IMG/VR virus record: IMGVR_UViG_3300032030_000058
Location: 9,733-73,732 of that record
From: a virus
DNA length: 64,000 bases
Reading direction: 5' to 3' (one strand)
Shown: positions 1-64,000 of the stretch, one piece after another
How positions within the stretch are numbered: the stretch's first letter is position 1
How the letters are laid out: each line of letters begins with the position of its first letter
Made by a program: the position numbers and the translations under genes
The notes under the pieces: model-generated
Databases searched by the model: none
What the model saw: only the letters and a program-made list of their open reading frames with translations
Told to the model about the DNA's origin: nothing

Positions 1-267
1 AATGTTATAGGAGTCACTGATGAACCAAAGTTGATCGAACCGGAACCAAAACGAACAACAATATAAACTGTGCCTTGTAATAGCTTCTTTTCTCTGTCTT
101 TTCTAATAAAACTTTGTTCATCAGAAATTTCTATACTTTTAATATTTGAAATCATTTCAGAAGTTGCTTCATTTTCTTTTAGAGCACGCCAAACTAATTG
201 GACTTCATCTCCAATTATATTAATAATTTGTCCGTAATCTAAAACAACTTTTACTTCTTCTGACATA
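1..267 (-). CDS. hypothetical protein (partial; C-terminus beyond window start)
   Basis: ATG at 265-267 on the minus strand (MSEEVKVVLDYGQ...) is read open to position 1 with no stop in the window. Confidence 0.4.
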
Positions 268-268
268 A

Positions 269-754
269 TTAATTCTTCATTCCTAATGCTTTTTTGATTT
301 TATCTTCGAAGGATGGCTTTGCAACAGGTTTTGCTAATCCTTTAGCGATTTTTTGCTTATTTTTGTTATAAGCGTTGATTGGTTGAGCAGGATTAAATTT
401 TTGTGGGCCTTGTGGAGCAACTTTTACATTAGAAGCAAACTTTTGCGCTACTTTATTTGCGCCATTTAGTTGTTTTTGGTTAGCAACTTGGGCAGCCACT
501 TTTGCTTTTTGCTCATTTCTTAATTTGATTTTATTAGCCATTTCTTGCTTCTTTTTAAATTTAGCGCGTTTTAATTCTCCGGCAAGTTTCTTTTTATTTT
601 GTTTATCATGAAAGTTACTAATATTTCTAGCAACTCCCTTAATAGCGTTGCCACCTGCTTGAACAGCTTTAAATGGGGTACTTACCATACCGCCACCAGA
701 AGCAGCCCCTCTTAATGCGCCTTGCACGCCAGCACCAATAATTGAATCTGCCAT
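269..754 (-). CDS. Gly/Lys-rich basic protein, possible virion-associated
   Basis: 161 aa ORF with Gly-rich N-terminus and Lys-rich repeats, tightly packed with neighbouring minus-strand genes. Confidence 0.5.
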   Translation of the reverse strand: MADSIIGAGVQGALRGAASGGGMVSTPFKAVQAGGNAIKGVARNISNFHDKQNKKKLAGELKRAKFKKKQEMANKIKLRNEQKAKVAAQVANQKQLNGANKVAQKFASNVKVAPQGPQKFNPAQPINAYNKNKQKIAKGLAKPVAKPSFEDKIKKALGMKN

Positions 755-757
755 ATT

Positions 758-1150
758 TTAACCCTCGACTTTCGTTTCGCCTTTTATTGTTCCACGCCAT
801 TCCTGAATAGATAATTCCAAAATTCTATCTATGTATCCCTTGTGATTGCGTGGACTGATTCGGTACGAACCTTTACGTGTCCCTTGTGGGTAAACCATAA
901 ACGAACTACCTTCCTCGTCTAATTTAGAAGCGTAACTGCCGTTGCTGGTATGAACAACGACACCCTTCTGTTGAAATAATAACATATTATATGTTTGTGC
1001 AGGAATATTAATTTGAATTTCCCCGCCTATATTTGTGACAGTAATTGTATTAACTAAATTGCCACTGAGATGCTTCGCATCAAATTCTTCTTGCAACCTT
1101 CTTACAATAATGTTTGCGAGCATTTCTAATTCTTTTTCACCGATTTTCAT
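758..1150 (-). CDS. hypothetical protein
   Basis: 130 aa ORF; start overlaps the stop of the upstream gene (ATGA coupling). Confidence 0.5.
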   Translation of the reverse strand: MKIGEKELEMLANIIVRRLQEEFDAKHLSGNLVNTITVTNIGGEIQINIPAQTYNMLLFQQKGVVVHTSNGSYASKLDEEGSSFMVYPQGTRKGSYRISPRNHKGYIDRILELSIQEWRGTIKGETKVEG

Positions 1151-1680
1151 TTTTTCTCTTTTTCTTTTCTAGAAAAGAATCCATCTAATAAATAATCTGT
1201 AGCTTCTTTTCTTTCCTCGACACGAACATCCTTTTGCATTTCATATGCCCACTTAGGAAGCGGATTAATAGGAATAGCAACTGCTTCACATAATGTTACG
1301 CATCCAGTTACCTGAATCATAATATCAATATTATCTCTTAAACCTTTTAAAATTAGCAATAATGCTATTAATGGGATAATTACTTTGCAAAAACCACTAA
1401 GCACTTGTCCCACCATTGTATATTTTGCATTCATAGCAATTTTAACATATCGAATCGCGGAAATGATAACGGCAGCAACAATTACAATGCCAATAATTCC
1501 CCATCCACTTATTTGAATTGCAGAAACTTTTTTAAATAAATCAAATCTCCAGGCAATAAAAGCGAATGGTAAACCGGCGGCACAAACGAACCAAAGAACT
1601 AATCTAGACCAAAAAGTGGTTTTTGGATGTGCATCCAACCACGTTCCTAAACTTGTAATTGCTACTTCGTTATTATCCAT
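1147..1680 (-). CDS. membrane protein
   Basis: 177 aa with about 4 hydrophobic helices. Confidence 0.55.
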   Translation of the reverse strand: MDNNEVAITSLGTWLDAHPKTTFWSRLVLWFVCAAGLPFAFIAWRFDLFKKVSAIQISGWGIIGIVIVAAVIISAIRYVKIAMNAKYTMVGQVLSGFCKVIIPLIALLLILKGLRDNIDIMIQVTGCVTLCEAVAIPINPLPKWAYEMQKDVRVEERKEATDYLLDGFFSRKEKEKK

Positions 1681-1683
1681 ATT

Positions 1684-2772
1684 TTAGTCCTCCTTTGGAA
1701 CTATCGATACCGCTCCATCTTCTGGTTTTGATTCAATCACTGGTGGAATGATAACCTCTTTAATTTCAGGTTCGGGCCTATCTTTTAAACCAACCAAGAC
1801 CTGTTCTTTCTTTACTCTTTCTACATATTCTTGTTTAGCTTCTTCTTGTTGAGTTAGAGCCTTAAATGTTGAATCTTTTAAGAAACGATAATGAACACTT
1901 GTTCTCATTTCAACATATTCAGCATCAATATCATTCATTTGCACGCCTAATAAATAACCCATGAACGCGGATGATATCATGCTCCATAATCTAGTTAAGA
2001 ATCTAACCCAGGCTGTGGCTGTATCGACATCACCTGCTAAGTCCCTAACTAATGATGCAAATATCATGCCTGTGATAATTGTCATAATTAATTTGCTCAT
2101 TAATCTAAGAGCGAGGAATGAACCCTTCTTTTTGCTTTCGTTTGCTGCTCTTTCAGACACAGTTCTGCTATCGGTAAGAGTAGAAACCGATAAGTAATAT
2201 TCTGGTTCAACAAACGACACTTTTTCACGCTTGTTTTTAATATCAAGAACGCCTTTAATTTGCTCGGATGTTAATGCCTTGTAATAAATACCATTGTAGC
2301 GTTGTGGTTTTATTAATTCTTTGATTTGCGTATCTTCAAGTTTTATCACAGATGTATCATCAATTTGAAGAGCTCTTAATCTTCTCAACTTAATGGTTTC
2401 AATATCTTCTTTTTCAAGAACTTTTCTTATCCATTGTCTAAACGCATTAATACTTTTTTCTTTTACTTGCGCTAAAGAAGTTAAGAATGCACTTCTAGCC
2501 TTTGATATTCTGCTTTTTGCTGACTGTGCATTGCCTGCTTGTCCGATAAACATGGACGAAACCATAGACATAATCACAATCGCAGCAATAATTAATTCAT
2601 TTGTTAGAAATTCTGTGGAACTCCATTGTGTTGGATCGATAATAAATGTAGTGAATGAACATACCGCGATTAATGCTAAGCACATCATCAGCGATAATAC
2701 ACCAAGAATTATCTTTTGATTGGATAATTTTTGTATGGTTTCAGATTCGGTTAATTTTTGCTTTACACTCAT
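1684..2772 (-). CDS. membrane protein with central coiled/charged region
   Basis: 362 aa with N-terminal TM helices, a charged middle and C-terminal TM helices. Confidence 0.55.
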   Translation of the reverse strand: MSVKQKLTESETIQKLSNQKIILGVLSLMMCLALIAVCSFTTFIIDPTQWSSTEFLTNELIIAAIVIMSMVSSMFIGQAGNAQSAKSRISKARSAFLTSLAQVKEKSINAFRQWIRKVLEKEDIETIKLRRLRALQIDDTSVIKLEDTQIKELIKPQRYNGIYYKALTSEQIKGVLDIKNKREKVSFVEPEYYLSVSTLTDSRTVSERAANESKKKGSFLALRLMSKLIMTIITGMIFASLVRDLAGDVDTATAWVRFLTRLWSMISSAFMGYLLGVQMNDIDAEYVEMRTSVHYRFLKDSTFKALTQQEEAKQEYVERVKKEQVLVGLKDRPEPEIKEVIIPPVIESKPEDGAVSIVPKED

Positions 2773-2978
2773 AATCTTTTTACCTTATCAGAAATTAACA
2801 CAAATCCAACAACTAACAAATACAGACCTAAGAACACGTAGATGAATATTGCCCATCTAGAGCTCAATAACGCTACAAAGTCTGTTCCCATAATCGCATT
2901 AGCAATAATTAATGCAAGAATGGCTAAGGCGAAGAATGCTCCGCCCAAAATGATTAAAATTAAATTTCTTTTTTTCAT
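2769..2978 (-). CDS. small two-TM membrane protein
   Basis: 69 aa with two hydrophobic helices and a Lys-rich C-terminus. Confidence 0.5.
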   Translation of the reverse strand: MKKRNLILIILGGAFFALAILALIIANAIMGTDFVALLSSRWAIFIYVFLGLYLLVVGFVLISDKVKRL

Positions 2979-3004
2979 AGTGGCTAAACTTTCCTTTTCT
3001 TTTT

Positions 3005-3982
3005 TTAATATTGTCTACCATCCTCTGGTTTTTCTTCAGGGACTGGTTCTTCAACTGGTTCATCATCTGGTTCATCTTCAACAACTTCGGAATGACTTTC
3101 GATAATGTTATCTAATTTTTCCATAATCTTATCTAATTCTGCATATTTACCCTTTAGATAAGCGTCGATGTTCTCTTTTATCTTTTGTGTGATAGATAAG
3201 TCACCGATATTTAAGTTAGATAATTCATCTAAGATTGCAGTTCTGCTTTCAGGAGTATCTTCTTGCATCAATGCTACACATTTTGCCAAAACTCCAACCG
3301 CACGCATAATTTCTTCTTCATTTCCTGCAATTTGAGCAAATAAAGGAGTGATTAAATCAGTAATTTTTTGTTCAAGTGCTTTTCTAACTGTTTCAGGGAC
3401 CACATTTGCCACTGTTTCAGTTGCTGCCTTCTCTAATTTGCTTTCTAATCTCTTATCTTTCACAAAATAACGAACGATAGCAATTAAAATACCACTAGAG
3501 AGAATAAAATTAACAATTGTAATGATATTTTTAACACTAAATAAGTTTGTCCAGTCTTTATCAGAGGCTTGTTGATACATTGTCGAGAATTTTCCGAGTA
3601 ATTCTTGATCAACCACAAATTCAGCACTGATTTTGTTCTCACCTTCTGCTAAAGCGAACATAAATTCACCACTAGTTGATTCGCTTTCGACTAATGCGAC
3701 GTCATTCACCTTTACATTTTGCGCTAAATAGAACAAATCATGCTTTACAGTGAGTGTAACAATGTCACCAACATGTCCTTCCATGATATCAGCTTTAATT
3801 TCGCCATGTTCGAACACTGGAATCACCACAGAACACTCAAATATTTCTTCTACTGGCTCTACTGGTTCATCGCCCTCAGCTTTTACGACCACAAAATCAT
3901 GAGAATTGCTTAATGTTACGCCACATGACACGCCGCCTAATAGTGCGAGGCCTAATAAAGCACTAAAAATTCTTTTTTTCAT
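3005..3982 (-). CDS. secreted/membrane-anchored protein with signal peptide
   Basis: N-terminal Sec-type signal (MKKRIFSALLGLALLGG...), internal TM segment, acidic PEEP-rich C-terminus. Confidence 0.55.
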   Translation of the reverse strand: MKKRIFSALLGLALLGGVSCGVTLSNSHDFVVVKAEGDEPVEPVEEIFECSVVIPVFEHGEIKADIMEGHVGDIVTLTVKHDLFYLAQNVKVNDVALVESESTSGEFMFALAEGENKISAEFVVDQELLGKFSTMYQQASDKDWTNLFSVKNIITIVNFILSSGILIAIVRYFVKDKRLESKLEKAATETVANVVPETVRKALEQKITDLITPLFAQIAGNEEEIMRAVGVLAKCVALMQEDTPESRTAILDELSNLNIGDLSITQKIKENIDAYLKGKYAELDKIMEKLDNIIESHSEVVEDEPDDEPVEEPVPEEKPEDGRQY

Positions 3983-3984
3983 AC

Positions 3985-4410
3985 TTATTTATCTCCTTCT
4001 GATTGAAATTTAACAAAATCTTTAATAGTTTCACTCATTGTAACCATGTTTTCAGATACTTCTTGTTTAAATTTTGCAATTTCAATCAATTTTTGTGAAA
4101 CTTCGGCTAATTTTTTGTCTACTTTTTCTTCATATTCTTTAAAAATATCTTCTTTTGTGGTGATATACCATTCTTTGCCGTCAAAAATAATAACATCACC
4201 TTGTTTTGGCTTCATCGCTCTTGAAGCATTTTTAATTTTTAAACCGATTGTTACCATTTTAAAATCCTCTTGTTTCATTTTAATATATTTTAATGGTAAT
4301 TGAAATATAAAAAAATAGAACGAATTGCTTCGCCCTATTCTTTTAGCCACTGGAGGAGAAACATAATCTACTTCCAATGTTATTTTATTGAATTTCCTCG
4401 TTTTCTTCAA
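3985..4410 (-). CDS. hypothetical protein
   Basis: 141 aa ORF in operon. Confidence 0.5.
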   Translation of the reverse strand: MKKTRKFNKITLEVDYVSPPVAKRIGRSNSFYFFIFQLPLKYIKMKQEDFKMVTIGLKIKNASRAMKPKQGDVIIFDGKEWYITTKEDIFKEYEEKVDKKLAEVSQKLIEIAKFKQEVSENMVTMSETIKDFVKFQSEGDK

Positions 4411-4852
4411 CTGTTTTCTTAGAAATCGAACTCATTAATTTTCCAAACTTCTCTAAATTGTCTAAACATGACTGTTTGATCTCTTGCAAAATCGATAATG
4501 CGCCCTTCTTGGTAGCATCACTTAATGCTGTATCATTCACAATATCGATAGTTTGTTTATCACATGCACCGATTAAATCCAAAATCTTTTGAGAAATCTC
4601 ACTTTGAGGAGCCTCTTGACCGGTAATGACCGCAGGATTGCTTTGTTTTTCTTGTTCCACAACATCAACGGAATCTTCTACTGGTTCTTCTTCTGGTTCT
4701 TCAATTTGTGGTTTGAAATAATCGTCTAAATCAGCACTAAAATCCTCTTCATCACATAATTGAGCGTGAAGAATTTTTTTTGCTCTTTCATCACCGTTAC
4801 GTGCTGCTTCACGAAGTTTTTGCATTTGTTCAAAAGGAATATAACGTGCCAT
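4385..4852 (-). CDS. acidic hypothetical protein
   Basis: 155 aa, Glu/Asp-rich. Confidence 0.5.
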   Translation of the reverse strand: MARYIPFEQMQKLREAARNGDERAKKILHAQLCDEEDFSADLDDYFKPQIEEPEEEPVEDSVDVVEQEKQSNPAVITGQEAPQSEISQKILDLIGACDKQTIDIVNDTALSDATKKGALSILQEIKQSCLDNLEKFGKLMSSISKKTVEENEEIQ

Positions 4853-4853
4853 A

Positions 4854-5405
4854 TTAATATTTCAACTCCCATTCATCATCATCTACACCCTCGTAGTATT
4901 CATCGAGAGCATCTTCTAGATTTTCAATATTTAATTGATTTAAAATTCTTTTAGGGACCATGCCTTTTTCGAGAATTAATTGCTTATCTTTTTCTGGAAG
5001 TGGTGCGCTTAATTGATCTTCTAGAAAATCAACCACATCTTGTTTAGAAAGATTAATGTTTCCAGTAAGATTTTCGCCATCTTTATTAATAACTTTAGAA
5101 ACATGTGATGGAACTTCGTCAACATCTTCATCATAACCGAGTTTTTTCCACTCAGGTTGGATGCCCAAAGTTTGTTTTAATTTTTCTTCGTAACTATCAT
5201 CAACACTATGAACATTTGCCATTCCTTGTTTCTTGACAAATATTTTTTCTTCATCGGTTAATTGTTCGCCTCTGCTGTGTTTTCTAAGTAAATCAGCCAT
5301 TTTGGCATTATTATCTTCGAAACTACCGCCACCAGATGCTTTATTTGCTCCAGTAGTAAATCTACCATTTTCGTCGTGATTTGGATTGCCTTTATTTTCT
5401 GTCAT
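4854..5405 (-). CDS. hypothetical protein with N-terminal GNPNHDENGRF motif
   Basis: Start placed at internal ATG 5403-5405 (MTENKGNPNHDENGRFTTG) preceded by AAGGAC; the longer ORF to 5444 overlaps the upstream gene. Confidence 0.5.
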   Translation of the reverse strand: MTENKGNPNHDENGRFTTGANKASGGGSFEDNNAKMADLLRKHSRGEQLTDEEKIFVKKQGMANVHSVDDSYEEKLKQTLGIQPEWKKLGYDEDVDEVPSHVSKVINKDGENLTGNINLSKQDVVDFLEDQLSAPLPEKDKQLILEKGMVPKRILNQLNIENLEDALDEYYEGVDDDEWELKY

Positions 5406-5409
5406 AATA

Positions 5410-5880
5410 TTAGTCCTTATTATATCTTTCTTCTTCAACTTCAATTACTTCTTCATCTTTGCCAAAATTCATTTTGAATAACTTTTCGGCTTCTTCTTTT
5501 TCTTTTTTGATTAAATCAGGACAAATAATATTTAAAGAAAATTCCATCATAGAATCTTTTTCTTCTGTATAATTTGCAGCACGATATCTTCTAAAAATAT
5601 CTTGTTCTAAAGAACAATGTCTAAAATCCCAATTATTAGAAATAGTAGCAAAATAATCTGCTTGTGCCATTAATTCTAAATCTTTAGCAAGAAATTCTAA
5701 ATTATCTTCAAAACCATCTTCACCTTTATCAAAATCTGGCAAATCGTTAAAATCTTGATGCAAAATTTCAACATCTTTATCGAGAAGTCCTTTAACTGCT
5801 TCTTCAATCTTTTCTAATGATTTTTCAATATCATCTTTTGAACGACCTTTTAATGGAATACTAACAAAAACTTTTTTCAT
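5410..5880 (-). CDS. hypothetical protein with scaffold-like C-terminal EEAEKLFKMNFG motif
   Basis: 156 aa; its C-terminal region matches the C-termini of the two scaffold-like proteins. Confidence 0.5.
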   Translation of the reverse strand: MKKVFVSIPLKGRSKDDIEKSLEKIEEAVKGLLDKDVEILHQDFNDLPDFDKGEDGFEDNLEFLAKDLELMAQADYFATISNNWDFRHCSLEQDIFRRYRAANYTEEKDSMMEFSLNIICPDLIKKEKEEAEKLFKMNFGKDEEVIEVEEERYNKD

Positions 5881-5882
5881 AA

Positions 5883-6161
5883 TTATTTCTTATCTCCTTT
5901 TTCAAAATTCATTCCAAATAATTTTCCTGCTTTTTTTGCTTCTTCATCAGAATCTATATATTCAGCGGTACTTGGTTCTTCCATAGCCTTTTGTAAGAAA
6001 GCAAAATGTGCGCTTTCTTCATCAATAATTTTCTTTAGACTTGGAATTAAATGCTCTTTGTTGTTTTCCTTCAACCAATTAATAAAATCTTTGTAATCAT
6101 TAATTGTATCTTCTTCGCCTTTTGCTAAGAATTCTAATTTTTTTAATAATTCTTTTTCCAT
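5883..6161 (-). CDS. hypothetical protein with scaffold-like C-terminal motif
   Basis: 92 aa; C-terminus DEEAKKAGKLFGMNFEKGDKK. Confidence 0.5.
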   Translation of the reverse strand: MEKELLKKLEFLAKGEEDTINDYKDFINWLKENNKEHLIPSLKKIIDEESAHFAFLQKAMEEPSTAEYIDSDEEAKKAGKLFGMNFEKGDKK

Positions 6162-6183
6162 AATGAAATACCTCTATGAAAAA

Positions 6184-6987
6184 TTATAACTTAATATAAT
6201 CCTTCATTCCATATTTTTTATATACTTCATTCACTGGTTTTAATAAATAATCTTTATCTCTATCGGTAAAATATTTTAAAATTTCCTTTTTATAATTTTT
6301 AGGAACACCATAAAACGCTTCTGCAATTGCACACGAAATGGCACATAATGTGTCTGTGTCCCCACCAATACTTACTGATGTTCTTACACAATCTTCAAAG
6401 TTTTTGCTAATTAAAAAACAGAAAATTGCTTGTGGAACTGTGTTTTGGCACGTTTCATTAAAATGATATGTTTGCACTAAATCATAATAATTAAAACTAG
6501 CAATCTCTGGATATTCTTTTTCTGCATATGCGCGTATATCCTCTTTATTTTTATTATGTAAAGCCATAAAAATACACATGGCTGTTACTTCAGCACCTTT
6601 AAGTCCTTCAGGATGGTCGTGAGTGCAACTTGTCACCCTCCACGACAATTTCTTTACTTCTTCTTCATCATTAGCAAAATATGCTACAGGACTGATACGC
6701 ATCGCTGCCCCATTTCCGAAACTGTTATATGGACGTGGATGTTTATCTACCAACCAACGAGCAAATGAACCGCCATATCCCCTACCAGGAAATAAACGGC
6801 CATATGTTTGTAACATATCAACAATCGTTTTGCCACGGTCCTTTAATAATGATGCGGCCACGGCACATGTCATAACCGTATCGTCCGTGAAAAAACATTT
6901 TTTATTAAAAATATCAAAGGCTTTCCATCTATGATTGTGAAATTCATAAATTGAGCCAACTGTATCACCAATAATTGCACCTAACAT
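6184..6987 (-). CDS. ADP-ribosylglycohydrolase (DraG/ARH family)
   Basis: N-terminal GAIIGDTVGS, FTDDTVMT, GNGAAMR and C-terminal GGDTDT motifs typical of PF03747; own promoter and AAGGAGGG RBS. Confidence 0.85.
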   Translation of the reverse strand: MLGAIIGDTVGSIYEFHNHRWKAFDIFNKKCFFTDDTVMTCAVAASLLKDRGKTIVDMLQTYGRLFPGRGYGGSFARWLVDKHPRPYNSFGNGAAMRISPVAYFANDEEEVKKLSWRVTSCTHDHPEGLKGAEVTAMCIFMALHNKNKEDIRAYAEKEYPEIASFNYYDLVQTYHFNETCQNTVPQAIFCFLISKNFEDCVRTSVSIGGDTDTLCAISCAIAEAFYGVPKNYKKEILKYFTDRDKDYLLKPVNEVYKKYGMKDYIKL

Positions 6988-7014
6988 TTTAACCCTCCTT
7001 TGGTAATCAATTAT

Positions 7015-7042
7015 ATATTATAGGAAAAATTAAAATGTGTCA
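7015..7042 (-). promoter_or_regulatory. minus-strand promoter (TTGACA-16-TAATAT) for the ADP-ribosylglycohydrolase gene
   Basis: TGTCAA at 7037-7042 on the plus strand = -35 on the minus strand; -10 at 7020-7015. Confidence 0.5.
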
Positions 7043-7050
7043 AGCACTTT

Positions 7051-7227
7051 TTACATTTTTTCATATTTTGGGCATGGTTTACTTTCGTAGTAAACTTCTT
7101 TTGGTTTTAGATCGAATTTTGAACAATAAGTCGCCAAAAAATTAACTAATCCATATTTACATGTCAAACATGGAATAGTTGATTTATCTGGTAATTGAAT
7201 TGTTAATTCTTCATTTTCATCAATCAT
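7051..7227 (-). CDS. small Cys-rich (zinc-ribbon-like) protein
   Basis: Start at ATG 7225-7227 preceded by AAGGAG; CxxC...CxxxC-like spacing (CLTC...CSK...CPKY). Confidence 0.45.
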   Translation of the reverse strand: MIDENEELTIQLPDKSTIPCLTCKYGLVNFLATYCSKFDLKPKEVYYESKPCPKYEKM

Positions 7228-8833
7228 ATGCTTCTCCTTCCTCATGTCGTGGCTTATAATAATACTCGTTTCCAAGTTTCTTTAAATCATTACCCATAGG
7301 TTTGTTTTTGTCACTTCCTAAGATAACTTCCATATCTAAATAATAGTGACCACCTTTTTTCTCTACTTTGGTAATTTTATATTGATATCCTCTTTGGATA
7401 ATCATTTCATTTTCTCCGTGTCCGCTCGCTGAATATGGCGCAACATACGCCATTTTTACACCCTTCGGACAATAAATATTAAACACAATATTACCTGTGT
7501 GATAACCAGTTCCTTTAGCCGCACCGCAACTGACAAATCCATTATCGGTCCAGGACATACCCACTAATGAATCGCGTTGTTCCTCTGTCATTTCTTCTAA
7601 TGACATTTTTTTACTAGATCCTGGTAAAACAAACATGCTGGTGTAATTGGCAATATATCTATTTAACCAAATATCTTCATCCCAGGTACATTTATCGATA
7701 GCATTAGTTAAATTATTAACACCTTCAGAAAATGTTTGCATTCCTTCATAACCAAAACTATATCCACCCGCATCATGCTTAATACCACGTAACGGTTTAT
7801 TAAAACGACTATATCCAGAACCGGTATAGGCCTTGATAACAGAATGTTCAGCACTACTCATAGAATCCCAATGTTTTTCAGCGTTTGAGCTAAAATGGCT
7901 ATACGCCGAATCAAAGTTCTTCATCCATGTTGCCTTGTCTTTTCTTTGTTTAGAATATGCCGCATTAGGATTTTGGAACTTAGCCTGGAATTCACGTGCT
8001 AAAACAACATTAGGATTATCATCGTTATAATTAACTAACTGTTCATTTAATGAATTACTAAGACTTTCAATGTTTTCTAATTCATCAATATACTTTAAGT
8101 TAATTTGTTCTTTAGCTTTTTCGTATTCTTGGCCTGCTTCTTCAAAAGCATCGAGTTTTTTAAGGAAAATTTTAGCCCTTAATTTTTCTTCGGCATTTGA
8201 ATTTTCATTATCTAAAATACCTTGATACCAGTCGCGCTTTTTCTGAATCGATCCACTTTCGGATAATTCTTTCCAATCGCTAGGATATTTTGTGGAATAA
8301 GCCCAAACACCGGAAAGGCCGTCCATATTATTGACGGCTAATTCCTGAGCAATATCCTTTTCAATATCCTTTTTCTGTTGCTTTAATATTTCAATTTGTT
8401 GTGTAATATGAATCTTCTCATTATCGATTGCGACCGCGTATAATAAAGCACGTAATTCTTCATCGGAAGCATTCTTTAACTTAACCGCATCGAAACCGAG
8501 CTGCTCATTTTTGAGTTCGCCCATCATATCTTCGCGTGACATCGAATCGAACACTTCTTGACGTTCTGGGTTCACTAAGTCTTTATTTGCAGCAACATAA
8601 TCAACAGCCTGTTGTTTTAATGCTTCTTTTTTTCTACCAATTAATGCAGATAATTTGCTTTGAACATCGTTATATTTTTCAGGTATTTCGAGCTTCATCA
8701 CACCCACATCATCGCCAGGAGCACTAGCAAATTGACCACCCTTGCCACCTGGGGCACCGGCTGGTTCATGATTAGGATTTCCTTTATTTCCTTCGTTTTC
8801 AACAACGACTACTTCTTCTTTGTTTTCTTCCAT
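7220..8833 (-). CDS. ADP-ribosyltransferase, Alt-like (C3/VIP2 R-S-E class domain in C-terminal half)
   Basis: GYSRFNKPLR (Y-x-x-x-N-x-x-LR arginine region), MAYVAPYSA, and GENEMIIQRGYQYKI (ExE motif) align with iota/C3-type ART motifs; N-terminal KGNPNHE...GGQF motif. Confidence 0.75.
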   Translation of the reverse strand: MEENKEEVVVVENEGNKGNPNHEPAGAPGGKGGQFASAPGDDVGVMKLEIPEKYNDVQSKLSALIGRKKEALKQQAVDYVAANKDLVNPERQEVFDSMSREDMMGELKNEQLGFDAVKLKNASDEELRALLYAVAIDNEKIHITQQIEILKQQKKDIEKDIAQELAVNNMDGLSGVWAYSTKYPSDWKELSESGSIQKKRDWYQGILDNENSNAEEKLRAKIFLKKLDAFEEAGQEYEKAKEQINLKYIDELENIESLSNSLNEQLVNYNDDNPNVVLAREFQAKFQNPNAAYSKQRKDKATWMKNFDSAYSHFSSNAEKHWDSMSSAEHSVIKAYTGSGYSRFNKPLRGIKHDAGGYSFGYEGMQTFSEGVNNLTNAIDKCTWDEDIWLNRYIANYTSMFVLPGSSKKMSLEEMTEEQRDSLVGMSWTDNGFVSCGAAKGTGYHTGNIVFNIYCPKGVKMAYVAPYSASGHGENEMIIQRGYQYKITKVEKKGGHYYLDMEVILGSDKNKPMGNDLKKLGNEYYYKPRHEEGEAYD

Positions 8834-8839
8834 AGCACT

Positions 8840-8868
8840 ATTATAAAAAAATAAATCGGTTTATTCAA
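8840..8868 (-). promoter_or_regulatory. promoter TTGAAT-17-TATAAT positioned for a leaderless ADP-ribosyltransferase mRNA
   Basis: On the minus strand the -10 TATAAT ends 6 nt before the ATG at 8833; no SD is present; the -35 overlaps the terminator hairpin of the upstream gene. Confidence 0.4.
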
Positions 8869-8878
8869 CCGAGTTATT

Positions 8879-9112
8879 TTATTTCATTGCGTTTTCAATT
8901 CTTTCGGCTTCTAACAAGTCTTCGTAAAGGCCGTCCATGTTTTCATTTTCACTTTTGAAGTATTCTAATACATAACTAGGAATTTCAGATGCGTCACCTA
9001 CAACAATATAGTGATCTTTGATGTCTCTATCCCATTTGTCTGGATTTGCCTCCATCCATTCCCAGGCAATATATTCTTTACTTAACATTTCGTCCCATTC
9101 TTTTTCGTTCAT
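8879..9112 (-). CDS. acidic hypothetical protein
   Basis: 77 aa, own promoter (TTGACA at 9157-9162 on the minus strand) and GGAGAA RBS. Confidence 0.5.
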   Translation of the reverse strand: MNEKEWDEMLSKEYIAWEWMEANPDKWDRDIKDHYIVVGDASEIPSYVLEYFKSENENMDGLYEDLLEAERIENAMK

Positions 9113-9171
9113 ACTTTTTTCTCCTTCTGCATATATATTATTCTATTTATGCAAATGTGTCAATAGGTTTT

Positions 9172-10152
9172 TTAATATTTTATTTTATTCCAGGGAATTT
9201 CTTCCCAATGTGTTAACGGAATGGGATATTTTTTATTATCGTGTTGGAAATTCAATTGAGTGTTCATTTGTCCTTGCTTGTTAAGGGAACTGGATAAATA
9301 AATTTTTAATCCATTTTTATCTACAACCGTTTTTCTAAAAAAGAAAGGTTTACCTGTTTTATGATTTCGTCTCACTATTTCATTTCTATCTGAGAATCCA
9401 TGAGTCAATCTTTCTCTTTGATCGTTTGCGATTTCTCTTAAATCTCGCTCACTACCAAATTCATTAAATATTGCTTCTTTTAGTGCTGTTGAATTATAGT
9501 GCATTAACTTCATGCCATAAATTTGTTCAGCAATATTACCGTTTTGAGCGATGTTAATCAATGTATCTCTGTCGTCATTTAATAAATTTAAACACATAAA
9601 CATAAATGTGTTGGTTCCATGATTTTTCATATCATGTTTTGTGTTCAAAAATTGAGCATCACCACGGTCCCTTAATAAATGTAAAGGAATAGATGGATTA
9701 TCATAAGAATTAAAATCTCTTAAACGAATATATTTAAAATCTATTTTTAAATAACGAGTTTTTCCGGTCTTTGGATTATGCAAAACAACACGATAATCAA
9801 TTCCTCTATTTTCGTCAATTCTTTCGTCACCAAATCCTTCGCTGACTTTTTCATAACCAATATTATACAATCTAGTTAATGTTGAATCGATATTTTGAAT
9901 AAACAAAGGCATTGCAATTAATTTATCAAAAACTCGATCAGCGTCGTCTTCTGGCTTAATATCTAACGGATTATTTTTGCTAGAGTTAAAAATTGTTTTA
10001 TTGCCAACTTTTATAAGTTTTGTTTTCCAAGAACTTTTGCCTTCATATTGACCGGTATCATCATTATAATCTTTAGGAATAAATTGACCGCCATTAGGCT
10101 GCCCGGCATTAGCATGTAATCTGCCAGTTGCATCTTGAACTGCCATATGCAA
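9172..10152 (-). CDS. hypothetical protein with N-terminal NGGQF motif
   Basis: 326 aa ORF. Confidence 0.5.
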   Translation of the reverse strand: MHMAVQDATGRLHANAGQPNGGQFIPKDYNDDTGQYEGKSSWKTKLIKVGNKTIFNSSKNNPLDIKPEDDADRVFDKLIAMPLFIQNIDSTLTRLYNIGYEKVSEGFGDERIDENRGIDYRVVLHNPKTGKTRYLKIDFKYIRLRDFNSYDNPSIPLHLLRDRGDAQFLNTKHDMKNHGTNTFMFMCLNLLNDDRDTLINIAQNGNIAEQIYGMKLMHYNSTALKEAIFNEFGSERDLREIANDQRERLTHGFSDRNEIVRRNHKTGKPFFFRKTVVDKNGLKIYLSSSLNKQGQMNTQLNFQHDNKKYPIPLTHWEEIPWNKIKY

Positions 10153-10155
10153 CTC

Positions 10156-11058
10156 CTACATTAAAGATTCAAAAATTTCTGGATTGCTGGTCATGATTTC
10201 TTCTAATTCATCATCAGTAACTAAATCTGCATCATCACCAAACATTTTTTTAGCATTAGCCTTAGCAATTTCTGCTTGTTTTTCATTGAATTTGCCAGTT
10301 TTACCCCATGGTTTGCTTTGTTCCACTTTGACTTCTTCTTTGACTTCTTCTTGAACAGGAGCAGCTTGTTTCTTAGACTCAATAACTTTTTCAAGTTTCT
10401 TCTTCGCTTCACCTAAAGTTTCAATGCCACCATGTTTAGCACTGATAACATTTTGTTGTTGTTTGCTATCGTGTGCTTTTTCAATAGCGGCTTTTTCTGC
10501 TTGTGATTTAGCACCGGACTTGGTTTGCCAGTTTTCGGATTCGCCCTTGAATTCGCCTAATTTTGAGTCGTATTCCTTGGCCATATCCCAAACTGTTTTA
10601 GCACTGACCTTGGTAGATAAGCCTTCAGTGATAACCTTACCACCTTTTGTATACCATTTGTCTTTGTATTTGTCCCAATACGCACCAGATTTTGAACCGA
10701 ATTGTTGTTCGACATCTTTAATATAAACAACTCCATCTTCGTTTCCGCCAGTTAATGTTGGAGGAACAGTTTTGCCTCTGCTTGGGCCATATTTTGGATC
10801 AATGGATTGACCATTGACGGATTTATATGTGAATCGGCCTCCACGGTCACGGGGCTGAGAAGATTCTGGATTTTCTGCTTGTCTAATTTTGCCGTTTTCA
10901 CGAGTTGTTCTTGTATTAGAATCACCTTTTTTAAAAGGATGACCACCACCAGTAGATTCTTTATACTCGCCAAAACCTGTATTAAGACCTTCAGTTTCTT
11001 CCATTTTTTTAACGATATGCTTTTTAGCATCTTTACTTGGTTTATATTTTTTTGCCAT
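10156..11058 (-). CDS. basic low-complexity protein, possible internal virion/DNA-associated protein
   Basis: 300 aa, Lys/Gly-rich, RDRGGRFTYK motif near N-terminus, AKKMFG near C-terminus. Confidence 0.5.
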   Translation of the reverse strand: MAKKYKPSKDAKKHIVKKMEETEGLNTGFGEYKESTGGGHPFKKGDSNTRTTRENGKIRQAENPESSQPRDRGGRFTYKSVNGQSIDPKYGPSRGKTVPPTLTGGNEDGVVYIKDVEQQFGSKSGAYWDKYKDKWYTKGGKVITEGLSTKVSAKTVWDMAKEYDSKLGEFKGESENWQTKSGAKSQAEKAAIEKAHDSKQQQNVISAKHGGIETLGEAKKKLEKVIESKKQAAPVQEEVKEEVKVEQSKPWGKTGKFNEKQAEIAKANAKKMFGDDADLVTDDELEEIMTSNPEIFESLM

Positions 11059-11119
11059 AATAAATTACCTCATTCATAGTTATTTTACTAATAAATGATT
11101 TAATACACAATAAATAAAA

Positions 11120-12136
11120 TTATTTATATCGCCAAATATATCCACCTGCTTGTTTATATTTTCCATCACAACAAAATTTTATACTGCTTCTAGATGCACC
11201 AGTTTGTCTATGAGCCTCAATAGTGCTTTCAAATTCAGCAATAAAATTCATATTCATATCATATTGTATAACAGGCCTACGAACATCTATTAAAACTAAA
11301 GGTTCAATATGTAATGGATAATTATCATTTTCTTTAAATTTCCAAACATAATTTTTATATCTTTTTCTATTTCCGTAGCAACACTGTCTTAAACAACTTT
11401 CAGATGTATTCCCAAAGTATTTTACAACGGTATATACATTTGGCCATTCTCTTATAAAATAACCATTTGCATCATATTGCAAAACAGGTTTTCCAAACTC
11501 ACCAAATCTACCTTTTAACCAAGTGTGATGTCCTTTTTTAAATTCAGTTCTAGGACATAAATGTTTTCCTTTATGCATTTTGCTAATTAATTCTTTTGTA
11601 TCTTCGCTATGTTTGTGTGTATGGTGTTTACTACCCTTGTTCTTCTCACCCATTTTTCTACGAGCTTCTGCACTAATTTTATGCCCGGTCGCACCACTTC
11701 CGCCTTCTGTTCCGTTATATCCATGCTTAAAGGAATCAAACAACGCAATATAGTATTTTTCACGTTCATTTGCCAATTCAGGCGTTTCAATTCCTTCTTC
11801 CAACACTTCATGTTCAAATTTATCCCAGCCATATTTCTGAATTGCGGCCCAAAATTTCTTTTGGCCTGGTTGATTATAACCGTGGCCGTTTCTGCCCCAA
11901 CGCGAACGAATAAAACGCTGATTGGTGATGCCAATATAACATTTACCGTTTATTTTATTTGTGTGTTTATAAACAGTCCAGGTCGGAACATGAACAACGC
12001 CGCGTTTTTTCTTAATGATGCCGTAATTGGATAGAACGTGTTTTAATTGGTCCTCTTTCAAATTAAAAAACATAGCAGTATCTGCACGACTGTGTTTCTC
12101 TACTATGTAATAATTGTATAGTTCTTCTCTTGTCAT
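11120..12136 (-). mobile_element. free-standing GIY-YIG homing endonuclease with NUMOD-type DNA-binding repeats
   Basis: GKCYIGIT...R...YGWDKFEHEVLE...EREKYYIALFDS...GYNGTEGG GIY-YIG core, followed by His/Lys-rich repeats and two tandem ~50 aa repeats (PVLQYDANGYFIREW... / PVIQYDMNMNFIAEF...). Confidence 0.9.
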
Positions 12137-12207
12137 AAAATAAAATGCTCCTGTCCGATGCTCAGCGGGCCGGCCAGCACCGAATGGAGCATCTCTTTTA
12201 TATATTA

Positions 12208-12236
12208 ATTATAACATACCATATATATTAATGCAA
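12208..12236 (-). promoter_or_regulatory. promoter TTGCAT-17-TATAAT for the GIY-YIG endonuclease gene
   Basis: -35 at 12236-12231 and -10 at 12213-12208 on the minus strand, followed by a GC-rich leader hairpin. Confidence 0.55.
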
Positions 12237-12237
12237 A

Positions 12238-12273
12238 TAAAAAAGAGAGGAACTCTTATAACATTCCTCTCTA
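12238..12273 (-). terminator. terminator downstream of the capsid gene
   Basis: AGAGAGGAA...TTCCTCTCT stem plus T-run on the minus strand. Confidence 0.65.
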
Positions 12274-12291
12274 ATTTTTCAATTCAACCAA

Positions 12292-13602
12292 CTATGCTGC
12301 TGGAGTGGTGAATGCTGCAGTTGAGATAACTGTAACTTTACCATTGTGAGCACCGAAGAGTTTGTAACCAGTTGAAGCAGTTAAGATACCGCTTAAATCT
12401 TGGTATGGAAGCACTTCGATTGCAGCTCCTGGAACACTGTCACCAACTGCTGGAATGCTTGCAGAAGCAATAGCGTAAAGTTTTGTGACTAATAATCCAG
12501 GTCTTAATGGACTAATCCATGTTCCAGTGATCATGTTCATGCTTGCGTCATAGGAGAAGTTGAGTGTTGGTTCAACAGCTGCGACGTCAGAAACGTGAGC
12601 ATAAACACCAATTCTCTTATTATCTAAGACGAATAAATCGTGATAGATACGAACGTTCACTTTGTAACCATCGAAATCTTGGACAACGCCAGGACCGAAT
12701 GTCTTAACGTGTTCATATTTAACGACGTGAGCAACTTTGGATGGATCGCAGACGATAAAGTCGATTTGTTTATTGCCTGTATCCCATGTGTAACCACCGT
12801 TACCAGAGTTGAGTAATTTAATCATAGTTCTGAAACGTGAATTTGGAACAGTGATTAATTTTCTACCTTCGTATTCTTCGATTTTGAAACTAATGTTACC
12901 TTTGAATTCAGAAGCATCGATAGTTCTGATTAATTCATTAGTATTTCTTAATTTGTTTCTGAAAGATGTAGAACAGAAGATAACTTGTCTTTCTGCTGGA
13001 ACTTCAGCGTTATCTAAAGTTTCGAAAGCAAGATTTAAGTGATAAATAGGACCATTTAATGTGTATCCTAATTGACCAGCAACTGGATCAGCGATTGCTG
13101 TGCTGTTAACTGTGCCAGCGTATTCTGCTAATTTTGAGAACACATAAGCATCAACTTCAGGAACAACGTTAACTCTGTTGGTTTCTTTTAAAGCCATAGC
13201 GACTGCTAAACCATCAGTTTCTTCATCGTCCATTAATTCGATTCTTAATTGAATAGCACGATCAACTCTGAGTGTGAACTCTTCCCACACAACAGCGATA
13301 TCGCCTTCTGGATAACCGTAACCTTCGCCTGCTGCATAAGGTGTAGCGGAACCGGCTGCGTAATCACCAGAAACTGGGACATTAGCACGGCCATAGTCTT
13401 TTAAACCAGCACCCATGAATTTTGCGACTTTAACGGTCTTTGTGCCTGTGAATTTTAAGAAGTCTTTTTCACCATCTAAGATAGAGGAACGAGCTTCTGC
13501 TACATATACTTCATCCCAGGCTTTTGTAGCGTATTTTTGAATAAGAGCAATAGCATTACCTGCCATAATATTTTTTCCTTCCTCCGATTTAACGGAACTC
13601 AT
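12292..13602 (-). CDS. major capsid protein (HK97-fold, phi29-like with C-terminal Ig-like domain)
   Basis: 436 aa; sits directly downstream of two acidic scaffold-like genes, has its own strong terminator, and has a Thr/Ser/Val-rich C-terminal ~100 aa that looks like a BIG2/Ig-like extension. Confidence 0.6.
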   Translation of the reverse strand: MSSVKSEEGKNIMAGNAIALIQKYATKAWDEVYVAEARSSILDGEKDFLKFTGTKTVKVAKFMGAGLKDYGRANVPVSGDYAAGSATPYAAGEGYGYPEGDIAVVWEEFTLRVDRAIQLRIELMDDEETDGLAVAMALKETNRVNVVPEVDAYVFSKLAEYAGTVNSTAIADPVAGQLGYTLNGPIYHLNLAFETLDNAEVPAERQVIFCSTSFRNKLRNTNELIRTIDASEFKGNISFKIEEYEGRKLITVPNSRFRTMIKLLNSGNGGYTWDTGNKQIDFIVCDPSKVAHVVKYEHVKTFGPGVVQDFDGYKVNVRIYHDLFVLDNKRIGVYAHVSDVAAVEPTLNFSYDASMNMITGTWISPLRPGLLVTKLYAIASASIPAVGDSVPGAAIEVLPYQDLSGILTASTGYKLFGAHNGKVTVISTAAFTTPAA

Positions 13603-13660
13603 TATGGAAATATGCTATGTTTCTTTTTTGTGGCTTATCAAGTTTAACTTATAATATATA

Positions 13661-14059
13661 TTATAACTTAAACAGTTTTTTTGCTTCTTCCCATTCTTCT
13701 TCGTCGTCGTCACCGTTTTCGGATTCTCCTTCCTCAGTGACTTCTTCTTCATCAGAATCGGATTTAGCATCTTCAAGTTTGTTTTCGAATTCTTCTTTAG
13801 ATTCGCCAGGACCAATTTCTTTAGCGGCTTCAGCTTCTTCAGCGGTTACGCCTTCAGCACCAGCACCTTCTGGACCTGCATCTTTTTCGAAGTCTTCGTC
13901 AAGTTCTAACCCGATAGCGCTGCATAATGTGCCTAAATCTTCTTTAGACATTTTACCTTCACGGAAGAGAGGCCATAAAATACCATCTGCGATATCTTCT
14001 GGGGTTAAACCTGCATCTTGAAGTTTTTGCATCATTTCTTGGATTTCTTCATTATTCAT
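13661..14059 (-). CDS. acidic scaffold-like protein
   Basis: 132 aa, highly acidic, C-terminus EEWEEAKKLFKL. Confidence 0.5.
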   Translation of the reverse strand: MNNEEIQEMMQKLQDAGLTPEDIADGILWPLFREGKMSKEDLGTLCSAIGLELDEDFEKDAGPEGAGAEGVTAEEAEAAKEIGPGESKEEFENKLEDAKSDSDEEEVTEEGESENGDDDEEEWEEAKKLFKL

Positions 14060-14077
14060 GTGTGATTTACTCCTTAA

Positions 14078-14839
14078 TTAATGAAACTTCAACTTAAATA
14101 ATTTTTCTGCTTCCTCTTCTTCACTCATTTGAGGCGCAGGTTTTTGCTCATTACCGAGCGCTTTAATACGTGTCACAGGAGCTGGGGCTGGGGCTGGGGA
14201 AGCAGCTTCCGCTTCTTTCTCAGCATTAGCTTCGCCTTTCCATTCAGGATGGGTTTCTAATTCGGAGTTAATATTATCTAATGTAACTTCAAGGCCTTTT
14301 CCTTTAAGAATTAATTTGACATCCTCGTAACGATCCGCATCAACACCGGATTGCATAAGAGCGATAGTTTCCGACATATCAGTAAGTTTTTTGTCTGTGT
14401 CTGATTTTTCTTGTTCCCAAGACGCTTTATCAGCATCATACATTTCTTTCTGTGTGTCGTATCTTTGTGCATTAGCAACTAAAGCATCAAGTTCTTCTTC
14501 ATTTTTGACACCATAACGGCCATAAATGTAGTTAAACGTTTTCTCTCTAGTTTTAACACGAGTATCACCAACTAACTTATCCACATCATCCTGAGTGAAA
14601 GTTTTAATGGATGTGTCGATAGCACCGTTTTCCTCGACTAATTCTGTTTCTGCTGGTTGGGACACACCATTAGCTGCATCTTCTTCAGTATAAACAGCGC
14701 CAGCTTCGGCTTCATTTTCCTCTGCGGAAGTGGCAGCAGGATCGGATGTTTCAGTCATTTCTGGTGATTTGGAAACAACTTCTTCATCTGTTTTTTCTTC
14801 TTCGCCTTCCAAAATTGGTTTTTTTTCTAAATCTTCCAT
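14078..14839 (-). CDS. scaffolding protein (acidic, coiled)
   Basis: 253 aa, Glu-rich, C-terminus EEEEAEKLFKLKFH, immediately upstream of the capsid gene. Confidence 0.55.
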   Translation of the reverse strand: MEDLEKKPILEGEEEKTDEEVVSKSPEMTETSDPAATSAEENEAEAGAVYTEEDAANGVSQPAETELVEENGAIDTSIKTFTQDDVDKLVGDTRVKTREKTFNYIYGRYGVKNEEELDALVANAQRYDTQKEMYDADKASWEQEKSDTDKKLTDMSETIALMQSGVDADRYEDVKLILKGKGLEVTLDNINSELETHPEWKGEANAEKEAEAASPAPAPAPVTRIKALGNEQKPAPQMSEEEEAEKLFKLKFH

Positions 14840-15077
14840 GTTTAACCTCCTGGAACGAGTAATTAACGTAAAAATAATTTACTAGAATTATATTAGCATG
14901 TATTTTTCGTGTGTGTAAATAAAAAATGATAAGGTTTTGTGCGTGGGCGTGAAGAATAACAATATGCTGGAAAAAAATGTTGACTTGGGTGGGCCGAAAA
15001 ATTTGTGGAGGCATTTAGAAAAAACCCAATCGGCAAAAACCCCCTCAACACCCCTCCCCCTACCTGATGTCCTCAAA

Positions 15078-15104
15078 CAAAAAATGACTAGCGTCCTAGT
15101 CATA
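15078..15104 (-). terminator. rho-independent terminator (minus-strand direction) in the late-operon upstream region
   Basis: Perfect 8 bp stem ATGACTAG-cgtc-CTAGTCAT followed by a T-run on the minus strand. Confidence 0.5.
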
Positions 15105-15283
15105 GTTCGAGAGGTTGCAGCCTCTTAGTTATAAAGGAGGATGTTCATTATATGTCCGAAATGAAAACCTACAGCTTTAGTATACAGCATCGATTCGTTA
15201 CCGTGCAAGAAAATTCCATCACCAGACAAGTTGGATTGCCCATAGAGCTTTTGAAAAAAATCGCACTATACTAAAAATAATTG

Positions 15284-15312
15284 TTGACAACATATATTAA
15301 TGGATATATAAT
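15284..15312 (+). promoter_or_regulatory. early sigma-A-type promoter P1 (TTGACA-17-TATAAT)
   Basis: -35 15284-15289, -10 15307-15312, AT-rich UP element aaaataattg. Confidence 0.7.
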
Positions 15313-15343
15313 TTAGGTAGTTAAAAACAAAGGAGCAAAAAAT

Positions 15344-15727
15344 ATGACACTAAATGAACTCTTAAAAAAACTTAGCACCATTAAAAAATATCGCTGGTTC
15401 CATGTGGTTTACACTAGCACTATCAATGGTTACAAAAAAACCACTACAAGCATTGTTAGGTTTGCTGACTATAAAAAGGCTGATGGCACCATGAACGAGC
15501 CTAAAAAGACCAATGTAAGCGAGTATATCATGCATTGTGAAAATACCGGCAATACCAATTTACAAGTATTCGTTACCAAATGCAAAAACCATAAGCCACA
15601 TAGTGTTTATGAGTATATGGGCAAAGAGATTAGTAAAGAGGAATATTATGAGGGTTCTCACAAAAAGCCATCTTCACCATCTCAATGTTTCTATCTCACC
15701 ATTGACAACATTGTAGCAATTTACTAA
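15344..15727 (+). CDS. early hypothetical protein
   Basis: Promoter 15284-15312, AAGGAG RBS, 127 aa. Confidence 0.6.
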   Translation: MTLNELLKKLSTIKKYRWFHVVYTSTINGYKKTTTSIVRFADYKKADGTMNEPKKTNVSEYIMHCENTGNTNLQVFVTKCKNHKPHSVYEYMGKEISKEEYYEGSHKKPSSPSQCFYLTIDNIVAIY

Positions 15728-15740
15728 GGGGGTTATAAAA

Positions 15741-15914
15741 ATGTTCAAAGTTGGAGATACCATTAAAATTATCTACATGGAAGGAGAGCCACAATATAGT
15801 GGCAAAATAGGCACCATTACTCACATTGACGATATTGGTCAATTACATGGGACTTGGGGTGGTTGTGCACTAATTCCAAATGTGGACGAGTTCCAAAAAA
15901 TTGAGAGCCGATAA
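15741..15914 (+). CDS. small early protein (57 aa)
   Basis: AAGGGGG RBS 6 nt upstream of ATG; followed by terminator 15904-15930. Confidence 0.5.
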   Translation: MFKVGDTIKIIYMEGEPQYSGKIGTITHIDDIGQLHGTWGGCALIPNVDEFQKIESR

Positions 15915-15930
15915 CATCGGTTCTTTTTTT
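15904..15930 (+). terminator. intrinsic terminator
   Basis: CCGAT-aac-ATCGG hairpin plus T8. Confidence 0.6.
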
Positions 15931-15978
15931 TAGCATCAATCGACCGTGCAAGAAGGAGATGGCGGCGGATGTCGATGG

Positions 15979-15996
15979 TTCCTAAAATCTTAGGAA
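15979..15996. promoter_or_regulatory. palindromic operator TTCCTAAAATCTTAGGAA upstream of P2
   Basis: Near-perfect 18 bp inverted repeat ~20 bp upstream of the -35. Confidence 0.5.
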
Positions 15997-16016
15997 AAAT
16001 TTTCTATAAATAATTG

Positions 16017-16045
16017 TTGACAATATATATACAATAATATATAAT
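16017..16045 (+). promoter_or_regulatory. early promoter P2 (TTGACA-17-TATAAT)
   Basis: -35 16017-16022, -10 16040-16045. Confidence 0.7.
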
Positions 16046-16072
16046 GGTAGTGTAGATAAGGAGATAAAAACT

Positions 16073-16198
16073 ATGTTCGCTAAAACCTATGTAATTATGC
16101 CATTGGAGTGGGATTATGATAATGACCACCATAATATGATAAGATACCTATCTAATCAAGGTATCATTGTTCCTAGTGATATTGTTCGCTTGGATTAA
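16073..16198 (+). CDS. small early ORF (42 aa), possibly the 5' part of a frameshifted gene
   Basis: Promoter 16017-16045, AAGGAG RBS; a further 41-codon ORF follows in the +1 frame (16213-16338) without an RBS before the terminator. Confidence 0.35.
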   Translation: MFAKTYVIMPLEWDYDNDHHNMIRYLSNQGIIVPSDIVRLD

Positions 16199-16212
16199 TT
16201 GTGTGGCTCTAT

Positions 16213-16338
16213 GGAGTGTTCAAAGGGCTATGCGGTTGGCACCATTACAAAACTTAAAAAGGAATATCCATATGTCAAGTTTGGACTATTCGAGGGAGCA
16301 ACTTGGGGTTCACTGACCATTGTTCAAGAGTTCTAATT
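16213..16338 (+). pseudogene. possible downstream fragment of a frameshifted early gene
   Basis: ORF MECSKGYAVG... in a different frame from 16073-16198, no SD, same transcription unit. Confidence 0.25.
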
Positions 16339-16339
16339 G

Positions 16340-16367
16340 AAGTATCCTGATGCGGGATACTTTTTTT
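16340..16367 (+). terminator. intrinsic terminator
   Basis: GTATCC-tgatgc-GGGATAC plus T7. Confidence 0.65.
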
Positions 16368-16452
16368 ATGCGATGCTGGACCGTGCTAAAAAATCCGATG
16401 GCGGATCCAGGATGAAGCTCACCATCAATGTTTGTTAACTTATAATTTTGTG

Positions 16453-16481
16453 TTGACAATATATATAAAATGATATATACT
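16453..16481 (+). promoter_or_regulatory. early promoter P3 (TTGACA-17-TATACT)
   Basis: -35 16453-16458, -10 16476-16481. Confidence 0.65.
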
Positions 16482-16505
16482 ATAATTAGAAAGAAGGAAC
16501 AAATC

Positions 16506-16931
16506 ATGAGTGAAAAACAAAAGCAAGAAGCCATTAAAAGAATGAGACTTCTACAAATTATGAATAGCGTCATTACCGACTTTAAAAATAATGGTCGTAT
16601 TTATTATAGTGAAAGGCAGAATTCAATGTTTCCAGCCACACTGTATTGGTTAGACAATAAACCTGAATGGGTTGCAATGGTCAAGGACTTTGAAAAAAGA
16701 AATCATGCCCTTGTCTATCATGCTCAATTAACTCACACACAAGTGGGAGACTTGCTATCGTTATTATATGTTTCTAATGACGAGTCAAGCTGGGAAGAGG
16801 ACCGCGAATGGATAGTCAATGAAGATGGCTTGATGTATTCAATGGTCATTAATCTTGACGACGACACATTCAGCGACATGGGGACCATTCAAGTTCGACC
16901 AGCGATGGGAGGTGTAGTAAGAACGGCGTAA
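16506..16931 (+). CDS. early hypothetical protein
   Basis: Start at ATG 16506 preceded by GAAGGAAC RBS; promoter 16453-16481. Confidence 0.6.
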   Translation: MSEKQKQEAIKRMRLLQIMNSVITDFKNNGRIYYSERQNSMFPATLYWLDNKPEWVAMVKDFEKRNHALVYHAQLTHTQVGDLLSLLYVSNDESSWEEDREWIVNEDGLMYSMVINLDDDTFSDMGTIQVRPAMGGVVRTA

Positions 16932-17042
16932 CAGCCGCTCTTTTTTTTAGCTTCAATTACCGTGCTAATACAGTGGATCCAGATTCAGATGCGGATCGTC
17001 TTCTGGCGTTCGAATCTTTTTAAAAAAATTTAATTTTAGGTA

Positions 17043-17071
17043 TTGACAATATATATAAAATAATATATACT
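17043..17071 (+). promoter_or_regulatory. early promoter P4 (drives ncRNA candidate)
   Basis: -35 17043-17048, -10 TATACT 17066-17071; 27/29 identical to P3. Confidence 0.65.
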
Positions 17072-17077
17072 ATATAT

Positions 17078-17289
17078 GTAAGATGAATAAACAAGTGTTG
17101 GGAAGATGATGTTCTCTTACAGCGAATAACCAAAGACTGCTATAGTGTCATAATAGGCGTAAGGTGGACGAAACCCTGGTTGGTTGGGCCGACGACTCGT
17201 ATGGTGTTTGCTACGTCACAACGTTAAATAGAACGTAGAACATAACTTAATAGTTTGGGAGAAGGTGGTTCGAAACACCTTCTTTTTTT
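17078..17289 (+). ncRNA. candidate ~210 nt non-coding RNA (promoter to terminator with no ORF and no RBS)
   Basis: Canonical early promoter 17043-17071 followed by no SD or ORF longer than 8 codons, internal hairpins (GTAAGA/TCTTAC, CTACGT/ACGTAG), intrinsic terminator 17259-17289. Confidence 0.45.
17259..17289 (+). terminator. intrinsic terminator ending the ncRNA candidate
   Basis: GAAGGTG-gttcgaaa-CACCTTC plus T7. Confidence 0.65.
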
Positions 17290-17393
17290 GCACCTGATAA
17301 CGCAACTGGATCTAAATCGCCGCATCAGATGAACCGTGCTAAACAGCATCATCTGGAATTCGGATGGAGCTGGGAAATTCTTCAAAAATAATG

Positions 17394-17422
17394 CTTGACG
17401 ATATATATACAATAATATATAA
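17394..17422 (+). promoter_or_regulatory. early promoter P5 (TTGACG-17-TATAAT)
   Basis: -35 17394-17399, -10 17417-17422. Confidence 0.65.
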
Positions 17423-17451
17423 TATAAGTAGTTAATAGGAGGAATACTAAT

Positions 17452-17868
17452 ATGACCATTAGACAAACATTATCAAACTACGTTATAAGTGAAATGACCA
17501 ACGAGGAACTATTCACTGAACTATCAAATTCTTTACCATTCAAGAGCAAAAGAGAGCATACTAAATGGTTATCGTTAAAGGGCACACAACAATGGTTGAC
17601 CATGACCGAAAAAGTTCTTAAACGAGCCAATACGCAAGTTTACCATGTCAAATTGGAACGTGGTTCACGTATTGAAATCAATGGTACAGGTTTCTATTCA
17701 TTTGAGGACTATTACACAAGTATCAAACTTGAACCAAATGAGAGCCATCGTTACATCAAGGAACAAACCATTGACCATATTCGTCAACAAATTGCTACTA
17801 GTATCCTTAAAAATGTCAAGAGATGGAAAGATATTGGTATTGATATGGCTGACCTAAGAGTGTTGTAA
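17452..17868 (+). CDS. early hypothetical protein
   Basis: Promoter 17394-17422, AGGAGG RBS, 138 aa. Confidence 0.6.
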   Translation: MTIRQTLSNYVISEMTNEELFTELSNSLPFKSKREHTKWLSLKGTQQWLTMTEKVLKRANTQVYHVKLERGSRIEINGTGFYSFEDYYTSIKLEPNESHRYIKEQTIDHIRQQIATSILKNVKRWKDIGIDMADLRVL

Positions 17869-17883
17869 ATCAAACCATAAACA

Positions 17884-17920
17884 TAAAAAAGAGAAGGGTT
17901 ATTCGCCCTTCTTTTCTTTT
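17884..17920. terminator. bidirectional terminator
   Basis: AGAAGGG-ttattcg-CCCTTCT flanked by an A-run and a T-run; the same hairpin family recurs at 60397-60430. Confidence 0.6.
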
Positions 17921-18141
17921 TCCATCGCAGCTTTGGCCAGATCCTTGATGTATTGAGCCGTGCTGTATTTGGATCTCAGGAAGTCATAGATCATCATCTG
18001 TTCTGGATCATCTTTCTTAAACATGATGGTCATTGAACAGTAGTTACTCTTGTTATACTTCTTGATGTAATCTCTCTTCCTCTTGTAATATTCTTCTGTT
18101 GGCATAAATTCTCCTCCTTCTCCATCAGCATCTGGATCCAC
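17899..18141 (-). CDS. hypothetical protein (minus-strand gene inside the early cluster)
   Basis: Own minus-strand promoter 18161-18189 (TTGACC-17-TACAAT), GGAGGAG RBS, bidirectional terminator 17884-17920. Confidence 0.55.
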   Translation of the reverse strand: MDPDADGEGGEFMPTEEYYKRKRDYIKKYNKSNYCSMTIMFKKDDPEQMMIYDFLRSKYSTAQYIKDLAKAAMEKEKKGE

Positions 18142-18160
18142 TATCCGTGCTGTGTATATA

Positions 18161-18189
18161 ATTGTATATTAGGATTCCAGATTGGTCAA
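18161..18189 (-). promoter_or_regulatory. minus-strand promoter for 17899-18141 (TTGACC-17-TACAAT)
   Basis: -35 18189-18184, -10 18166-18161 read on the minus strand. Confidence 0.55.
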
Positions 18190-18196
18190 GAAAAAA

Positions 18197-18225
18197 TTTA
18201 CAAGTATATATAAAATGGTTATAAT
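18197..18225 (+). promoter_or_regulatory. promoter P6 (TTTACA-17-TATAAT), drives sRNA candidate
   Basis: -35 18197-18202, -10 18220-18225. Confidence 0.6.
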
Positions 18226-18231
18226 AATGAT

Positions 18232-18338
18232 GAAGGTGAATTAATTAAGCCCCCAATTAAATAACGCAATTCATTAAACTTTTTCATTTCAAACTAAAAA
18301 TCCATCACCTTCAGCAGTCCCTCGTGGACTGTTTTTTT
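18232..18338 (+). ncRNA. candidate ~105 nt small RNA
   Basis: Promoter TTTACA-17-TATAAT at 18197-18225, no ORF longer than 5 codons, closing helix GAAGGTGA/TCACCTTC, terminator 18313-18338. Confidence 0.4.
18313..18338 (+). terminator. intrinsic terminator
   Basis: CAGTCC-ctcgt-GGACTG plus T8. Confidence 0.65.
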
Positions 18339-18413
18339 TGATTCAGCTAACCGTGCTATACGGCGACGCCAGATGAATCAAAATTGAGCTGGAAAAAAAT
18401 TTAATTTACCCCC

Positions 18414-18442
18414 TTGCAAATATATATACTTTGATATATAAT
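18414..18442 (+). promoter_or_regulatory. early promoter P7 (TTGCAA-17-TATAAT)
   Basis: -35 18414-18419, -10 18437-18442. Confidence 0.65.
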
Positions 18443-18470
18443 ATAGATAGTTAAAAGGGAGATAAAAAAC

Positions 18471-18761
18471 ATGACAACTACTTCAAAACAAACTAAGGCT
18501 TGGAAAGAACTTTTCTCAGCCATATTCGAAGAAAATGGATACTTCGAAAACTTACGTCAATTCGCAAAGGACCATGGTTATAGCAATCAAGACATGACTG
18601 AAATGCTTTATGAAAGCTACATGCACAATTGCCCTGAAGGTATGGGACCTTATTATTTCATGGACAGTATGGAAGAGCATTACGAGGACATGAAAGACAG
18701 CGTGGAAAATATTTACGATATGGTGGACTGGCTATGGGACCATCAAGCGTGGAAGGAGTAA
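18471..18761 (+). CDS. early acidic hypothetical protein
   Basis: Promoter 18414-18442, AAGGGAG RBS. Confidence 0.6.
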   Translation: MTTTSKQTKAWKELFSAIFEENGYFENLRQFAKDHGYSNQDMTEMLYESYMHNCPEGMGPYYFMDSMEEHYEDMKDSVENIYDMVDWLWDHQAWKE

Positions 18762-18765
18762 AACA

Positions 18766-19059
18766 ATGGAAAACAAATACTATGAGCTTGGTTGGAGGCT
18801 TAATTCAACACAAAGGAAAGCCCTAAAAGACCTTGGCTACCATGTGTATGCAACTCGTTCTTGGGACGAAGGTTGTGGCTCTACATTGGAACATCGTGTC
18901 CTTGTTAACCACGAAACAGACGTCATTACAAACTTCCCAGCATTGGACGACAACAATCCTGAAGACATGGCTAACGACTTCTACGAGCGCATGGAAGAAT
19001 TCAATGCTACCAGCGACCTAGAAATCACCCCTGAAATGAGAACCATCTTGGAAATGTAA
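18766..19059 (+). CDS. early acidic hypothetical protein
   Basis: Coupled 4 nt after upstream gene, GGAGTAA RBS. Confidence 0.55.
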   Translation: MENKYYELGWRLNSTQRKALKDLGYHVYATRSWDEGCGSTLEHRVLVNHETDVITNFPALDDNNPEDMANDFYERMEEFNATSDLEITPEMRTILEM

Positions 19060-19065
19060 AGGAGG

Positions 19066-19098
19066 GAGAGGCTGCCATCAGCAGCTTCTTTTTTTTAT
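19066..19098 (+). terminator. intrinsic terminator
   Basis: GCTGC-catca-GCAGC plus T9. Confidence 0.65.
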
Positions 19099-19248
19099 GC
19101 CTCCTTCACTGCACGGTTAGAAGCTGGATTCGCCTGAATTCTGGAGATTCATCTGGAAGCTCACCTGGGGATTCATCTGGGCGATTACCGTGCTCGATCG
19201 ATGTCCACAGAGCTTCTACCAGAATCCAAAAAATAATTAAAATAATGG

Positions 19249-19277
19249 TTGCAAGTATATATACATTAATATATAAT
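19249..19277 (+). promoter_or_regulatory. early promoter P8 (TTGCAA-17-TATAAT)
   Basis: -35 19249-19254, -10 19272-19277. Confidence 0.65.
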
Positions 19278-19306
19278 ATAGGTAGTTAATAGGAGGAACA
19301 TATCCC

Positions 19307-20038
19307 ATGGAAAAAACAACAAACATATTGCTTGGTCTAGCAATTAAACACAATGGTAATTGGAGTAGCATTTACCATGACTTACAACAAAAGGACTATG
19401 AAGGTGCAGAGGCACTCGCAGAGGCTTATACAGGCTCTTTTATCACTATCCTTGACGAAGAATATCCTGACTACTTAAAACAAGCCCACAAGCCACCATT
19501 TGTGCTATTTTATAATGGCGACATTTCTTTATTAAAAAAGGAACACACACGAGTATGCGTATCAACAAGTAGAGCAACTGACGAAGACTCACTTTCTTTC
19601 TTGCACTCTTTAATTAACAATGACTACAACGACATTGACTATGTTATAAGCGAAACCACACACAACATTGAAATAGACAGGAAGAAACACCACGCCATTT
19701 GCGTTGCAGGTTGTGGTCTTGAACTCGTCAATTGCACCAACTACGACTTAATAATCAGTGAATATCCTAGTGGCACACCAAAAGCCTCGGAAGGTATGCT
19801 TGGAGCATATCGTATTATGGCAGGTATTTCTTCAAAAATAATGGTCGGTAAAGTTAAAAGACTAAGCGGAACGAATGCCCTTATCTCCTTCGGTTTATAT
19901 CAAAACAAGGACATATTAGTTATGCCTGTTAAACCAAAGGAAAACATTGAGGAAGACCTTGGCAATAATAAACTTATCTACGACGGAGCAATACCACTAG
20001 TAGACAAGGAACAGTTAGCGTTCTATCTAGGTCATTAA
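19307..20038 (+). CDS. DprA/Smf-like (Rossmann/SLOG-type) protein, divergent
   Basis: HHAICVAGCGLEL...LIISEYPSGTP...GAYRIMAGISSKIMVGKVKRLSGTNALIS matches the DprA core (TIAVLGSGLD...LLISEYPPGTP...RNRIIAGLS...SGSLITA); the canonical SGLARGID motif is replaced by SETTHNIEID. Confidence 0.55.
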   Translation: MEKTTNILLGLAIKHNGNWSSIYHDLQQKDYEGAEALAEAYTGSFITILDEEYPDYLKQAHKPPFVLFYNGDISLLKKEHTRVCVSTSRATDEDSLSFLHSLINNDYNDIDYVISETTHNIEIDRKKHHAICVAGCGLELVNCTNYDLIISEYPSGTPKASEGMLGAYRIMAGISSKIMVGKVKRLSGTNALISFGLYQNKDILVMPVKPKENIEEDLGNNKLIYDGAIPLVDKEQLAFYLGH

Positions 20039-20042
20039 AAAA

Positions 20043-20070
20043 GTGTCGGAAATTTATCCGACATTTTTTT
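20043..20070 (+). terminator. intrinsic terminator
   Basis: GTCGGAAATTTATCCGAC plus T7. Confidence 0.65.
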
Positions 20071-20114
20071 CTGGGGCGGTCACCGTGCTATGCGGCAGAT
20101 GATCCGGATCCAGC

Positions 20115-20132
20115 TTCCTAAAATTTTAGGAA
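20115..20132. promoter_or_regulatory. palindromic operator TTCCTAAAATTTTAGGAA upstream of P9
   Basis: Perfect 18 bp palindrome 24 bp upstream of the -35. Confidence 0.5.
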
Positions 20133-20156
20133 ATTAAATTCACCTAAAAATAATTG

Positions 20157-20185
20157 TTGACATCAATTTGTATATAATGTAATAT
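20157..20185 (+). promoter_or_regulatory. early promoter P9 (TTGACA-17-TAATAT)
   Basis: -35 20157-20162, -10 20180-20185. Confidence 0.65.
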
Positions 20186-20212
20186 ATATAACGTAAACAG
20201 GAGGTATACCAA

Positions 20213-20431
20213 ATGAAAACAACCATCTCATTCTACAACTCAACTACTGCCTTATGGGTAAACTTTGACGACAAATTTATGGCTCTCAAAGACCAGCACT
20301 CAAAAGGTGAAATGAGTGAAGTTTACGATTTCGGTGTTGGCTTAATCGAAGTTAAGGCAACTGATGGTGAAATCGAAGCTACTCGTAAAGTGCTTGAAAC
20401 ACAAGGGTTCACATTCATTTATATCGAATAA
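20213..20431 (+). CDS. early hypothetical protein
   Basis: Promoter 20157-20185, AGGAGG RBS, 72 aa. Confidence 0.6.
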   Translation: MKTTISFYNSTTALWVNFDDKFMALKDQHSKGEMSEVYDFGVGLIEVKATDGEIEATRKVLETQGFTFIYIE

Positions 20432-20523
20432 GAAGGATGTCCATCAGGGCATTCTTTTTTTATGTCTCAATCACCGTGCTATATTGCCACGATCCGAACA
20501 TCTAAAAAACTATAAATAATTAT

Positions 20524-20552
20524 TGACTTCTATATATAAAAGGATATATATT
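20524..20552 (+). promoter_or_regulatory. early promoter P10 (TTGACT-17-TATATT)
   Basis: -35 20524-20529, -10 20547-20552; first of a tandem pair. Confidence 0.6.
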
Positions 20553-20624
20553 ATAGACAGGTAGTTGAAGAGAGCACCTCAAAAAATCAACTACAAAAAA
20601 AATTAAAAAAAATAAAAAAACCTA

Positions 20625-20653
20625 TTGACACATTTTAAAAAATAATGTAATAT
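20625..20653 (+). promoter_or_regulatory. early promoter P11 (TTGACA-17-TAATAT)
   Basis: -35 20625-20630, -10 20648-20653. Confidence 0.65.
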
Positions 20654-20741
20654 ATAGGTGTAAGGTAAAGAACGAGGAACGTTCACGAGGGCCTTACGAA
20701 CAAACTTAAAACGTGGAAGAACCACTATAGGAGAATTAAAA

Positions 20742-21023
20742 ATGTTTGTAAAAATTACTCGAATTAACAACCAAAATCACGAAAAAGAATTAGTAGTCAA
20801 CACTGACGAAATCGTCTTTCTAAGCGAATGCGAAGACCACATCAACTATGACAAGCCTATCGCATACGAAGAAACCACTGACGAAGACACAGGTATCATT
20901 ACCAAAGTCCCAAGTGAGTGGGAAATCGAAAAACGTTATGTTATCGGTTTCAAAAACGGAAAACACCCACAAATCGTAGACAAAACCAATTACGAAAAAT
21001 TAGCCGAAATCTTACTCAAATAA
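20742..21023 (+). CDS. early hypothetical protein
   Basis: Tandem promoters 20524-20552 and 20625-20653, ~80 nt structured leader, TAGGAGAA RBS. Confidence 0.6.
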   Translation: MFVKITRINNQNHEKELVVNTDEIVFLSECEDHINYDKPIAYEETTDEDTGIITKVPSEWEIEKRYVIGFKNGKHPQIVDKTNYEKLAEILLK

Positions 21024-21046
21024 GAAAGTAGGGTAAAATAGCCACT

Positions 21047-21082
21047 GGAAGAGAGCCCACCTCGAACTCTCTTCTTTTTTTG
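21047..21082 (+). terminator. intrinsic terminator
   Basis: GAAGAGAG-cccacctcgaa-CTCTCTTC plus T7. Confidence 0.65.
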
Positions 21083-21145
21083 TCTTCGCGACGGCGGATG
21101 GAAGGCGGATCAACGTGGGCATCCTATGGCACGGTCATATGATTC

Positions 21146-21163
21146 TTCCTAAATTTTTAGGAA
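21146..21163. promoter_or_regulatory. palindromic operator TTCCTAAATTTTTAGGAA upstream of P12
   Basis: Third copy of the same palindrome, 15 bp upstream of the -35. Confidence 0.5.
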
Positions 21164-21178
21164 ACTTGCAAATTTGTG

Positions 21179-21207
21179 TTGACAATATATATCAAATAAT
21201 ATACAAT
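21179..21207 (+). promoter_or_regulatory. early promoter P12 (TTGACA-17-TACAAT)
   Basis: -35 21179-21184, -10 21202-21207. Confidence 0.65.
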
Positions 21208-21231
21208 GGTAGCATAAGGAGGGCATATCCC

Positions 21232-21537
21232 ATGAAAAGCAAATACGTAGAGTATAGAGATTTCTATATTACATCATTCGTTGACTACGATAAGGAATTG
21301 TTCGTTATGGTCAACATCAGTGGCGACACACTAGTGGAAAACTTCACTAGCAACTTCTTCTCTAAAGAAGACTTAGTTATTGACTATTATAAGTTAATCT
21401 CCAAATGTGCCACAGGAGGGGACGAAGACGATATTATTCCATACACACGCAAGTATATGGCGCATATCGTGAGAGTTTCACAAGAGGAACTTAATATGGA
21501 CTATATTAATTTCTCTCTAAAGGGGGTCCAATTATGA
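21232..21537 (+). CDS. early hypothetical protein
   Basis: Start at ATG 21232 after TAAGGAGGG; promoter 21179-21207. Confidence 0.6.
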   Translation: MKSKYVEYRDFYITSFVDYDKELFVMVNISGDTLVENFTSNFFSKEDLVIDYYKLISKCATGGDEDDIIPYTRKYMAHIVRVSQEELNMDYINFSLKGVQL

Positions 21538-21755
21538 GACGCTACTACATAATTACCGACCTTGTCCACAGTCAAGACTATCTTACGTGGGCGTATGACC
21601 ATAGTGACATCCTTGGTGCAGCAATATGCTTTGCTGAAAAACAAGGCGTCACCATCAATGACCTGCGTATGTATGCCTGCTCCACCAAAAAAGAGTGGGA
21701 CGCATACGGAACAGCTCACTTCTCTCGTATCAAAGCGTGGCAATGCACCAAATAA
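21534..21755 (+). CDS. early hypothetical protein
   Basis: ATGA overlap with upstream gene; followed by two terminators. Confidence 0.55.
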   Translation: MRRYYIITDLVHSQDYLTWAYDHSDILGAAICFAEKQGVTINDLRMYACSTKKEWDAYGTAHFSRIKAWQCTK

Positions 21756-21989
21756 GGCATCAAACGGCTCGATTCAGCCGTTTTTTGTTGTTTTCCGAGT
21801 AATTCCTCGTTTTCATACACAAACACATCTTAAACGGCGGATTCGTAACATCCGCTTTTTTGATGCTTCAGGGACGTTCACCGTGCTAACCAGATGAATC
21901 GAGTTAGTACCAGAATCATCCCACATCTAAGATGTGAATTACTGTCCATCAAAAAATTAATTTTTTTTGCAAATTATTCATTTTTATAT

Positions 21990-22185
21990 TAACTATAAAA
22001 TAGAATAATTATGCAAAGGGACCATTTTGGTGAATCGAGTTAGCGTTTTGCTATTATTATCTTACATATATATATACATACACATATTGGGAATTATAGG
22101 AAAATTCTAACTCAACTAATCAAATTTAACATTAGTAGATAGACTACTAAAAAAATCAACGTTCTATAAATAATTATTGACTTGG
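21990..22185 (+). repeat. ~190 bp direct repeat, copy A
   Basis: ~80% identical over ~110 bp to 28250-28445 (tttggtgaatcgagttagcg...atatatatacatacacatat...) and shares the identical ctataaataattattgac promoter-like end. Confidence 0.6.
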
Positions 22186-22347
22186 CACTTTTTGGCGTTT
22201 TTTGAGCTTTTTGCTTTCCTTTCTTCTTCTAAGAATTCTTCTTCTTCTCCTTGCGATGCTTCTGGATCAGGACCTAGCACGGATAGCTTCATGTGCATGT
22301 CCAGGACCGGGTTAGCATCAGGGTGAAAATTTGTTACAAAAATATAT

Positions 22348-22375
22348 TGACAACCATTTTCAAATAATATATACT
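22348..22375 (+). promoter_or_regulatory. promoter P13 (TTGACA-16-TATACT), drives sRNA candidate
   Basis: -35 22348-22353, -10 22370-22375. Confidence 0.6.
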
Positions 22376-22381
22376 GTAGTT

Positions 22382-22487
22382 GCAATGATGGAGATATGTA
22401 TTCTCCTATAACTTAAAAACCCATAGTCATGTTAATTCCTTTCATTGCACTAATCTGTCAGTTTACATAGCCTGGCAGATTTTTTTA
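22382..22487 (+). ncRNA. candidate ~105 nt small RNA
   Basis: Promoter TTGACA-16-TATACT at 22348-22375, only 8- and 12-codon ORFs, internal hairpin GGAGA/TCTCC, terminator ATCTGTCAG/CTGGCAGAT plus T7 at 22453-22487. Confidence 0.4.
22453..22487 (+). terminator. intrinsic terminator ending the sRNA candidate
   Basis: ATCTGTCAG-tttacatagc-CTGGCAGAT plus T7. Confidence 0.6.
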
Positions 22488-22599
22488 TGCCCAGCTCAGG
22501 ATCTGGACAGGATCTGAATCCGATTTCGCATATTAGCACGGTAGGTTAATTATAGAATCGATGCCGCTTCAGAAAATGAAAAAATACTATAAAAATATA

Positions 22600-22628
22600 T
22601 TGACATATACATGTATATAATGTAATAT
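22600..22628 (+). promoter_or_regulatory. early promoter P14 (TTGACA-17-TAATAT)
   Basis: -35 22600-22605, -10 22623-22628. Confidence 0.65.
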
Positions 22629-22653
22629 ATAATTGTCAATAGGAGGTCACAAT

Positions 22654-23268
22654 ATGGCTATAAAAATCTCAACTACAAACTCAAAACTAGGGTTCATGAT
22701 TCCTAGTATATCACTACCACCGCAACACTCTTGTCGTCCTGACGCGCCTTGTGCGAAGGGTTGCTATGGTAAAAAGGGCAATTTCTTATTTAGTAACGTT
22801 CAACAGTCTCATATGGTCAACTTTGAAGAATATCAAAAAAATCCTAACGGGTACTTCAAACAAATTATTGAATACTTAAATTGCGGACTCATATCACATA
22901 AATTCTTTCGTTGGCATACTGTCGGCGACATCGTAGACTACAATTATTTTCTCGGAGTCGTTAGTGTGGCGCGTAAATGTAAAGACACTAAGTTCTTACT
23001 ATTCACGAAGAAGTTCGACATCATCAACGACTACGTGGGCGCCGGTAACACTATTCCTAGAAATTTATCAATTGTGTTTTCCGCGTGGCATAAGGGTTTT
23101 AAAGTCGACAATCCTTATGACTTCCCTGTCGCGTATGTGTTCTTTAAGAAGACAGAACTCAATCCTGACATCCCAGCTATGGCTATCCCTTGTTCTGGTC
23201 ACTGTCCATCTTGTTTAGCCTGTTGGAGTCTTAAAAAAGGTCAATCAGTGTTCTTCAATCAACACTAA
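22654..23268 (+). CDS. Cys-rich early protein (N-terminal CxxxxxCxxxC and C-terminal CSGHCPSCLAC clusters)
   Basis: Start at ATG 22654 after AGGAGG; promoter 22600-22628; 204 aa. Confidence 0.55.
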   Translation: MAIKISTTNSKLGFMIPSISLPPQHSCRPDAPCAKGCYGKKGNFLFSNVQQSHMVNFEEYQKNPNGYFKQIIEYLNCGLISHKFFRWHTVGDIVDYNYFLGVVSVARKCKDTKFLLFTKKFDIINDYVGAGNTIPRNLSIVFSAWHKGFKVDNPYDFPVAYVFFKKTELNPDIPAMAIPCSGHCPSCLACWSLKKGQSVFFNQH

Positions 23269-23328
23269 TTAAACCGCCGAAGTAGGGACGCGGTATATAA
23301 GACAGCCTTGGGATAGCGGACCAACGCT

Positions 23329-23359
23329 AGAAGGGAATCGATCCCTTCTTTTTTTTATG
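23329..23359 (+). terminator. intrinsic terminator
   Basis: GAAGGGA-atcga-TCCCTTC plus T8. Confidence 0.65.
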
Positions 23360-23496
23360 CGGATTTATCTAGCACGGTAATGGATCCACGGCGGCGATTC
23401 TCTGGATCCAGACAGCTTCAGATCAAGATGAATAACCGTGCCGGAAGCTGTACGATCAGAATCCATCCTGGATCAGAAAAAAACTGTAAATTTATA

Positions 23497-23526
23497 TTGA
23501 CATATATATATCCAATAATATACAAT
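23497..23526 (+). promoter_or_regulatory. early promoter P15 (TTGACA-18-TACAAT)
   Basis: -35 23497-23502, -10 23521-23526. Confidence 0.6.
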
Positions 23527-23552
23527 GAGAGTGTCAATAGGAGGATATACAA

Positions 23553-23924
23553 ATGACAAACTACAACACTTTAACACCTTACAAACATCATCAAATCGAA
23601 GACTGGGGCGGCGTTATCAGTGACGACTTCAAATCATTCGCTCGCAAGTGGCAAAACTTCTTAAAACGCATGTGTGCAAATAACGGTTGGGAGCTATGCA
23701 ACTTCAATCGCGGACACTACTACTGTTCCTGGTTCATCAAAAACGGTGACAAATACGTTTACTGCTCATTCGGAGACGTCAGGCACTTCTCCAGAGACTG
23801 GTATAAACTCATTCTCCATCGCGTCGCAAAAAATGAACGCGACTATACCGGTGGAAGTAACTGGTACACCGAACTCGAAAATCTCGAAGGAGCAATTACC
23901 AGACGGTTCCAGACTGGATATTAG
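23553..23924 (+). CDS. early hypothetical protein (Cys/Trp-rich)
   Basis: Promoter 23497-23526, AGGAGG RBS, bidirectional terminator 23934-23968. Confidence 0.6.
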   Translation: MTNYNTLTPYKHHQIEDWGGVISDDFKSFARKWQNFLKRMCANNGWELCNFNRGHYYCSWFIKNGDKYVYCSFGDVRHFSRDWYKLILHRVAKNERDYTGGSNWYTELENLEGAITRRFQTGY

Positions 23925-23933
23925 TTCAAAAAA

Positions 23934-23968
23934 TAGAAAAGAGCTGATCATCTCAGCCCTTTTTTATT
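23934..23968. terminator. bidirectional terminator between convergent genes
   Basis: GCTGA-tcatc-TCAGC with an A-run upstream and a T-run downstream. Confidence 0.55.
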
Positions 23969-24761
23969 TCTTAGAATTAATAGCACGGTTACGCCAGCTC
24001 TGCATCAACTTCCTGGTTCTTCTCATATCCGTCTTCATCTGCAATGGTAAACTCGCATCACCAAAACTCTTCTTCACCACCTGCATCAATTTTAAACGGT
24101 CCCTGTAGAAGCGATACTGTTGAACCTCATACGAAATATATTCCTGAGCCGAAACACGCCTTAAACGGCCGATTTCAGCGAAAGAAACAGGAATCAATCT
24201 GTGGCGACAGTTCTTACGTGTGCATAGGTATGGCGGCTGAAGCATCACTTCGTCCACACTTAGTAACCCGGCGTTAAATATATATGCCTTCTCTTCATCT
24301 GAATACTCAGCGTTCTTTTTATAATAAATTCTGCCCTGATACGCAGCGTGGTCTTTAGCTGGATCTGTGAACTCCGTGCAATAGTAGAACTTTGAATCCC
24401 CCTGAAGAACATCCACGAGCTCTTCATGCTTCTTACGGTACTCGATATTATCCACAACATCGTTCTTGATCTTCTCCAGCATCGGGGTATCATCTCTAAG
24501 CACGGCATATATCGATGCGGCGCGATCATCTGCATCAACTTTCCGGGCTGCACCAGCTACGGTATGTTTGTAGAAATTCATGGCAAATAACCAGAGCGAG
24601 TGCCGCTCATTATCGTTCAGATGCTGAACATTCTGGATGATCTTCTTCACCTGACGCATCACTGATCTTTTATCAGCACGGTTAAGTACGCTAGATGTGA
24701 TCACCGCCACGATCTTTAGCTCTGCATTATATATTAAATTCTTATAATACCCTGTGTTCAT
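23964..24761 (-). CDS. hypothetical protein, possible MuF-like minor head protein (follows the portal)
   Basis: 265 aa, GC-richer codon usage shared with the portal gene; the position after the portal parallels SPP1 gp6-gp7. Confidence 0.35.
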   Translation of the reverse strand: MNTGYYKNLIYNAELKIVAVITSSVLNRADKRSVMRQVKKIIQNVQHLNDNERHSLWLFAMNFYKHTVAGAARKVDADDRAASIYAVLRDDTPMLEKIKNDVVDNIEYRKKHEELVDVLQGDSKFYYCTEFTDPAKDHAAYQGRIYYKKNAEYSDEEKAYIFNAGLLSVDEVMLQPPYLCTRKNCRHRLIPVSFAEIGRLRRVSAQEYISYEVQQYRFYRDRLKLMQVVKKSFGDASLPLQMKTDMRRTRKLMQSWRNRAINSKK

Positions 24762-24799
24762 GGTTTTATTATATAAAAAAGAGCTCCTAAATGGAACTC

Positions 24800-34568: not shown

Positions 34569-34969
34569 TATTTTTTCCTCCAATATGAATGCATAATTTT
34601 TTTGCGGCAATCCCACGTATCATATAATGTATGATGATTAGTATATGTTACGTGTAGGTTTCCGGCATTGATAATATACTGAACAGGTCTTAAATAATGA
34701 TGTGCCTGTTCAATAGTAAATCGTTTATTATTTGGATCGCGTAGTTCTGGACATTTCACCCAGCCTTTACTTTCCAAGTATTTTCCCCATACGACTCTGT
34801 CATTGGGCATGCGACATAGCTCAACACCAATCTTACATAAATCGGTATAGGTTTGTTCCCAGGATTGGTCCAGCGCTGCTGATATAGCGCGAATGACACA
34901 GTCACCGGCTTTCTTTTGTTTTGGGTTTTTGTTTAGATACTCATAATTCATATAAGTTTGTCCTTTCAT
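34568..34969 (-). CDS. hypothetical protein
   Basis: 133 aa, own promoter (TTGACA 35004-35009 on the minus strand), AAAGGA RBS. Confidence 0.5.
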   Translation of the reverse strand: MKGQTYMNYEYLNKNPKQKKAGDCVIRAISAALDQSWEQTYTDLCKIGVELCRMPNDRVVWGKYLESKGWVKCPELRDPNNKRFTIEQAHHYLRPVQYIINAGNLHVTYTNHHTLYDTWDCRKKIMHSYWRKK

Positions 34970-35065
34970 TTCTTAACTATATATTATAGGAATAATAAAA
35001 ATATGTCAATAAAAAAATAAAAATAATTTTGCATAAAAAAATATATATGAAATATATATAAAAAA

Positions 35066-36610
35066 CTAGTGTTCTTTAAATTTAGTTTTCCAAAGTTTGA
35101 TAGAAGGATAGAAAGGTGCCTGGCTATATGCTACGCTGTCTAGGCAGTGATCGTTGCCTGGTGCTCTCGCTTCACCTTTTTCGCCCTTACGAGCTACTTT
35201 ATATTCTCTTACTGTGTTCTTACACCAGTCCTTATTCACATGAAAACAACTGTATGCCATCAGCATTCTTTCGAAGTCGACACGTGTTTGAATTGGCTTC
35301 TTTGTTGAACCTGTAAATTTGAAATTGTATAGACCAAATTCCCTGGCCATCGCTGTTAAGTTATCAATCGTTCCTTGATCGGCGTTATCCACAAAACAGT
35401 TTACGGTTCCTTTCATGAGCAAATTACCACGTGGTGTATTGGAATATTTTTTGGTCCAGTCTACGAGTGTGTTCATTAACTGACGCAATAAAACTGGATA
35501 AGGTAAATCATCTTGATTATCTGTGTTTGTTGCATTATCGCCTTTGTTATTACTATGGAAATATTCATCCACAACGTAGACATCATTAAAGTCACGTGTA
35601 ATCCCAGAAAGAATCATAGTTGTAGCCGATCTAACTTTTACACTTGGATCTTCACCTTTTTTAATTTGAATTTTCTTGCCCTCACCGTTTGATAAACCTG
35701 TATCGATACCAACTGCAAAATACATGATATCATCCTTAGCCATAATATCTTCAGCACTAACTAAACAGTTCTCTTTAAATTCTGGATAACATAAACCTGT
35801 TGTCGCGCCGAATAAGCCTAAGAAGTTGGTTTTATATAAGTCCGGTGAACGACGTTTCATTTCCTGAGCTGCTAAGTCCCAGGTATCATCTCTAAATTCA
35901 TTAATTTTATAATTGGATTGATGTAGATAAAGACCGACACCGAATGGACCAACAAAGTTTTCGTCTTTGTAGTCGTCCCACATGTGAGTTTCCATATATT
36001 CTTCTGTAGGTTCAAGACGGTTTTTAAAAAATTCAGTAAATACCCAGTGATCAGCACTCCAAGGGTTCATGATTCCGGTAATTTGAATGCTGATTTCTTT
36101 TGCTGTTTTTTTATCCACACGAAGAGAACCATCCAACTGTAAGAAGTCGGAGTAGTTTTGAATCTCATACATTTCTTCGAGGTAGACATCAGTTAAATAT
36201 CCATGAGCGAATTTTGTAGATGTGATGGAAGTTGGGTTGTTCATGCCCTTGAATAAAATCTTTTGGCCAGTTTTCTTATAGGTAATTTCTAAAGGCTGTG
36301 TTGTTGTTTTAAATTCCTTTTGCAATCCTAAATCTTCAATACACGCTAAAATGTTAGGGAAAGTCGATGTTCTGTTATCAACATCGTTTTGTCTAACTAT
36401 GATAATATTTCTTCGATCGTCACTAAGAATTTTCAAAATCGGCTCATACCCATCCATATCTTGTGATTTTTTCGAAGCACGTGAACCAACATAAAAACGG
36501 TACCTGCCTTTAAAATTAAAAAACAGACCGTTGTTGTATCCTCTGCCGAATAATTTTTGCAAATCTATGACTTTTTTATCACCTTGAATAGTGTAGATAT
36601 CTTCTCTCAT
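35066..36610 (-). CDS. terminase large subunit
   Basis: YRFYVGSRASKKS Walker-A-like, VYLEE Walker B, C-terminal RNase-H-like nuclease motifs (AVGIDTG..., VYVVDEY, NCFVDNAD, GNDHCLDSVAY). Confidence 0.75.
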   Translation of the reverse strand: MREDIYTIQGDKKVIDLQKLFGRGYNNGLFFNFKGRYRFYVGSRASKKSQDMDGYEPILKILSDDRRNIIIVRQNDVDNRTSTFPNILACIEDLGLQKEFKTTTQPLEITYKKTGQKILFKGMNNPTSITSTKFAHGYLTDVYLEEMYEIQNYSDFLQLDGSLRVDKKTAKEISIQITGIMNPWSADHWVFTEFFKNRLEPTEEYMETHMWDDYKDENFVGPFGVGLYLHQSNYKINEFRDDTWDLAAQEMKRRSPDLYKTNFLGLFGATTGLCYPEFKENCLVSAEDIMAKDDIMYFAVGIDTGLSNGEGKKIQIKKGEDPSVKVRSATTMILSGITRDFNDVYVVDEYFHSNNKGDNATNTDNQDDLPYPVLLRQLMNTLVDWTKKYSNTPRGNLLMKGTVNCFVDNADQGTIDNLTAMAREFGLYNFKFTGSTKKPIQTRVDFERMLMAYSCFHVNKDWCKNTVREYKVARKGEKGEARAPGNDHCLDSVAYSQAPFYPSIKLWKTKFKEH

Positions 36611-36705
36611 ACATATTTAATTATATATTACTTTGAAAATAAAATAAAACATATTATAATATGTATATAGTTGCAAACGGGAATTGGCCTCGGCCGATTC
36701 TTTTT

Positions 36706-37017
36706 TTATTTATTGGGATATATCTCGCCAGCTTCAGGATCGAACACAAGCCTATTCTTATTTAAGTTATCCAAGAACGCGCCGATTTTCATTAATGTGT
36801 CACTGCGTAGCGCGTCATATTCTTTATTGTATACAAAAATATATTCTTTAATTTTGTTTTGATAAACAATCGTGCCGATGAAATAGTTTTTCTTTTTGTA
36901 AATCGTTTTATCTTTTCTGCGTGAAAAAACAAAAATGACGTTATTGATATCTTCTCTTGGTGGCCTTGTCATTTTTCCTGGGACAAAATCTAAATATTCA
37001 CTGGTAAGTCCGTTCAT
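36706..37017 (-). CDS. hypothetical protein
   Basis: 103 aa, ATGA-coupled to upstream gene. Confidence 0.45.
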   Translation of the reverse strand: MNGLTSEYLDFVPGKMTRPPREDINNVIFVFSRRKDKTIYKKKNYFIGTIVYQNKIKEYIFVYNKEYDALRSDTLMKIGAFLDNLNKNRLVFDPEAGEIYPNK

Positions 37018-37304
37018 AATAATACCTCTTTCAATAAATCATATTCTTCTTGGGTTTTACAACGATAAACTTGTTGCCCATTTATTAAAATATAATAAGC
37101 AATTTCATCTTCACCAAAGTTTTTTCTTGTTTTAAAACTAATACCACCAATAGTTGGCAACATAAATGTCTTAAAAATATCTAGTGCTTTGAGTTCTTGC
37201 TCAATGATATTAGCCCATTTATTGTTACAATTTTGAGTAAAAATATCAGCTTCTGTATCTGCTATTATTTTTAAGTTCTCTAATGCCTCTAAACCTTTAC
37301 TCAT
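37014..37304 (-). CDS. paralog family B protein (ELKALDI...EEYDLLKEVLL)
   Basis: 96 aa, shares internal ELKALDIFK and C-terminal QEEYDLLKEVLL with five other ORFs. Confidence 0.55.
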   Translation of the reverse strand: MSKGLEALENLKIIADTEADIFTQNCNNKWANIIEQELKALDIFKTFMLPTIGGISFKTRKNFGEDEIAYYILINGQQVYRCKTQEEYDLLKEVLL

Positions 37305-37437
37305 TTTCTTTCTCCTTATCTTTAATTATTTTATAAAAAACTTTTGCAAAAAAATCTCCAATTATATTATGAATAACGAGTAATCCAAATAGTGAAATGA
37401 ACACTATAAAAAGCCATAATGGTATTTCTACAATCAT
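37300..37437 (-). CDS. possible 45 aa membrane peptide
   Basis: ATGA-coupled to both neighbours; hydrophobic core. Confidence 0.3.
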
Positions 37438-37778
37438 AACAATTCCAAATCTCCTTTTTCGTTCAATAATTTGTATTTTTTTCCAAACCTATCAGTAAAA
37501 ATATGAATTTCTTTAACTTTTAGCGAAGGAATATCTAACCATTTTCTTTCTTCATGTTTTATCATTACATTTCCATCACATAAACAAGGAAGAATATATT
37601 TTATTTGTCCGTTGTATTCAACTTCAAACCATGTTCCATAATAATTGCTAAATACTTGAACAAACTTAACTTTTGTTCCTTTAGGACAAATAAGAGGATA
37701 TTGGCATCCTGTATTATAAAACCATCTTTCATTTTCGGTTTCTATCGTAACATATTTAAAATCTTCTAAATTAAACAT
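37434..37778 (-). CDS. hypothetical protein
   Basis: 114 aa ORF ending KGDLELL. Confidence 0.5.
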   Translation of the reverse strand: MFNLEDFKYVTIETENERWFYNTGCQYPLICPKGTKVKFVQVFSNYYGTWFEVEYNGQIKYILPCLCDGNVMIKHEERKWLDIPSLKVKEIHIFTDRFGKKYKLLNEKGDLELL

Positions 37779-38191
37779 AATTTTCCTTCTTCATTCATTT
37801 TGGCGACATATTTCAAACCCCATTCAGTCCAAATTGCTGCATAGATTATCATGCCATTTTTAATATCATCTAATTGTGATTGTGATAATTTTTTAGGCAT
37901 CTTAATAATCATTGGTTTTGTGCCGTTGTCCCACACATATTCATCACATAATTCTGCGATGGAATGAGCGGTTTTTACCACGTCACTGTCCCAGACACAA
38001 TCCATAGAACGACCACCTAATTCATCATATTCTATATGTTCGCCTTTATCTTCATCAAAATAATAAATACAATAGGCACCTTCTTCGCCAACAACATCGT
38101 CTTTATTATATTCAATAGAAGATACAACATTTGGAATCATTCCGTATATTTTGTTTTTAGTTTTTACATAAATGTTCATGCTGCAACACAC
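37766..38191 (-). CDS. paralog family A protein
   Basis: Contains SIAELCDEY and C-terminal YAAIWTEWGLKYVAKMNEEGKL. Confidence 0.55.
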   Translation of the reverse strand: MCCSMNIYVKTKNKIYGMIPNVVSSIEYNKDDVVGEEGAYCIYYFDEDKGEHIEYDELGGRSMDCVWDSDVVKTAHSIAELCDEYVWDNGTKPMIIKMPKKLSQSQLDDIKNGMIIYAAIWTEWGLKYVAKMNEEGKLCLI

Positions 38192-38318
38192 TCCCTTACT
38201 CTTTTTCTGTTTCTTACTATTCGATAGGCCGCTTCAATTTCTTCTTCACTTAACGCTTCCAATAAATCAGCAAGCTCTAATACCGCGGCATTTTTAATTT
38301 TTTCATCATTTTCGTTGT

Positions 38319-38660
38319 TCATAACAATTCCCAATCTCCTTTATCGTTCATTTTTGCTACATATTTCAAACCCCATTCAGTCCAAATCGCACCATAGATT
38401 TCTTTTATAAAATCGTTCCTTACTTTGTTATAACAATTTCTTTCACTTTTCATCGACCTATAACTTGTTCTTTCCCAAATACCTATTTCTGTAATTAACA
38501 CAAACTTATCACACAAATCTTCAATAGTGTCGGCTTGGGCAATAATTTCGTCATTTGATATTATTATCTCTTGAGCGATAAGTGTTTCTAATTCAAGTGT
38601 TGACATTTCATCTCTAAAACTTTTTAGTATTCTTTCGTCTTTCGTTCTAACGTATTTCAT
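38319..38660 (-). CDS. paralog family A protein
   Basis: ADTIEDLCDKF ... YGAIWTEWGLKYVAKMNDKGDWELL. Confidence 0.55.
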   Translation of the reverse strand: MKYVRTKDERILKSFRDEMSTLELETLIAQEIIISNDEIIAQADTIEDLCDKFVLITEIGIWERTSYRSMKSERNCYNKVRNDFIKEIYGAIWTEWGLKYVAKMNDKGDWELL

Positions 38661-38992
38661 AGTAGTTCTAATTCTCCTTTATCATTCATTCTCGCGACAT
38701 AGATAAGGCCCTTGTTCTCGACATGAATTGCTCCATAAACAGGACTTTCCGGATATTTTAATTTTTGCTCTTTTAATCTTGTTAAGTCTGTGTGATCAAA
38801 TTTTAAGATGAAATCCTTGCAGCCCTTATTTCGTTTGATTTTGATAAAACAATCGCATAGTTTTTCGATGGAATCAGCTCTAGCAATAATTTTGCTCGAT
38901 TTAAAATCACCATTTTCTTGATAAAGATATTCTGTCATTGTTTTATCTTGTAATGGAAAAATATGTCCATCTTCTGTTCTTATTAAACTCAT
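38657..38992 (-). CDS. paralog family A protein
   Basis: ADSIEKLCDCF ... YGAIHVENKGLIYVARMNDKGELELL. Confidence 0.55.
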   Translation of the reverse strand: MSLIRTEDGHIFPLQDKTMTEYLYQENGDFKSSKIIARADSIEKLCDCFIKIKRNKGCKDFILKFDHTDLTRLKEQKLKYPESPVYGAIHVENKGLIYVARMNDKGELELL

Positions 38993-39393
38993 ACTAGCAC
39001 TGCCTTTCCTAATAGATTCATATCATAACCACTCTCGATGAATTGAACAGTTAAGTTATGATTCACTCGATTTCCTAGTTTCTCATAAATGTATTGATAG
39101 TCGTCATGATTAAAATGAGTGTCTAACATATAATTGATAAAACGTTCTATTTTTCTTCTTAGCGTATCTTCTCCAAACCAGTGATTATCAGCCACAAAGA
39201 ATGACAACCACTCTAAGCATTTGCATTTAAATTCTAGTTCGGTTTCGACATCTTCTAAGCGAAAATAAGCATTTAGTTTTGGAGCAATAATTATTTCATT
39301 GTGGTTGTTAATAAATACTCTTAATCCTTGTGGATTGCAAATTGCTTTGTTTATTAAATTTTGAACTTCTGGCGTTCTCATAATAATTTCCAT
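38989..39393 (-). CDS. hypothetical protein
   Basis: 134 aa ORF. Confidence 0.5.
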   Translation of the reverse strand: MEIIMRTPEVQNLINKAICNPQGLRVFINNHNEIIIAPKLNAYFRLEDVETELEFKCKCLEWLSFFVADNHWFGEDTLRRKIERFINYMLDTHFNHDDYQYIYEKLGNRVNHNLTVQFIESGYDMNLLGKAVLV

Positions 39394-39704
39394 CCCCCTT
39401 CTTTATTCATTTCAGCAACATATTTTAATCCGTTAGCGGTCCAAATAGCTCCATAGATATAAAAACCACTAACCAACATTTTTAATAATTCAGATTGTCT
39501 TAATTTACCAAATTGCAATTTTGTGTAAATTTTATAACTGCCATGTTTCACAGTCACATAACGATTGAGCAGTTCATCAACTGTATCTGCGCTTTTATAA
39601 TGTCCCCCTATACATACTTCATTTGGTTTTAAGTTATAGTAGGTGTCTTTAACAATCAAGCCACGCACATCTATGATTCTGTCCTGATACTTGACATAGT
39701 TCAT
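39378..39704 (-). CDS. paralog family A protein
   Basis: ADTVDELLNRY ... YGAIWTANGLKYVAEMNKEGGWKLL. Confidence 0.55.
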   Translation of the reverse strand: MNYVKYQDRIIDVRGLIVKDTYYNLKPNEVCIGGHYKSADTVDELLNRYVTVKHGSYKIYTKLQFGKLRQSELLKMLVSGFYIYGAIWTANGLKYVAEMNKEGGWKLL

Positions 39705-40201
39705 TAATAACGATATCTCCTTTTAAATATCACTCTGTCCTTTAACAACTTCTCGATAAACTCAGGATCACAATCATATAATGTTTGGAAATTATAATGT
39801 GCATCTTGCATCGGTGAATTCACGAACAGAATCGCGGCATCTTCATTATTTTTATCGATACTGACACAGATTTGGGCCGCTTCAAATTCTTTTCTAATTT
39901 CATCGGTCATGACTAAAGAACATTTTGTTTTTTGGTCCGGTTGTAGTTCTTCCTTAAATTCAAAACCGGAAAAATCCTCTTCACGTTCTTTTGTTGTCGC
40001 TTCTTCATAACAATGTTCTAAAAAACGAACACACTGAACAAAAAGTGGATTGTCCTCTTTTAATGTGACAGGGTGAGCAAAGATTTTAACTTCGTTGTCC
40101 TCGTCGGAATAAAATTGGAATCCATGCTCTAAAAGAAGCTCTGGATGTTTTTTAAATTTGTAAATTAATTGATATACGTAAGTAGTCTTTTTAGTTTTCA
40201 T
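39704..40201 (-). CDS. hypothetical protein
   Basis: 165 aa ORF. Confidence 0.5.
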   Translation of the reverse strand: MKTKKTTYVYQLIYKFKKHPELLLEHGFQFYSDEDNEVKIFAHPVTLKEDNPLFVQCVRFLEHCYEEATTKEREEDFSGFEFKEELQPDQKTKCSLVMTDEIRKEFEAAQICVSIDKNNEDAAILFVNSPMQDAHYNFQTLYDCDPEFIEKLLKDRVIFKRRYRY

Positions 40202-40455
40202 ACAATTTCATATCTCGCTTTCTCTGCTAATAATTTTAAGTCTTTTTGCATGTCCCTGTATAGTTTGTAGATGTGGGACATATCATTGATATCAAATAGA
40301 TTTTTTAACGGTTTTAAGAACCCGATAATTTTTTTCTTATTGGTATAAAAGACAATGTGTGTTTCCGCTAACGGATCGTCACGAAGAATATCAATGACTT
40401 CTTCACATTTTAATATGGTATAACCCATTTCGGTTACAGTATCATAGAAGTTCAT
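40198..40455 (-). CDS. hypothetical protein
   Basis: 85 aa ORF. Confidence 0.5.
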   Translation of the reverse strand: MNFYDTVTEMGYTILKCEEVIDILRDDPLAETHIVFYTNKKKIIGFLKPLKNLFDINDMSHIYKLYRDMQKDLKLLAEKARYEIV

Positions 40456-40457
40456 TT

Positions 40458-40805
40458 TTAATCACCAATAATGCCGTATAATTGCACATATTGAGCGTTT
40501 AAATTTTTAGACATTTCATAGGATAGTTCTGGCTCGTAACGATAAATTACATCGCCGTTCATTAACTGTAATTCGATGCCGACATAATTTGCCATTTTTC
40601 CGCCTTGGCTGACATATACACCGTCCGGTCCATATTCAGCCCAACCTCTGATGTGATAATACTTTGTGTCTGTGATCTGAGAATAGACTAAAGCATAGTA
40701 ATAGGTCTTTGAGCCGGTGACCATTTGGTTTCCACCCGGACCTTTTACATTCTCACATGATGTTAATAACATTAGTGGCAATAATGCTAATAATAATTTT
40801 TTCAT
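40458..40805 (-). CDS. lipoprotein
   Basis: Signal peptide MKKLLLALLPLMLLTSC with lipobox LTSC. Confidence 0.6.
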   Translation of the reverse strand: MKKLLLALLPLMLLTSCENVKGPGGNQMVTGSKTYYYALVYSQITDTKYYHIRGWAEYGPDGVYVSQGGKMANYVGIELQLMNGDVIYRYEPELSYEMSKNLNAQYVQLYGIIGD

Positions 40806-40807
40806 TT

Positions 40808-41062
40808 TTAAATTTCCTCCAAATGCTTTTTAATGTATTCGTTCCATTTTCCTTCAAAATGTTTCATTTCAAGATATCGATCGTTGGCTTCTTTTTCGTT
40901 TGCTATAACACCGAATCCACCGCCGAAGAAATAGATGGCAAAGATTATTCTTTCGCCTATATAGGCCGCTTCGGTTTTAGCCACAAAACAGAGCACTAAC
41001 AAGATAGTAGATGTAATTAAGAATGTGACAATCGGAGCTTTTGTATATGACCAGATTCTCAT
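40808..41062 (-). CDS. small membrane protein
   Basis: 84 aa with two hydrophobic helices. Confidence 0.5.
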   Translation of the reverse strand: MRIWSYTKAPIVTFLITSTILLVLCFVAKTEAAYIGERIIFAIYFFGGGFGVIANEKEANDRYLEMKHFEGKWNEYIKKHLEEI

Positions 41063-41086
41063 AATAATTCCTCTTTTAATAATTGC

Positions 41087-41449
41087 TTAGATTTCTTTAA
41101 CTTCATCTAAACGATAGAATCCATCAAGTTCGAATTCAGGAGCCATAAGAGCATAATCGAAGCCGATTTTCATATCTTCAGGAAGTTCTTCGAATTGCTT
41201 TTTCATTTCGATATCTGTAATCACACCCCTGGCATGATAAACATTCTTTTCTTTGTCGAATGAAATATCAATTTCGGTTTCGTATTGAACTCCTGGTTGA
41301 ATATAATCATCGCTTTGGGCCGTTTTATTTAAGGCTTCTTCAAAATGATTTTTGATTAAAGCAGTAATTTTGCTTTTGTCTTTAATGATGCCGATCGTTG
41401 AACGTTCTTCAAAATCTTCATAGAACGCGAATGTTAGTAATGTTTTCAT
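41087..41449 (-). CDS. hypothetical protein
   Basis: 120 aa ORF. Confidence 0.5.
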   Translation of the reverse strand: MKTLLTFAFYEDFEERSTIGIIKDKSKITALIKNHFEEALNKTAQSDDYIQPGVQYETEIDISFDKEKNVYHARGVITDIEMKKQFEELPEDMKIGFDYALMAPEFELDGFYRLDEVKEI

Positions 41450-41850
41450 AATAAATCCTCCTTATTAAAAGCCCATGTAACCTTATAATCTTTTATAAAA
41501 TATTGTGGCATTCCTTTTGATTTGTAAGTGAAATACCATCCATCATGTTCGTCATATCCAAATGTTAAATATGAACGACTATGGTAAGTATATCCTCTAA
41601 TCCCTTGTGTGTTTTTGACTAGAATACCATGACTACTTTTTAATGTCGCTAATATCGTATGAAGATCAAATTCGATATCTTCTTCATCATCTTCTAATTG
41701 ACCAAGTTTTTGTTGTCCTAAAAACAAACTATTTAACTCTCTTTGATTCCCACAATTATCAGTTATACATGAATTAGAATTATCTTTTTTAATTCTATAA
41801 AAGCCTGTTTCTAGTCCAATTATATTAGTTTCTTTTTCTGTATATCTCAT
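41446..41850 (-). CDS. hypothetical protein
   Basis: 134 aa ORF. Confidence 0.5.
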   Translation of the reverse strand: MRYTEKETNIIGLETGFYRIKKDNSNSCITDNCGNQRELNSLFLGQQKLGQLEDDEEDIEFDLHTILATLKSSHGILVKNTQGIRGYTYHSRSYLTFGYDEHDGWYFTYKSKGMPQYFIKDYKVTWAFNKEDLL

Positions 41851-42209
41851 AACAATTCCAATTCTCCTTTCTCATTCATTTTAGCGACATAAATTAAACC
41901 TTTATCGGTATAGATTGAACCCATTATTTGCCCAATTTCTTTGCAACGAATATCATAATTGCCTAAAAGTCTGTGTGTTTTAGATAAAGCAAATGTTATT
42001 CCATCTTTGTGAGAAATCTTATAATAATCACGATTATCAATATCGACAAACTCGTCACACAATTCTTCAATGGTGTCGGCAGACTTAATTATACAGCCTT
42101 CAAAATCTATACCGTTGTCTTGCAAATCAGCAACTTGTTCGCAGTGTTTTTTATAACTAACAATATATTCTTGCTCATAAAGACTGTCGTAAACTCTAAC
42201 GTATTTCAT
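41847..42209 (-). CDS. paralog family A protein
   Basis: Start at ATG 42207-42209 (MKYVRVYD) after AAGAGGTG; ADTIEELCDEF ... GSIYTDKGLIYVAKMNEKGELELL. Confidence 0.55.
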   Translation of the reverse strand: MKYVRVYDSLYEQEYIVSYKKHCEQVADLQDNGIDFEGCIIKSADTIEELCDEFVDIDNRDYYKISHKDGITFALSKTHRLLGNYDIRCKEIGQIMGSIYTDKGLIYVAKMNEKGELELL

Positions 42210-42388
42210 AGCAACACCTCTTTTACTAAGTCTTCTTTTTTCTTTTCGTGAGAATCGCATAATGAACACATAAAGCATTCTCCATACTCCTCACAAACCC
42301 AACCTTTTTCAGGAGCATAATAACTATGTTTACAAGTATGTTTGCATTTGCTATCTTTCATGAACGGCATGTTGATACATCTTTCCAT
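42206..42388 (-). CDS. small Cys-rich protein ending LVKEVLL
   Basis: 60 aa with CKHTCKH...CEEYGECFMCSLC. Confidence 0.4.
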   Translation of the reverse strand: MERCINMPFMKDSKCKHTCKHSYYAPEKGWVCEEYGECFMCSLCDSHEKKKEDLVKEVLL

Positions 42389-42516
42389 CCTTCATCAGTT
42401 ATTATTTCTGTCTTAATACTTTTGTATTGACCTTGCAAGAATTCAACTCCTCTTCGTGAATACAGTATTCTAACTGTTCCATCATTCATATAGAGAATAA
42501 ATCTTATTGTTGGCAT
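42358..42516 (-). CDS. possible 52 aa ORF
   Basis: ATG embedded in the KEVLLCQQ stop region of the upstream gene; no independent support. Confidence 0.25.
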   Translation of the reverse strand: MPTIRFILYMNDGTVRILYSRRGVEFLQGQYKSIKTEIITDEGWKDVSTCRS

Positions 42517-42830
42517 AATAATACCTCTTTTAATAGATCGTATTCTTCTTTTGTAAAAACACTGTTTTCCTCATAAGGGGGCATTGGTTCGTCAGCACTC
42601 TTAACAATTCTTCTAATAATGTCTAGTGCTTTTAATTCCTTGTAATCTTGAAACACTTGTTCCGGATGAATAAGACGTGGCTTTAGAGCTTCATATTCTC
42701 CAAGAACATTTTCAATGATGCTAAAAGAGCCTATAATGAATCTTCTATCTAATCCATTCTTTGTGTATGACAAAACAAAATCTTTTAATTGTTTTGATAC
42801 ATCTAACGGTGTCATTTTTTCATTTTCCAT
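42504..42830 (-). CDS. paralog family B protein
   Basis: ELKALDIIRRI ... TKEEYDLLKEVLL. Confidence 0.55.
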   Translation of the reverse strand: MENEKMTPLDVSKQLKDFVLSYTKNGLDRRFIIGSFSIIENVLGEYEALKPRLIHPEQVFQDYKELKALDIIRRIVKSADEPMPPYEENSVFTKEEYDLLKEVLLCQQ

Positions 42831-42842
42831 AGCAAATCCCCC

Positions 42843-43001
42843 TTATTTCTTTTGTTTTGGAATTACGACATAGACATCGCCGAACTTTCTCACTTCGGTT
42901 TTGCCATAGTTCTCTTTCTTGCACATACAAGCAAGTGCAGCTTCAAATGTTTTAAATTGTTCCCCAGTAATTAATAAATAATTTTCTAATTGTTTATCCA
43001 T
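42843..43001 (-). CDS. small hypothetical protein (52 aa)
   Basis: GGAGGAG RBS 4 nt before ATG 42999-43001. Confidence 0.45.
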   Translation of the reverse strand: MDKQLENYLLITGEQFKTFEAALACMCKKENYGKTEVRKFGDVYVVIPKQKK

Positions 43002-43146
43002 AATCTCCTCCTTATTTTACTAGCATTTTTAATTATTAATTTTACATCTAATTTAGAATTGTTTTTGACCTCTCTTTGTATCATAAACTCCTTAAAGTAA
43101 GGTAATAGTTGATGATATACTAAATCCCCGTATTTGTCGTAATCGA

Positions 43147-43467
43147 TCACAACAGTTCCAATTCCCCTTTCTCATTCATTTTTGCAACAGGTTCTAATCT
43201 CATAGCGCCATTATCTAATTCAATCCAAATTGCGCCATAGATAGTGTCATTTTTATCTGTGTAGAAATATTTCATTTCTTCAAAGTCCTTTTCTAATTCA
43301 GTTGCAGTCTTAGGTCTTCTAAATCTATAAGGAGCAACTAATATAAACTCGTCGCATAATTCTTCAATGGTATCGGCTTGTTTGATAATTTCATAAGTTT
43401 TAAATTGCTCAATGACAAAATCTTTTTCAATGTCAAATATTCCGTAGTTTGTTCTAATATATCTCAT
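43147..43467 (-). CDS. paralog family A protein
   Basis: ADTIEELCDEF ... YGAIWIELDNGAMRLEPVAKMNEKGELELL. Confidence 0.55.
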   Translation of the reverse strand: MRYIRTNYGIFDIEKDFVIEQFKTYEIIKQADTIEELCDEFILVAPYRFRRPKTATELEKDFEEMKYFYTDKNDTIYGAIWIELDNGAMRLEPVAKMNEKGELELL

Positions 43468-43652
43468 AACGAAACCTTTCTCTCCATTAAAATAACAAAA
43501 TCAAGTCTGTCACTATCATTGTATGTTTTCCATTCGTGTATCTGGACAATATACCAACCTTTTTCGTTTTCATCTTTTAACCAACTATTAAAGTTATAAA
43601 CAATCATATTTCTTGCTCTTTCTATCTTTTGTTCTTTCATAATAATTCCCTC

Positions 43653-43871
43653 TTAATTCATTGGATATTCAGATTTATCCATGATGAAAATTTCAACAGT
43701 ATATAAATCTCCTTCTTTAGCCATAATTTTAATACAACCGTCGAAGTTCTTCAAAAAATCTGTTAAACAAGTTTCATGCACTTGAATAATTTTTTGTTCT
43801 CCGTTTGCTGCATTCATATCTCTGTTTTCCATCACTTTCTTTAAATGATGTTTTCGATAATTTGGATTCAT
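43653..43871 (-). CDS. hypothetical protein
   Basis: 72 aa, own promoter (TTGACA 43922-43927 on the minus strand) and GGAGGA RBS. Confidence 0.5.
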   Translation of the reverse strand: MNPNYRKHHLKKVMENRDMNAANGEQKIIQVHETCLTDFLKNFDGCIKIMAKEGDLYTVEIFIMDKSEYPMN

Positions 43872-43898
43872 ATTTATTCCTCCTTGTTTCTTGCCTAT

Positions 43899-43927
43899 AT
43901 ACTATTACAAAAATAAAAATGTGTCAA
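43899..43927 (-). promoter_or_regulatory. minus-strand promoter with conserved UP element (copy 1)
   Basis: Minus strand reads caaaattattttaaaaaatatATTGACAcatttttatttttgtaa-TAGTAT; ~50 bp near-identical to the copy at 60349-60405. Confidence 0.55.
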
Positions 43928-43965
43928 TATATTTTTTAAAATAATTTTGTAAAAAAAAGATTCTA

Positions 43966-44412
43966 TTAAAAGAATCCATAATTGCTGCCGTTTGGCCAGT
44001 GCCTTCTTCTGTTCTTGATATTGAAGTTTAACAATCCGGCTCTTTGTAAGATTTCGCGGCAACGAATACAAACTTCAACATCTCTTAACACTTTAATTGT
44101 GAAAATCTGTCCCTTTTCATCATCAGTTCCAGAAAATTCACCAAGAGCTTTTAAGCCTTCATTATATGTATATTTGGCTTGCACAATAATAGCATCTTTC
44201 CATTTTTCTAATTGAAATGGCGTCATTCTGTCCCATTTATAATTCCTGAACGATACAGTATCGATCCAATCCATAAGATGGTCTGTGACATCTTCTAAAA
44301 AATCTTCTGCGCTAAGGCTCTCATTAAAAGAACCTTCAAGAGCATCTCTTAAATCAAATCCGCCCTTAGCAGAGTTCTTAAATTCATCAGGAGTTACATA
44401 CACTTTTGCCAT
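43966..44412 (-). CDS. hypothetical protein
   Basis: Start at internal ATG 44410-44412 (MAKVYVTP) after GAGGAA; the annotated upstream extension overlaps the neighbour. Confidence 0.5.
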   Translation of the reverse strand: MAKVYVTPDEFKNSAKGGFDLRDALEGSFNESLSAEDFLEDVTDHLMDWIDTVSFRNYKWDRMTPFQLEKWKDAIIVQAKYTYNEGLKALGEFSGTDDEKGQIFTIKVLRDVEVCIRCREILQRAGLLNFNIKNRRRHWPNGSNYGFF

Positions 44413-44422
44413 AGATTTTTCC

Positions 44423-44713
44423 TCACATTCTATTATATATTTCAGACATAGCATCGGCAAGTAATTTTGAGATATCTGTGTTATACACACCAATACTAAA
44501 TTGCACGAAGAAAATATAAGTCGCATCAGCATCTTCATCAACCATAGTTAGCTGCATAAGGCGAGTTTTTTGCGAGTATCTAATTTCATAATCAGGTAAT
44601 TCTTTGGCTAAATGTTCCAAATATTCCCTAACTTGTTTTTCTTCTTTAACAGTCGCATTCAGATTCTGTTGGTATATCTTCATAATAAATTTCAGGCTCC
44701 TTCCAATAAGCAT
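44423..44713 (-). CDS. hypothetical protein
   Basis: 96 aa ORF. Confidence 0.45.
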   Translation of the reverse strand: MLIGRSLKFIMKIYQQNLNATVKEEKQVREYLEHLAKELPDYEIRYSQKTRLMQLTMVDEDADATYIFFVQFSIGVYNTDISKLLADAMSEIYNRM

Positions 44714-45083
44714 TTAAATAGTTCGGGAACGGTTCCGCTAAATACCATCCCACAACCGGTTCTTTTACATATTTACACGCTTCCCAGTATATATCACTGT
44801 CTTTTGTGATTTCAATTGGTATAGTTCGATCAGCAAGCGGAAACACTTCAAATGTGGATTTTAATCGATTATTATTCTCTTTAACGAAAAACGGATTTTT
44901 AGACAAGGAAAGATTTTCATCGACTATTATTCCGTCCTTATATCGTTTTGTGGCTAATTCGACAAGAAAAACGCTATTACGTGTAACGCGGCATACTTCA
45001 AAAATAACTTTTATGCCCGCGAAACACAATATATAAATATCTTGCGTATATACACGATATTGATTTGTAATCACTTCTTTCAT
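44646..45083 (-). CDS. hypothetical protein
   Basis: 145 aa ORF. Confidence 0.45.
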   Translation of the reverse strand: MKEVITNQYRVYTQDIYILCFAGIKVIFEVCRVTRNSVFLVELATKRYKDGIIVDENLSLSKNPFFVKENNNRLKSTFEVFPLADRTIPIEITKDSDIYWEACKYVKEPVVGWYLAEPFPNYLNAYWKEPEIYYEDIPTESECDC

Positions 45084-45310
45084 ATTCCTATCTTTAACTG
45101 ATAATCTGTTACGACTATGCGTTTAATTTTTTTGTTCTTTAAATCCTCAGCGATTAAATTATACCATATTGATTTGAAAAATAATTCACCGGTTTCATCA
45201 TCGTATATAGTTAATTTTGTAGCGCCGTTTTCTAATGTATCAATAAGGTCCTTAATAGTCATATTATTTTCCAGTGGAACCAAATCCGCCTTCTCCTCGC
45301 TCTTCGCCAA
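45080..45310 (-). CDS. hypothetical protein
   Basis: 76 aa ORF. Confidence 0.45.
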   Translation of the reverse strand: MAKSEEKADLVPLENNMTIKDLIDTLENGATKLTIYDDETGELFFKSIWYNLIAEDLKNKKIKRIVVTDYQLKIGI

Positions 45311-45701
45311 GTTCCAAAACTGGTTCAGCTAGAACGACTGGCTCGACAACAATTTGGCAAATCTTGTCGCCACGTTTGAAATCATATCTATTATTTGTTG
45401 TGTTGATAAAATACGCTTTGATTTCGCCGCGATAACCACTATCAATTGTTCCAATCTGAGTTATAATTCCTTTTATATTCATACTAGAACGTGGACGGAT
45501 GGTGGCCATATAACCATCAGGAACCTCTAATCCAAAGCCTAACGGAAATAATAGCTGGTTATATTGTGTGAGTCCATATGTAGTATCTAATGGATTTAAG
45601 GCAAAATCCTCTTGTGCAAAGCAATCAATACCAGCATCGTTATAATGTGCTCTAACTGGTGGAATTAAGTCTTCTCTAAATTTAATTAATTTGATTTTCA
45701 T
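45264..45701 (-). CDS. dut: dUTP diphosphatase (dUTPase)
   Basis: AGIDCFA, RPRSSMNIKG, GTIDSGYRGE, ERGEGGFGSTG motifs. Confidence 0.9.
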   Translation of the reverse strand: MKIKLIKFREDLIPPVRAHYNDAGIDCFAQEDFALNPLDTTYGLTQYNQLLFPLGFGLEVPDGYMATIRPRSSMNIKGIITQIGTIDSGYRGEIKAYFINTTNNRYDFKRGDKICQIVVEPVVLAEPVLELGEERGEGGFGSTGK

Positions 45702-45704
45702 ATT

Positions 45705-45896
45705 TTATTCTCCGATCTTTTCTGTTACGTATTCATATTCCATACTTTGTCTAATTGTTTTTTTGCAATATGGACAAATCATATATTCCATGTCCCTAAA
45801 GCCAGGAATTTGTTCTTCTTCGTATACCCTAAATTTTTTATTACATTTGGGGCAAATCTCAATATAACTGAAATTGTTAATGTCTTTTAAGTTCAT
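45705..45896 (-). CDS. zinc-ribbon protein
   Basis: CPKCNKKF...CPYCKK. Confidence 0.5.
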   Translation of the reverse strand: MNLKDINNFSYIEICPKCNKKFRVYEEEQIPGFRDMEYMICPYCKKTIRQSMEYEYVTEKIGE

Positions 45897-46062
45897 TTTT
45901 TAGCTCCTTATGATTATTACACACATCACAGAAATTAAACCTCAAACAAGCGCTGCAACATCTCACATGTCGCTTTTTTTGACAAAGTTCTATTTCTCTT
46001 CTTAAAGATTCCAATAGCTCATATTCATCTAAACTCATTTCTCGTATTCTCCCTTTATGCAA
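45877..46062 (-). CDS. Cys-rich small protein
   Basis: CCSACLRFNFCDVCNNH. Confidence 0.45.
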   Translation of the reverse strand: MHKGRIREMSLDEYELLESLRREIELCQKKRHVRCCSACLRFNFCDVCNNHKELKNELKRH

Positions 46063-46244
46063 TTGTATTTTGTGCTAAAAAAATTATTTAATTTAATTTC
46101 TATGGTTCTTAAATTGCGCCCTTCGTCGGATCCTTCCACAAAATTATCGAAAGCATCGCACAATAACGCTATTAATAACCCTGCATGCCAGTCGCCTAGC
46201 ATTTCTTCTAGATGCTTATACATCTTTTTTACACCTTTTTTCAT
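46035..46244 (-). CDS. hypothetical protein
   Basis: 69 aa ORF. Confidence 0.45.
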   Translation of the reverse strand: MKKGVKKMYKHLEEMLGDWHAGLLIALLCDAFDNFVEGSDEGRNLRTIEIKLNNFFSTKYNCIKGEYEK

Positions 46245-46245
46245 A

Positions 46246-46479
46246 TTACCATTTAAACCCCAATTTCTTTCCTTGCCTTCTCATATGATGTAATCTCACT
46301 TTTGAAATTGTGGTTCCTCCTTCCTCTATCTTTTTTAATGTGATGTCTTTAATTGACATTTCTTCATAATTATAAATATTTTGAAGAATGTATTTGGGCC
46401 TTTCATAACGGATAACTTTCCATCGCCCATCATAAATTTTTCCGATTCTTTTGTTTGCCATATTGTTTATGCCTTTCAA
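46246..46479 (-). CDS. hypothetical protein
   Basis: 77 aa ORF. Confidence 0.45.
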   Translation of the reverse strand: MKGINNMANKRIGKIYDGRWKVIRYERPKYILQNIYNYEEMSIKDITLKKIEEGGTTISKVRLHHMRRQGKKLGFKW

Positions 46480-46586
46480 AATAAGTTAAGTCAAGCAATC
46501 CTGCTATAACATAAATAAGAAATATAATTGGAAATAAAATGATGCAAATTGTGATATATAGGACTATTTCCAATAACTCTGGCACA

Positions 46587-46871
46587 TCATTTCACCTCCG
46601 TCCATTTTTCTTCGATTAAATTTCCAATTGCTCCGACTTTGAAACCATCAATTCTTATACGAGCAAATTTGCGTGGCAATTCTTCCCATGAACGAACTTC
46701 GAGAACATTAAGTATATCTTTTATTAAGGAAACATCTAAAAGAATAACATCATTAGTTTTTATGTTTTGCCACTCATTGCTATCTTTATATTCGAAACCT
46801 AAATAAGCGACAAGGGCTCCAGATTCATCTACCCCTAAAAAGCTATATTTAATTTTTGCGTTTTTAATCAT
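46587..46871 (-). CDS. hypothetical protein
   Basis: 94 aa ORF. Confidence 0.45.
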   Translation of the reverse strand: MIKNAKIKYSFLGVDESGALVAYLGFEYKDSNEWQNIKTNDVILLDVSLIKDILNVLEVRSWEELPRKFARIRIDGFKVGAIGNLIEEKWTEVK

Positions 46872-46886
46872 AACAATAAACCTTCT

Positions 46887-47222
46887 TTAAATAGTAAGTA
46901 ACCAATCTGCTCTAGACCAGCCACCATCCCAATCAATGCGTTTCACGACTGCATTAGCAATATGTGGTGGAAATTTGAATTCAATAGGATTTCTTTTGCC
47001 ATCAACATATCTTCCATCACAATATTCAACCTCTGGATCGCCAAATACTGTTTCAGGAGCAGCAATACCAATATAGCCCCATTCGCCTTTATTAGAAATA
47101 ATATAATCACACAACTCTTGAACGGTTACTGGTTTAATTGCTACATAAATATCATGAGAACAACAATCGCCACGTACCGGACCGCAAAATGTTTGTTTGA
47201 ATGCTTCATTTAAATTGTTCAT
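46887..47222 (-). CDS. hypothetical protein
   Basis: 111 aa ORF. Confidence 0.45.
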   Translation of the reverse strand: MNNLNEAFKQTFCGPVRGDCCSHDIYVAIKPVTVQELCDYIISNKGEWGYIGIAAPETVFGDPEVEYCDGRYVDGKRNPIEFKFPPHIANAVVKRIDWDGGWSRADWLLTI

Positions 47223-47226
47223 ATTC

Positions 47227-48624
47227 TTATCTCCTTTTGAGCCATCCAGCTCGTTTTTTATATTTTCCTATGCAATACGGGAAATTGATGTCCACGTAAT
47301 CATATACTTCTGGTTCTGGTTTCCCTTCACATACTCGTTCGATTCGACCCACACTCTGAATCGTATCAACTTTGTTGCTGTTCAACATCGCCCAGTGTAA
47401 GCAACTTAATTCTTTTATATCAAGTCCTTCTTTAGTTAATGCGTAGGAACCAACAATGACGTTATAGTCTACTAATCGATTAAGAATCTCAACTCTTTTT
47501 TTCTTTGTGACTTTTCCGACTAGTAACACACTTTTTATGCCTCGATCAAGAAGCATTTGATGGAGTGTTTCACAATGTTCAACTCGTTGACACAGCACGA
47601 TTTGTTTTTTGTGCGTTTTCAGCGTTTTTATAACATTCTCGACTATTTGTTCGTTTCGCTTTGTATTGTGTCCTAAATAGTCTAAAAGCGTCATATAATT
47701 GAATGTTCCGTCCGCATCTAACACTTCATATGTCCAAGGTGTATCTAAATCGACTCTAATATGTGTGGCTCGAAGCGTGTTAGTCTTACTTTTATCAATT
47801 GTGAACGTGGGTTCAAATTGACCAAGCATATTACACCCTAACGTTGTATACATACTTTTAATCATTGTATCGCTACGTTCTGGCGTAGCACTTAATCCAA
47901 ATTTGTATCGCGCTGGTATTTTCTCAATGACCTTAACGAACATTTTTCTAAGAGTAGGACTACCAGCACATTTATGACACTCGTCACAGACCACAACATC
48001 AAACAAGTCCTTATAATAATCTTCTTCTACATCAACTAATGTTTGAATAGTGGACACTGTAATTCCGTTTGTGACCATGTTCAGTTTTCCTTCGGTAATT
48101 GTACCTACTGGAATATCAGGATATAATAGATGGATTCTATCCACCGTCTGCCTTAGCAAATCTCCTGTATGACATAGCCATAATGCGTTATGACCTATTC
48201 TTTTAATGATTTCAATACCACAATTGGTTTTGCCAGAACCAGCTGCGGCTTCTAATACACCGCCTTTGGCAACAATCATTTTTTGTACAGCTTGTTCTTG
48301 ATAATCAAATAGTGGCATGCTTATTTTCATGTTTTGGTCAAGAACAACACCGTTGTCGTTCAGTTTCAATTCAATATCAGAATTTTTAATGAACGGCCAA
48401 ATCGCATATAATACTCCAAACGGAAGAATTAATCTGGCCATACCATAATTCACGAATAGTTTCATTTCTTGTGGAATATGATAACGCGCAATTTGATCTT
48501 GTTTGCCTAATCTAGTTAATGTTTGCCATTCTGGATTGGTGACAATTAAATTTTGCACACACCAAGAATATAATTCAGTTGAAGGACTATCTATTGTGAT
48601 TCTATTACTAACCAATACTTTCAT
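47227..48624 (-). CDS. SF2 DEAD/DEAH-box helicase
   Basis: Motif I AAGSGKT, motif II CDECH, motif III SAT. Confidence 0.8.
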   Translation of the reverse strand: MKVLVSNRITIDSPSTELYSWCVQNLIVTNPEWQTLTRLGKQDQIARYHIPQEMKLFVNYGMARLILPFGVLYAIWPFIKNSDIELKLNDNGVVLDQNMKISMPLFDYQEQAVQKMIVAKGGVLEAAAGSGKTNCGIEIIKRIGHNALWLCHTGDLLRQTVDRIHLLYPDIPVGTITEGKLNMVTNGITVSTIQTLVDVEEDYYKDLFDVVVCDECHKCAGSPTLRKMFVKVIEKIPARYKFGLSATPERSDTMIKSMYTTLGCNMLGQFEPTFTIDKSKTNTLRATHIRVDLDTPWTYEVLDADGTFNYMTLLDYLGHNTKRNEQIVENVIKTLKTHKKQIVLCQRVEHCETLHQMLLDRGIKSVLLVGKVTKKKRVEILNRLVDYNVIVGSYALTKEGLDIKELSCLHWAMLNSNKVDTIQSVGRIERVCEGKPEPEVYDYVDINFPYCIGKYKKRAGWLKRR

Positions 48625-49015
48625 TGATCATGTCCTCCAACAATTTTAATTCACTAATGTTTACGCTTTTTTTATTGGATTTTAGATATTGTTCAAATGG
48701 CATCCAATACCAGTTTTCGTCTCTTTCAAAATAGATGGCGAATCCTACATTTTTAATTCCGGCAAAGTTAGTAGCATAATCCATTGCTGCCATTTGATTG
48801 GGTTCAATTCTTTCGAATGGAAATGATGGTTTTTTTGCAGTGTGCTTCGAATCGATTAAGAACACAACATTATCATTATGGCCTTTTATAGCAATGATAT
48901 CACAAGGCTGTCCATTGATTTTAAGCGGCATGTTATAAACCCAAAATCCGAAATTTCGTAGGAGTTCTGTTAGATTTTTTTCACTTTTTGTTCCAATTTT
49001 AATCTGTTCACCCAT
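48608..49015 (-). CDS. Holliday-junction-resolvase-like PD-(D/E)xK nuclease (Hjc/VRR-NUC-like)
   Basis: GQPCDIIAIKG...VVFLIDSKH resembles the Hjc catalytic core. Confidence 0.45.
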   Translation of the reverse strand: MGEQIKIGTKSEKNLTELLRNFGFWVYNMPLKINGQPCDIIAIKGHNDNVVFLIDSKHTAKKPSFPFERIEPNQMAAMDYATNFAGIKNVGFAIYFERDENWYWMPFEQYLKSNKKSVNISELKLLEDMINESIG

Positions 49016-49021
49016 ATGCTG

Positions 49022-51583
49022 CTACTCCCCAAAAATAAATCCTTTATTATCTGTGGCCAGCTTTAGACCAACATATACTTCGCCTTCGTTTCGGTCCTTT
49101 CTCACCGGATAGCCTTTTTTAGGCATTTCCGCTTTGAAACGACGTTCATTATATTGGAACTCACCATTTTCTTTACACCAGTTCTTATATTCACGATATA
49201 GAATTTGCGTATTAATTTCCATATCAGGATGTGCCACTGTCATATCATTTAAGAAAGCCACAATAACATCGAGTTCTTTCTTATAATCGATCAATGCTTC
49301 ATCCAAACATTTTGGTGTAGGAATGTTGTCTTTATAATCATTATGTAATTTTACTGCGCCTTTAATCATCCATCCTAGGATTTGAGCACGTTCAGCATAA
49401 AGTTTTTTAGGCATTGTGACATCTTTGTCTTTGCCTTTAAATTTATTAAGGAAAGGAATGAAATAAATTCTTCTCCAGGTACCATCATCGGTTGCACGAA
49501 TGATTGGTTTGTTATTTGTGGACATCCATGGGTTAAATGTTGGTAGGAAATCGTAAGAATCACCGAATTTCTTTTGAGCAGTAATCTTTTCACCAGATAA
49601 CATTTGTTTGAAATAGACTTCATCTAGTTTTTGACCTTCAGCGGTTTCGGATGTAGTAATTGCACGTTTACCGGCCAAAGCATTCAAAGAGAATTCTTTT
49701 GATTGAACAGATGTATTTCCTTTTGAAACAAGCATTTCACTGCTCATAGATGTGGCATAATCGCCGAAACAGTCACTAAATACTTTAATAAATGTTGATT
49801 TACCATTACTACCATTTCCATAAAGAATAAACATACGGTCTTTATTTGTTCTACCAGTTAGAGATTCACCTAAAGCCATTTGCACGACCTCGATAATTTC
49901 CTCAGTTTCTTCTGGATTGTCTCTTTTAAATATATCGTGTAAAAATTTCATCCAAACTTTTGGTTCATCAAAACTGACACCACAATTTGTATTTCTAGAT
50001 AACATATATTTCTTATCAAAAGGATATACTTCACCAGTGTAGAGATTAACCACACCGCTCTCAGTATTTAACAGTTCTTCTTGTCTATCAAAGTTGCTGT
50101 TTTTCACTGGAATATCATGAAGAGCCTGTAATTCACTAATCATGGCATTTTTTCCGTTAGTATTTGAAACACGTTGCAAATTCTTTTCTTGTGCTTTTAA
50201 TAATTCATCTAATTTCTTTGGATCTTCTTTAGATTCTTCGCCTTGTCTAATAGCTTCTTCTAATTTACGACGAGTATTAAAAATTTCACTCTTTAATATT
50301 TCAATTAGTTTATTCGCGTATTTTCTCACGCAACTTGGCATGTTTCTAGCCCAGGTTTTACCGGTCCAAAACATAAACGATTTATCATCCTCATTATATT
50401 TAAAATATTCGCCAAAATAGTCATAAAAACGTTCAGCATTTCCAGTATCATTTAATGGATAATGTTTGAAAATGAGATTAGTCGTATCAATGATTGGATC
50501 GCCACGTTCATCAAATTCTACGATAGCGGTTTGCGATTGAATCACGTTAACAACATTTTCCGTATTACCGCTCACAATAGGAACAGTTTTACTTGTGGTA
50601 ATAACTTCTTTTGGACTTGGATGATAAACATCTCTTTGGCTGGAAGTGGCTAATTCAATAGTTTGACTTCCGTATGTGCCGGAAGATAACGAAATCCCGT
50701 TTCTATTCGTTGCGTTTCGTTTTTGGTCCCATTTTTCACGAATCAATTTACTTCTTCTAAAAATACGGTCCATTTGCATTTTATCGCACCCAGTCCAGAA
50801 AGCTAAATATTGGCATAATGCAGCATCGGCACGACTGTGGTCGTCACCATATGCGGACATATCGCCATTAAATAATCTAAAGAAATCGTTGGCACTTGGA
50901 CTATGCTCGATTGCATCTAAAACTTCATCATCGCTTAAAGAAACGACTGGTGAAGATGAAATGTTACGAGGAGCACTACTACCAAACGCAAAACCTTCGA
51001 AATCATCATCAACTGGCGTGTATCGTTCAGTTTCTTCTTGCTTTAAGTATTTTTCCCATAAGTCTGCCAATTCCTCTTCACGATCCATGACAGGCATAGG
51101 TTTTACGACATTTCCAGTAACAGTAAAGAAACGACCAGTGCTATAAACTTCAATATTATCTTTACGACATCTACCATCAGGTTTTTTGCCTTTAATGATG
51201 ATATGAATACCTTTTCCACTTGGAGATAATTCTGTGTAAGAATTTAAAGTTTCAATAAATTCAGTGGCGATTTGCTTGAAATCTTCTTCTCCATGGTTGT
51301 CTAAGTCAATTCCAGAAATGAATGTGTTATCTTCTGGATTTTGGCCTAAACAAAAACCAAGACCATCAAAATGATATTTCACACAGCCCAGCATAGCAAC
51401 CCTAAATGATGTCCATGAATGTGGATCGGTGGAGCTGCCGTATTGACCTGTAATAGCATTAAATGGAACCTTGGTTGTTTTTCCATCTTTTTGTAATAAT
51501 TTAAAGCCAATCCATCTACGGAGATTTTTCATTTCCTGTGGTATTTTGGCATATTGAGTTTCTAGTTCTTCTAATGTTTTCAT
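49022..51583 (-). CDS. DNA primase/helicase (primase-polymerase N-terminal domain fused to D5-like SF3 helicase)
   Basis: C-terminal Walker A ILYGNGSNGKSTF and D5_N-like region; N-terminal ~300 aa prim-pol-like domain. Confidence 0.75.
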   Translation of the reverse strand: MKTLEELETQYAKIPQEMKNLRRWIGFKLLQKDGKTTKVPFNAITGQYGSSTDPHSWTSFRVAMLGCVKYHFDGLGFCLGQNPEDNTFISGIDLDNHGEEDFKQIATEFIETLNSYTELSPSGKGIHIIIKGKKPDGRCRKDNIEVYSTGRFFTVTGNVVKPMPVMDREEELADLWEKYLKQEETERYTPVDDDFEGFAFGSSAPRNISSSPVVSLSDDEVLDAIEHSPSANDFFRLFNGDMSAYGDDHSRADAALCQYLAFWTGCDKMQMDRIFRRSKLIREKWDQKRNATNRNGISLSSGTYGSQTIELATSSQRDVYHPSPKEVITTSKTVPIVSGNTENVVNVIQSQTAIVEFDERGDPIIDTTNLIFKHYPLNDTGNAERFYDYFGEYFKYNEDDKSFMFWTGKTWARNMPSCVRKYANKLIEILKSEIFNTRRKLEEAIRQGEESKEDPKKLDELLKAQEKNLQRVSNTNGKNAMISELQALHDIPVKNSNFDRQEELLNTESGVVNLYTGEVYPFDKKYMLSRNTNCGVSFDEPKVWMKFLHDIFKRDNPEETEEIIEVVQMALGESLTGRTNKDRMFILYGNGSNGKSTFIKVFSDCFGDYATSMSSEMLVSKGNTSVQSKEFSLNALAGKRAITTSETAEGQKLDEVYFKQMLSGEKITAQKKFGDSYDFLPTFNPWMSTNNKPIIRATDDGTWRRIYFIPFLNKFKGKDKDVTMPKKLYAERAQILGWMIKGAVKLHNDYKDNIPTPKCLDEALIDYKKELDVIVAFLNDMTVAHPDMEINTQILYREYKNWCKENGEFQYNERRFKAEMPKKGYPVRKDRNEGEVYVGLKLATDNKGFIFGE

Positions 51584-51623
51584 GTGTCTGTTTCCTTTTT
51601 TGTTAGGTTGTAATTTAATTATT

Positions 51624-51699
51624 TGGCAACGATGCCTGGGCTCGAACCAGGGAATATTAGAGTCAAAGTCTAATGCCTTACCAACTTGGCTACATCGTT
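51624..51699 (-). tRNA. tRNA-Gln (anticodon UUG)
   Basis: 76 nt; acceptor AACGATG/CATCGTT, anticodon stem TTAGA/TCTAA with loop CTTTGAC, T-arm CCTGG-TTCGAGC-CCAGG, encoded CCA. Confidence 0.85.
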
Positions 51700-51786
51700 A
51701 TAATGATGGCGAAGTTACCCAATTACCGACTTTCATAGAACTAATTAGCGTTCTCCAGTTTTCATCGCTTCGCCTGGGATAAATTT

Positions 51787-51873
51787 TGGCGGAAAGCCAG
51801 GGACTCGAACCCTGAATGCCTTTCGGCACAACGGTTTTCAAGACCGCCTGAATACCAATTATCACAGCCCTCC
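51787..51873 (-). tRNA. tRNA-Ser (anticodon UGA), class II
   Basis: 87 nt; anticodon loop CTTGAAA, long variable arm GCCGAAAGGC, T-arm CAGGG-TTCGAGT-CCCTG, encoded CCA. Confidence 0.8.
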
Positions 51874-51874
51874 G

Positions 51875-51962
51875 TGGCGGAAGGTATAGGATTCGAACCT
51901 ATGCGCCCATCGGGCCTAGCGATTTAGCAAACCGCCCCCTTCAGCCAACTTGGGTAACCTTC
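51875..51962 (-). tRNA. tRNA-Ser (anticodon GCU), class II
   Basis: 88 nt; perfect acceptor GGAAGGT/ACCTTCC, anticodon loop TTGCTAA, long variable arm, T-arm ATAGG-TTCGAAT-CCTAT, CCA. Confidence 0.8.
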
Positions 51963-51965
51963 CGT

Positions 51966-52227
51966 AACGTTATATCACCAGATGAACGACTCCTGGATCT
52001 CAGACTTGAACTTGCGCAATTTGTTCGCGTAGTATGGCAGCTCACTTTCCACCTTGATATAACGGCATGTTTATAGAGCCATCTGCTTTGCTCTTTTATT
52101 TACCCGCCATAGAATCGCGCAGGATAACCCTGGGCCTTTATTCTAAACGGGGCGGCGCCATTACGGGGCCTCTAAAACTATGTTGACGGAGTATTTATAG
52201 CGCATACCCTAACGAGTGACGTTATAT
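51966..52227. other. GC-richer structured non-coding region next to the tRNA cluster, bounded by direct repeats GT(A/G)ACGTTATAT
   Basis: Direct repeats at 51963-51974 and 52216-52227; internal 10 bp inverted repeat GTTATATCAC/TTGATATAAC; no ORF. Confidence 0.35.
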
Positions 52228-52276
52228 TTTTTAAGCCTAACTGGGCCCACTGGTCAACCTCAGTGTATTTTATTAA

Positions 52277-52813
52277 TTAGAATGGTAATGAATCATCGCT
52301 AATTTCAATCGAGTCTAAGTTTTTGCCTTCGACACCATCAGCGACTTTTTGCATTTTTGGATGGGTAGTGTTCCATTTTGATTCTGTGAATGAATTTCCA
52401 TCCACATCATTACCAGGTTTTCCACCATCGACAGCTTCTCTCACTGTGGCAGTTAATCTAAATTCTCTGCCCATGAGATATTGCAACACTTCATCAAATT
52501 CTTTGCCAAATCTTTCTCTGTAATCTGGGCAATTTTTTGTTGCGACTAATAATTGATTAATGAAGTAATAGTTGAACGCTCTGTCGCCATCTTTTCTTGT
52601 AATGGTATACCACAAGTAGCGGCCTCTGAATTTTTGTTCAACATCTTCTCTAATTTTGAGTTTGAACTCTAATTGTTCTTTTCCAGTAGATGTAGTTTTA
52701 TATCTATATGAAACAATTGTGACTTCATATTCTCCTTCATCAACTGGGGTGAATTCTAGTTTAGGAGCAGCATCTCCAAACAGTAATTCTTCGTTTTCAT
52801 TAATTTCTGGCAT
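52277..52813 (-). CDS. single-stranded DNA-binding protein-like (acidic DDSLPF tail)
   Basis: C-terminal ISDDSLPF resembles the SSB DDDIPF tail; located in the replication/recombination module. Confidence 0.45.
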   Translation of the reverse strand: MPEINENEELLFGDAAPKLEFTPVDEGEYEVTIVSYRYKTTSTGKEQLEFKLKIREDVEQKFRGRYLWYTITRKDGDRAFNYYFINQLLVATKNCPDYRERFGKEFDEVLQYLMGREFRLTATVREAVDGGKPGNDVDGNSFTESKWNTTHPKMQKVADGVEGKNLDSIEISDDSLPF

Positions 52814-52825
52814 GTTTCTTTCCTC

Positions 52826-53314
52826 CTATTTTTTTGCCTTAATGTAATGAGCCTTTTTTTGGACTATCTTTTTATAAAATGTAGCATGGCCGAATAGTTT
52901 TCGGCAGATAGCTAATGATACACCAACCGCTGGATCGAAATCATCATCCAGGCTACATTTAATAACTTCTTTTGTGTCGTCCGAAAATTGAACAACAATA
53001 ACTTTCTTTTCTTGGTCGACAAATACAGTTTTAATGATATTGTCGGAAACTTTAAATAATGTATTTTTGATAGGTTGTGGCTGTGGGCCTTTTTGTGCTT
53101 TTGATATGTATGTTTCCGCTGCATCATAATATGCTTTTTGCACATCTTCATATGAGCAGCAAGATGATACATCAACTTTTGCAGTCATGTTACTAAAAGG
53201 GCCAATGAGTTTCAATTTCACATCCATGGTTCCATCCACGTTGTATGAAAAATCATACTCTGTAATTAAATTTTCTTTAACTAATCTTTCGACTTCGTCT
53301 GATACCATACTCAT
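52826..53314 (-). CDS. hypothetical protein
   Basis: 162 aa ORF. Confidence 0.5.
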   Translation of the reverse strand: MSMVSDEVERLVKENLITEYDFSYNVDGTMDVKLKLIGPFSNMTAKVDVSSCCSYEDVQKAYYDAAETYISKAQKGPQPQPIKNTLFKVSDNIIKTVFVDQEKKVIVVQFSDDTKEVIKCSLDDDFDPAVGVSLAICRKLFGHATFYKKIVQKKAHYIKAKK

Positions 53315-53799
53315 TTTAACACATCAACTCCTTTTAAGTCCTTGTCTTTACATTCCTTAGAACAATAAGCGTAACCGTATTTTTGGATGGAACGTAAATA
53401 TGTGTTCATATCAATTTCCTTGCCGCATACGGAACATTTAAGTTCTGGAATGAATTTTCTAATTCTAATACATGGAACAACCTCGCCAAATGCTTTTGTG
53501 GTTGTGACATATAATTGAATTTTTTTGCCGACTAATTTATCAGCAGTCACAGCTCCATAAATTTTTTCTATGGTTTCAATGTTAATATTGTTAAGGCCTA
53601 ATTGTCTATCAATTTCTTCAAAATAAACAATTGGTCTAACATCGAATGTGCCGTCTTTTGGATTCTCAATTTTTTCTTCTTGGATGGCTTTGATGGTTAA
53701 AACTTTATCAAGTTCGTCCTCAAACATTTCCGCGATTAAAAATCTCTTATCCATCATGTCTTTTAATCTTTTGTGTGGTGTTTTTAATTCTTCTGACAT
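53311..53799 (-). CDS. hypothetical protein (Cys cluster near C-terminus)
   Basis: 162 aa; CSVCGKE...CSKEC. Confidence 0.5.
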   Translation of the reverse strand: MSEELKTPHKRLKDMMDKRFLIAEMFEDELDKVLTIKAIQEEKIENPKDGTFDVRPIVYFEEIDRQLGLNNINIETIEKIYGAVTADKLVGKKIQLYVTTTKAFGEVVPCIRIRKFIPELKCSVCGKEIDMNTYLRSIQKYGYAYCSKECKDKDLKGVDVLK

Positions 53800-53802
53800 A
53801 TT

Positions 53803-54642
53803 TTATTTCTCCTTTTCATCTGGATATAATTTTGTATATGGTTGTGGAGCATAAATTTGCTTTTTCGCAACACATACTGGGCATTTTCCACAACCAATAG
53901 GTTTTTCTAAGCCCATTTTAATTCTTTGATATCTTGGTGCCTTTTCTTTAAATCGTTCAAGAGCAGCGTCGAGCATGAATTGATCGATTCTTACAAGTTC
54001 TGCATTAGGTGGTGTTTCTTTAGTCACAACATTGAGAACGAAAGGCAGTTTATCACCAGTTCTTTGTTCTGCAATGGCCTGATATAATGCACCTTCTAAC
54101 ATGTATTCGTATGCTTCGATATAGTTCAGCTTCATGTTATGGCCATCTCGTTCTACCCACACTGGTTCTAAATCTTTCATGACCTTTCCATCGACAATGG
54201 CTTTGCCAGGGAAGAATGAGTCGATTTTGATTTTAACAGGAACACCGGCAATTTCGCCTGTCATAATGACTTGGTGTTCACCGCCCCAGTATCGAGCGAG
54301 AATATGATCGCCATCATCATTTTCATAATTTTCAATGAATGCGATGGTTGTTTCTACTCCATTAAACGCCGCATATATTTTGCCTGTTTTAGGTGAATAG
54401 AGGCTATCTTTATTCTTTTCAATAAACTCAGCTTCTTCTTCGCTAAAGTGCGCATCCACCCAGCTCCCGTATAATAACGAGTCTGTTTTAGGCTTTTCAT
54501 ATTCGCCGTTAATCATGGCCATGGCCATAACTTCGCATTCTTCAAAATTTTTGAATTGCGAGAACCCCATGTAGTTTTTTCTACCGTATTCTCCATGATA
54601 ATTTTCATTTGTTAAGTTTTCATCTAAATTGTATTCGGACAT
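53803..54642 (-). CDS. PD-(D/E)xK family exonuclease (YqaJ/Cas4-like) with C-terminal Cys cluster
   Basis: KIKIDSF...IVDGKVMKDLEP core and C-terminal CGKCPVC. Confidence 0.5.
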   Translation of the reverse strand: MSEYNLDENLTNENYHGEYGRKNYMGFSQFKNFEECEVMAMAMINGEYEKPKTDSLLYGSWVDAHFSEEEAEFIEKNKDSLYSPKTGKIYAAFNGVETTIAFIENYENDDGDHILARYWGGEHQVIMTGEIAGVPVKIKIDSFFPGKAIVDGKVMKDLEPVWVERDGHNMKLNYIEAYEYMLEGALYQAIAEQRTGDKLPFVLNVVTKETPPNAELVRIDQFMLDAALERFKEKAPRYQRIKMGLEKPIGCGKCPVCVAKKQIYAPQPYTKLYPDEKEK

Positions 54643-54659
54643 AAATACCTCATTTCCAA

Positions 54660-54863
54660 TTATAACATTTTCAAGAGTTCTTGATAATCATAACCTAGCG
54701 CATCTGCCACTTTTTTGACCGCAATAGGTTGCGGTTTCGATTTGGTTCTGTTTCTGGTCCAATTCGTGAGTGTGGCTTGGCTGATACCAGATAGATTAGC
54801 AAGTTCTTTTAATGTTAAGTTTTTTTCTTTTCTTAATTCATTAATCTTTTCGCCGAATGTCAT
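54660..54863 (-). CDS. XRE-family HTH transcriptional regulator
   Basis: NELRKEKNLTLKELANLSGISQATLTNW helix-turn-helix. Confidence 0.75.
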   Translation of the reverse strand: MTFGEKINELRKEKNLTLKELANLSGISQATLTNWTRNRTKSKPQPIAVKKVADALGYDYQELLKML

Positions 54864-55228
54864 TTTCTGGCTCCTTTCTTTGCATTTCGCAATATGTTTT
54901 GGAACTTAGACATGTCCTCTAAACTAATCATATCTAGCATATTACTTGAATAGAAGAATTCATCCTTGCTAGGGTTCCCGTTCTCGTCCAATTTCAGAAC
55001 AATACGTGGCAACTCATAAGTCACGATTATTGACATTTCTCCTGTTTCTTGATCCTCTACTACGCGCGTTTCCTTAATCTTAAATTTAACGTGCGCAAGT
55101 AAGGACTTGGTTTTGGCTAATTCTTCACTGTCTTTTTTCAGTTTCTTATATTCTTCGCTTTCAACTAATTCGACTAGGTGATTAATTTTCTCTTCAATGG
55201 CTAATAATTGTTTGGTTCTTTTTAACAT
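54860..55228 (-). CDS. hypothetical protein
   Basis: 122 aa ORF. Confidence 0.5.
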   Translation of the reverse strand: MLKRTKQLLAIEEKINHLVELVESEEYKKLKKDSEELAKTKSLLAHVKFKIKETRVVEDQETGEMSIIVTYELPRIVLKLDENGNPSKDEFFYSSNMLDMISLEDMSKFQNILRNAKKGARK

Positions 55229-55229
55229 A

Positions 55230-55481
55230 TTAGAGCTCCTTTATCATTTTGATGATAAGTTCTTTTTCCGCTTCGTTTTTTGGCATAATTCTGAATAAAT
55301 CACAACCAATAATATCGAGTGGATTCTCGCCTAATGCTGTTCCGATTTTAGCGGCTAAACTAGCACTGCAACGATGATTTTCGGCGTAGCCGACTGCATG
55401 GATTGCAATGCCGATTTTTTCCGCTAATTGTTTTTGAGTAAGACCATGTTTTACTCTGTAAAAGGCAATATTGTTACTCAT
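55230..55481 (-). CDS. XRE-family HTH transcriptional regulator
   Basis: FYRVKHGLTQKQLAEKIGIAIHAVGYAE helix-turn-helix; own promoter (TTGACA 55527-55532 on the minus strand). Confidence 0.7.
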   Translation of the reverse strand: MSNNIAFYRVKHGLTQKQLAEKIGIAIHAVGYAENHRCSASLAAKIGTALGENPLDIIGCDLFRIMPKNEAEKELIIKMIKEL

Positions 55482-55550
55482 ATAAATCTCCTTTCTTAGT
55501 TATATATTCTCATAATAATTTAAATATGTCAATAATTATTTTCATTTTAA

Positions 55551-55796
55551 TTATAAATCTTTGCTATTTATTTCAATGATTGTGCCGCACTTGGTGCATC
55601 TATATTTAACCATGCCTAATGAGTCACTTCCAATCCATTTAAGAAGGTCGCTTCCACATTCTGGACACGTAGGCCGTGTATATGGTTTTGAGTTGATACA
55701 ACAACCGATTTCAGCGTGTTGTTCCATTAAATCGATGAACTGTTTAATTTCTTCTGGTGATCCAGTAATTATATAATCACGATATTGTAGAATCAT
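55551..55796 (-). CDS. zinc-ribbon protein
   Basis: CPECGSD...CTKCG. Confidence 0.5.
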   Translation of the reverse strand: MILQYRDYIITGSPEEIKQFIDLMEQHAEIGCCINSKPYTRPTCPECGSDLLKWIGSDSLGMVKYRCTKCGTIIEINSKDL

Positions 55797-56338
55797 AATA
55801 GTTCCTCTTTCTTTTCATATTTCCATTCATATCCATACATTGTTTTGAATTTTCCTCTTGCACAAGCTGCTATGTTACCTTCCGAATAGCCAAGTTTTCT
55901 AGTTACTTCTCTTACACCTTCATATCTAGCAATAACTTTGCCATCTTTGATTTGTAAGATTGCTTTTTGGTTTTTCTGTTTTGCACATTCTATGGTTTTT
56001 CTAAAGTTGATTTGCAGCCCAGTATTGTGCGCATGTAACATATTTTCTTTTCTATCGTTCCATTCCAGGTTGCTAACAGTATTGTTATATTTATTGCCAT
56101 CGATATGATTCACTTCTTCTTTGTTTAAAGGATTAGGAATAAAGGCTTGTCCTACCAGTCTATGGATTTTGAATAATGTTTTCTTACCGTTGATTTTCAA
56201 AGTAATAACTTGGTAGATTCCATAATTATTATTCAGTTTTAATATTCTTCCTGTTTGTGCGTTTCTTACTCGCCCATAGCTGCTTATTTGATATATTCCG
56301 TTAGAGTTAGGTATATCTTTCCATTCTTCTTGGTTCAT
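55793..56338 (-). mobile_element. HNH homing endonuclease with N-terminal NUMOD4 motif
   Basis: EEWKDIPNSNGIYQISSYGRVRN (NUMOD4) and NHIDGNKYNNTVSNLEW...N (HNH_3 core). Confidence 0.85.
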
Positions 56339-56706
56339 AGTAATTCCTCCCTTGTTAATGCCCAGGTTTTGCCATAGTCTTTATAATAAAATCTAAATCT
56401 TTTTTTCAGGTTGGCGTCCCAAACTTCTATTATATTTCTCAAAGTATAAACATGATAGTGACCTGCTTTTTTGATTTTTCCTTCTATGACAAAATACGGA
56501 ATTAAATTATTTATTTGCCATTCAAGAAATTTAACCAAAGGCATTTCAATTTTTTCTTCATAATCTTCTAATTGACCGAGTTTGTTAAGTGAATGTCTTA
56601 CATATTCGCCAATGACTAATGGTTTCAGTTCTTCATCAACGCTTTCATCGATAACAAGATTTATGTCATACCAACCATCTTCTCTTTTTTTGGTTCTTCT
56701 ATTCAT
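56335..56706 (-). CDS. hypothetical protein
   Basis: 123 aa ORF. Confidence 0.5.
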   Translation of the reverse strand: MNRRTKKREDGWYDINLVIDESVDEELKPLVIGEYVRHSLNKLGQLEDYEEKIEMPLVKFLEWQINNLIPYFVIEGKIKKAGHYHVYTLRNIIEVWDANLKKRFRFYYKDYGKTWALTREELL

Positions 56707-56915
56707 AATAATTTACCCCATTCTTTCTTATAAGTTTTTATAATGTTGAACTCATTATCTTTTGTGTTAACAAGCACAAACTTATTATCCACACACATAA
56801 TTGCTAAATCGCTATTGTTTTTAATTCTTTTTAATGCGCTGAAAATATCTTTGTAAATATCAGTAACATCTTCTAAATGTAAATCTTTCATTCTTCTACC
56901 TCCACATAGCACCAA
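56703..56915 (-). CDS. hypothetical protein
   Basis: 70 aa ORF. Confidence 0.45.
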   Translation of the reverse strand: MVLCGGRRMKDLHLEDVTDIYKDIFSALKRIKNNSDLAIMCVDNKFVLVNTKDNEFNIIKTYKKEWGKLL

Positions 56916-57493
56916 CTTCGAGGCGCTTTGGTTAATGGATAAGTATATTCATAACCACATTTTATGGGTTGAACAAGAACATCTTTTTCTTTATGAATGT
57001 CTTGTGCGAAATTATTTTTATAATATTTTCTCTTAAAACCTTTATAGAACTCACTCAATTCCTTTGGTGCATCAAAGATTTCTAGTTGTGAGATGTTAAT
57101 GGCATAACCTATATTTCCGTCGAGATATTTTTTGATTTCTTGTTTTGTTAAACAACTATTTTCAAATAAATTTTTTGGATTTTCTTCGTTTGGTGTCCAC
57201 CAAATAATTTCCACATTATCACAATAGAAACGAGCAACTACTTTGCCATTGTATTTAGAAATATATCTATGATTTTTATTAGAAAGAGTATGTTTTCTAT
57301 ATTTTCCAACAGAGTAATACCATTTGTTTGTTTTTTCATCTAATGTTAATTCTTGTTGATTATCTTTCGTGCAATAAATATATATCCAACCAACATAATC
57401 AATAGGGAACATTTTTCTAACTTCTTTTGTTTTAAGTCTGTTAAGAATATTTGCAACTGGTCTAGGGTGTATACTCATTAATATTGATCTCAT
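56888..57493 (-). CDS. hypothetical protein
   Basis: 201 aa ORF. Confidence 0.5.
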   Translation of the reverse strand: MRSILMSIHPRPVANILNRLKTKEVRKMFPIDYVGWIYIYCTKDNQQELTLDEKTNKWYYSVGKYRKHTLSNKNHRYISKYNGKVVARFYCDNVEIIWWTPNEENPKNLFENSCLTKQEIKKYLDGNIGYAINISQLEIFDAPKELSEFYKGFKRKYYKNNFAQDIHKEKDVLVQPIKCGYEYTYPLTKAPRSWCYVEVEE

Positions 57494-57771
57494 AATAGCA
57501 CCTCTTTTAATAAATCATATTTTTCTTTTGATATGCGTTTTGCGTATCTAAAATCATCACCTACTAATAAATAATATTCATCTTTAACTCCTAGAACTCT
57601 GACATCAGCATACTCTTTAATAATCTCTAATGCTTTGAGTTCTTGTTCAATGTTATTTACACATTCGAGCATTACTACATCTTCTTGCCAATAATGTAAA
57701 CTAATATATCCATTTTCTACGAGCCATTTAAAATCATCTAACCCTTTACTCATTTCGTTCCACCTCTCCAT
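57490..57771 (-). CDS. paralog family B protein
   Basis: ELKALEIIKEY ... EKYDLLKEVLL. Confidence 0.55.
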   Translation of the reverse strand: MERWNEMSKGLDDFKWLVENGYISLHYWQEDVVMLECVNNIEQELKALEIIKEYADVRVLGVKDEYYLLVGDDFRYAKRISKEKYDLLKEVLL

Positions 57772-57912
57772 TAAATTGTTTTGCTAATTTTGTGGCTTCT
57801 TCTTTATCGAATGTTTTAGCTCTGTCTTTATTATCTGTGAAATAATACCAACCAGTGGCATTCTTAATTTTATAAAGATAATGGCCATTGCTGTTCTTGA
57901 CTATGTATTGTT

Positions 57913-58152
57913 TCATAAATTTTCGTCCTCCAAATAATAAATTTCAGAAATACCATACGCATAATATCCTAGTTCTTTTTTACAATTGTGACATTCAATG
58001 GTTCCCTCGCATGGCATAAAACATCCACAGACATCTTCACTATATACGGGCTTATCACGATTGAATCCCACTAATGTTGAACCACAATAAGGACATTTGA
58101 GAAAACTGTATTTATCAATATAGCCTTGTTCTAATGCTTCTTCGTATGTCAT
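57913..58152 (-). CDS. zinc-ribbon protein
   Basis: CPYCGS...CHNCKK. Confidence 0.5.
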   Translation of the reverse strand: MTYEEALEQGYIDKYSFLKCPYCGSTLVGFNRDKPVYSEDVCGCFMPCEGTIECHNCKKELGYYAYGISEIYYLEDENL

Positions 58153-58472
58153 TATAGAACCTCCTTTAATTGGCTAAATTCTTTCTGGGTGAGGAATAAA
58201 TGCTGAGCACCATTCACACCCTGATTAGATGCAACTTTGTTATATTGCAAAACGTTTTTGCATTGTTTCACTAACACGCAATTAACGTTTTTTTCTTTGA
58301 TAATTTTCAGAACTTTAGATTCTTTCCAACTAGCATAATCTAAATAATGGTAATCATTTTCTAGTTTTTCAAATTGGTAAAGAGCAGCTTTCACGATACG
58401 AAAATATTTTTCCTTATCATTAAAGCTAATAAAAGGATTCTCGATATATTCCATTGCTTCTAATGGTGTCAT
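58152..58472 (-). CDS. paralog family B-like protein
   Basis: KVLKIIKEKNVNCVL ... QKEFSQLKEVL. Confidence 0.5.
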   Translation of the reverse strand: MTPLEAMEYIENPFISFNDKEKYFRIVKAALYQFEKLENDYHYLDYASWKESKVLKIIKEKNVNCVLVKQCKNVLQYNKVASNQGVNGAQHLFLTQKEFSQLKEVL

Positions 58473-58870
58473 AACAACACCTCCTTTAATAAATCATATT
58501 CTTCTTGGGTTAATGGTTTCTCACTAACTTGTTTTATAATTTGAAAACCTAATTCTAAATGTTCTTCATAGTTTTGATAATCAAGTGCCTTATACCCTAT
58601 TAGAAATAAACCAACATTTACTTTTTTCTCTTTAATAATACTAAGAGCTTCGATTTTCTTTTCGTTTTCAAGAAAATACAAGACTACTAGCCATAAATCC
58701 TTATACGCTTGATTTTTATTGTAATTTTCGCTTTTGTTTCTTTCTATATCGTTAAAAAACATATCAATAGGGAAAGCAGAATTACCAATGTCATAACATA
58801 GTTCTCGTAATTCTTCTATTTCAAGTTCGGTAAGGACTGTGTTTAAATCAAATAATTTGTCAAAAGTCAT
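58469..58870 (-). CDS. paralog family B protein
   Basis: IEALSIIKEKKVNVGLF ... QEEYDLLKEVLL. Confidence 0.55.
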   Translation of the reverse strand: MTFDKLFDLNTVLTELEIEELRELCYDIGNSAFPIDMFFNDIERNKSENYNKNQAYKDLWLVVLYFLENEKKIEALSIIKEKKVNVGLFLIGYKALDYQNYEEHLELGFQIIKQVSEKPLTQEEYDLLKEVLL

Positions 58871-58891
58871 AACAATATACCTCGTTAGATT

Positions 58892-59560
58892 CTATTCTTC
58901 TGGGTTGTATTTGAATACCACATCAAAATAGGTATCAAGAACCTTGTCAACATCTGCCATAAGCTCTTCATCATTAGAAAGTTTGAAGAACCAGTCTAAA
59001 ATGGCTTTTCCTTTTGTTAAATCTTTTTCAAAATCAGCATCACTCCAATAGAAACATTTGAAATCTTTATCGTAGTGTGAGTATCCGAATCTTTCAAAGA
59101 AACTTAAACCGTTCTTGATATCAAACGAACCAAATGCGTGACTATATCCGGTGCTACCTAAAACAACAGAGAATAGGTCTGGAAAATGGTCTTGGAAAAA
59201 TTCGTTAATCCCAGAATGCGAACCGAAAACACGATCGTATAATTTGCTTTCAAGTTCTCCGTTGGCAGCATACATTCCACAGTATAATCTTTCGCCATAT
59301 AGACTTAAACTAATATAAGTGTGTTTTCCTAAAGTTAATTCTTCTTTTTCTCCAAGTTTTTCTTGGAAATATTCTAATAGTTTAATGACATAAGAAAGAT
59401 ATTTGCTCTTTCTTTCAATTTCATCTGGCTTGAATGCTGTAATGCTTTCAAAAATTTGATAATCTTTTTCGTGAGCAGCGTCTGCATCAACTTTAACGAC
59501 TGCTAAAAATTTAACTGTTTCTTTTAATCTATCAATTTCTCTTTGTAAATATTTGTTCAT
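58892..59560 (-). CDS. hypothetical protein
   Basis: 222 aa ORF. Confidence 0.5.
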   Translation of the reverse strand: MNKYLQREIDRLKETVKFLAVVKVDADAAHEKDYQIFESITAFKPDEIERKSKYLSYVIKLLEYFQEKLGEKEELTLGKHTYISLSLYGERLYCGMYAANGELESKLYDRVFGSHSGINEFFQDHFPDLFSVVLGSTGYSHAFGSFDIKNGLSFFERFGYSHYDKDFKCFYWSDADFEKDLTKGKAILDWFFKLSNDEELMADVDKVLDTYFDVVFKYNPEE

Positions 59561-60054
59561 AACATTACCTCCTTTAACAAATTAAATTCAAGTTCGGTTA
59601 ACGGTTCTTTGCTTTTTTCTGTTATATAATAAGAATTTGTTCTTCCTACTTTATAAGATTCTATATATTCATCATACCCACCATTTATATCTTCGTGTTC
59701 TATAAATAAAGTATAAAATAAACCAACATCAACCTTTTTCGCTTTTATAATATCTAATGCGGCCACTTTCTTAGCACTTTCTAGTTTCGCAGCATCTTCT
59801 GCTTCAAGTAAGGATTCGGCCACGTCCTCAATCATGTTAAAATATTCATCTGTGACATTTTCATAATCGATGCGATATCCGTTTCGTTGCAGGATCATTT
59901 CTATGGTTATAACACAATCCATACAACCATCCTCAAACATACAGTAGCATTCATTACAACACCAGTGATAACCGCAACAATAATATGGCTCATAATCGCC
60001 CATCATACTAATGCAGTGTTGATTAAATTTCTCTCTCCAAATGTGCTTACTCAT
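59557..60054 (-). CDS. paralog family B protein with N-terminal Cys cluster
   Basis: VAALDIIKAKKVDVGLF ... ELEFNLLKEVML. Confidence 0.55.
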   Translation of the reverse strand: MSKHIWREKFNQHCISMMGDYEPYYCCGYHWCCNECYCMFEDGCMDCVITIEMILQRNGYRIDYENVTDEYFNMIEDVAESLLEAEDAAKLESAKKVAALDIIKAKKVDVGLFYTLFIEHEDINGGYDEYIESYKVGRTNSYYITEKSKEPLTELEFNLLKEVML

Positions 60055-60325
60055 GTAGTTTTCTCCTTGGTCTTTTCTTAATCAAAATATCTAATATTTC
60101 GTTACATAAATCGCCCATGCTCAAATCCAGGTTCGGATAGGTTTTATGCACTTTATTTAACGTGGTCTGCCATTGCTGTGTTGTGTATTCATGTAATTTA
60201 TCAATGAGAGCACAAGCATAGCGTGGGCAATACCCATCTTCGTTTGGACATAGGCACGAGTCGCATAAGAACCGATCGTGTTCATTAAATATTAAGTCTA
60301 ATACCGCTATTAATTCAGGTTTCAT
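60047..60325 (-). CDS. Cys-rich hypothetical protein
   Basis: 92 aa, own promoter (TTGACA 60371-60376 on the minus strand), AAGGGGG RBS. Confidence 0.5.
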   Translation of the reverse strand: MKPELIAVLDLIFNEHDRFLCDSCLCPNEDGYCPRYACALIDKLHEYTTQQWQTTLNKVHKTYPNLDLSMGDLCNEILDILIKKRPRRKLHE

Positions 60326-60348
60326 ATTAATACCCCCTTTGTGACTAT

Positions 60349-60376
60349 ATATTATAATAAAAATAAAAATGTGTCA
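60349..60376 (-). promoter_or_regulatory. minus-strand promoter with conserved UP element (copy 2, TTGACA-17-TAATAT)
   Basis: Same 50 bp block as at 43899-43955. Confidence 0.55.
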
Positions 60377-60396
60377 ATATATTTTTTAAAATAATT

Positions 60397-60430
60397 TTGC
60401 AAAAGAAAAAGAGGGTTATTCGCCCTCTTC
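60397..60430. terminator. bidirectional terminator
   Basis: AGAGGG-ttattcg-CCCTCT flanked by A- and T-runs. Confidence 0.55.
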
Positions 60431-60567
60431 TAAGACCTCTTCGTATTCACGTGGATGATCTTTTAACTCAGTTGCTTCTGAGTAGATTCTGTCGTCACCT
60501 ATAACACGGAGCTTACCAGAATCGGCTTTGATTAAGTAGAAGTTGCCTTTATCAATTTTGTGTATCA
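60415..60567 (-). CDS. small hypothetical protein (50 aa)
   Basis: AGAGGTAA RBS before ATG 60565-60567; ends inside bidirectional terminator 60397-60430. Confidence 0.4.
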
Positions 60568-60579
60568 TAATAATTACCT

Positions 60580-63500
60580 CTATTCTACTGCGTAAGAAAC
60601 AACAACAAATAATGAACTATTGTTTGCTAAATTATCTGTTATAACGAAGTTTCCACTTGAACCTTGAATAGTTCCAACAGTATTATTTCCTGTAATACGA
60701 ACAGGTAATGATATATTACCATTTTGATTAAATGTTCCTTGGCTTAAACTAAATAATGTTGAACCTAAACCTATTGTTGAGCCAGTTTCATTAGTTGCGT
60801 CAATAGTTAGAGTTATAACATTTCCTGTTTTGTATAATTTCTTTATTTTATAAGTCAAACCTGCAACATCAGTAATTCCACTGCTTAAATCAGTTTGTTT
60901 CTCATACCCATTGTTTCCTAACCACGTTCCTAATGGTGTATAACTATTCTCACCATCTTCACGGTGCATTACATAATCTCCATCACTATCTGGATTGCTC
61001 GGAGCAGTTTCGAGTTTTGCTTTTAAGTCAGGTAAGTAATCTGTATTATGACCTGCTGGCATTGCGACATCACCTGTGTGAGCGTCAATGAGTTCTTCAC
61101 TACCCCAGTTATCACATTCTTGAAGTTCAATGAATGGAGTGGCTGAAGATTGGGTTGGGGTGGCTTTTAGACAAAACACTTTAACACCAGCCATACCTGA
61201 TTTTGCAACGTCTGTGCTAGTAAAGTTACTATCGTGAACATATAATTCGTCATTATTGTTTCCACCGATATATATTGATTTATCAGTATTCGCACAATCT
61301 GAATAAGTATTTACAACTTTATATCCCGCAGAGTTCAAACACTGTTTGTCTTTTACAACTTCTGATAGAGTTGAATAAAACGTAGTGGAAGAAGAAGACC
61401 AACTACTTGTTGACGAAAATGTATGTTCAAACATATTTACATTAACCGTCCCATCGCTACCATATTCATCACCATCGAAGTAAAGATTACCATTAGCGTC
61501 CACCATTGGGATACCTTTGAGTTCGACATCATCTATTGGATAAGTGTTGGAATAGTAAGGTTCGTATTCACCATCACGTTCACCATCCCAATGGAAGTTG
61601 ATACAAATATCGTGGTTATAGGTAGTGCCATATGTTCCTGTTGCAAAGTTAATAAACCCACAATTTAAAGGAACGCTAAATGTTGGCTGTTGTGGTGTTG
61701 GATATACTAAATATGAAGAACCCATATAATTACCATTTTCATCATAAAACCATATTCCTGCAATGTTGGTTGGTTGAAAAATACAATATGTCAAGCCACC
61801 GATAACCATAATTTTATTTTTAGACCTAATAATGTTAGGATATGTTTCTTTTTCTCCTGTTGCAATATTAAATGAGCCAACTTCCCATTCTTCGTCCCAT
61901 TGGTTGAACCTTGTAATCTTCTTACCACTAATCTTGACGTGTAAAGGAGTTGGTTCTGAGTAGGCATAATAATCTTTAGGGAAATACTTTTTGAACCATG
62001 CAATACCAGCACCTGCATTTGCTTGCTCTAGTGAGTAGATGTAATCAGCAACTGTTGCACCGAACATTGTTGTAAGGTCAAATAATTTCATATTCTTTGC
62101 TTCCAAAGTTGTTATGCTTGCGTCAATGACATAGAAGTTGATTGCACCAGCACTATTGCTTGTTGCTGGAGAAACTATAATTTCATCAGTTAACCAAGTG
62201 TTAGCGGTAATTGATACACTACCATCCCAAATATTGACAATGCCACCTTTTAATGTTCCAGACACGCTACTTTTTATAGTTCTGCTTAATAAATATTTAT
62301 GACCAGCAACAAAGTTAATATAGTAATTAGATGAAACTGATATTTGAGTTGCACCTTCATTTTTAGTGGCTGTTAATACATTATTACTTGCAGATAAAGT
62401 TGCGTGCGCAGAACCCCATTTAGTAGTTCCGTCCGAAAAATTACCATTTTGAATTAACTGGTTCCAGAAAATGGTTCCACCGACAATGCTCTTGACTTTG
62501 CAAGGGTCGCCAACTTCTTCACTACCAGCAGTAGTTCTAAAATTATATGCGACTTTGTCATTGATAACTAATTTACTATCAAAGTTATTGGCTAATCTTG
62601 ACTTACCTGTAATTTGTGTGCCTTCGACAATTTCATCAACTGTATCTGAAACTTCTTTAAGTTCAGTTTGTGACACGACATTATCTGGTATCCAGTTAAT
62701 ATCATTACGAGAACCGACACCTTCGATAAAGCTCTTAATGTTGATTTGGTATGTTAAAGTCACTAAGGCTGGGCAAATGTTAGGACTTTCATATTGTGTT
62801 TCGAGTGTGCCACCGTTAAAGACCTTGATATTCTCTGGAAGAATAATCTCTGGTTGGTCGGTAGGGGCTGCAAGTTCGTAATTAAGAACGACATTATTAT
62901 TTTGCAACCATTGTTTGACACCTGCCACAGTATTTGCAACCGAAATTGGAACTCTAATAGCAATTTCTCTGCTTGTTCCATATCCTCTAATTGCAAAGTT
63001 TCCGTCATCTACAAAAGGCGAATATACTAATTTGTTGCAAACAAAATTGTTAATTCCGTATGCTTTTAAATTAAAACCTGAAGATATTACCTCATAAGCA
63101 TTAGTTCCTTGTTGGTTAATCCCATAATCCAATGTCCATAAATCAATTACACCAACATTCACCTTACTGACATCATCGTGAACAGAACCAGCACTACGCA
63201 TTACAGGAACGTTTAAAGGATATGTGTTTCTCTCAAATGGTTTATATGTTCCATTTAGAGAAGAGTTAGAGATGTTAATACAGATATCATGGTTGTAAGT
63301 TGGATTGGACGTGCCCACATAAATACTAAAATTAATATAGCAACAATTACTTGGGGTTATTATTCTTATTCCATTATTTAAAGCGTAAATAGAGAAAGTA
63401 CTTATATAATTTTCATTCTCGTCATAATAAATAACCCAACCACTACGAGCAACACTTTCTTTTTTAACCACCCAATAATAAGTGTCAGGCATTACTCTAA

Positions 63501-64000: not shown

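Follow-up and report, generated by a model that had tools for sequence, protein, structure and literature searches.

A short peptide with the consensus ..EEA.K-L-F-[KG]-[LM]-x-F closes, or nearly closes, four proteins encoded by an uncultured gut/rumen phage with a genome of ~80 kb: the head scaffolding protein and proteins of 132, 156 and 92 amino acids. With a probability of roughly 0.55, this peptide represents the coat-binding end of the scaffold, reused by the small acidic protein and by accessory proteins to enter the interior of the shell. The stretch of DNA analysed (64 kb, here called the window) belongs to a tailed phage with portal and terminase genes, and all carriers of the peptide are encoded in its late head operon, with the coat gene on one side and the genes for head completion and the tail on the other (Table 1).

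Table 1. Positions in the window of the peptide copies, their carriers and other head genes
Feature	Position	Strand	Description
156-aa protein	5410..5880	-	DUF4406-like / nucleoside 2-deoxyribosyltransferase-like alpha/beta domain (1-~120, predicted), motif-bearing helix, acidic tail
Peptide copy, 156-aa protein	5464..5502	-	EKEEAEKLFKMNF, residues 127-139, 17 residues after
92-aa helical protein	5883..6161	-	weak ferritin/rubrerythrin-like match, motif near C-terminus
Peptide copy, 92-aa protein	5904..5945	-	EEAKKAGKLFGMNF, residues 73-86, 6 residues after
AKANAKKMFG, 300-aa protein	10237..10266	-	residues 265-274, rejected as a copy
Major capsid protein	12292..13566	-	phrog_422, E=2.3e-53; putative binding partner
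Small acidic partner protein, 132 aa	13661..14059	-	~55-aa N-terminal helical domain, acidic linker, C-terminal motif
Peptide copy, 132-aa protein	13664..13699	-	EEWEEAKKLFKL, residues 121-132, extreme C-terminus
Head scaffolding protein, 253 aa	14078..14839	-	phrog_2303, E=2.9e-6
Peptide copy, scaffold	14081..14125	-	SEEEEAEKLFKLKFH, residues 239-253, acidic amphipathic helix up to Phe248, then hook KLKFH
LGNE box, scaffold tail	14147..14158	-	~10 residues upstream of motif
Weak MuF-like protein	23964-24761
Portal	24800-26572

An earlier note, made from the DNA letters, had described the peptide in five open reading frames. The five frames and their C-terminal sequences matched this description exactly, and the peptide was found where it had been placed in the scaffold, the 132-aa, the 156-aa and the 92-aa proteins, which share no similarity outside the motif and are otherwise unrelated, as had been claimed for the neighbours of the scaffold candidates. 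The "weaker form" in the fifth protein (10156-11058, 300 aa) was rejected: AKANAKKMFG scored below 4 bits with the motif HMM described below, and the closest homologs read IKEMLGDEYD, AKQELGDEYD and IKQELGSEYD at this place. The scaffold and the small acidic protein stop at or shortly after the motif, whereas the 156-aa and 92-aa proteins run on for another 6-20 residues. Ten of 13 residues are identical between the 156-aa and the scaffold copies, including K-L-F-K-h-x-F, and the 92-aa core (KLFGMNF) differs from the 156-aa core (KLFKMNF) by a single residue. The hook is basic-hydrophobic, [KR]-h-F-[KR/G]-h, often with an extra hydrophobic residue four positions past the Phe. In the AlphaFold models of the scaffold and the 156-aa protein the helix (240-248 and 121-135, respectively) stops exactly at this Phe and gives way to 4-5 non-helical residues.

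In the six-frame translation of the window the full consensus does not occur outside the four proteins. The shorter pattern K[LM]F[KG][LM][NK]F is confined to three of them, the 253-aa scaffold and the proteins of 156 and 92 aa, and A.K[LM]F was found in the five real ORFs described above and in one match crossing a stop codon. C-terminal A.K[LM]F was observed four times versus 0.2 expected from residue shuffles, for patterns that were picked post hoc. An independent 13-position HMM, trained solely on scaffold homologs from outside the window, was run against 1458 six-frame ORFs of the window and nine related loci. Scaffolds aside, it yielded 10 hits with scores of 6 bits or more, versus 1.2 expected from shuffles; all 10 were within 20 residues of the C-terminus, and every one belonged to the small acidic proteins, to the 153-156-aa family or, as a third family, to a 176-aa protein (locus L001). 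The observed score of 15.5 bits compares with a maximum of 12.6 in 20 shuffled replicates of the 1458 ORFs. When the search covered 3908 ORFs from 60 loci (728 kb), all hits of at least 7 bits were scaffolds or members of these same three families, located not more than 19 residues from the C-terminus, except for one 156-aa family protein (L020) at 20; two spurious 40-aa ORFs scored 6.1 bits. The 92-aa copy was below the threshold of the HMM because of a two-residue insertion (AG). The five DNA copies differ in synonymous codons (GCA/GCC, AAA/AAG, TTA/CTG, TTT/TTC), therefore the similarity is a feature of the peptide and not a DNA repeat.

Assignment of the 253-aa protein as scaffold, proposed in the earlier note, is supported by its PHROG match, by its gene position (the gene of the major head protein, phrog_422, lies two genes downstream), and by its AlphaFold2 model, a long helical hairpin with disordered ends. 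In this model residues 1-80 are disordered, helices are confidently predicted at 83-109 and 114-164, with more helices up to 211, and a disordered linker (212-239) precedes the terminal helix. A search with the scaffold found 221 homologs; no cultured relative was detected in the phage collection searched. The motif, in the form [ST]EE[ED]xA..[KR]-h-F-[KRD]-h and 0-4 residues from the end, was kept in 117 of the 120 homologs listed, down to 39% identity, and is the best-conserved part of the scaffold tail. The LGNE box was seen in every listed homolog tail, with L228, G229 and N230 invariant in an alignment of 60 sequences. In relatives of ~35 kb, whose coat proteins are 33-40% identical, the scaffolds close with the variant ..E[EK][DE]xA[ML][KR][LM]FG[LIV]...

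In all large-phage loci examined, the gene of the small acidic protein is flanked by those of the scaffold and the coat protein, and the small acidic protein is also present, as a 68-81-aa version, in many of the ~35-kb relatives; the pair, with the motif in both members, is kept down to 33% coat identity. In the earlier note the 132-aa protein was a second scaffold candidate. This role could not be established, as no homology to the 253-aa protein was detectable outside the motif (hhalign probability 4%), and "conserved small acidic partner" is the more apt description. The five-residue cores of the scaffold and the small acidic protein are closer to each other within a genome than between genomes (permutation p <5e-5 for 28 genomes and 3e-4 for the large-phage group, in tests that ignore phylogeny).

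The coat protein probably starts with MAGNAIA at 13566 rather than at the listed ORF start (13602), because its homologs begin with MAGNAIA or MANxIxL. It is conserved from the first residue and has no delta domain. In three genomes (L023, L091 and L092) both the scaffold and its small acidic partner carry Asp, not Lys, directly after the Phe, and coat residues 32-35 are ANQK in place of the G[ED][KR]D found elsewhere (GEKD in this phage). Among the 25 clade-specific columns of 485, the change of coat Asp35 to Lys is the sole charge reversal at a conserved charged column; the swap represents a single evolutionary event in one clade. The FG-versus-FK difference in the hook also co-varies with coat residue 35, but this split is the deepest in the tree. 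The charge swap, an indirect argument, and the structural precedent of the 80alpha scaffold and CpmB (PMC5644958) make it likely that the tail peptide binds the coat protein. Judged from this one covariation event and the analogy, the docking site is probably the N-terminal arm of the coat, and the tail may thus serve as a natural address label for the interior of the forming capsid.

The 156-aa protein was modelled by AlphaFold2 with a pLDDT of 87.7 (~80-89 in the motif helix), and the best Foldseek match in the PDB was 6evs (E=8.5e-3). These models and matches suggest that its domain is a remote DUF4406-like, enzyme-like fold. With residues 1-125 as query, the search retrieved 171 remote relatives; most stand alone as proteins of 100-140 aa, and two of the relatives exceed the Pfam DUF4406 cut-off. 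None of the 149 relatives examined carries the motif or scores above 4.6 bits. Within the 83-member family proper the motif position is kept as E[KR]E.A[EK]K[LI][FW][KG], and 35 of the 83 reach 6 bits when scored with the HMM of the large-phage scaffolds; the form seen most often is ..AKKLWGE[KR]AL (WG 36, FK 18, WK 16). The N-terminal half of the motif helix (PD..KKE.E) is present also in remote relatives that have no hook, therefore part of the resemblance to the scaffold is an inherited charged helix. The scaffold and the 156-aa protein co-vary weakly (exact p=0.039 for eight genomes belonging to ~4 clades). The ferritin-like match of the 92-aa protein (Pfam Rubrerythrin, E=0.025) is below the cut-off. 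The motif copy is conserved in all four homologs of this protein; relatives elsewhere end in ..AASILFKINLKGE (L009, 93 aa) and ..AASIMFKIHL (L089, 98 aa). A third accessory family of carriers consists of proteins of 176-184 aa.

Taken together, these data are consistent with the following scheme. A short acidic amphipathic helix running to the conserved Phe and followed by a hook would be the coat-binding end of the scaffold in this capsid lineage. During procapsid assembly this end would most likely dock to the coat, an HK97 fold, on its inner face and in the region of N-arm residues 32-35. The small acidic protein would use the same docking site and serve either as co-scaffold or to modulate scaffold occupancy. 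Three further families of one subclade (DUF4406-like, 153-156 aa; ferritin-like, ~92 aa; and 176-184 aa) also carry the element, which would tether them to the interior of the assembling shell and so enclose them in procapsids; after DNA packaging they may either leave with the scaffold or stay and be ejected into the host. Such putative delivery of tagged proteins into procapsids is plausible.

The earlier note compared the peptide to the scaffold ends of phi29- and P22-like systems. The closest known mechanism is, however, neither the P22 helix-turn-helix nor that of phi29, but the helix-and-hook of the Staphylococcus phage 80alpha, in which the C-terminal 16 residues of scaffold gp46 form an 11-residue amphipathic helix and a 5-residue hook containing RIIK, bind the coat N-arm and the A/P cleft, and are shared with SaPI1 CpmB (PMC5644958). 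Common to both systems are the terminal amphipathic helix with a basic-hydrophobic-hydrophobic-basic hook (RIIK versus KLFK, RMFK and KMFR), the disorder of the remaining tail, the coat N-arm as (here putative) contact, and a second small, unrelated carrier with its own N-terminal domain. No 80alpha protein and no chain of solved structure showed detectable sequence homology. The second carrier is here a phage-encoded protein that is conserved along with the scaffold, whereas CpmB is the product of a parasitic island; moreover, enzyme-like and ferritin-like carriers occur here, and binding, seen in 80alpha, is putative here. The C-terminal coat-binding element of the P22 scaffold, when fused to foreign proteins, loads procapsids and yields engineered nanoreactors (PMC9962691), and the proposal of the earlier note would be the natural counterpart of this. 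The P22 element, a helix-turn-helix domain, is larger than the helix-plus-hook and without sequence relation to it, and P22 cargo loading is man-made. Encapsulin cargo-loading peptides are similar in being short, C-terminal, attached to unrelated folds and tethering (here putatively) within an HK97-fold shell, and a ferritin-like protein, by a weak match, is among the carriers here; in contrast, the shell here belongs to a tailed phage that encodes portal and terminase, the peptide forms the tail of the scaffold itself, and loading is putative. The peptide sequence appears to differ from the encapsulin consensus.

If the motif does bind the coat, its accessory carriers could, with lower probability, be competitors of the scaffold rather than cargo and, like CpmB, tune nucleation, scaffold stoichiometry, capsid size or scaffold release. 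The small acidic protein fits this well: it has the layout of CpmB (small helical N-terminal domain, linker, shared hook) and is universally found beside the scaffold, which suits an assembly role more than optional cargo. Against such a function of the other families it can be said that they are accessory (all are missing from L002, L003, L005, L012, L015 and L016), that their genes lie amid toxin/immunity-like genes and do not adjoin the scaffold gene, and that the 156-aa protein has an enzyme-like fold. A common partner other than the coat seems rather improbable; candidates would be the portal, the MuF-like minor head protein, another scaffold molecule engaged by homotypic pairing of helices, or a protease or chaperone of the host. 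The motif-coat link is drawn from sequences, the window contains genes for a portal and for a weakly MuF-like protein, and scaffolding proteins of other phages contact portals as well; yet the coordinated charge reversal falls in the coat N-arm, and in the sole atomic precedent found a terminal helix-plus-hook binds coat. The stoichiometry of scaffolds, hundreds of copies, also suits the coat more than the portal.

We give little credence to the idea that the 156-aa and 92-aa resemblance is convergence or chance, with hook-like residues serving the proteins' own fold or oligomerisation, even if Lys/Glu-rich amphipathic helices are frequent in AT-rich phage proteomes, remote 156-aa relatives already carry a charged C-terminal helix past a "PD" turn, most family members are of the low-scoring WG form, and the high pLDDT of the motif helix is compatible with packing on the domain. 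Against it stand the 10 of 13 residues that the 156-aa copy shares with the scaffold, a bit score unreached by the shuffles, the restriction of the motif to head-module proteins and to C-termini over 728 kb of related phage DNA, and its presence on three independent non-scaffold folds. In T4 and giant phages packaged proteins share short protease-recognised sequences, but that the peptide signals processing (a prohead-protease site) or degradation (a degron) instead of serving in binding is hardly credible: no prohead protease was found by PHROGs or Pfam among the structural genes of the window, the coat lacks a delta domain, and the motif is 0-4 residues from the scaffold end, so cleavage there would remove almost nothing. 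Reuse of the scaffold's coat-binding end remains our preferred explanation.

In T4 a shared short peptide sends unrelated proteins, including the ADP-ribosyltransferase Alt, into the prohead, from which they are injected; this N-terminal signal attaches to the scaffolding core and is cut off by the prohead protease. An ADP-ribosyltransferase is encoded also in the head module of the window, but here the motif is C-terminal, no protease was found, and the transferase, which matches the PHROG "Bxa ADP-ribosyl transferase", bears a different, N-terminal motif and not the C-terminal peptide. Its gene is followed by a small ORF and then by an ADP-ribosylglycohydrolase gene, a triad in the head-morphogenesis region that is arranged like the MuF polymorphic toxins Bxa and Apk2 with adjacent immunity genes (PMC11699363, PMC5576092). 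The transferase of the window has no MuF domain, and the proteins with the C-terminal motif, encoded downstream of the triad among toxin/immunity-like genes, have no counterpart in that work on MuF toxins. The N-terminal motif, GNP[NY]H..G[KR]F, is shared by the neighbouring toxin-like proteins; if the module has a general cargo tag at all, the C-terminal peptide would not be the sole candidate.

The peptide under study lies in a late, minus-strand head operon of a phage with a G+C content of about 35% (see the table). Besides a portal and a large terminase the window also encodes a primase and a helicase; no prohead protease was found among its head genes with PHROGs or Pfam. Related contigs are 70-84 kb long and derive from rumen, gut and digester metagenomes, and some of them were binned with Lachnospiraceae or Clostridia genomes, which points to hosts in these groups. 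When 50,697 phage records were searched for cultured relatives, no match was obtained with the scaffold-to-coat DNA (blastn) or with the scaffold or a 70-aa partner protein (tblastn). The coat protein gave only distant matches (<30% identity), to Listeria P35/P40, Lactococcus 1358 and Clostridioides phages. Loosely similar endings occur in the scaffolds of 1358, P40 and RG-TP1 (..AAFGLKQ, ..IKNAFK and ..AAMGLPPEK, respectively), and the partner gene is not present beside them.

Head-operon genes, other genes on the same strand and occurrences of the N-terminal motif. Coordinates refer to the window except where a related phage locus (L number) is named.
Feature	Size	Position	Strand	Basis
Scaffolding protein, acidic	253 aa	14078-14839	-	phrog_2303
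Small protein, very acidic (partner)	132 aa	13661-14059	-	ORF
Major capsid (coat) protein	436 aa as listed	12292-13602	-	phrog_422, E=2.3e-53
Homing endonuclease, free-standing	338 aa	11120-12136	-	GIY-YIG/HNH domain match
Homing-endonuclease-like genes after coat, related loci		L009:12782-14203; L015:7089-8390		DUF7487
Homing-endonuclease-like gene after coat, related locus		L005:12762-13367		DUF559
No assigned identity	300 aa	10156-11058	-	ORF
No assigned identity	326 aa	9172-10152	-	ORF
No assigned identity	77 aa	8879-9112	-	ORF
ADP-ribosyltransferase	537 aa	7220-8833	-	PF03496
Cys-rich ORF	74 aa	7051-7275	-	ORF
ADP-ribosylglycohydrolase	267 aa	6184-6987	-	PF03747
p92, motif carrier	92 aa	5883-6161	-	ORF
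p156, motif carrier	156 aa	5410-5880	-	ORF
Protein with N-terminal GNP[NY]H-type motif	196 aa	4854-5444	-	ORF, motif scan
Portal		24800-26572	same as head operon	
MuF-like protein, weak match		23964-24761	same as head operon	
Large terminase		35066-36610	same as head operon	
N-terminal motif, ADP-ribosyltransferase residues 18-35		8729-8782	coat strand (-)	motif scan
N-terminal motif, 196-aa ORF		5358-5390	coat strand (-)	motif scan
N-terminal motif, degenerate forms		10081-10110; 10831-10857		
N-terminal motif carriers (examples)		L016:14074-15066, 15328-16236, 16396-17469		

The peptide shared by these C-termini is a real feature, is not a product of chance, and is ancient. The five C-terminal sequences in which the earlier note had recognized it were reproduced as quoted; of these, the weak copy in the 300-aa protein was rejected because it received no score from a hidden Markov model (HMM) and is not kept in the nearest homologs. 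In the six frames of the full 64 kb, the pattern A.K[LM]F matched these five ORFs and one sequence spanning a stop codon, and the longer pattern K[LM]F[KG][LM][NK]F was limited to the scaffold, p156 and p92. Residue shuffles yielded far fewer motif matches than seen, with patterns picked after looking at the data; therefore an independent test was made using an HMM of 13 positions built from the tails of scaffold homologs found elsewhere. When the six-frame ORFs of ten sequences, the window plus nine related loci, were scanned, ten scaffolds and ten other proteins scored at least 6 bits, as compared with 1.2 non-scaffold matches expected from shuffling. In a wider scan covering 60 non-redundant loci (728 kb, 3908 ORFs) the matches of at least 7 bits comprised only scaffolds, small acidic proteins, members of the 153-156-aa family and the 176-aa protein of the related locus L001, and all of them lay no more than 19 residues from the C-terminus, except one p156 at 20. 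A DNA repeat or regulatory element was excluded: the five copies differ in synonymous codons, thus selection acts on the peptide. No Rfam family was found between 4000 and 16000. The KLFG of the coat protein (12352-12363, YKLFGAHNG) was not counted as a copy, being without the acidic helix; it is kept as Y-[KHY]-[LI]-[FY]-G in coat homologs, within the C-terminal domain of the coat.

Almost certainly, the peptide serves the scaffolding protein as its functional tail. The earlier proposal of the 253-aa protein as a scaffold candidate agreed with its match to phrog_2303 (E=2.9e-6, over residues 53-181), with the position of its gene upstream of the coat gene and with its elongated helical core. 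In the AlphaFold2 model, computed from a 60-sequence alignment, helices 83-109 and 114-164 (pLDDT >90) form a long hairpin, residues 1-80, the acidic N-terminus, and the linker 212-239 are disordered, and a short helix (240-248, EEEEAEKLF) ends at Phe and is followed by non-helical KLKFH. We refer to the non-helical residues after the Phe as the hook. Alignment of homologs, a check put forward in the earlier note, showed the motif to be conserved: 117 of the 120 scaffold homologs among the matches listed end in the consensus [ST]EE[ED]xA..[KR]-h-F-[KRD]-h, the three exceptions being apparently truncated or having divergent C-termini. An invariant LGN box is located about ten residues upstream of the motif.

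The gene order scaffold, 132-aa protein, coat was found in the window and in all large-phage loci examined. Relatives at 33-40% coat identity are phages with contigs roughly half as long. Their scaffolds are 175-215 aa long and end in the variant ..E[EK][DE]xA[ML][KR][LM]FG[LIV].., and many of these smaller phages encode, between scaffold and coat, a 68-81-aa acidic protein ending in ..EAxKLFGMK[LF].., whose N-terminal domain is recognizably that of the 132-aa protein of the window. Since a scaffold and a small partner with the same tail also occur in these distant phages, the pair must be old. Both acidic proteins had been described as scaffold-like; they do share the motif, but outside of it no homology between the 132-aa partner and the scaffold was detected (hhalign probability 4%). 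With this value and a single gapped, weak BLASTP alignment to the scaffold tail (E=0.004 in a 7-sequence database), the idea that the 132-aa protein arose from the scaffold by tandem duplication was unsupported. The carrier proteins of the window clearly share no segment other than the motif.

The listed coat ORF begins 12 codons upstream of the conserved N-terminus. Because all homologs begin with MAGNAIA or MANxIxL, translation probably begins at the ATG at 13566 (MAGNAIA). The coat is conserved from residue 1 and has no delta domain.

Two indirect lines of evidence point to the coat as the binding partner. The five-residue cores of scaffold and partner are more alike within than between genomes (permutation p <5e-5 for 28 genomes and 3e-4 for the large-phage group, in tests that ignore phylogeny). 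In three loci, L023, L091 and L092, the Lys right after the Phe is replaced by Asp in both scaffold and partner (..LFDL, ..LFDM, ..KLFDLD), and exactly these three have ANQK at residues 32-35 of the N-terminal arm (N-arm) of the coat, where a conserved G[ED][KR]D is found elsewhere, Gly32 being invariant in the other 22 genomes. There are 25 clade-specific columns in the 485-column coat alignment, and among them the change of Asp35 to Lys is the sole reversal of a conserved charge. In the smaller phages with the FG-type hook, coat column 35 is Lys or Arg in 12 of 13 genomes. Such a pattern would be expected if the hook formed a salt bridge with residue 35 of the coat. Taking into account that this amounts to one evolutionary event (three genomes) and one deep split, binding of the motif to the coat protein is graded as likely.

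A precedent for such an interaction is known from phage 80alpha. Cryo-EM of the last 16 residues of the 80alpha scaffold revealed an 11-residue amphipathic helix and a 5-residue hook with RIIK, which bind the N-arm and the A/P cleft of the coat, and the same element is present on SaPI1 CpmB, a small, dimeric and otherwise unrelated protein (PMC5644958). In the phages studied here there is also a predicted C-terminal amphipathic helix followed by a hook, with a basic-hydrophobic-hydrophobic-basic core (K-L-F-K), and here too the element recurs on a second, non-homologous small protein, the 132-aa partner and its homologs. No sequence homology was found to 80alpha gp46, to CpmB or to any solved structure: searches by sequence found no relative of solved structure for the coat or the scaffold, and when all PDB chains, among which the 80alpha entries 6B0X and 6B23 should be present, were searched with the scaffold by phmmer, only two matches came up, both non-significant and neither from a phage. 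The resemblance is therefore one of mechanism and not of family membership. From sequence and by analogy, 80alpha-like docking of helix and hook on the coat N-arm is the best-supported mechanism. The scaffold tail would dock in this way, the conserved small acidic partner would employ the same hook, and in one subclade three unrelated small proteins would have acquired it.

These three, p156 (remotely DUF4406-like), p92 (helical) and the 176-aa protein, have only the motif in common; the p156, p92 and 176/184-aa families are accessory, and several related genomes are without them. For p92 a rubrerythrin/ferritin-like match was below threshold. Its copy of the motif fails the HMM because of a two-residue insertion, nevertheless it is conserved in its small family, related proteins ending in ..AASILFKINLKGE (L009) and ..AASIMFKIHL (L089). 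Members of the further carrier family are 176 aa (L001) and 184 aa (L009) long and end in ..DEASKLFKMDLKED and ..DKMKAIFGLKEDKEND, respectively; the L009 member has a weak DUF5662 annotation. AlphaFold2 (pLDDT 87.7) modeled p156 as an alpha/beta domain with a helix (121-135) stopping at the motif Phe, followed by non-helical KMNFG and a low-confidence acidic tail. The p156 family comprises 83 detected members, on contigs which, where examined, belong to this phage group, and it keeps E[KR]E.A[EK]K[LI][FW][KG] at the same position with an acidic tail after it. For the domain without the motif (residues 1-125), 171 remote relatives were detected in a set of 1.8 billion representative proteins, most of the relatives being stand-alone and 100-140 aa long. 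Pfam yielded no match for p156 itself even at E up to 1, and two of the remote relatives tested, P0231 and P0242, pass DUF4406 (PF14359) with 26.9 and 24.8 bits (gathering cut-off 22 bits). The best Foldseek match of p156, a weak one, was the nucleoside 2-deoxyribosyltransferase 6evs (E=8.5e-3, TM 0.45-0.50).

The earlier note had proposed that the peptide is a modular capsid-targeting tag. Judging from the shared hook, it is reasonable to infer a putative enclosure of the hook-bearing proteins in procapsids, and three explanations are its main rivals. One is partial convergence in the case of p156. Its remote relatives already carry a charged helix after a 'PD' turn, therefore only the hydrophobic hook, absent from all 149 remote relatives examined, is new in p156. 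Within the family the scaffold-like FK is a minority form (WG 36, FK 18, WK 16), 35 of the 83 members reach 6 bits with the scaffold HMM, and covariation with the scaffold within genomes is weak (p=0.039, n=8). Of the 13 motif residues 10 are identical between p156 and the scaffold, and there is one suggestive case of covariation, with ERERA in both proteins of L088 and L089. According to another rival the hook carriers compete with the scaffold and have no cargo role. The genes of p92 and p156 directly follow immunity-like genes; within the scope of this analysis, a role as cargo, as accessory proteins of the immunity type or as modulators of assembly would fit both proteins. Lastly, the motif might bind a different common partner; the charge reversal at coat residue 35 points to the coat.

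As for known cargo systems, putative enclosure through the hook resembles, besides motif sharing between the 80alpha scaffold and CpmB, the encapsulin cargo-loading peptides and engineered P22 loading. As with encapsulin cargo, a short C-terminal peptide is common to proteins of unrelated fold, but the phage has a portal and a large terminase, whereas encapsulins are nanocompartments of cells and have no portal, terminase or tail. The capsid targeting sequence of T4 is N-terminal and removed by the prohead protease, whereas the peptide described here is C-terminal and no protease was detected.

A different motif, G-N-P-[NY]-H-x(2-10)-G-[KRQE]-[FY], is found at the N-terminus of larger proteins encoded downstream of the coat. 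In 60 loci 34 matches were counted, where shuffling predicted 0.3; every one of them is encoded downstream of the coat and on its strand, and with few exceptions they fall in the first 30 residues. The C-terminal domains of its bearers include ADP-ribosyltransferase, ATLF-like metallopeptidase and zeta-toxin-like domains, and many are without a known family. A shared N-terminus with varied C-terminal domains follows the logic of polymorphic toxins, which have one trafficking module in common, and the motif resembles a trafficking tag of polymorphic effectors delivered by the capsid; a literature search with the string 'NPYHD' found no paper. The 537-aa ADP-ribosyltransferase matches the PHROG named 'Bxa ADP-ribosyl transferase', and ADPrib_exo_Tox (residues 314-499) is the sole Pfam family that it matches significantly, Flo11 falling short of its cut-off. 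Unlike MuF polymorphic toxins, it has no N-terminal MuF domain in Pfam, and the weak MuF-like ORF of the window is separate. The order ADP-ribosyltransferase, small ORF, ADP-ribosylglycohydrolase (6184-8833) resembles Bxa/Bsi/BAH, a toxin and two-immunity arrangement of a Bacteroides prophage (PMC11699363). With the common N-terminal motif, the varied toxin-like domains and the Bxa-like gene order, this head-operon module looks like a set of virion-delivered effectors.

To our knowledge, how phages choose the non-structural proteins that are enclosed in the head and injected is understood for very few systems, the main known examples being the T4 targeting sequence and the ordered incorporation of Dar proteins in P1. 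It is doubtful, at perhaps one chance in four, that the C-terminal hook and the N-terminal GNP[NY]H..G[KR]F constitute a natural two-tag cargo system in an HK97-fold capsid. The scaffold-derived hook would then bring small proteins of enzyme-like and ferritin-like type to the N-arm site of the coat; it would correspond, in a phage, to the cargo-loading peptides of encapsulins and would form an evolutionary bridge from scaffolds to encapsulin cargo. The N-terminal motif would load the ADP-ribosyltransferase, the ATLF-like metallopeptidase and the zeta-toxin-like kinase for injection into the host. If a scaffold tail of 12-15 residues suffices for placing unrelated proteins at the inner capsid wall, the virion cargo of uncultured phages from gut and rumen could be predicted by a simple and portable rule. 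It would also be a natural precedent for engineered P22 cargo-loading, and the link that has been proposed between phage scaffolds and the cargo of encapsulins would gain concrete support. The possibility that phage-encoded cargo-like proteins co-assemble in procapsids was raised in a 2025 preprint (10.1101/2025.06.18.659913). Even without the cargo reading, two results are new for the phrog_422 coat lineage: one predicted coat-binding hook shared by the scaffold and a conserved mini-protein, and a predicted contact of the residue after the hook Phe with coat Asp35. Both are testable pieces of capsid-assembly biology.

Some further features of these loci were observed. Homologous 163-172-aa proteins in L012 (19021-19539) and L002 (17780-18271) carry a short N-terminal D[NK]HD..GRF motif and end in ..KKKKLFGGK or ..KKKYFGGK, possibly a weak C-terminal hook on the same protein. 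A conserved 155-230-aa protein with no family match (4385-4852; homologs L001:17650-18120, L088:9304-9915) starts with M-x-[RFY]-[FIY]-P-x-[DE]-[KQ]-[IM]-[KQ]-[KRS]-L-R-E-A-A-[KR]-N-G-D and, in most of the large-phage loci examined, is the last gene product of the variable cargo-like cluster, with the head-completion and tail genes following directly; it was not seen within the L005 stretch. Directly downstream of the coat gene lies a hot spot for differing free-standing homing-endonuclease-like genes (see the table); this site is empty in L001, L002, L007 and L012. In L084 (8687-10846, MAG contig JAIKVY010000187.1), and also in L060, an HNH-type endonuclease ORF splits the coat gene, after about 143 codons; just before the second coat exon of L084 there is a group I intron-like RNA (RF00028, E=2.6e-7; its 36.8 bits fall short of the gathering score of 50). 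Elsewhere in the window, a 736-aa polynucleotide kinase/phosphatase-RNA ligase fusion (28986-31196, phrog_8238, E=1e-200) is adjoined by a 491-aa SPFH/Band-7 (flotillin-like) protein (31256-32731), which is unusual for a phage.

What the first reader, a model, noticed from the sequence alone, without database searches (positions are those of the whole stretch)
11120..12291. Free-standing GIY-YIG homing endonuclease just downstream of the capsid gene, with a GC-rich leader hairpin that can occlude its RBS
The HEG has a GIY-YIG core plus NUMOD-type repeats. It has its own TTGCAT-17-TATAAT promoter. Its 70 nt leader (12137-12205) is the most GC-rich stretch in the region (gatgctccattcggtgctggccggcccgctgagcatcggacaggagcat). 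Inverted repeats ATGCTCC/GGAGCAT would pair the only SD-like GGAG. This is the I-TevI/Seg style of translational self-limitation. Placement next to the most highly expressed late gene is typical of an intron-less homing element.
Basis: partly seen in the sequence, partly recalled or inferred. Interest (0 to 1): 0.5.

Follow-up and report, generated by a model that had tools for sequence, protein, structure and literature searches.

The report
Capsid-adjacent homing endonuclease with self-silencing leader
A selfish DNA-cutting gene (a GIY-YIG homing endonuclease) sits between the capsid gene and the next gene of an uncultured phage, and it carries its own promoter plus a conserved RNA hairpin that buries its ribosome-binding site; this is a well-known kind of element, confirmed here.

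Summary
ORF 11120..12136 (-) is a 338-aa GIY-YIG endonuclease. It has an N-terminal 3-helix module, an I-TevI-like catalytic domain with invariant Tyr/Tyr/Arg/Glu/Asn, a NUMOD3 region and two NUMOD1-like modules.

It is optional in related genomes:
- Five related phage contigs go from the capsid gene to the downstream 300-aa gene without it.
- Homologues (53-69% aa identity) occupy the same slot on five other contigs, four distinct proteins.
- One contig keeps only a frameshifted stump.

The leader hairpin folds at -32 kcal/mol (z = -4.9). It is the most stable 5' region of 80 ORFs in the window, and its SD is paired with probability about 1.

The same architecture precedes every homologue whose leader could be read: an extended -10 promoter, the 5' arm GATGCTCC, a variable inner helix, the SD arm GGAGCAT, a U-tract and the ATG. 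The outer arms are 17/18 identical where HEG synonymous sites are saturated. Formal covariation is absent because there are too few variants.

It differs from the T4 paradigm in two ways. The promoter lies upstream of the whole hairpin, so no transcript escapes it. The U-tract also makes it look like a terminator.

Verdict: a new member of a known kind, of modest interest.

The parts
12292..13602 (-). Major capsid protein gene. The likely start is the ATG at 13566, giving 424 aa. It is the upstream neighbour of the cassette.
   Evidence: tblastn to annotated major head proteins. A 424-aa product is called on the source-like contig. More than 25 clusters share 74-84% identity.
12235..12272 (-). 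Terminator-like hairpin of the capsid gene: AGAGAGGAA, an 11-nt loop, TTCCTCTCT, then TTTTTATTT. It marks the left edge of the variable slot.
   Evidence: Read. Equivalent stem plus T-run follows the capsid stop in L001, L002, L018, L020, L022, L023, L025 and L027. The scanner did not call it because it limits loops to 8 nt.
12208..12236 (-). Promoter-like site TTGCAT-17-TG-n-TATAAT (extended -10).
   Evidence: A TATAAT box lies 10-11 nt upstream of the 5' arm in L020, L024, L025 and L027, against 14 nt in the window. Function was not tested.
12137..12200 (-). Leader RNA. The outer helix pairs GATGCTCC (12193..12186) with GGAGCAT (12151..12145, containing SD GGAG at 12151..12148). The inner helix pairs 12184..12176 with 12162..12154. 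The U-tract is at 12144..12137.
   Evidence: Folding. Conservation in L020, L024, L025 and L027-L029. No Rfam family matches. It is unique in the window.
11120..12136 (-). GIY-YIG homing endonuclease gene, 338 aa. Modules: N-terminal 3-helix module (aa 1-45, nt 12002..12136); GIY-YIG domain (aa 53-138, nt 11723..11980); NUMOD3 (aa 151-185, nt 11582..11686); NUMOD1-like modules (aa ~216-267 and 287-338, nt 11336..11491 and 11123..11278).
   Evidence: Pfam. I-TevI alignment. Invariant Y56, Y67, R79, E126 and N141 in 31 homologues. AF2 pLDDT 80.9. Foldseek top hits are 1MK0 and 1LN0. pN << pS against homologues.
11059..11119 (-). 61-nt spacer between the HEG stop and the next gene. Its last ~35 nt (TAAAATAACTATGAATGAGGTAATTTATT) match the empty-site allele of L023 and carry the RBS of the next gene. 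This is the right edge of the insertion, at about 11090.
10156..11058 (-). Downstream 300-aa gene with no Pfam match. It is the constant 3' neighbour of this HEG family in the relatives whose contigs extend past the HEG.

Best explanation
The segment from about 12236 to about 11090 is a self-contained mobile cassette. It sits between the capsid gene's terminator and the ribosome-binding site of the next gene. It has three parts: an extended -10 promoter, a roughly 65-nt leader, and a free-standing GIY-YIG homing endonuclease gene.

**The enzyme (shown by sequence and predicted fold).**
- An I-TevI-type catalytic domain with all catalytic residues.
- NUMOD3 and NUMOD1 DNA-binding modules strung behind it.
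- An extra N-terminal helix-turn-helix-like module.

**How it spreads (inferred from family behaviour).** During mixed infection the enzyme cuts genomes that lack the cassette near this slot. Repair from the HEG-bearing genome then copies the cassette in. That gives the patchy presence, absence and decay seen among relatives.

**How it is restrained.** Shown by folding and conservation: the leader folds from the 5' end of the transcript into a long hairpin whose basal helix pairs the only Shine-Dalgarno sequence with a conserved anti-SD arm. Inferred: ribosomes rarely load, and the U-tract directly after the stem probably also terminates part of the transcripts. Nuclease output therefore stays low at all times.

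The promoter lies upstream of the whole hairpin. Unlike T4, there is no promoter-choice switch. Expression would depend on leak, or on transient co-transcriptional pairing of the 5' arm with an internal SD-like segment (speculative).
For: **Enzyme**
- Pfam matches GIY-YIG, NUMOD3 and NUMOD1.
- The alignment to I-TevI 1LN0/1MK0 has Tyr, Tyr, Arg, Glu and Asn in place. These residues are invariant in 31 homologues.
- The AF2 model has pLDDT 80.9. Its best PDB matches are the I-TevI catalytic domain (TM 0.74-0.77), then I-HmuI.
- The coding sequence is under purifying selection: pN 0.19-0.30 against pS 0.64-0.75.

**Optional and mobile-like**
- Absent in L001, L002, L018, L022 and L023.
- Homologues present on L024, L025 and L027-L029.
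- A frameshifted stump with an intact leader in L020.
- HEG+ L025 has its closest capsid (91%) in HEG- L001.
- Synonymous divergence jumps across the capsid/HEG boundary: pS about 0.5 in the capsid against about 0.7 in the HEG and the downstream gene, for the same genome pairs.
- The empty-site allele of L023 maps the insertion edges.

**Leader**
- MFE is -32 kcal/mol with z = -4.9.
- All four sequence variants fold the same way with the SD fully paired. Opening it costs 10-16 kcal/mol.
- It is the most stable 5' region of 80 ORFs.
- The outer arms are 17/18 identical between the window and L027, while the interior is 13/34 identical and synonymous sites are saturated.
- The three changes in the outer helix all keep pairing as G.U. 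This works only in sense-strand RNA. The covariance model scores 68 bits in sense and 26 in antisense.

**Precedent**
- RBS-sequestering hairpins are known for I-TevI/II/III, segB and Aeh1 mobE, and T4 segD lies between genes 23 and 24 (PMC2988022).
- HEGs cluster beside essential genes and at boundaries of genetic exchange (PMC10448857).
Against: - No cleavage activity, target site or co-conversion tract could be shown.
- No cluster of sites in the capsid gene separates HEG+ from HEG- genomes.
- Formal covariation is absent. On the model-fitted alignment of 5 leaders there are 0 double-sided changes, and shuffles do as well as the observed value.
- Only about 4 independent leader variants exist.
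- The promoter is a consensus match in AT-rich DNA, with 8 found against 6.7 expected.
- The HEG lineages are old (53-69% aa identity), so vertical inheritance with repeated loss fits the pattern as well as recent homing does.
- The SD-to-AUG spacing of 11 nt is long.
- The leader is kept intact in L020, where the HEG is dead. This hints at a role independent of HEG translation.
Confidence: 0.7

Rival explanations
1. The hairpin is primarily an intrinsic terminator or attenuator. It stops most transcripts, whether read-through from the capsid unit or started at the local promoter, before they reach the nuclease ORF. Burial of the SD is a by-product.
For: - The stem is followed directly by U4AU4 in the window, U5AU4 in L025, U5 in L024 and U8 in L027. 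An A-rich 5' flank can extend the helix.
- The form resembles the genome's own terminators, such as the one at 12272..12235.
- The leader is retained unchanged in L020 although the HEG behind it is destroyed.
- Aeh1 mobE is reported to combine terminators and an RBS hairpin (PMC2988022).
Against: - Each locus already has a canonical terminator upstream of the promoter.
- The 5' arm is exactly complementary to the SD in every variant.
- The partial leader of L026 ends GGAGUCUUAUG with no U-tract.
- The terminator scan did not call it, though its loop limit excludes such long hairpins.
- This reading is compatible with the best explanation rather than exclusive of it.
Confidence: 0.35
2. The gene is a domesticated nuclease-derived regulator or exclusion factor. 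It would act on the capsid or cargo gene region, as I-TevI acts as an autorepressor or as satellite-encoded HEG-like repressors do. It would not be an actively homing element.
For: - It is always directly upstream of the 300-aa gene, even when the upstream gene differs (L024, L026).
- Purifying selection has acted over deep divergence.
- It has an extra N-terminal HTH-like module.
- Domesticated HEG-like regulators of capsid operons are described in the title and abstract of PMC8096241.
Against: - The catalytic residues are invariant.
- The gene is dispensable, absent from five relatives, and decays in L020.
- The promoter and leader DNA show no operator-like similarity to HEG-less alleles above shuffled controls.
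Confidence: 0.12
3. The leader is a 5'-terminal stabiliser hairpin that protects the mRNA from 5'-end-dependent decay, or it is a DNA-level protein-binding palindrome. In either case it is not a translational repressor.
For: - The hairpin would begin within about 3-7 nt of the predicted transcript start in all variants.
- It contains the GC-rich palindrome GGCCGGCC/CCGG.
Against: - A stabiliser need not contain the SD, yet here the SD is always inside the stem.
- The sequence changes keep pairing only as G.U in the sense RNA. They would be mismatches in a DNA palindrome or in the antisense strand.
- The interior sequence, including most of the palindrome, is not conserved: 13/34 identity.
Confidence: 0.1

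Closest known systems
Phage T4 SegD and the other Seg free-standing GIY-YIG endonucleases
   Same: Both are free-standing GIY-YIG genes inserted in an intergenic slot between conserved structural genes. T4 segD lies between gene 23 (major capsid) and gene 24 (PMC2988022). Both are optional among related phages.
   Different: segD is antisense to its neighbours and has no promoter of its own (PMC2988022). This gene is co-oriented with its neighbours and has a promoter-like site and a conserved leader. Sequence identity to any GenBank phage protein is 34% or less. It also carries an extra N-terminal helical module.
I-TevI (T4 td intron endonuclease; PDB 1LN0, 1MK0)
   Same: The catalytic domain fold and residues match. 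Both have a 'beads on a string' architecture with DNA-binding modules behind a linker. In both, the RBS is buried in a stable hairpin (PMC2988022).
   Different: I-TevI is intron-encoded. Its late promoter starts inside the hairpin, so late mRNA is translatable, and it autorepresses through an operator that resembles its homing site. Here the element is free-standing, the promoter lies upstream of the whole hairpin, and no operator-like match was found.
RBS-sequestering hairpins of Aeh1 mobE and T4 segB
   Same: Both are free-standing HEGs whose SD lies in a stable stem. For mobE, terminators add a second control (PMC2988022).
   Different: Those are HNH (mobE) or tRNA-cluster (segB) elements of T-even phages, with late promoters that bypass the hairpin. 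Here the hairpin, U-tract and promoter form a conserved unit that travels with the HEG across at least four lineages of a Firmicute-type phage group.
Free-standing HEGs that cooperate with introns ('collaborative homing': T4 mobE/I-TevIII; cyanophage psbA HEG)
   Same: A relative (L023) carries a group I intron with an HNH-type ORF in the capsid gene next to this slot. The literature describes free-standing HEGs beside genes whose intron insertion site they cut (PMC2790892; discussed in PMC10448857).
   Different: There is no evidence here that this HEG targets the capsid intron site. The site is identical at protein level in all genomes, and no nucleotide pattern separates HEG+ from HEG-.

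Membership tests
GIY-YIG homing endonucleases (I-TevI/Seg type) | GIY-YIG catalytic domain detected by profile | tested here: met
   PF01541 scores 24.3 bits against a cutoff of 22.6, over aa 53-138. phmmer to I-TevI 1LN0/1MK0 gives E 0.045-0.05, a marginal value.
GIY-YIG homing endonucleases (I-TevI/Seg type) | Catalytic residues present: Tyr of GIY, Tyr of YIG, and equivalents of Arg27, Glu75 and Asn90 | tested here: met
   Y56, Y67, R79, E126 and N141 align with the I-TevI residues and are invariant in 31 homologues.
GIY-YIG homing endonucleases (I-TevI/Seg type) | GIY-YIG alpha/beta fold | tested here: met
   In the AF2 model, pLDDT is about 75-94 in the catalytic region. Foldseek top hits are 1MK0 and 1LN0, with target TM 0.74-0.77 and rmsd 3.0-3.4 A. 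The structure is predicted, not solved.
GIY-YIG homing endonucleases (I-TevI/Seg type) | Modular DNA-binding region (NUMOD or HTH modules) tethered to the nuclease | tested here: met
   NUMOD3 and NUMOD1 pass their Pfam thresholds, and I-HmuI NUMOD-like matches weakly. There are two repeated beta-beta-alpha-alpha modules. I-HmuI is the 4th fold hit.
GIY-YIG homing endonucleases (I-TevI/Seg type) | Free-standing: not inside an intron or intein | tested here: met
   It lies between complete ORFs, flanked by a terminator and an RBS. There is no intron family hit in 10900-12600.
GIY-YIG homing endonucleases (I-TevI/Seg type) | Presence/absence polymorphism at a fixed locus among related genomes | tested here: met
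   Five HEG-less contigs (L001, L002, L018, L022, L023), five HEG-bearing contigs beside the window's own phage (L024, L025, L027-L029; four distinct HEG proteins), and one decayed copy, L020.
GIY-YIG homing endonucleases (I-TevI/Seg type) | Site-specific cleavage of the HEG-less allele, with biased inheritance | not testable with these tools
   No discriminating sequence signature was found in the flanks. This needs a biochemical assay and phage crosses.
T4-type translational control of HEGs by an RBS-sequestering hairpin | The SD lies inside a hairpin more stable than chance | tested here: met
   MFE -32 kcal/mol, z = -4.89. SD unpaired probability <= 0.003. It ranks 1st of 80 upstream regions for stability.
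T4-type translational control of HEGs by an RBS-sequestering hairpin | The structure is conserved among homologous elements | tested here: inconclusive
   The same fold appears in 4 variants and 92.9% of cells are paired, against 39-57% for slid controls. But there are 0 compensatory double changes, and shuffles equal the observed value. The outer arms are 17/18 identical despite saturated synonymous sites.
T4-type translational control of HEGs by an RBS-sequestering hairpin | A late promoter positioned so that its transcripts lack the inhibitory 5' arm | tested here: not met
   The only promoter-like site ends at 12208, 14 nt upstream of the 5' arm at 12193 (about 10-11 nt in L020, L024, L025 and L027). 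The judgement is from sequence only, because the transcription start site was not mapped.
Intrinsic terminator / attenuator | G+C-containing stem immediately followed by a U-tract | tested here: inconclusive
   By inspection, the stem is followed by U4AU4, and by U5 to U8 in relatives. The consensus scanner found 0 terminators in the region, but it also missed the obvious capsid terminator because of its loop limit.
Any described RNA family (Rfam 15) | Covariance-model match | tested here: not met
   There is no match better than E about 1 in 10900-12600, and none overlaps the leader meaningfully. The whole window gives only two tRNAs at gathering score.

The most novel reading that the evidence does not exclude
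The leader may be a previously undescribed mobile cis-regulatory RNA that travels with this HEG lineage and works as a switch rather than a fixed brake.

In every variant the 5' arm (GAUGCUC) can pair either with the SD arm (GGAGCAU) or with an internal SD-like segment (GAGCAUC, GGGCAUC or GGGUGUC) that is transcribed first. The best SD-open structure is always this alternative hairpin, at -14 to -17 kcal/mol. Co-transcriptional folding, or a phage or host factor, could then open a short window of translation and anti-termination.

A second unexcluded idea is that the HEG cooperates with the group I intron seen in a relative's capsid gene ('collaborative homing').
Probability: 0.12. Interest if true: 0.55.

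Novelty: new member of a known kind. Interest (0 to 1): 0.3.

Why it matters
Free-standing homing endonucleases shape phage genome mosaicism. How they keep a toxic nuclease under control outside the T-even phages is little documented.

This locus offers a compact comparative example from an uncultured phage group, probably infecting gut Clostridia, that has no close GenBank relative. The promoter, the SD-burying terminator-like leader and the nuclease behave as one unit. That unit is found intact, absent or decayed at a single hot spot, which in relatives also hosts a capsid-gene intron and unknown structured RNAs.

The locus also marks a boundary where synonymous divergence changes. This fits the idea that nuclease genes sit at recombination boundaries.

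None of this overturns current understanding. It extends a known pattern and gives a set of alleles ready for cleavage and reporter assays.

Tried and rejected
**Searches that found nothing**
- megablast of 9000-14500 against GenBank phages: no match.
- Rfam on the leader region, on the L001 and L027 intergenic blocks, and on the whole window: no relevant family.
- Exact or 3-mismatch copies of the hairpin elsewhere in the window: none.
- IMG/VR scan for GATGCTCC-N25-55-GGAGCATTTTATTTTATG: none.
- Covariance model R1 of the leader found no copy other than the training leaders. It was run against the window and 22 loci, against 80 IMG/VR loci of distant HEG relatives, and against 10 genome loci.
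- The metagenome scan with the capsid alignment returned only short contigs with no context.
- The genome-contig scan found only 27-47% relatives in Clostridia and Oscillospiraceae MAGs.

**Tests with negative or uninformative results**
- Leader hairpins are not a general trait of the wider family. The 5' regions of 76 distant relatives average -12.1 kcal/mol, against -11.5 for background.
- Formal covariation test: negative or underpowered.
- My own structure-based register suggested 5 'compensatory' pairs in the inner helix between the window and L027. These depend on a register shift, so I do not count them.
- Search for a target or immunity signature. Only 5 scattered columns of 1302 in the capsid gene separate HEG+ from HEG-, and none lies at the intron insertion site. 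The downstream junction shows no such pattern.
- Operator-mimic test (leader and promoter against HEG-less alleles): best 14-16/20, the same as shuffles.
- A possible ~25-bp direct repeat of the empty-site sequence on both sides of the cassette. I judged it unconvincing in AT-rich DNA.
- L008 against the window for population polymorphism: 100% identical over 8.3 kb, so uninformative.

Full report
**1. What is at the coordinates**

On the minus strand, the major capsid gene (12292..13602) comes first. Its likely start is at 13566. It is identified by roughly 28% tblastn matches to annotated major head proteins.

A terminator-like hairpin follows at 12272..12235. Next come:
- TTGCAT-17-TGtTATAAT at 12236..12208;
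- a leader of about 65 nt;
- a 338-aa ORF at 12136..11120;
- a 61-nt spacer;
- a 300-aa gene of unknown function at 11058..10156.

The ORF passes Pfam thresholds for GIY-YIG, NUMOD3 and NUMOD1.

**2. The protein is an intact GIY-YIG homing-type endonuclease**

- It aligns with the I-TevI catalytic domain, with the two Tyr, Arg, Glu and Asn in place.
- These residues (Y56, Y67, R79, E126, N141) are invariant across 31 homologues.
- An AlphaFold model (mean pLDDT 80.9) has the I-TevI catalytic domain as its best PDB match (TM 0.74-0.77). I-HmuI matches the DNA-binding part.
- The model shows an N-terminal three-helix module (aa 3-37), the catalytic domain, NUMOD3 helices, a disordered linker, and two repeated NUMOD1-like modules.
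- Only a subset of close homologues has the N-terminal module. In the others the same leader abuts MKKTWTIY directly.
- Against homologues, pN is 0.19-0.30 and pS is 0.64-0.75, so the coding sequence is under purifying selection.

**3. It is optional at a fixed slot**

GenBank phages hold nothing close. Public assemblies hold a family of related phages with capsids 74-91% identical.

| State | Loci |
|---|---|
| Capsid runs to the 300-aa gene with no HEG | L001, L002, L018, L022, L023 |
| HEG homologue in the same slot (69, 63 and 53% aa identity) | L024, L025, L027-L029 |
| Leader plus a frameshifted N-terminal stump | L020 |

- The distribution is patchy. The closest capsid to HEG+ L025 is that of HEG- L001, at 91%.
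- In L024 the upstream gene is not the capsid. In L026 a 64% homologue precedes a distant relative of the 300-aa gene. The constant neighbour is therefore the downstream gene.
- The best empty-site allele, L023, places the insertion between the T-run of the capsid terminator and about 35 nt upstream of the next ATG.
- Synonymous divergence is about 0.5 in the capsid gene but about 0.7 (saturated) in the HEG and the downstream gene, for the same genome pairs. The cassette therefore sits at a mosaic boundary, as described for phage nuclease genes (PMC10448857).

**4. The leader**

- The 96-nt stretch folds at -32 kcal/mol, z = -4.89.
- The GGAG is paired with probability about 1, and opening it costs 13.7 kcal/mol.
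- Among the upstream regions of 80 ORFs in the window it is the most stable, by 4.5 sd.
- Its 49-nt core has the highest GC of any 49-mer in the window.
- The same design precedes every homologue whose leader was recovered: TATAAT, 10-14 nt, 5' arm G(A/G)TGCTC(C/T), a variable inner helix with a CCGG-containing loop, the SD arm GGAGC(A/G)T, a U-tract, then ATG.
- All four variants fold alike.
- The outer arms are 17/18 identical between the window and L027, while the interior is 13/34 identical and synonymous sites are saturated. The arms are therefore constrained.
- The three substitutions in the outer helix all keep pairing as G.U. This is possible only in sense RNA, and the covariance model prefers the sense strand, 68 against 26 bits.
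- Formal covariation is nil: 0 double-sided changes, and shuffles do as well. Five sequences are too few, so the RNA structure is well supported by energy and conservation but not proven by covariation.
- The motif matches no Rfam family. It occurs nowhere else in the window or in 90 loci of more distant HEG relatives. Those relatives have no unusually structured 5' regions.

**5. Mechanism**

The SD-in-stem design matches the hairpins known for I-TevI/II/III, segB and Aeh1 mobE (PMC2988022). One defining feature of that system is not met. In T4 a late promoter fires from inside the hairpin and releases the RBS. Here the only promoter-like site lies wholly upstream, so all transcripts should carry the complete hairpin.

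A U-tract follows the stem directly (U4AU4, and U5 to U8 in relatives), like this genome's own terminators.

I therefore favour constitutive two-level damping: attenuation plus RBS occlusion. The steps beyond folding and conservation are inferred.

One feature may allow a transient 'on' state. The 5' arm can pair alternatively with an internal SD-like segment in every variant. This is speculation.

**6. What could not be shown**

- No target site, immunity polymorphism or co-conversion tract could be found.
- No operator-like similarity to HEG-less alleles exists.
- The HEG lineages are old, so repeated loss of a vertically inherited gene fits the pattern as well as recent homing does.

**7. 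Comparison and verdict**

The closest analogues are T4 SegD, a GIY-YIG gene between capsid gene 23 and gene 24, and the hairpin-regulated HEGs of T-even phages (PMC2988022).

This is a new member of a known kind. Its local twist is a conserved cassette of promoter, hairpin and U-tract that moves with the gene. Interest is modest.

Noticed in passing
window 55793..56338 (-): A second homing-type endonuclease in the window: 181 aa, Pfam NUMOD4 + HNH_3 + I-HmuI NUMOD-like. Its start overlaps the stop of the upstream ORF 56335..56706 by 4 nt, so it uses a different expression arrangement (possibly translational coupling) and has no leader hairpin.
   Followed up: partly
L023 2738..4870 (ENA ERZ14210017 NODE_173): In a relative, the major capsid gene is split between codons P136 and E137 (NRVNVVP|EVDAYVF). 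The insert of about 800 nt gives sub-threshold Rfam group I intron hits (37 bits, E 2e-7) and contains a 95-aa NUMOD4 ORF. This looks like a group I intron with an HEG in the capsid gene, right next to the slot studied here.
   Followed up: partly
L027 3485..3830; L029 868..1130; L022 5840..6082 and 5345..5495; L024 1400..1610; L001 7370..7650; L025 3785..3900: GC-rich blocks of 150-340 nt sit in the same capsid-downstream slot of relatives. At least L027 and L022 have a sigma-70-like promoter in front, and each block ends in a terminator. They share motifs (GGGGTTATCCCGC, AAACCGATAAGG, AACTTCCTAGCG, GGCACTATAAACA) in modular combinations. L027 folds with z = -4.0, and there is no Rfam match. 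They are candidate undescribed structured RNAs, absent from the window itself.
   Followed up: partly
L020 5376..5678; L022 5534..5809: A small ORF family (91-100 aa, MSR..NT.HSYFRA.ERFGW...ASRYGKS.EN.EPGPL) with no Pfam match and its own promoter-like site is inserted in the same hot spot in two relatives. L024 has an unrelated 91-aa ORF there.
   Followed up: no
window 7220..8833 (-), 9172..10152 (-), 10156..11058 (-); L002 8238..9569 and 9765..10769; L024 92..1066: The genes after the capsid/HEG slot form a variable cargo set that includes a 537-aa ADP-ribosyltransferase (PF03496). An ADP-ribosylglycohydrolase is called further on by the precomputed contig annotation (gene 6184..6987 in the window). 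Many of these proteins share an N-terminal motif resembling N(P)NH.PAG.P.GGQF. This could be a common capsid-targeting or processing signal for packaged or ejected proteins. The function is my inference.
   Followed up: no
window 12292..13566 versus 10156..12136: Synonymous divergence to the same relatives changes abruptly at the capsid/HEG junction: pS about 0.49-0.54 in the capsid, against 0.64-0.74 in the HEG and the downstream gene. This indicates a recombination boundary at the cassette.
   Followed up: partly
window 51627..51699 and 51878..51963 (-): Two tRNA genes are the only Rfam gathering-level hits in the 64-kb window.
   Followed up: no

Follow-up and report, generated by a model that had tools for sequence, protein, structure and literature searches.

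Small, presumably early genes under strong host-type promoters

In SPO1, the host-takeover module consists of small early genes in several short operons, equipped with strong host-type promoters and ribosome-binding sites (PMC6873191). Kayvirus host-takeover units carry strong sigma-70 early promoters, typically with a TAATAT variant of the -10 element, and intrinsic terminators (PMC7698491), while T4-type phages harbour promoter-early stem-loop (PeSL) cassettes in their hyperplastic regions, where elements of a terminator plus an early promoter surround small variable ORFs (PMC2839356, PMC4122927). The early promoters of phi29 are controlled by p4, and by the host Spo0A via 7-bp 0A boxes, TGTCGAA (PMC2731898). 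The block at 15.28-23.96 kb of the window, by which we mean the whole 64-kb stretch of viral DNA analysed here, is a hyperplastic accessory-gene island, and it belongs to an uncultivated phage of ~75-81 kb, the host of which is probably among the Clostridia.

Congruent with SPO1, the island is a cluster of small genes whose host-type promoters and ribosome-binding sites are strong, its presumed role being to redirect the host. The SPO1 module however is part of a terminal redundancy of 12-13 kb in a Herelleviridae myovirus, whereas the island is located between head genes of an unrelated ~78 kb phage and displays no protein homology to the module; we also know of no post-terminator site described for SPO1. 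The Kayvirus (Twort-like) units share the strong sigma-70 promoters, the TAATAT variant and the intrinsic terminators, yet they adjoin long terminal repeats, are mostly polycistronic and have no reported common upstream operator. As for PeSLs, elements are kept while ORFs are swapped between related phages, but phage lineage and host phylum differ, the spacers here are longer (60-150 bp), with an extra invariant 7-10 bp site at fixed and quantised spacing, and this site reaches into the neighbouring structural genes. The likeness to phi29 comprises short asymmetric sites in either orientation, one protein that would switch all strong early promoters, and a host regulator as a possible reader of the sites. 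The sequence is however CCGTGCT rather than TGTCGAA, there are ~30 sites as opposed to ~6, and they occupy phased positions a long way upstream, follow terminators and also occur within a structural gene.

Two further systems are relevant for the geometry and the location. Class I activation by CRP occurs from -61.5, -72.5, -82.5 and -92.5, and the island site centres are similarly spaced at intervals of one helical turn on the face of the promoter; here, however, the protein is putative, the promoters are already consensus, and the effect may be repression. In Mu-like Pseudomonas phages, the acr-aca anti-defence loci, which have a strong early promoter under tight control and 1-3 genes on the head-gene strand, are inserted at the same head-module junction, between a Mu F/G-like and a protease/scaffold gene. 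In contrast, the island holds at least 14 genes on the strand opposite to the head genes, and no Acr or Aca homologue was identified among them.

Layout of the island and its relatives

Between 15,284 and 23,963 we recovered 15 plus-strand promoters, near-consensus and of the sigma-A/sigma-70 type, 14 called small genes, three non-coding units, ~15 intrinsic terminators, strong Shine-Dalgarno sites and one divergent minus-strand gene (Table 1). The called plus-strand genes encode 41-243 aa, not 57-243 aa as stated in the earlier note, and are mostly of unknown function. The island occupies the strand opposite to the flanking head genes, with gp7-like and portal genes on one side and scaffold and major head genes on the other, and nothing establishes for it the terminal-repeat setting of the takeover regions to which the earlier note likens it.

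Table 1. Features of the island and its surroundings in window coordinates; each plus-strand promoter interval begins at the start of its -35 element.
Feature	Position	Strand	Promoter	Content	Terminator or remark
Major head gene	12292-13602				beyond scaffold, left side
Scaffold gene	14078-14839	-			left flank of island
CCGTGC(T) zone	15201-26625	.			29 of 30 window sites; 30th at 13385
Zone sites, plus strand	15201, 15944, 16381, 16960, 17334, 17958, 18145, 18351, 19188, 20083, 20474, 21881, 23436, 24374	+
Zone sites, minus strand	19111, 21129, 22277, 22536, 23372, 23983, 24500, 24676, 24898, 25766, 25884, 26037, 26206, 26487, 26620	-
Unit 1	15284-15931	+	15284-15312 (12/12)	15344-15727 (127 aa); 15741-15914 (57 aa, DUF4314); bicistronic	15903-15931
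Palindrome TTCCTAAAAtcTTAGGAA	15979-15996	.			upstream of promoter 16017
Unit 2	16017-16367	+	16017-16045 (12/12)	16073-16198 (41 aa); possible second ORF 16211-16336; perhaps bicistronic	16339-16367
Unit 3	16453-16948	+	16453-16481	16507-16931 (141 aa)	16921-16948
Unit 4	17043-17289	+	17043-17071	non-coding transcript, ~210 nt	~17258-17289
Unit 5	17395-17921	+	17395-17423	17452-17868 (138 aa)	17889-17921, bidirectional
Minus-strand unit	17889-18189	-	18189-18161	18105-17899 (68 aa)
Unit 7	18197-18339	+	18197-18225	non-coding transcript, ~110 nt	18313-18339
Unit 8	18414-19096	+	18414-18442	18471-18761 (96 aa); 18766-19059 (97 aa); bicistronic	19068-19096
Unit 9	19249-20070	+	19249-19277	19307-20038 (243 aa, DprA-like)	20044-20070
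Unit 10	20157-20461	+	20157-20185, class B	20213-20431 (72 aa)	20430-20461
Units 11/12	20523-21081	+	20523-20552 and 20625-20653, tandem	20742-21023 (93 aa); structured 5' leader	21048-21081
Unit 13	21179-21861	+	21179-21207	21232-21537 (101 aa); 21534-21755 (73 aa); bicistronic	21762-21786 and 21836-21861
AT-rich non-coding element	22025-22181	.			72% identical copy at 28281-28437
Unit 14	22347-22486	+	22347-22375	non-coding transcript, ~105 nt	22454-22486
Unit 15	22600-23356	+	22600-22628, class B	22654-23268 (204 aa, Cys-rich, GP88-family)	23329-23356
Unit 16	23497-23963	+	23497-23526	23553-23924 (123 aa, 4 Cys)	23937-23963, bidirectional, common to gp7-like gene
Minor head gene, SPP1 gp7/Mu F-like	23964-24761	-			assigned by position; right flank of island
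Portal gene	24800-26572	-			6 sense-strand CCGTGC sites
Small terminase subunit (TerS) gene	27210-27587	-			assigned by synteny and HTH fold

All 15 plus-strand promoters previously claimed were located, and their extended consensus was recovered by repeat finding as families of 6-10 copies. Rather than being uniformly near-identical, however, they fall into two classes, class A, TTGACAATATATATAcAATAATATATAAT, and class B, TTGACA..N17..TAATATATA, the latter also found on the minus strand outside the island. Within 13-26 kb, TTGACA-N17/18-TATAAT at a level of at least 11/12 yields nine matches, all of them plus-strand island promoters, and a weight matrix built from ten island promoters detected nothing above 18 bits outside the island on either strand of the 64 kb. 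Only about five comparable promoters are present in the other 55 kb. Terminator-like sites amount to 21, compared with 8.8 +/- 3.5 in shuffles, and 15 hairpin-plus-T-run terminators were placed by folding. Promoter 20523 has no terminator of its own and is in tandem with 20625. Nor does each unit hold a single gene: three are bicistronic (15344+15741, 18471+18766 and 21232+21534), and a fourth is possible (16073+16211).

The minus-strand gene formerly given as 17899-18141 is real, but its start is more likely the ATG at 18105, which is preceded by AGGAGG, agrees with an independent gene call and results in 68 aa; the divergent back-to-back promoters were found as described (18189-18161 minus and 18197-18225 plus). 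The protein is basic with three predicted helices; a DNA-binding fold was not confirmed, and no counterpart of the gene was found in more distant islands. One CCGTGCT (18145) is positioned at ~+3 to +9 relative to the promoter of this unit, and another (17958) within the last codons of the gene.

Among the products, the DprA-like protein of unit 9 was upheld by a match to Pfam PF02481 (7e-21), and it resembles ShosA/PsyrA antitoxins too. A host-takeover or anti-defence function is putative for every island protein, and the DprA/ShosA resemblance is only suggestive of one. The comparison to SPO1 and Twort-like takeover regions in the earlier note holds for the architecture of promoters, ribosome-binding sites, small genes and terminators, but not for protein families, as island proteins gave zero matches to those of SPO1 or Twort. 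Of the island genes, the GP88-family gene of unit 15 is conserved most widely, being present in 12 of 17 related islands, and a relative whose portal is 53% identical shows 77% conservation of the unit 4 non-coding transcript. Further copies of TTCCTAAAAtcTTAGGAA are located at 20115-20132 and 21146-21163, with similar sequences in relative B.

Each of the 18 related loci that we examined (portal identity 34-98%) had the same layout; their islands contain 6-18 promoters each, and the gene content is only partly common and shuffled in order. In island-less relatives, TerS-TerL-portal-gp7-scaffold-MCP are contiguous on one strand, without the motif. At the level of sequence, the related loci show a conserved architecture across a deep uncultivated clade, in which cassettes have evidently been gained, lost and reordered. 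Most likely, the island represents an immediate-early host-takeover or counter-defence module; its early timing and dependence on host RNA polymerase we infer from the promoter consensus. The clade-wide architecture, the cassette shuffling, the post-terminator CCGTGCT and its helical phasing go beyond the earlier note.

A site shared by terminators, promoters and head genes

The site CCGTGC(T), which each spacer carries in the extended form (T)ACCGTGCT(A), is the top region-specific 6-mer (p=1.5e-20). Thirty sites fall within 13.4-26.6 kb and none in the other 50 kb, compared with 2.5 expected within 13-27 kb and 5.9 outside. The six sites in the portal gene compare with 0.28-0.86 expected, four are within the coordinates of the gp7-like gene, and the first site of the zone is 48 bp upstream of the portal ATG. 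The TerS gene is separated from TerL (35066-36610) and lies beyond the start of the zone by ~0.6 kb. Across 18 loci, a single site in 133.6 kb upstream of portal compares with 16-31 per locus (11.6 kb) downstream, and every portal gene of the island-bearing loci has 6-7 sites inside. In relatives with a portal identity of ~50% or more, the zone boundary is sharp and falls 36-60 bp upstream of portal, and in those with 41-44% the zone begins inside or after portal. Even at 34% portal identity the hexamer itself remains unchanged, with flanks that diverge. In this window the orientation of CCGTGCT flips across the AT-rich element, and in all loci the portal-near sites have one orientation and the distal sites the other. 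Seven sites in L030 are antisense to island ORFs, and perfect palindromes, ACCGTGCACGGT, are present in L019.

CCGTGC(T) was detected within 60 nt of 165 of 198 terminators (72/86 in a first set, 93/112 in a second), with the distance from T-run to site having its mode at 11-15 nt and 9-17 nt, respectively, in both orientations. The distance to the next -35 is helically phased with a period of 10.6 bp (R=0.589, n=134, the 95% level of the null being R=0.20; Rayleigh p ~6e-21, which overstates independence as the related loci share ancestry). Antisense sites are phased as well (R=0.445, n=49), and site centres are found at ~-62, -72, -83, -94, -104 and -115 relative to the start site. Inverted site pairs are phased with each other, and twelve control words were without comparable periodicity. 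The quantised spacing is not accounted for by slippage of tandem repeats. Since the same site is located behind terminators and in register with the next promoter, it points to one factor controlling the whole block.

Possible roles of the CCGTGCT site

We lean towards a host-polymerase-driven accessory island, the promoters of which form one regulon under a putative CCGTGCT-binding factor. Host RNA polymerase would then fire all units once the DNA enters the cell, with terminators and the opposite orientation insulating units and head genes, and a protein sitting directly behind each T-run possibly adding insulation. One putative sequence-specific factor, of phage or host origin, would be placed on the helix face of the polymerase at every island promoter, so that the whole island is switched together as one regulon. 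As the promoters match the consensus already, shut-off or modulation, of the kind exerted by phi29 p4 or Spo0A, is likelier than activation; since such promoters need no activator, the sign of the regulation is a guess. The conserved spacers may double as recombination linkers, shuffling cassettes between related phages as T4-type PeSLs do. A promoter-linked operator does not explain the dense portal and gp7-like sites, the large-scale orientation pattern, or why the terminator distance is the fixed one.

The latter distance is what a roadblock would account for: a CCGTGCT-bound protein would stall the polymerase while the active site of the enzyme is over the U-tract, forcing termination and yielding reinforced terminators or polar insulators, with the portal and gp7 sites halting antisense read-through from the island. 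In a stalled bacterial RNA polymerase, the active site is roughly 14 bp from the leading edge, and Pol I terminators combine a T-rich element with Reb1/TTF-I; the fixed T-run-to-site distance (mode 11-15 nt, both orientations, across 19 islands) is consistent with both. Reversed sites and inverted pairs moreover concentrate at the island end facing the convergent portal operon. Such a role is possible, if doubtful, as the terminators look strong already, sense sites within portal would hinder portal transcription too unless the block is polar, and a roadblock alone does not predict the helical phasing to promoters. It is compatible with the single regulon; the putative factor might serve in both capacities. 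Alternatively, CCGTGCT could mark ~15.0-26.6 kb as a long direct terminal repeat or first-entering segment of the SPO1, Twort-like or T5 pre-early type, congruent with the architecture, with a contiguous ~12 kb motif zone having a sharp conserved edge upstream of portal, with a head module split as by a collapsed terminal repeat in assembly, and with one stand-alone MEGAHIT contig ending 2.2 kb upstream of portal. We regard this as unlikely, however: the other contigs of 75-81 kb have unrelated end points, the repeat would unusually include the portal and gp7 genes, and, for relatives at 41-44% portal identity, the start of the zone is inside portal or beyond it.

The opposite orientation of the two arms in every locus (strings sss...(as)(as)...aaa), a separation that is perfect in L027, L029, L030 and L033, is reminiscent of a polar signal for a DNA translocase. 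CCGTGCT/AGCACGG could then be either a Chi-like site for the host AddAB/RecBCD, by which DNA ends are protected or recombined, or a KOPS-like guide towards a junction. Portal sites also turn over in position between relatives with density kept, and the portal-sense sites of L030 are inside opposite-strand ORFs. Nevertheless, the portal orientation is largely as codon accessibility predicts (sense 0.28 vs antisense 0.018 expected), both orientations take the same post-terminator position, promoter phasing, inverted pairs and palindromes are not properties of Chi or KOPS, and no conserved landmark marks the flip point, rendering this role quite improbable. We see a slim chance that the sites are spread-out recognition elements of the small terminase, pac- or packaging-related, to which the nearby TerS gene with its predicted HTH-type fold, the lack of the motif in the rest of the genome (0 vs 2-5 expected) and in island-negative relatives with divergent TerS would point. 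Thirty sites over 12 kb are however unlike any known pac or cos site, terminator coupling and sigma-70 promoter phasing have no packaging rationale, and the motif tracks the presence of the island rather than that of TerS itself. Finally, the visibly related linker families (D8, D15 and D17) and the shuffled cassettes are what would be expected of a functionless passenger of terminator-promoter linkers spread by duplication and recombination. This we disfavour as barely credible: the portal sites occupy all three frames at ~20 times expectation with positional turnover, the hexamer stays invariant despite its diverging flanks, and the phasing is quantised at one helical turn.

The plus-strand island at the head-module junction

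The window is part of a tailed-phage genome. Its substantial ORFs all lie on the minus strand, with a single exception, a block of plus-strand genes at 15.1-23.9 kb. This block, here termed the island, is located between the gp7-like and scaffold genes in the assemblies, so that the head module is split between the two (table below). Portal, MCP and TerL point to an uncultivated lineage other than the T4-like myoviruses: the best portals of isolated phages reach no more than 28% identity, and megablast of the island against INPHARED returned no nucleotide match among isolated phages.

Annotated features of the window (matches to PHROGs and Pfam where indicated)
Feature	Position	Strand	Evidence
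Major head protein	12292-13602	minus	PHROGs/Pfam
Scaffold protein	14078-14839	minus	PHROGs/Pfam
gp7/Mu F-like gene	23964-24761	minus	
Portal	24800-26572	minus	PHROGs/Pfam
Pnkp/RNA-ligase fusion	28986-31196	minus	PHROGs/Pfam; phrog_8238, 1e-200
SPFH protein	31256-32731	minus	PHROGs/Pfam
TerL	35066-36610	minus	PHROGs/Pfam
tRNA genes Gln-TTG, Ser-TGA, Ser-GCT	51624-51963		
Helicase, primase-helicase, PDDEXK nuclease			PHROGs/Pfam

The earlier note had described this region as about 15 monocistronic early units with one promoter type, similar to those of SPO1 or Twort. The promoter and gene array is real and beyond chance. Inspection and alignment identified fifteen plus-strand promoters sharing the extended consensus aaAtAattgTTGACAATATATATAcAATAATATATAATatAGgTAg, together with one minus-strand promoter. 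A consensus scan of 13-26 kb recovered nine promoters with at least 11 of 12 matches to TTGACA-N17/18-TATAAT, all of them plus-strand island promoters, and a weight matrix built from ten island promoters gave no score over 18 bits in the rest of the window; the promoters outside the island are few and weaker. AGGAGG-type SD sites follow the island promoters, terminator-like sites are 2.4-fold enriched over shuffles, and the units end in fifteen hairpin-plus-T-run terminators. For an identical public contig, an independent gene call placed 14 genes of 41-243 aa on the island strand and a single 68-aa gene on the other. The monocistronic layout needs correction: three units are bicistronic, and promoter 20523 (named, as are the units, by the start of its -35 box) is in tandem with 20625. 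The single promoter type had to be abandoned, as the promoters fall into two classes, the second of which, class B, has TAATATATA as its -10 and is used by a few minus-strand genes outside the island as well. Promoters of class B (TTGACA-N17-TAATATATA, A/T-rich upstream) precede minus-strand genes at 7043, 9163, 35009 and 60377, and the type recurs in all relatives, one island-less relative included.

Congruent with a likeness to SPO1 and Twort in architecture, small genes are placed behind strong sigma-A consensus promoters and strong ribosome-binding sites. The likeness does not extend to homology: Pfam matched three island products only, DprA (7e-21), GP88 (5e-23) and DUF4314, PHROGs added two families of unknown function, and neither library linked any product to SPO1 gp37-60 or the Twort Tre proteins. 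The terminal-repeat location of the SPO1 and Twort modules is, moreover, unproven for the island, which lies at the head-module junction where Mu-like Pseudomonas phages keep anti-CRISPR loci. At the left island edge, an unusual C-rich tract (ccccctcaacacccctccccctacc) occupies 15040-15103 between the first plus-strand unit and the scaffold gene, and a minus-strand terminator is present at 15103-15084.

The CCGTGC site and its geometry

Every terminator-to-promoter spacer holds ACCGTGCTA or its reverse complement, a feature that had escaped the earlier note. CCGTGC/GCACGG is found 30 times in 13.4-26.6 kb, against 2.5 expected, and not once in the remaining 50 kb, where approximately 2-6 copies are expected depending on the background model, making CCGTGC by far the most region-specific hexamer (p=1.5e-20). 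The zone extends beyond intergenic DNA. Its first site is positioned 48 bp upstream of the portal ATG, and the portal gene holds six sense-strand copies, distributed over all three frames, where synonymous shuffling predicts 0.86 and genome codon usage 0.28; the gp7-like gene adds four sites, both strands counted. Across 18 island-bearing loci, a single site is present in 133.6 kb upstream of portal versus 16-31 per 11.6 kb downstream, and within portal the sites are partly repositioned from one relative to the next at constant density. The motif is absent from island-less relatives, and a literature search on the motif string yielded nothing but noise. The zone is also distinct in oligonucleotide usage and richer in G+C (0.41-0.45). 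In 2-kb bins over the whole window, GATC is about two-fold depleted outside 22-28 kb but not inside (10-16 versus 1-5 per 2 kb), and the island has six copies of GGATCC, the rest of the window one.

The site is tied to the terminators as well as to the promoters. A copy is present within 60 nt downstream of 72 of the 86 predicted terminators in eight close islands and of 93 of 112 in eleven distant ones, with a modal distance from the end of the T-run of 11-15 nt and 9-17 nt, respectively, equal in both orientations. The distance from site to next -35 is quantised, with peaks at 28-29, 39-40, 50-51, 60-61, 70-72, 82-83 and 92-93 nt, and a period of 10.6 bp fits best (R=0.589, n=134, Rayleigh p ~6e-21; smoothed-null 95th percentile 0.20). 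Antisense sites keep the same phase to the -35, and twelve other frequent spacer words displayed no comparable periodicity. Nor do the spacers consist of tandemly repeated 11-mers, and the idea that their quantised spacing arose by slippage of an 11-bp repeat found no support. The distances therefore place the site centres at about -62, -72, -83, -94, -104 and -115 from the transcription start. Centres at such helical-turn positions represent the geometry of class I activator sites, and here as well the site-promoter distances differ by whole turns of the helix. The site shows partial dyad symmetry, with two perfect palindromes ACCGTGCACGGT in one relative, and inverted site pairs inside a spacer are phased with each other. 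Separately, a near-perfect palindrome, TTCCTAAAATTTTAGGAA, is found at 15979-15996, 20115-20132 and 21146-21163, 33-42 nt upstream of three island -35 boxes, with similar sequences in one relative (relative B) and at the end of contig L015; it may constitute a second operator.

Possible roles of the site

The phasing is hard to explain other than by a protein at CCGTGCT that contacts RNA polymerase at the island promoters, and we thus read CCGTGCT as a putative common operator, with the approximately 15 promoters as one regulon. Since the promoters already match the consensus, activation seems less likely than shut-off or modulation. Such control would be analogous to that of phi29, the early promoters of which are switched by p4 and by host Spo0A via 7-bp boxes (PMC2731898). 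This hypothesis, which needs a single site and a single factor, is directly testable through its phase-dependence. The fixed distance of 11-15 bp behind the T-run also fits a possible second role of the site as a roadblock: when bound, the site would hold polymerase on the U-tract, leading to protein-assisted termination or insulation, or alternatively would pass polymerase on to the next promoter. Intrinsic termination assisted by a protein, or RNA-polymerase recycling, may thus have a natural example here. We regard as improbable the more far-reaching proposal that CCGTGCT marks the ~12-kb segment from portal to island end as one unit, under a single factor that would couple intrinsic termination to re-initiation (a polymerase hand-off along a 15-cassette relay) and act as a polar insulator between the convergent island and head operon; if true, this would be control at the level of a DNA segment, for which no phage precedent is described.

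Our first hypothesis was instead a Chi or translocase signal, as the motif orientation flips near 22.0 kb to yield two opposed arms, portal-proximal sites pointing one way and distal sites the opposite, with inverted pairs between. Part of this pattern is trivial, however, because the portal sense orientation is about 15-fold more accessible via synonymous codons in a codon-usage simulation, yet not all of it, since one locus, L030, has seven portal-sense sites inside opposite-strand ORFs. Both orientations furthermore fill one post-terminator slot, with equal local position, and the sites are phased to promoters. The Chi reading was downgraded on the combined basis of codon accessibility, common slot and phasing. 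In L030 (44% portal identity) the seven CCGTGC copies are spaced about 115-150 bp apart at 13480-14200, antisense within G+C-rich island ORFs. A packaging-related reading is also conceivable, prompted by a candidate small terminase (TerS) gene at 27210-27587, upstream of portal and 0.6 kb from the zone boundary, but leaves the promoter phasing of the sites unexplained.

The 125-aa product of this gene has no match in family libraries and a predicted helical, HTH-like fold; TerS profile matches are located directly upstream of TerL in island-negative relatives, and synteny together with the HTH-like model assigns it as the small terminase. It was accordingly discarded as an island-specific regulator, being present in island-negative relatives as well. 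TerS adjoins portal, while TerL is found 7.5 kb further upstream, with the Pnkp/RNA-ligase, SPFH and other genes between; TerS, TerL and portal are contiguous in island-less relatives. The 68-aa opposite-strand protein is conserved in closer islands, with a site always at about +3 to +9 of its own promoter, and its gene was not found in the sequenced part of more distant islands. A role as ribbon-helix-helix repressor was considered but is not supported, the AF2 model being weak (pLDDT 67) and Foldseek, Pfam and PDB giving no match; a viral-contig scan with its alignment likewise gave no match.

An AT-rich non-coding element of approximately 160 bp is present at 22025-22181, with a 72% identical copy at 28281-28437, both ending in CTATAAATAATTATTGAC, a -35-like box without a -10. 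The element at 22025-22181 was considered as origin, genome end or flip landmark and set aside; in neither of two relatives (A and B) does the orientation flip coincide with a copy. Relative B retains the 28.3-kb copy in part, and the equivalent intergenic region is where one stand-alone 77-kb MEGAHIT contig ends.

Probable cassette exchange and island products

Public metagenomes hold more than 1000 portal homologues, several on contigs of 70-81 kb, delineating from sequence alone a large uncultivated phage clade. The sole taxonomic host clue is one 77-kb contig binned with a Clostridia MAG; a genome-contig scan for the host matched only the phage contig itself, in one Clostridia MAG. In all 18 loci compared, whose portal identities range from 34% to 98%, an opposite-strand small-gene array with individual terminators and 6-18 consensus promoters comes after portal and the gp7-like gene. 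The island is absent in four more distant relatives (33-40% portal identity), where the order TerS-TerL-portal-gp7-scaffold-MCP runs on one strand. Islands share some genes only, the GP88-like gene being the most persistent (12/17), and cassette content and order vary between relatives. This matches the pattern of T4-type hyperplastic regions, where PeSLs, composite terminator-promoter elements, mediate modular shuffling (PMC4122927). In the island too, a composite of stem-loop terminator and putative early promoter is repeated between small ORFs, and the conserved spacers would supply homology for cassette exchange. The region combines the architecture of a host-takeover island with PeSL-like cassettes, the new element being an added, putative cis-regulatory layer that is conserved over deep divergence, with very strong statistics.

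Phages carry their host-takeover and anti-defence genes in early accessory regions, and no other part of their genomes is so poorly understood. Most plausibly, the island is an immediate-early accessory module for host takeover or counter-defence. The early region of this clade would then consist of standardised exchangeable cassettes wired by one invariant cis-element with precise geometry, a signature usable to find early or counter-defence genes in metagenomic phages, and the compact consensus promoter/terminator/insulator units could serve as engineering parts in Firmicutes.

Among the products, the DprA/SLOG gene at 19307-20038 scores 74.8 bits against PF02481 (gathering cut-off 29.6), bearing out the earlier DprA-like assignment, with further matches to PDB DprA (4e-7), ShosA (PDB 9vzo, 1.4e-5) and PADLOC ShosA (1.3e-13). 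The protein resembles ShosA and PsyrA, DprA-like antitoxins of anti-phage toxin-antitoxin systems; a role as antitoxin mimic is a lead, not a finding. Units 17043, 18197 and 22347 have no credible ORF and are small-RNA-like. The 17043-17289 unit, with a transcript of approximately 210 nt, is 77% conserved, with long invariant blocks, in a relative of 53% portal identity and has five compensatory pairs (from two sequences only). A phage small RNA is its likely product; Rfam searches, run with gathering and with E-value thresholds, gave no credible match in the island. Outside the island, the 1133-aa ORF at 60580-63981 was matched by neither Pfam nor PHROGs at the thresholds applied, and a 537-aa protein at 7220-8833, among structural and tail genes, harbors an ADP-ribosyltransferase exoenzyme domain (PF03496, 5.5e-21). 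The Pnkp/RNA-ligase fusion and the three tRNA genes look like an RNA-repair kit, presumably directed against host anticodon nucleases.

Follow-up and report, generated by a model that had tools for sequence, protein, structure and literature searches.

The 64,000-nucleotide stretch of phage DNA that we analysed (the window) contains an early-gene island that is inverted relative to the − strand head genes around it, with scaffold/MCP genes on the left flank and gp7-like and portal genes on the right. Each early cassette consists of a sigma-A-type promoter, a small open reading frame (ORF) or none, and an intrinsic terminator, and the promoters have the form TTGACA-17-TATAAT with a conserved ATATATA spacer. 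The island also encodes a DprA-like RecA loader (19307–20038). A first-pass annotation described a family of GC-rich repeats placed after the early terminators between 15940 and 23460. What recurs in these ‘intergenic repeats’ is a single exact hexamer, CCGTGC, the core of the consensus A-CCGTGC-T-A. The reported 9-mer ACCGTGC(T/A)A is real but wider than the true unit, which has 30 copies, and the array, although present in the described interval, runs well beyond it, from 13,385 to 26,620.

15100..23960, + strand: inverted early-gene island, about 20 short cassettes amid − strand head genes
13385..13390, − strand: isolated outlying CCGTGC copy inside the major head protein gene
15201..21886, + strand: left arm, core starts (6 nt each) at 15201, 15944, 16381, 16960, 17334, 17958, 18145, 18351, 19188, 20083, 20474 and 21881; two opposite-sense (−) copies at 19111 and 21129
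21887..22276, no strand: polarity switch point, with direct and inverted repeats
22277..26625, − strand: right arm, GCACGG on the + strand at 22277, 22536, 23372, 23983, 24500, 24676, 24898, 25766, 25884, 26037, 26206, 26487 and 26620; two opposite-sense (+) copies at 23436 and 24374

The copies listed previously were placed correctly to within about 6 nt (15943, 16380, 16959, 17333, 18350, 19187, 20082, 20473, 21880 and 23435 on the + strand; 19111, 22536, 23372 and 23983 inverted), but the list omitted 15201 (+), 21129 (−), 13385 (−), 22277 (−), the variants at 17958 and 18145, and 11 late-gene copies. In the reconstructed 79,025-bp circular genome, all 30 copies of CCGTGC fall within 13.2 kb (17% of the genome, about 1 site per 440 bp), and an exact-word count finds none in the remaining 65.8 kb; within the window, about 5 would be expected outside the array and 0 were observed. 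Counts against expectation bear out the earlier observation and show a non-random motif: ACCGTGC occurs 19 times (1.99 expected) and ACCGTGCWA 13 times (0.49 expected), a number reached in 0 of 100 shuffles. No 8-mer in the window is more over-represented than TAGCACGG/CCGTGCTA. One-mismatch variants of the hexamer are not enriched, and there is no match in Rfam.

The orientation of the copies divides the array into two opposed arms. On the left (15.2–21.9 kb), 12 of 14 copies lie on the + strand, and on the right (22.3–26.6 kb), 13 of 15 lie on the − strand, so that 25 of the 30 copies in the window are concordant with a bipolar order (permutation p = 0.0009). In this phage the switch point falls on the array’s most AT-rich non-coding DNA (GC 0.25 over 300 bp) and contains one member of a pair of AT-rich repeats, the other being located 1.7 kb outside the array, just upstream of a − strand operon (193 aa–125 aa–222 aa–portal). 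Analogous repeat pairs are present in relatives.

22025..22181, + strand: AT-rich repeat of about 160 bp, copy 1, ending in an early-type UP/-35 (CTATAAATAATTATTGAC) with no matching -10
28281..28437, + strand: copy 2, 72% identical to copy 1 (E = 3e-15)

GC skew differs weakly between the arms (L−R = +0.05), with a sign that corresponds, if to anything, to converging forks; the same comparison at GC3 is not significant (p = 0.18). DnaA boxes do not cluster.

Within the island, the motif follows 13 of 14 early terminators (hairpin plus T-run, + strand) in either orientation, as the first-pass annotation had noted, and, also in agreement with it, neither promoter nor terminator function explains the motif. 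The core most often begins 11–15 nt beyond the T-run (8 of 14), with 2 cases at 17–19 nt and 3 at 44–49 nt; the fourteenth terminator (T-run 21781–21786), which stands upstream of a second one in tandem, is 94 nt from the core.

15924..23965, + strand: early terminators, T-run end and distance in nt to a + core: 15931 (12), 16367 (13), 16948 (11), 17289 (44), 18339 (11), 20070 (12), 20461 (12), 21861 (19)
Same interval and strand: T-run end and distance in nt to an inverted core: 19096 (14), 21081 (47), 22486 (49), 23356 (15), 23965 (17)

Eleven copies (23983 to 26620) are found within late genes or at their ends. One-third of all copies are inside protein-coding late genes, and in the gp7-like, portal and 222-aa ORFs the copies from 23983 onward occur in codon phases 0, 1 and 2, indicating that selection acts on the DNA. 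The portal gene contains 6 copies compared with 0.88 under synonymous-codon shuffles (P < 0.0005), and the gp7-like gene 3 compared with 0.54. The + strand early ORFs contain no copy, against about 14 predicted from the mean density of the array. The first right-arm copy is in the last codons of the 222-aa gene. Of 22 relatives with the island, 21 carry this gene, whose product has no recognisable fold.

26588..27256, − strand: gene for a 222-aa protein, directly upstream of portal

A search for the same element in related phages, as had been proposed, found about 25 relatives that share both the CCGTGC array and its exclusion elsewhere, over a range of portal identity down to 32% and GC contents of 31–55%. 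Of 29 newly fetched loci, 19 have a hexamer-containing k-mer as their top 7-mer, and in 6 others such k-mers are among the first four; 129 kb of upstream flank from 14 relatives contains 0 copies (12–27 expected). Across the family, 16–31 sites are spread over 7–13 kb, with concordant polarity of 16/16, 18/18, 19/19, 21/22 and 23/24 copies in relatives. Motif and island co-occur: relatives carry the same inverted island after portal/gp7, and two portal relatives without it have no array. The island genes form a mosaic of varying content and order and otherwise cannot be aligned, whereas the exact hexamer and the junction modules are kept; in one relative (L104), terminator, motif and UP element fill an entire 30-nt gap. 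The hexamer is exact over deep divergence although its flanks are not conserved. Given that the island genes are shuffled and polarity persists, polarity must be kept by position rather than by descent. The switch itself has no conserved sequence across relatives; in L134 it falls over a gene, and an AT minimum lies near it in roughly 8 of 20 relatives, close to chance. The three most informative properties had been missed previously: the bipolar polarity, the lack of any copy in the remaining genome, and the family-wide conservation.

Two opposed sets of sites together with exclusion elsewhere suggest a direction-sensitive DNA signal. CCGTGC is probably a cis-acting signal under strong selection, read in a strand- and direction-sensitive manner by a factor conserved across this uncultured phage family; it would label, as two arms facing opposite ways, the inverted early-gene island together with the adjoining late genes, and would not be tolerated elsewhere in the genome. 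The persistence of the same word across 31–55% GC and portal identities down to 32% argues for a reader that is phage-carried or at least invariant. A protein recognition site is the most sensible general reading, and to this extent the earlier interpretation of a terminator-proximal cis-element bound by a protein stands.

The preferred specific reading, tentative and at well below an even chance, is that the sites could be recognised by the primase-helicase of the phage itself and form a stretched iteron-type origin. The candidate reader has an NrS-1-type helix-bundle domain (HBD) match with E = 1.5e-24, and its homologues (47–100% identity) occur on many 60–85 kb contigs, including that of relative L123.

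49022..51583, − strand: 853-aa primase-helicase, putative reader, with NrS-1-type PrimPol helix-bundle domain, D5_N, SF3 helicase (DUF5906) and Pox_D5 C-terminal region

Such a self-loading enzyme (PrimPol-HBD-D5_N-SF3) would recognise and load at CCGTGC. Another iteron origin of a self-loading primase-helicase is the P4 alpha ori/crr. The array would be a greatly stretched version of the staphylococcal SaPI Rep/PriRep origins, in which asymmetric penta- or hexanucleotide iterons flank an AT-rich region, equally divided between its two sides and pointing in opposite directions, and are read by a primase-helicase of Firmicutes mobile elements (PMC9371898); the phage studied here similarly has a primase fused to an SF3 helicase, and the AT-rich switch point in the window counts in favour of an origin. 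The GTG at the center of the motif also recalls HBD PrimPols: the pRN1 primase (ORF904) needs GTG in the template and starts its primer 5′ of it (PMC2965215), and the HBD of NrS-1 PrimPol, the type found here, recognises GTG(A/G) and an 8-mer, TTTGGTTA (PMC8718748). Template recognition by HBD PrimPols is strand-specific and thus inherently polar. If the central GTG were the template triplet for a primer starting just 5′ of it, with the motif strand as template, + copies in the left arm would direct leftward synthesis and − copies in the right arm rightward synthesis, so that DNA synthesis begun anywhere within the island would proceed outward. Ectopic starts would be avoided by keeping the hexamer out of the rest of the genome; island sites would be confined to the only DNA that early transcription does not cross, directly after terminators, whereas in late genes they could occupy coding sequence.

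Several observations count against an origin of this kind. Known iteron origins span 100–300 bp beside the rep gene, and those of the SaPI and P4 type consist of 6–12 contiguous iterons within a few hundred base pairs directly after rep, whereas here 16–31 sites extend over 7–13 kb, partly in late genes, and the primase gene is 22–27 kb away. The AT-rich center is inconsistent across relatives, DnaA boxes are unclustered, and the skew between the arms is weak, with the sign of converging forks. The HBD family is known for specificities of 3–4 nt or one 8-mer rather than a hexamer such as CCGTGC, with no known arrays or genome exclusion. An origin also does not predict the 11–15-bp spacing from the T-run in either orientation, which a roadblock on double-stranded DNA, or common descent of a junction module, fits at least as well.

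Chi-like sites and polar roadblocks are live rivals to the origin. The former, a doubtful reading, holds that the motif attenuates a helicase-nuclease, either one of the host (AddAB/RecBCD-type) or one of the phage, which would enter at a double-strand end or break near the switch and move outward, protecting the first-expressed DNA and starting recombination. Chi is read from its 3′ side on the 3′-ended strand, and an enzyme moving outward from a break at about 22.1 kb would meet every concordant copy in this way; many close copies would suit probabilistic recognition by a fast translocase, and the DprA-like RecA loader of the island would fit. In phage LLS, 20 of the 23 Chi sites have the active orientation, with clustering at one end; Pseudomonas phage MD8 carries 32 with the same orientation; and no octamer is more frequent than Chi in the LLS and P1 genomes (PMC12315714). 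CCGTGC resembles these sites as a short, asymmetric, frame-independent oligomer within the genome’s most over-represented 8-mer, strongly oriented under DNA-level selection and regionally clustered, as in LLS and MD8. In LLS, MD8 and P1, however, the sites are host Chi in one orientation toward one end, without Rec modules or exclusion; here there are two opposed arms and a recombination module (PD-(D/E)XK exonuclease DUF3799, DUF669, RecU-like) of a kind that Chi-rich lambdoid phages lack. Chi logic does not predict total exclusion from the other 66 kb and from the 129 kb of relatives’ flanks, nor one hexamer across phages of 31–55% GC, as known Chi sequences vary between bacterial orders. 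There is no sign of a DNA end at the switch (the source assembly is circular and the contig starts of relatives are arbitrary), and the one Lachnospiraceae phage checked showed no enrichment, itself weak evidence.

Unlikely, though still live, are polar roadblocks, in which a tightly bound protein would back up the early terminators and insulate the late genes from early transcription, or would act as a Ter/Tus-like trap (RTP) that forks enter and cannot leave, or both. The Ter sites of E. coli and B. subtilis likewise form two opposed groups of a polar site with none elsewhere in the replicon. A core 11–15 bp past the T-run is close to the distance at which a bound protein arrests RNA polymerase at a point where the active site is in the U-tract, as known from EcoRI-Q111 and LacI roadblocks; copy-free early ORFs beside copy-bearing late ORFs fit obstruction of the polymerase during early reading, and the weak skew has the sign of converging forks, but it is not significant at third codon positions. 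Ter sites, however, are about 20–30 bp long and number about 10 per chromosome, far fewer than the approximately 30 here, and no terminator-protein candidate was found, the 222-aa portal neighbour having no recognisable fold. Copies co-oriented with portal and gp7 would hinder their transcription unless the protein were removed late, and the fixed spacing may derive from a minimal ancestral junction such as the 30-nt gap of L104.

It is very unlikely that the sites steer a double-stranded DNA translocase such as the terminase to the switch, for a packaging start or a break by motor collision. KOPS polarity converges around dif in a similar way, the array adjoins the portal gene, a packaging signal would be expected to be excluded elsewhere, and a collision could work without any particular sequence in the middle, in keeping with the lack of conservation there. 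Yet KOPS-type motifs are skewed genome-wide, not within 17% of the genome, and need dif, and here we found no dif-like site, no conserved target at the center and no FtsK/HerA-like motor or Type ISP-like gene in the phage; TerL is 8.5 kb away and at most 28% identical to PBSX-family terminases.

Retention of the T-run/9-mer/promoter module as homology for recombinational shuffling of early cassettes, as in the PeSL cassettes of T4-type phages, is most unlikely. Conserved junction modules amid mosaic gene content, with the motif at nearly every cassette boundary, accord with it, but the portal, gp7 and 222-aa coding copies, the strand polarity, which flips with position and not with gene orientation, and the genome exclusion are left unexplained, and homologous exchange would need more than a 9-mer, the 45–60-nt promoter repeats being better substrates. 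REP/BIME, MITE and PeSL elements share with the motif an intergenic position after terminators, at borders of shuffled small-gene cassettes, but consist of extended homologous or palindromic sequence, whereas here only an exact hexamer recurs, also in coding DNA and with positional polarity. The decaying REP- or MITE-like palindromes proposed earlier are extremely improbable and were rejected: although copies are intergenic and the two reported inverted pairs do exist (19111/19188 and 23372/23436, enclosing 57–77 bp), they occupy just 2 of 12 spacers, copies lie in coding DNA in three frames, the hexamer stays exact between deeply diverged phages while its flanks do not, and no transposase or RAYT gene was seen and no Rfam match exists. 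The 12 aligned spacers match only at the T-run, the 9-mer and an A/T-rich UP element, with a mean column identity of 32%, which excludes the common ancestor of about 90 bp that had been suggested.

The accompanying sub-words CAGATGA(A/T)TC and GGATCCAG are enriched and confined to the island, with 4 copies of CAGATGAWTC (0.34 expected) and 6 of GGATCCAG (0.72 expected).

16403, 16975, 18132, 20106, 23402 and 23404: sub-word GGATCCAG, in the GC-richer spacers that lead from the 9-mer to the next promoter
18370, 19146, 19170 and 21891: sub-word CAGATGAATC, in the same type of spacer

The copies reported beside the tRNA cluster proved to be single short sub-word matches (CCAGATGA at 51978 and GGATC at 51995) without the core motif. 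Of the two closest relatives checked, L001 contains neither GGATCCAG nor CAGATGA(ATC), and L002 lacks GGATCCAG; CAGATGAATC was likewise not found in this pair. The sub-words contain CCAGA/TCTGG, a word that is enriched in the island spacers of 10 of 20 relatives.

The motif ACCGTGC(T/A)A, which the first-pass annotation had reported between early terminators and the promoters that follow them, is real: 13 copies of the 9-mer are observed against 0.49 expected, the shorter ACCGTGC occurs 19 times against 2, and every position listed for it is correct to within about 6 nt. The top over-represented 8-mer of the window is TAGCACGG/CCGTGCTA. The unit is the hexamer CCGTGC, with a family consensus of A-CCGTGC-T-A (584 copies), and a weight matrix over the whole family is flat outside positions -1 to +7; which base precedes the core (A, G or C) depends on the lineage. 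The complete genome, a circular assembly of 79,025 bp (ENA ERZ27257205 k141_7069919) rebuilt from two flanking loci, contains 30 copies of CCGTGC, every one within 13,385-26,620, and none in the other 65.8 kb. The hexamer is enriched roughly tenfold in 17% of the genome and wholly excluded from the remaining 83%. Outside the array, the rest of the window has 0 copies against about 5 expected, and the upstream flanks of 14 relatives (129 kb in all) have 0 against 12-27 expected; one-mismatch variants behave normally. The contig ends were joined by a 141-bp k-mer overlap and contigs of relatives start at arbitrary points, as would be seen with permuted genomes or with terminal repeats collapsed in assembly.

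The array covers an island of early genes that is inverted among head genes and extends into the genes on its right. Cassettes of the island comprise a near-consensus sigma-A-type promoter (TTGACA-17-TATAAT with a common ATATATA-rich spacer), a small ORF or none, and a strong intrinsic terminator.

Main features of the window
12292-13602, minus strand, major head protein, left of the island
14078-14839, minus strand, scaffold, left of the island
15.1-23.96 kb, plus strand, early-gene island of about 20 short cassettes, set inverted among minus-strand head genes
15284-15312, 16017-16045, 16453-16481, 17043-17071 and 17395-17423, early promoters with the shared spacer module
18414-18442, 19249-19277, 21179-21207 and 23497-23526, further early promoters with the shared spacer module
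17899-18141, minus strand, small divergent gene (promoter 18189-18161; 68-80 aa; conserved in the relatives L001, L002 and L140)
23964-24761, minus strand, gp7-like minor capsid protein, right of the island
24800-26572, minus strand, portal, right of the island
26588-27256, minus strand, 222-aa protein, right of the island
35066-36610, TerL
47227-48624, SF2 helicase
49022-51583, PrimPol-HBD-D5_N-SF3 primase-helicase

Other genes in the window encode an RNA ligase/PNK, an SPFH protein and a recombination module made up of a DUF3799 PD-(D/E)XK exonuclease, DUF669 and a RecU-like protein.

The copies are strongly polarized. From 15.2 to 21.9 kb, 12 of 14 lie on the plus strand, and from 22.3 to 26.6 kb 13 of 15 lie on the minus strand, so that a single switch at 21887-22276 gives 25 of 30 concordant copies (permutation p = 0.0009). 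Island genes to the left and to the right of the switch point all share one orientation, so this polarity is not tied to transcription. In the window, the AT-richest stretch of the array (GC 0.25) lies 11 bp from the switch. A similar AT minimum is present in the relative L128 and falls within about 600 bp of the switch in about 8 of 20 relatives, close to the chance level; the switch sequence is not conserved among relatives, and in one of them (L134) it falls over a gene. An AT-rich or ORF-free centre was therefore rejected as a general rule, as it holds for the window and is not consistent in relatives. The arm-to-arm GC skew is weak (+0.05), the GC3 skew of co-oriented island genes is not significant, and DnaA boxes are clustered in no island.

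To our search set of 50,697 phage records, the region gave no megablast match, and portal and TerL found only distant protein relatives there (28% identity or less). Portal-based searches of viral and MAG contigs recovered about 30 loci, mostly 60-80 kb in length and labelled 'Clostridia' where labelled at all. In 19 of 29 newly fetched loci, a k-mer containing the hexamer ranks first among the 7-mers, and in six more it is among the top four, across GC contents of 31-55% and portal identities down to 32%. All island-bearing loci share one layout: no copies up to 10 kb upstream of the portal, copies co-oriented with the portal from between -60 and +2,300 of its start and, after a switch, oppositely oriented copies as far as the island's end. 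Concordance reaches 16/16, 18/18, 19/19, 21/22 and 23/24 in several of them. The gene content and order of the islands are mosaic, even among the closest relatives, so polarity is kept by position and is not inherited with the cassettes. The array is absent from L144 and L147, two relatives in which TerL directly precedes the portal and which have no inverted island; turnover to another motif was considered for these and rejected, the over-represented TGACCC being a scattered Tyr-Asp-Pro codon word. CCGTGC is not enriched in Anaerostipes phage AC844P1. Scanning viral contigs for the loose pattern T6-N8-16-ACCGTGCTA gave single matches that were mostly due to chance, with only three useful loci (L035, L104 and L107), and a single-sequence search of viral contigs for primase loci was negative.

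A third of the copies lie within late genes (gp7-like, portal and 222-aa protein, with one in the major head protein), which contradicts the idea that the motif is confined to non-coding DNA. Copies in late genes occupy codon phases 0, 1 and 2 and encode R-A, x-V-L or P-C-L. Of the 11 copies carried by the gp7-like, portal and 222-aa genes beside the island, 10 are on the coding strand. The portal gene has 6 copies against 0.88 in synonymous-codon shuffles (P < 0.0005) and the gp7-like gene has 3 against 0.54, which excludes a codon artefact. The portal gene has a conserved site near codon 27, at which relatives differ in the residue preceding Arg-Ala (Thr, Asp or Val) but the third base of its codon is always C. 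The use of all three phases, the excess over shuffles and the retained C together indicate that selection acts on the DNA word.

Within the island, copies are absent from early ORFs. The placement after early terminators described previously was borne out: in 8 of 14 hairpin-plus-T-run terminators the core follows at 11-15 nt, in 2 at 17-19 and in 3 at 44-49, and the fourteenth terminator, the upstream member of a tandem pair, is 94 nt from a core. Five of the 13 terminator-proximal copies have the opposite orientation, at distances like those of the others. Across the family, one class of copies has the core 11-14 nt past a T-run and a second has the mirror arrangement, 11-17 nt before an A-run; together they account for about 40% of copies with such a run nearby. 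Because the motif fills the whole 30-nt gap from terminator to UP element (the A/T-rich part upstream of early promoters) in the compact L104/L035 lineage, the fixed spacing may be partly ancestral.

These data reject a relic of a REP- or MITE-like element, as had been suggested. In a MAFFT alignment of 12 spacers (mean column identity of 32%), the T-run, the 9-mer and the UP element are the only parts that align, so the copies lack a common extended sequence, and many are coding. Nor is each copy palindromic: an inverted 9-mer pair is present in only 2 of the 12 spacers and most are single-copy. The earlier view that the motif is not a promoter holds, because nothing is conserved at a fixed spacing around it; for want of a partner half-site or a -10 element at fixed spacing, respectively, likenesses to a CIRCE half-site (TTAGCAC) and to a MotA-box-like promoter were also dropped.

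Chi, KOPS, Ter, iterons and primase sites are polar oligomers that give DNA machines direction. To our knowledge, descriptions in phages are limited to compact origins and, more recently, to host Chi sites clustered at an end, and we know of no system that has local enrichment, exclusion elsewhere and a strand switch that survives wholesale gene shuffling together, as this family does. The pattern resembles iterons, primase sites, Chi and Ter, and has the defining features of none in full. An exact asymmetric word with these patterns of enrichment and exclusion, polarity and conservation probably implies a specific reader, either carried by the phage or otherwise invariant, together with a directional process. 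The suggestion of binding sites for a DNA-binding protein is retained in a sharper form. The original observation is confirmed and enlarged, and there is a real chance that it represents something new, the mechanism of which we can only infer.

The first-ranked candidate, held tentatively, is that CCGTGC copies are recognition or loading sites of the phage primase-helicase. This protein is conserved in the phage family, with roughly 1,700 homologues, and has an HBD (Pfam E = 1.5 × 10−24; NrS-1-type, fused to an SF3 helicase), and the motif reads CC-GTG-C. HBD PrimPols need a template GTG and start just 5′ of it (pRN1, PMC2965215; NrS-1, PMC8718748); judged from sequence, a GTG core and an element-encoded HBD primase are found here too. 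With the motif strand as template, starts in either arm would run outward, and exclusion elsewhere would then prevent ectopic starts. The self-loading SaPI Rep/PriRep helicases use penta- or hexanucleotide iterons in opposed halves on each side of an AT-rich region (PMC9371898). Two opposed hexanucleotide sets are likewise present here; however, iterons are contiguous within a few hundred base pairs beside the rep gene, whereas these sites are on average about 440 bp apart over 13.2 kb. The primase-helicase reading thus demands a 100-fold stretch in scale and sites far from the primase gene (22-27 kb away); the AT-rich centre is inconsistent among relatives, the weak skew has the opposite sign and the terminator spacing is left unexplained.

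As a broader proposal, it is possible that the family, gut and rumen phages of about 75-80 kb, has an undescribed polar 'zone code', in which one exact hexamer present about 30 times in two converging arms over the early-gene island is forbidden elsewhere. Such a code would be read by a phage-encoded directional machine and would set the start or stop of DNA synthesis or of another end-generating or fork-handling event. The result would be a kilobase-scale dispersed origin or terminus in place of a compact one, and its sites would also act as elements next to terminators, in the DNA with the heaviest transcription.

Chi-like sites are a less likely reading, and have the best phage precedent. 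Here too the word is a short asymmetric oligomer that is over-represented in any reading frame, and the geometry, in which a nuclease coming from a DNA end reaches the site from its 3′ side, fits if a DNA end or break occurs at the switch (about 22.1 kb). However, Chi does not predict exclusion elsewhere, nor a single word across hosts in phages of 31-55% GC, which argues against a host-specific word; furthermore, Chi-rich phages lack their own recombination module (PMC12315714), and this phage has one. Were the motif a host Chi, the AddAB/RecBCD enzyme of the host would recognize it, and the host chromosome would carry ACCGTGCT in excess and with a replichore bias. Polar roadblocks or a fork trap, which we consider unlikely, best explain the 11-15 bp spacing in either orientation, the lack of copies in early ORFs and the layout, since a Ter/Tus trap also has two opposed groups of polar sites that are absent elsewhere. 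Such a trap needs forks that converge on the region and a dedicated terminator protein; gene searches recognized no candidate binding protein, and copies in the portal gene would hinder its own transcription. Translocase guidance or packaging is improbable and explains only part of the pattern: KOPS/dif has a genome-wide skew onto a conserved target, whereas this motif is confined to 17% of the genome, around a centre that is not conserved. Recombination at junctions, at least as improbable, also explains only a part.

The exact 9-mer provides a direct handle on the reader and may help to locate the origin, terminus or ends of abundant uncultured Firmicute-type phages. Opposed CCGTGC arrays beside a portal gene are a signature with which this family and its early host-takeover island can be recognized in metagenomes.

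Other words accompany the motif in the spacers. Both GGATCCAG and CAGATGAWTC are enriched; neither of the two closest relatives has GGATCCAG, and L001 lacks CAGATGA, the stem of CAGATGAWTC. A shorter word, CCAGA/TCTGG, is more widely kept (island spacers of the window and of 10 of 20 relatives). As CCAGAT, TCCAGA or ATCTGG, it shows a 5- to 7-fold enrichment within the 45 nt from the 9-mer to the next promoter (for example, in L143 and L123), at times as 2-3 closely spaced copies, and may be a second binding site. The palindrome TTCCTAAAATTTTAGGAA, at 15979-16000, 20112-20132 and 21146-21166, is just upstream of the UP elements of three early promoters and recurs in L001 spacers near 8161 and 12239; it is a possible operator, bound by a regulator of early genes. 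The early promoters share their hexamers and spacer (ATATATATA(C/A)AATAATATATA) and 20-30 nt on either side at 60-95% identity, which suggests an overlapping operator or concerted evolution. Degenerate variants of the motif (CCGTGCTG) occur at 18145 and 17958, in the 5′ leader and coding sequence of the small divergent gene; its product looks ribbon-helix-helix-like by eye and matches only PHROG 4223 (function unknown).

Three promoter-plus-terminator units (17043-17290, 18197-18340 and 22347-22487) have no ORF of at least 40 aa, which makes them candidates for small RNAs; L128 conserves the first at 77% (11898-12061). None of the three has an Rfam match, and the predicted fold of 17078-17292 is no improvement on its shuffles (z = -0.53). 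Over 14.5-24.5 kb, an Rfam search at E ≤ 1 returned no meaningful match, and the CCGTGC motif is not a known RNA. On the island's left border (15040-15066 and 15084-15103), an unusual C-rich tract (CCCCCTCAACACCCCTCCCCCTACC) adjoins a minus-strand terminator. The scaffold gene has its own promoter (TTTACA-18-TAATAT, 14919-14890) downstream of this tract.

An AT-rich direct repeat of about 160 bp (22025-22181 and 28281-28437; 72% identity, E = 3 × 10−15) links the switch point to DNA just upstream of the 193aa-125aa-222aa-portal operon. Repeats of 130-470 bp (74-84% identity) similarly link DNA about 2.2 kb upstream of the portal to the far part of the island in relatives, including L136 (7664-7945, 19014-19294 and 19398-19681), L134, L138, L148, L150, L002 and L124. 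Their pairs are often inverted, forming a large palindrome flanked by motif copies. The repeat may represent an origin or a pac region, or may have a regulatory role common to both places.

Accessory genes (6184-8833, 28986-31196 and 31256-32731) include an ADP-ribosyltransferase that adjoins an ADP-ribosylglycohydrolase, a 736-aa kinase-phosphatase-RNA ligase fusion of the RNA-repair type and an SPFH/flotillin-like protein. The early island itself encodes a DprA-like DNA recombination-mediator protein (19307-20038, plus strand; Pfam E = 7 × 10−21) and a cysteine-rich GP88-family protein (22633-23268, plus strand; E = 4.5 × 10−23), homologues of which recur in the islands of 11 of 22 relatives.
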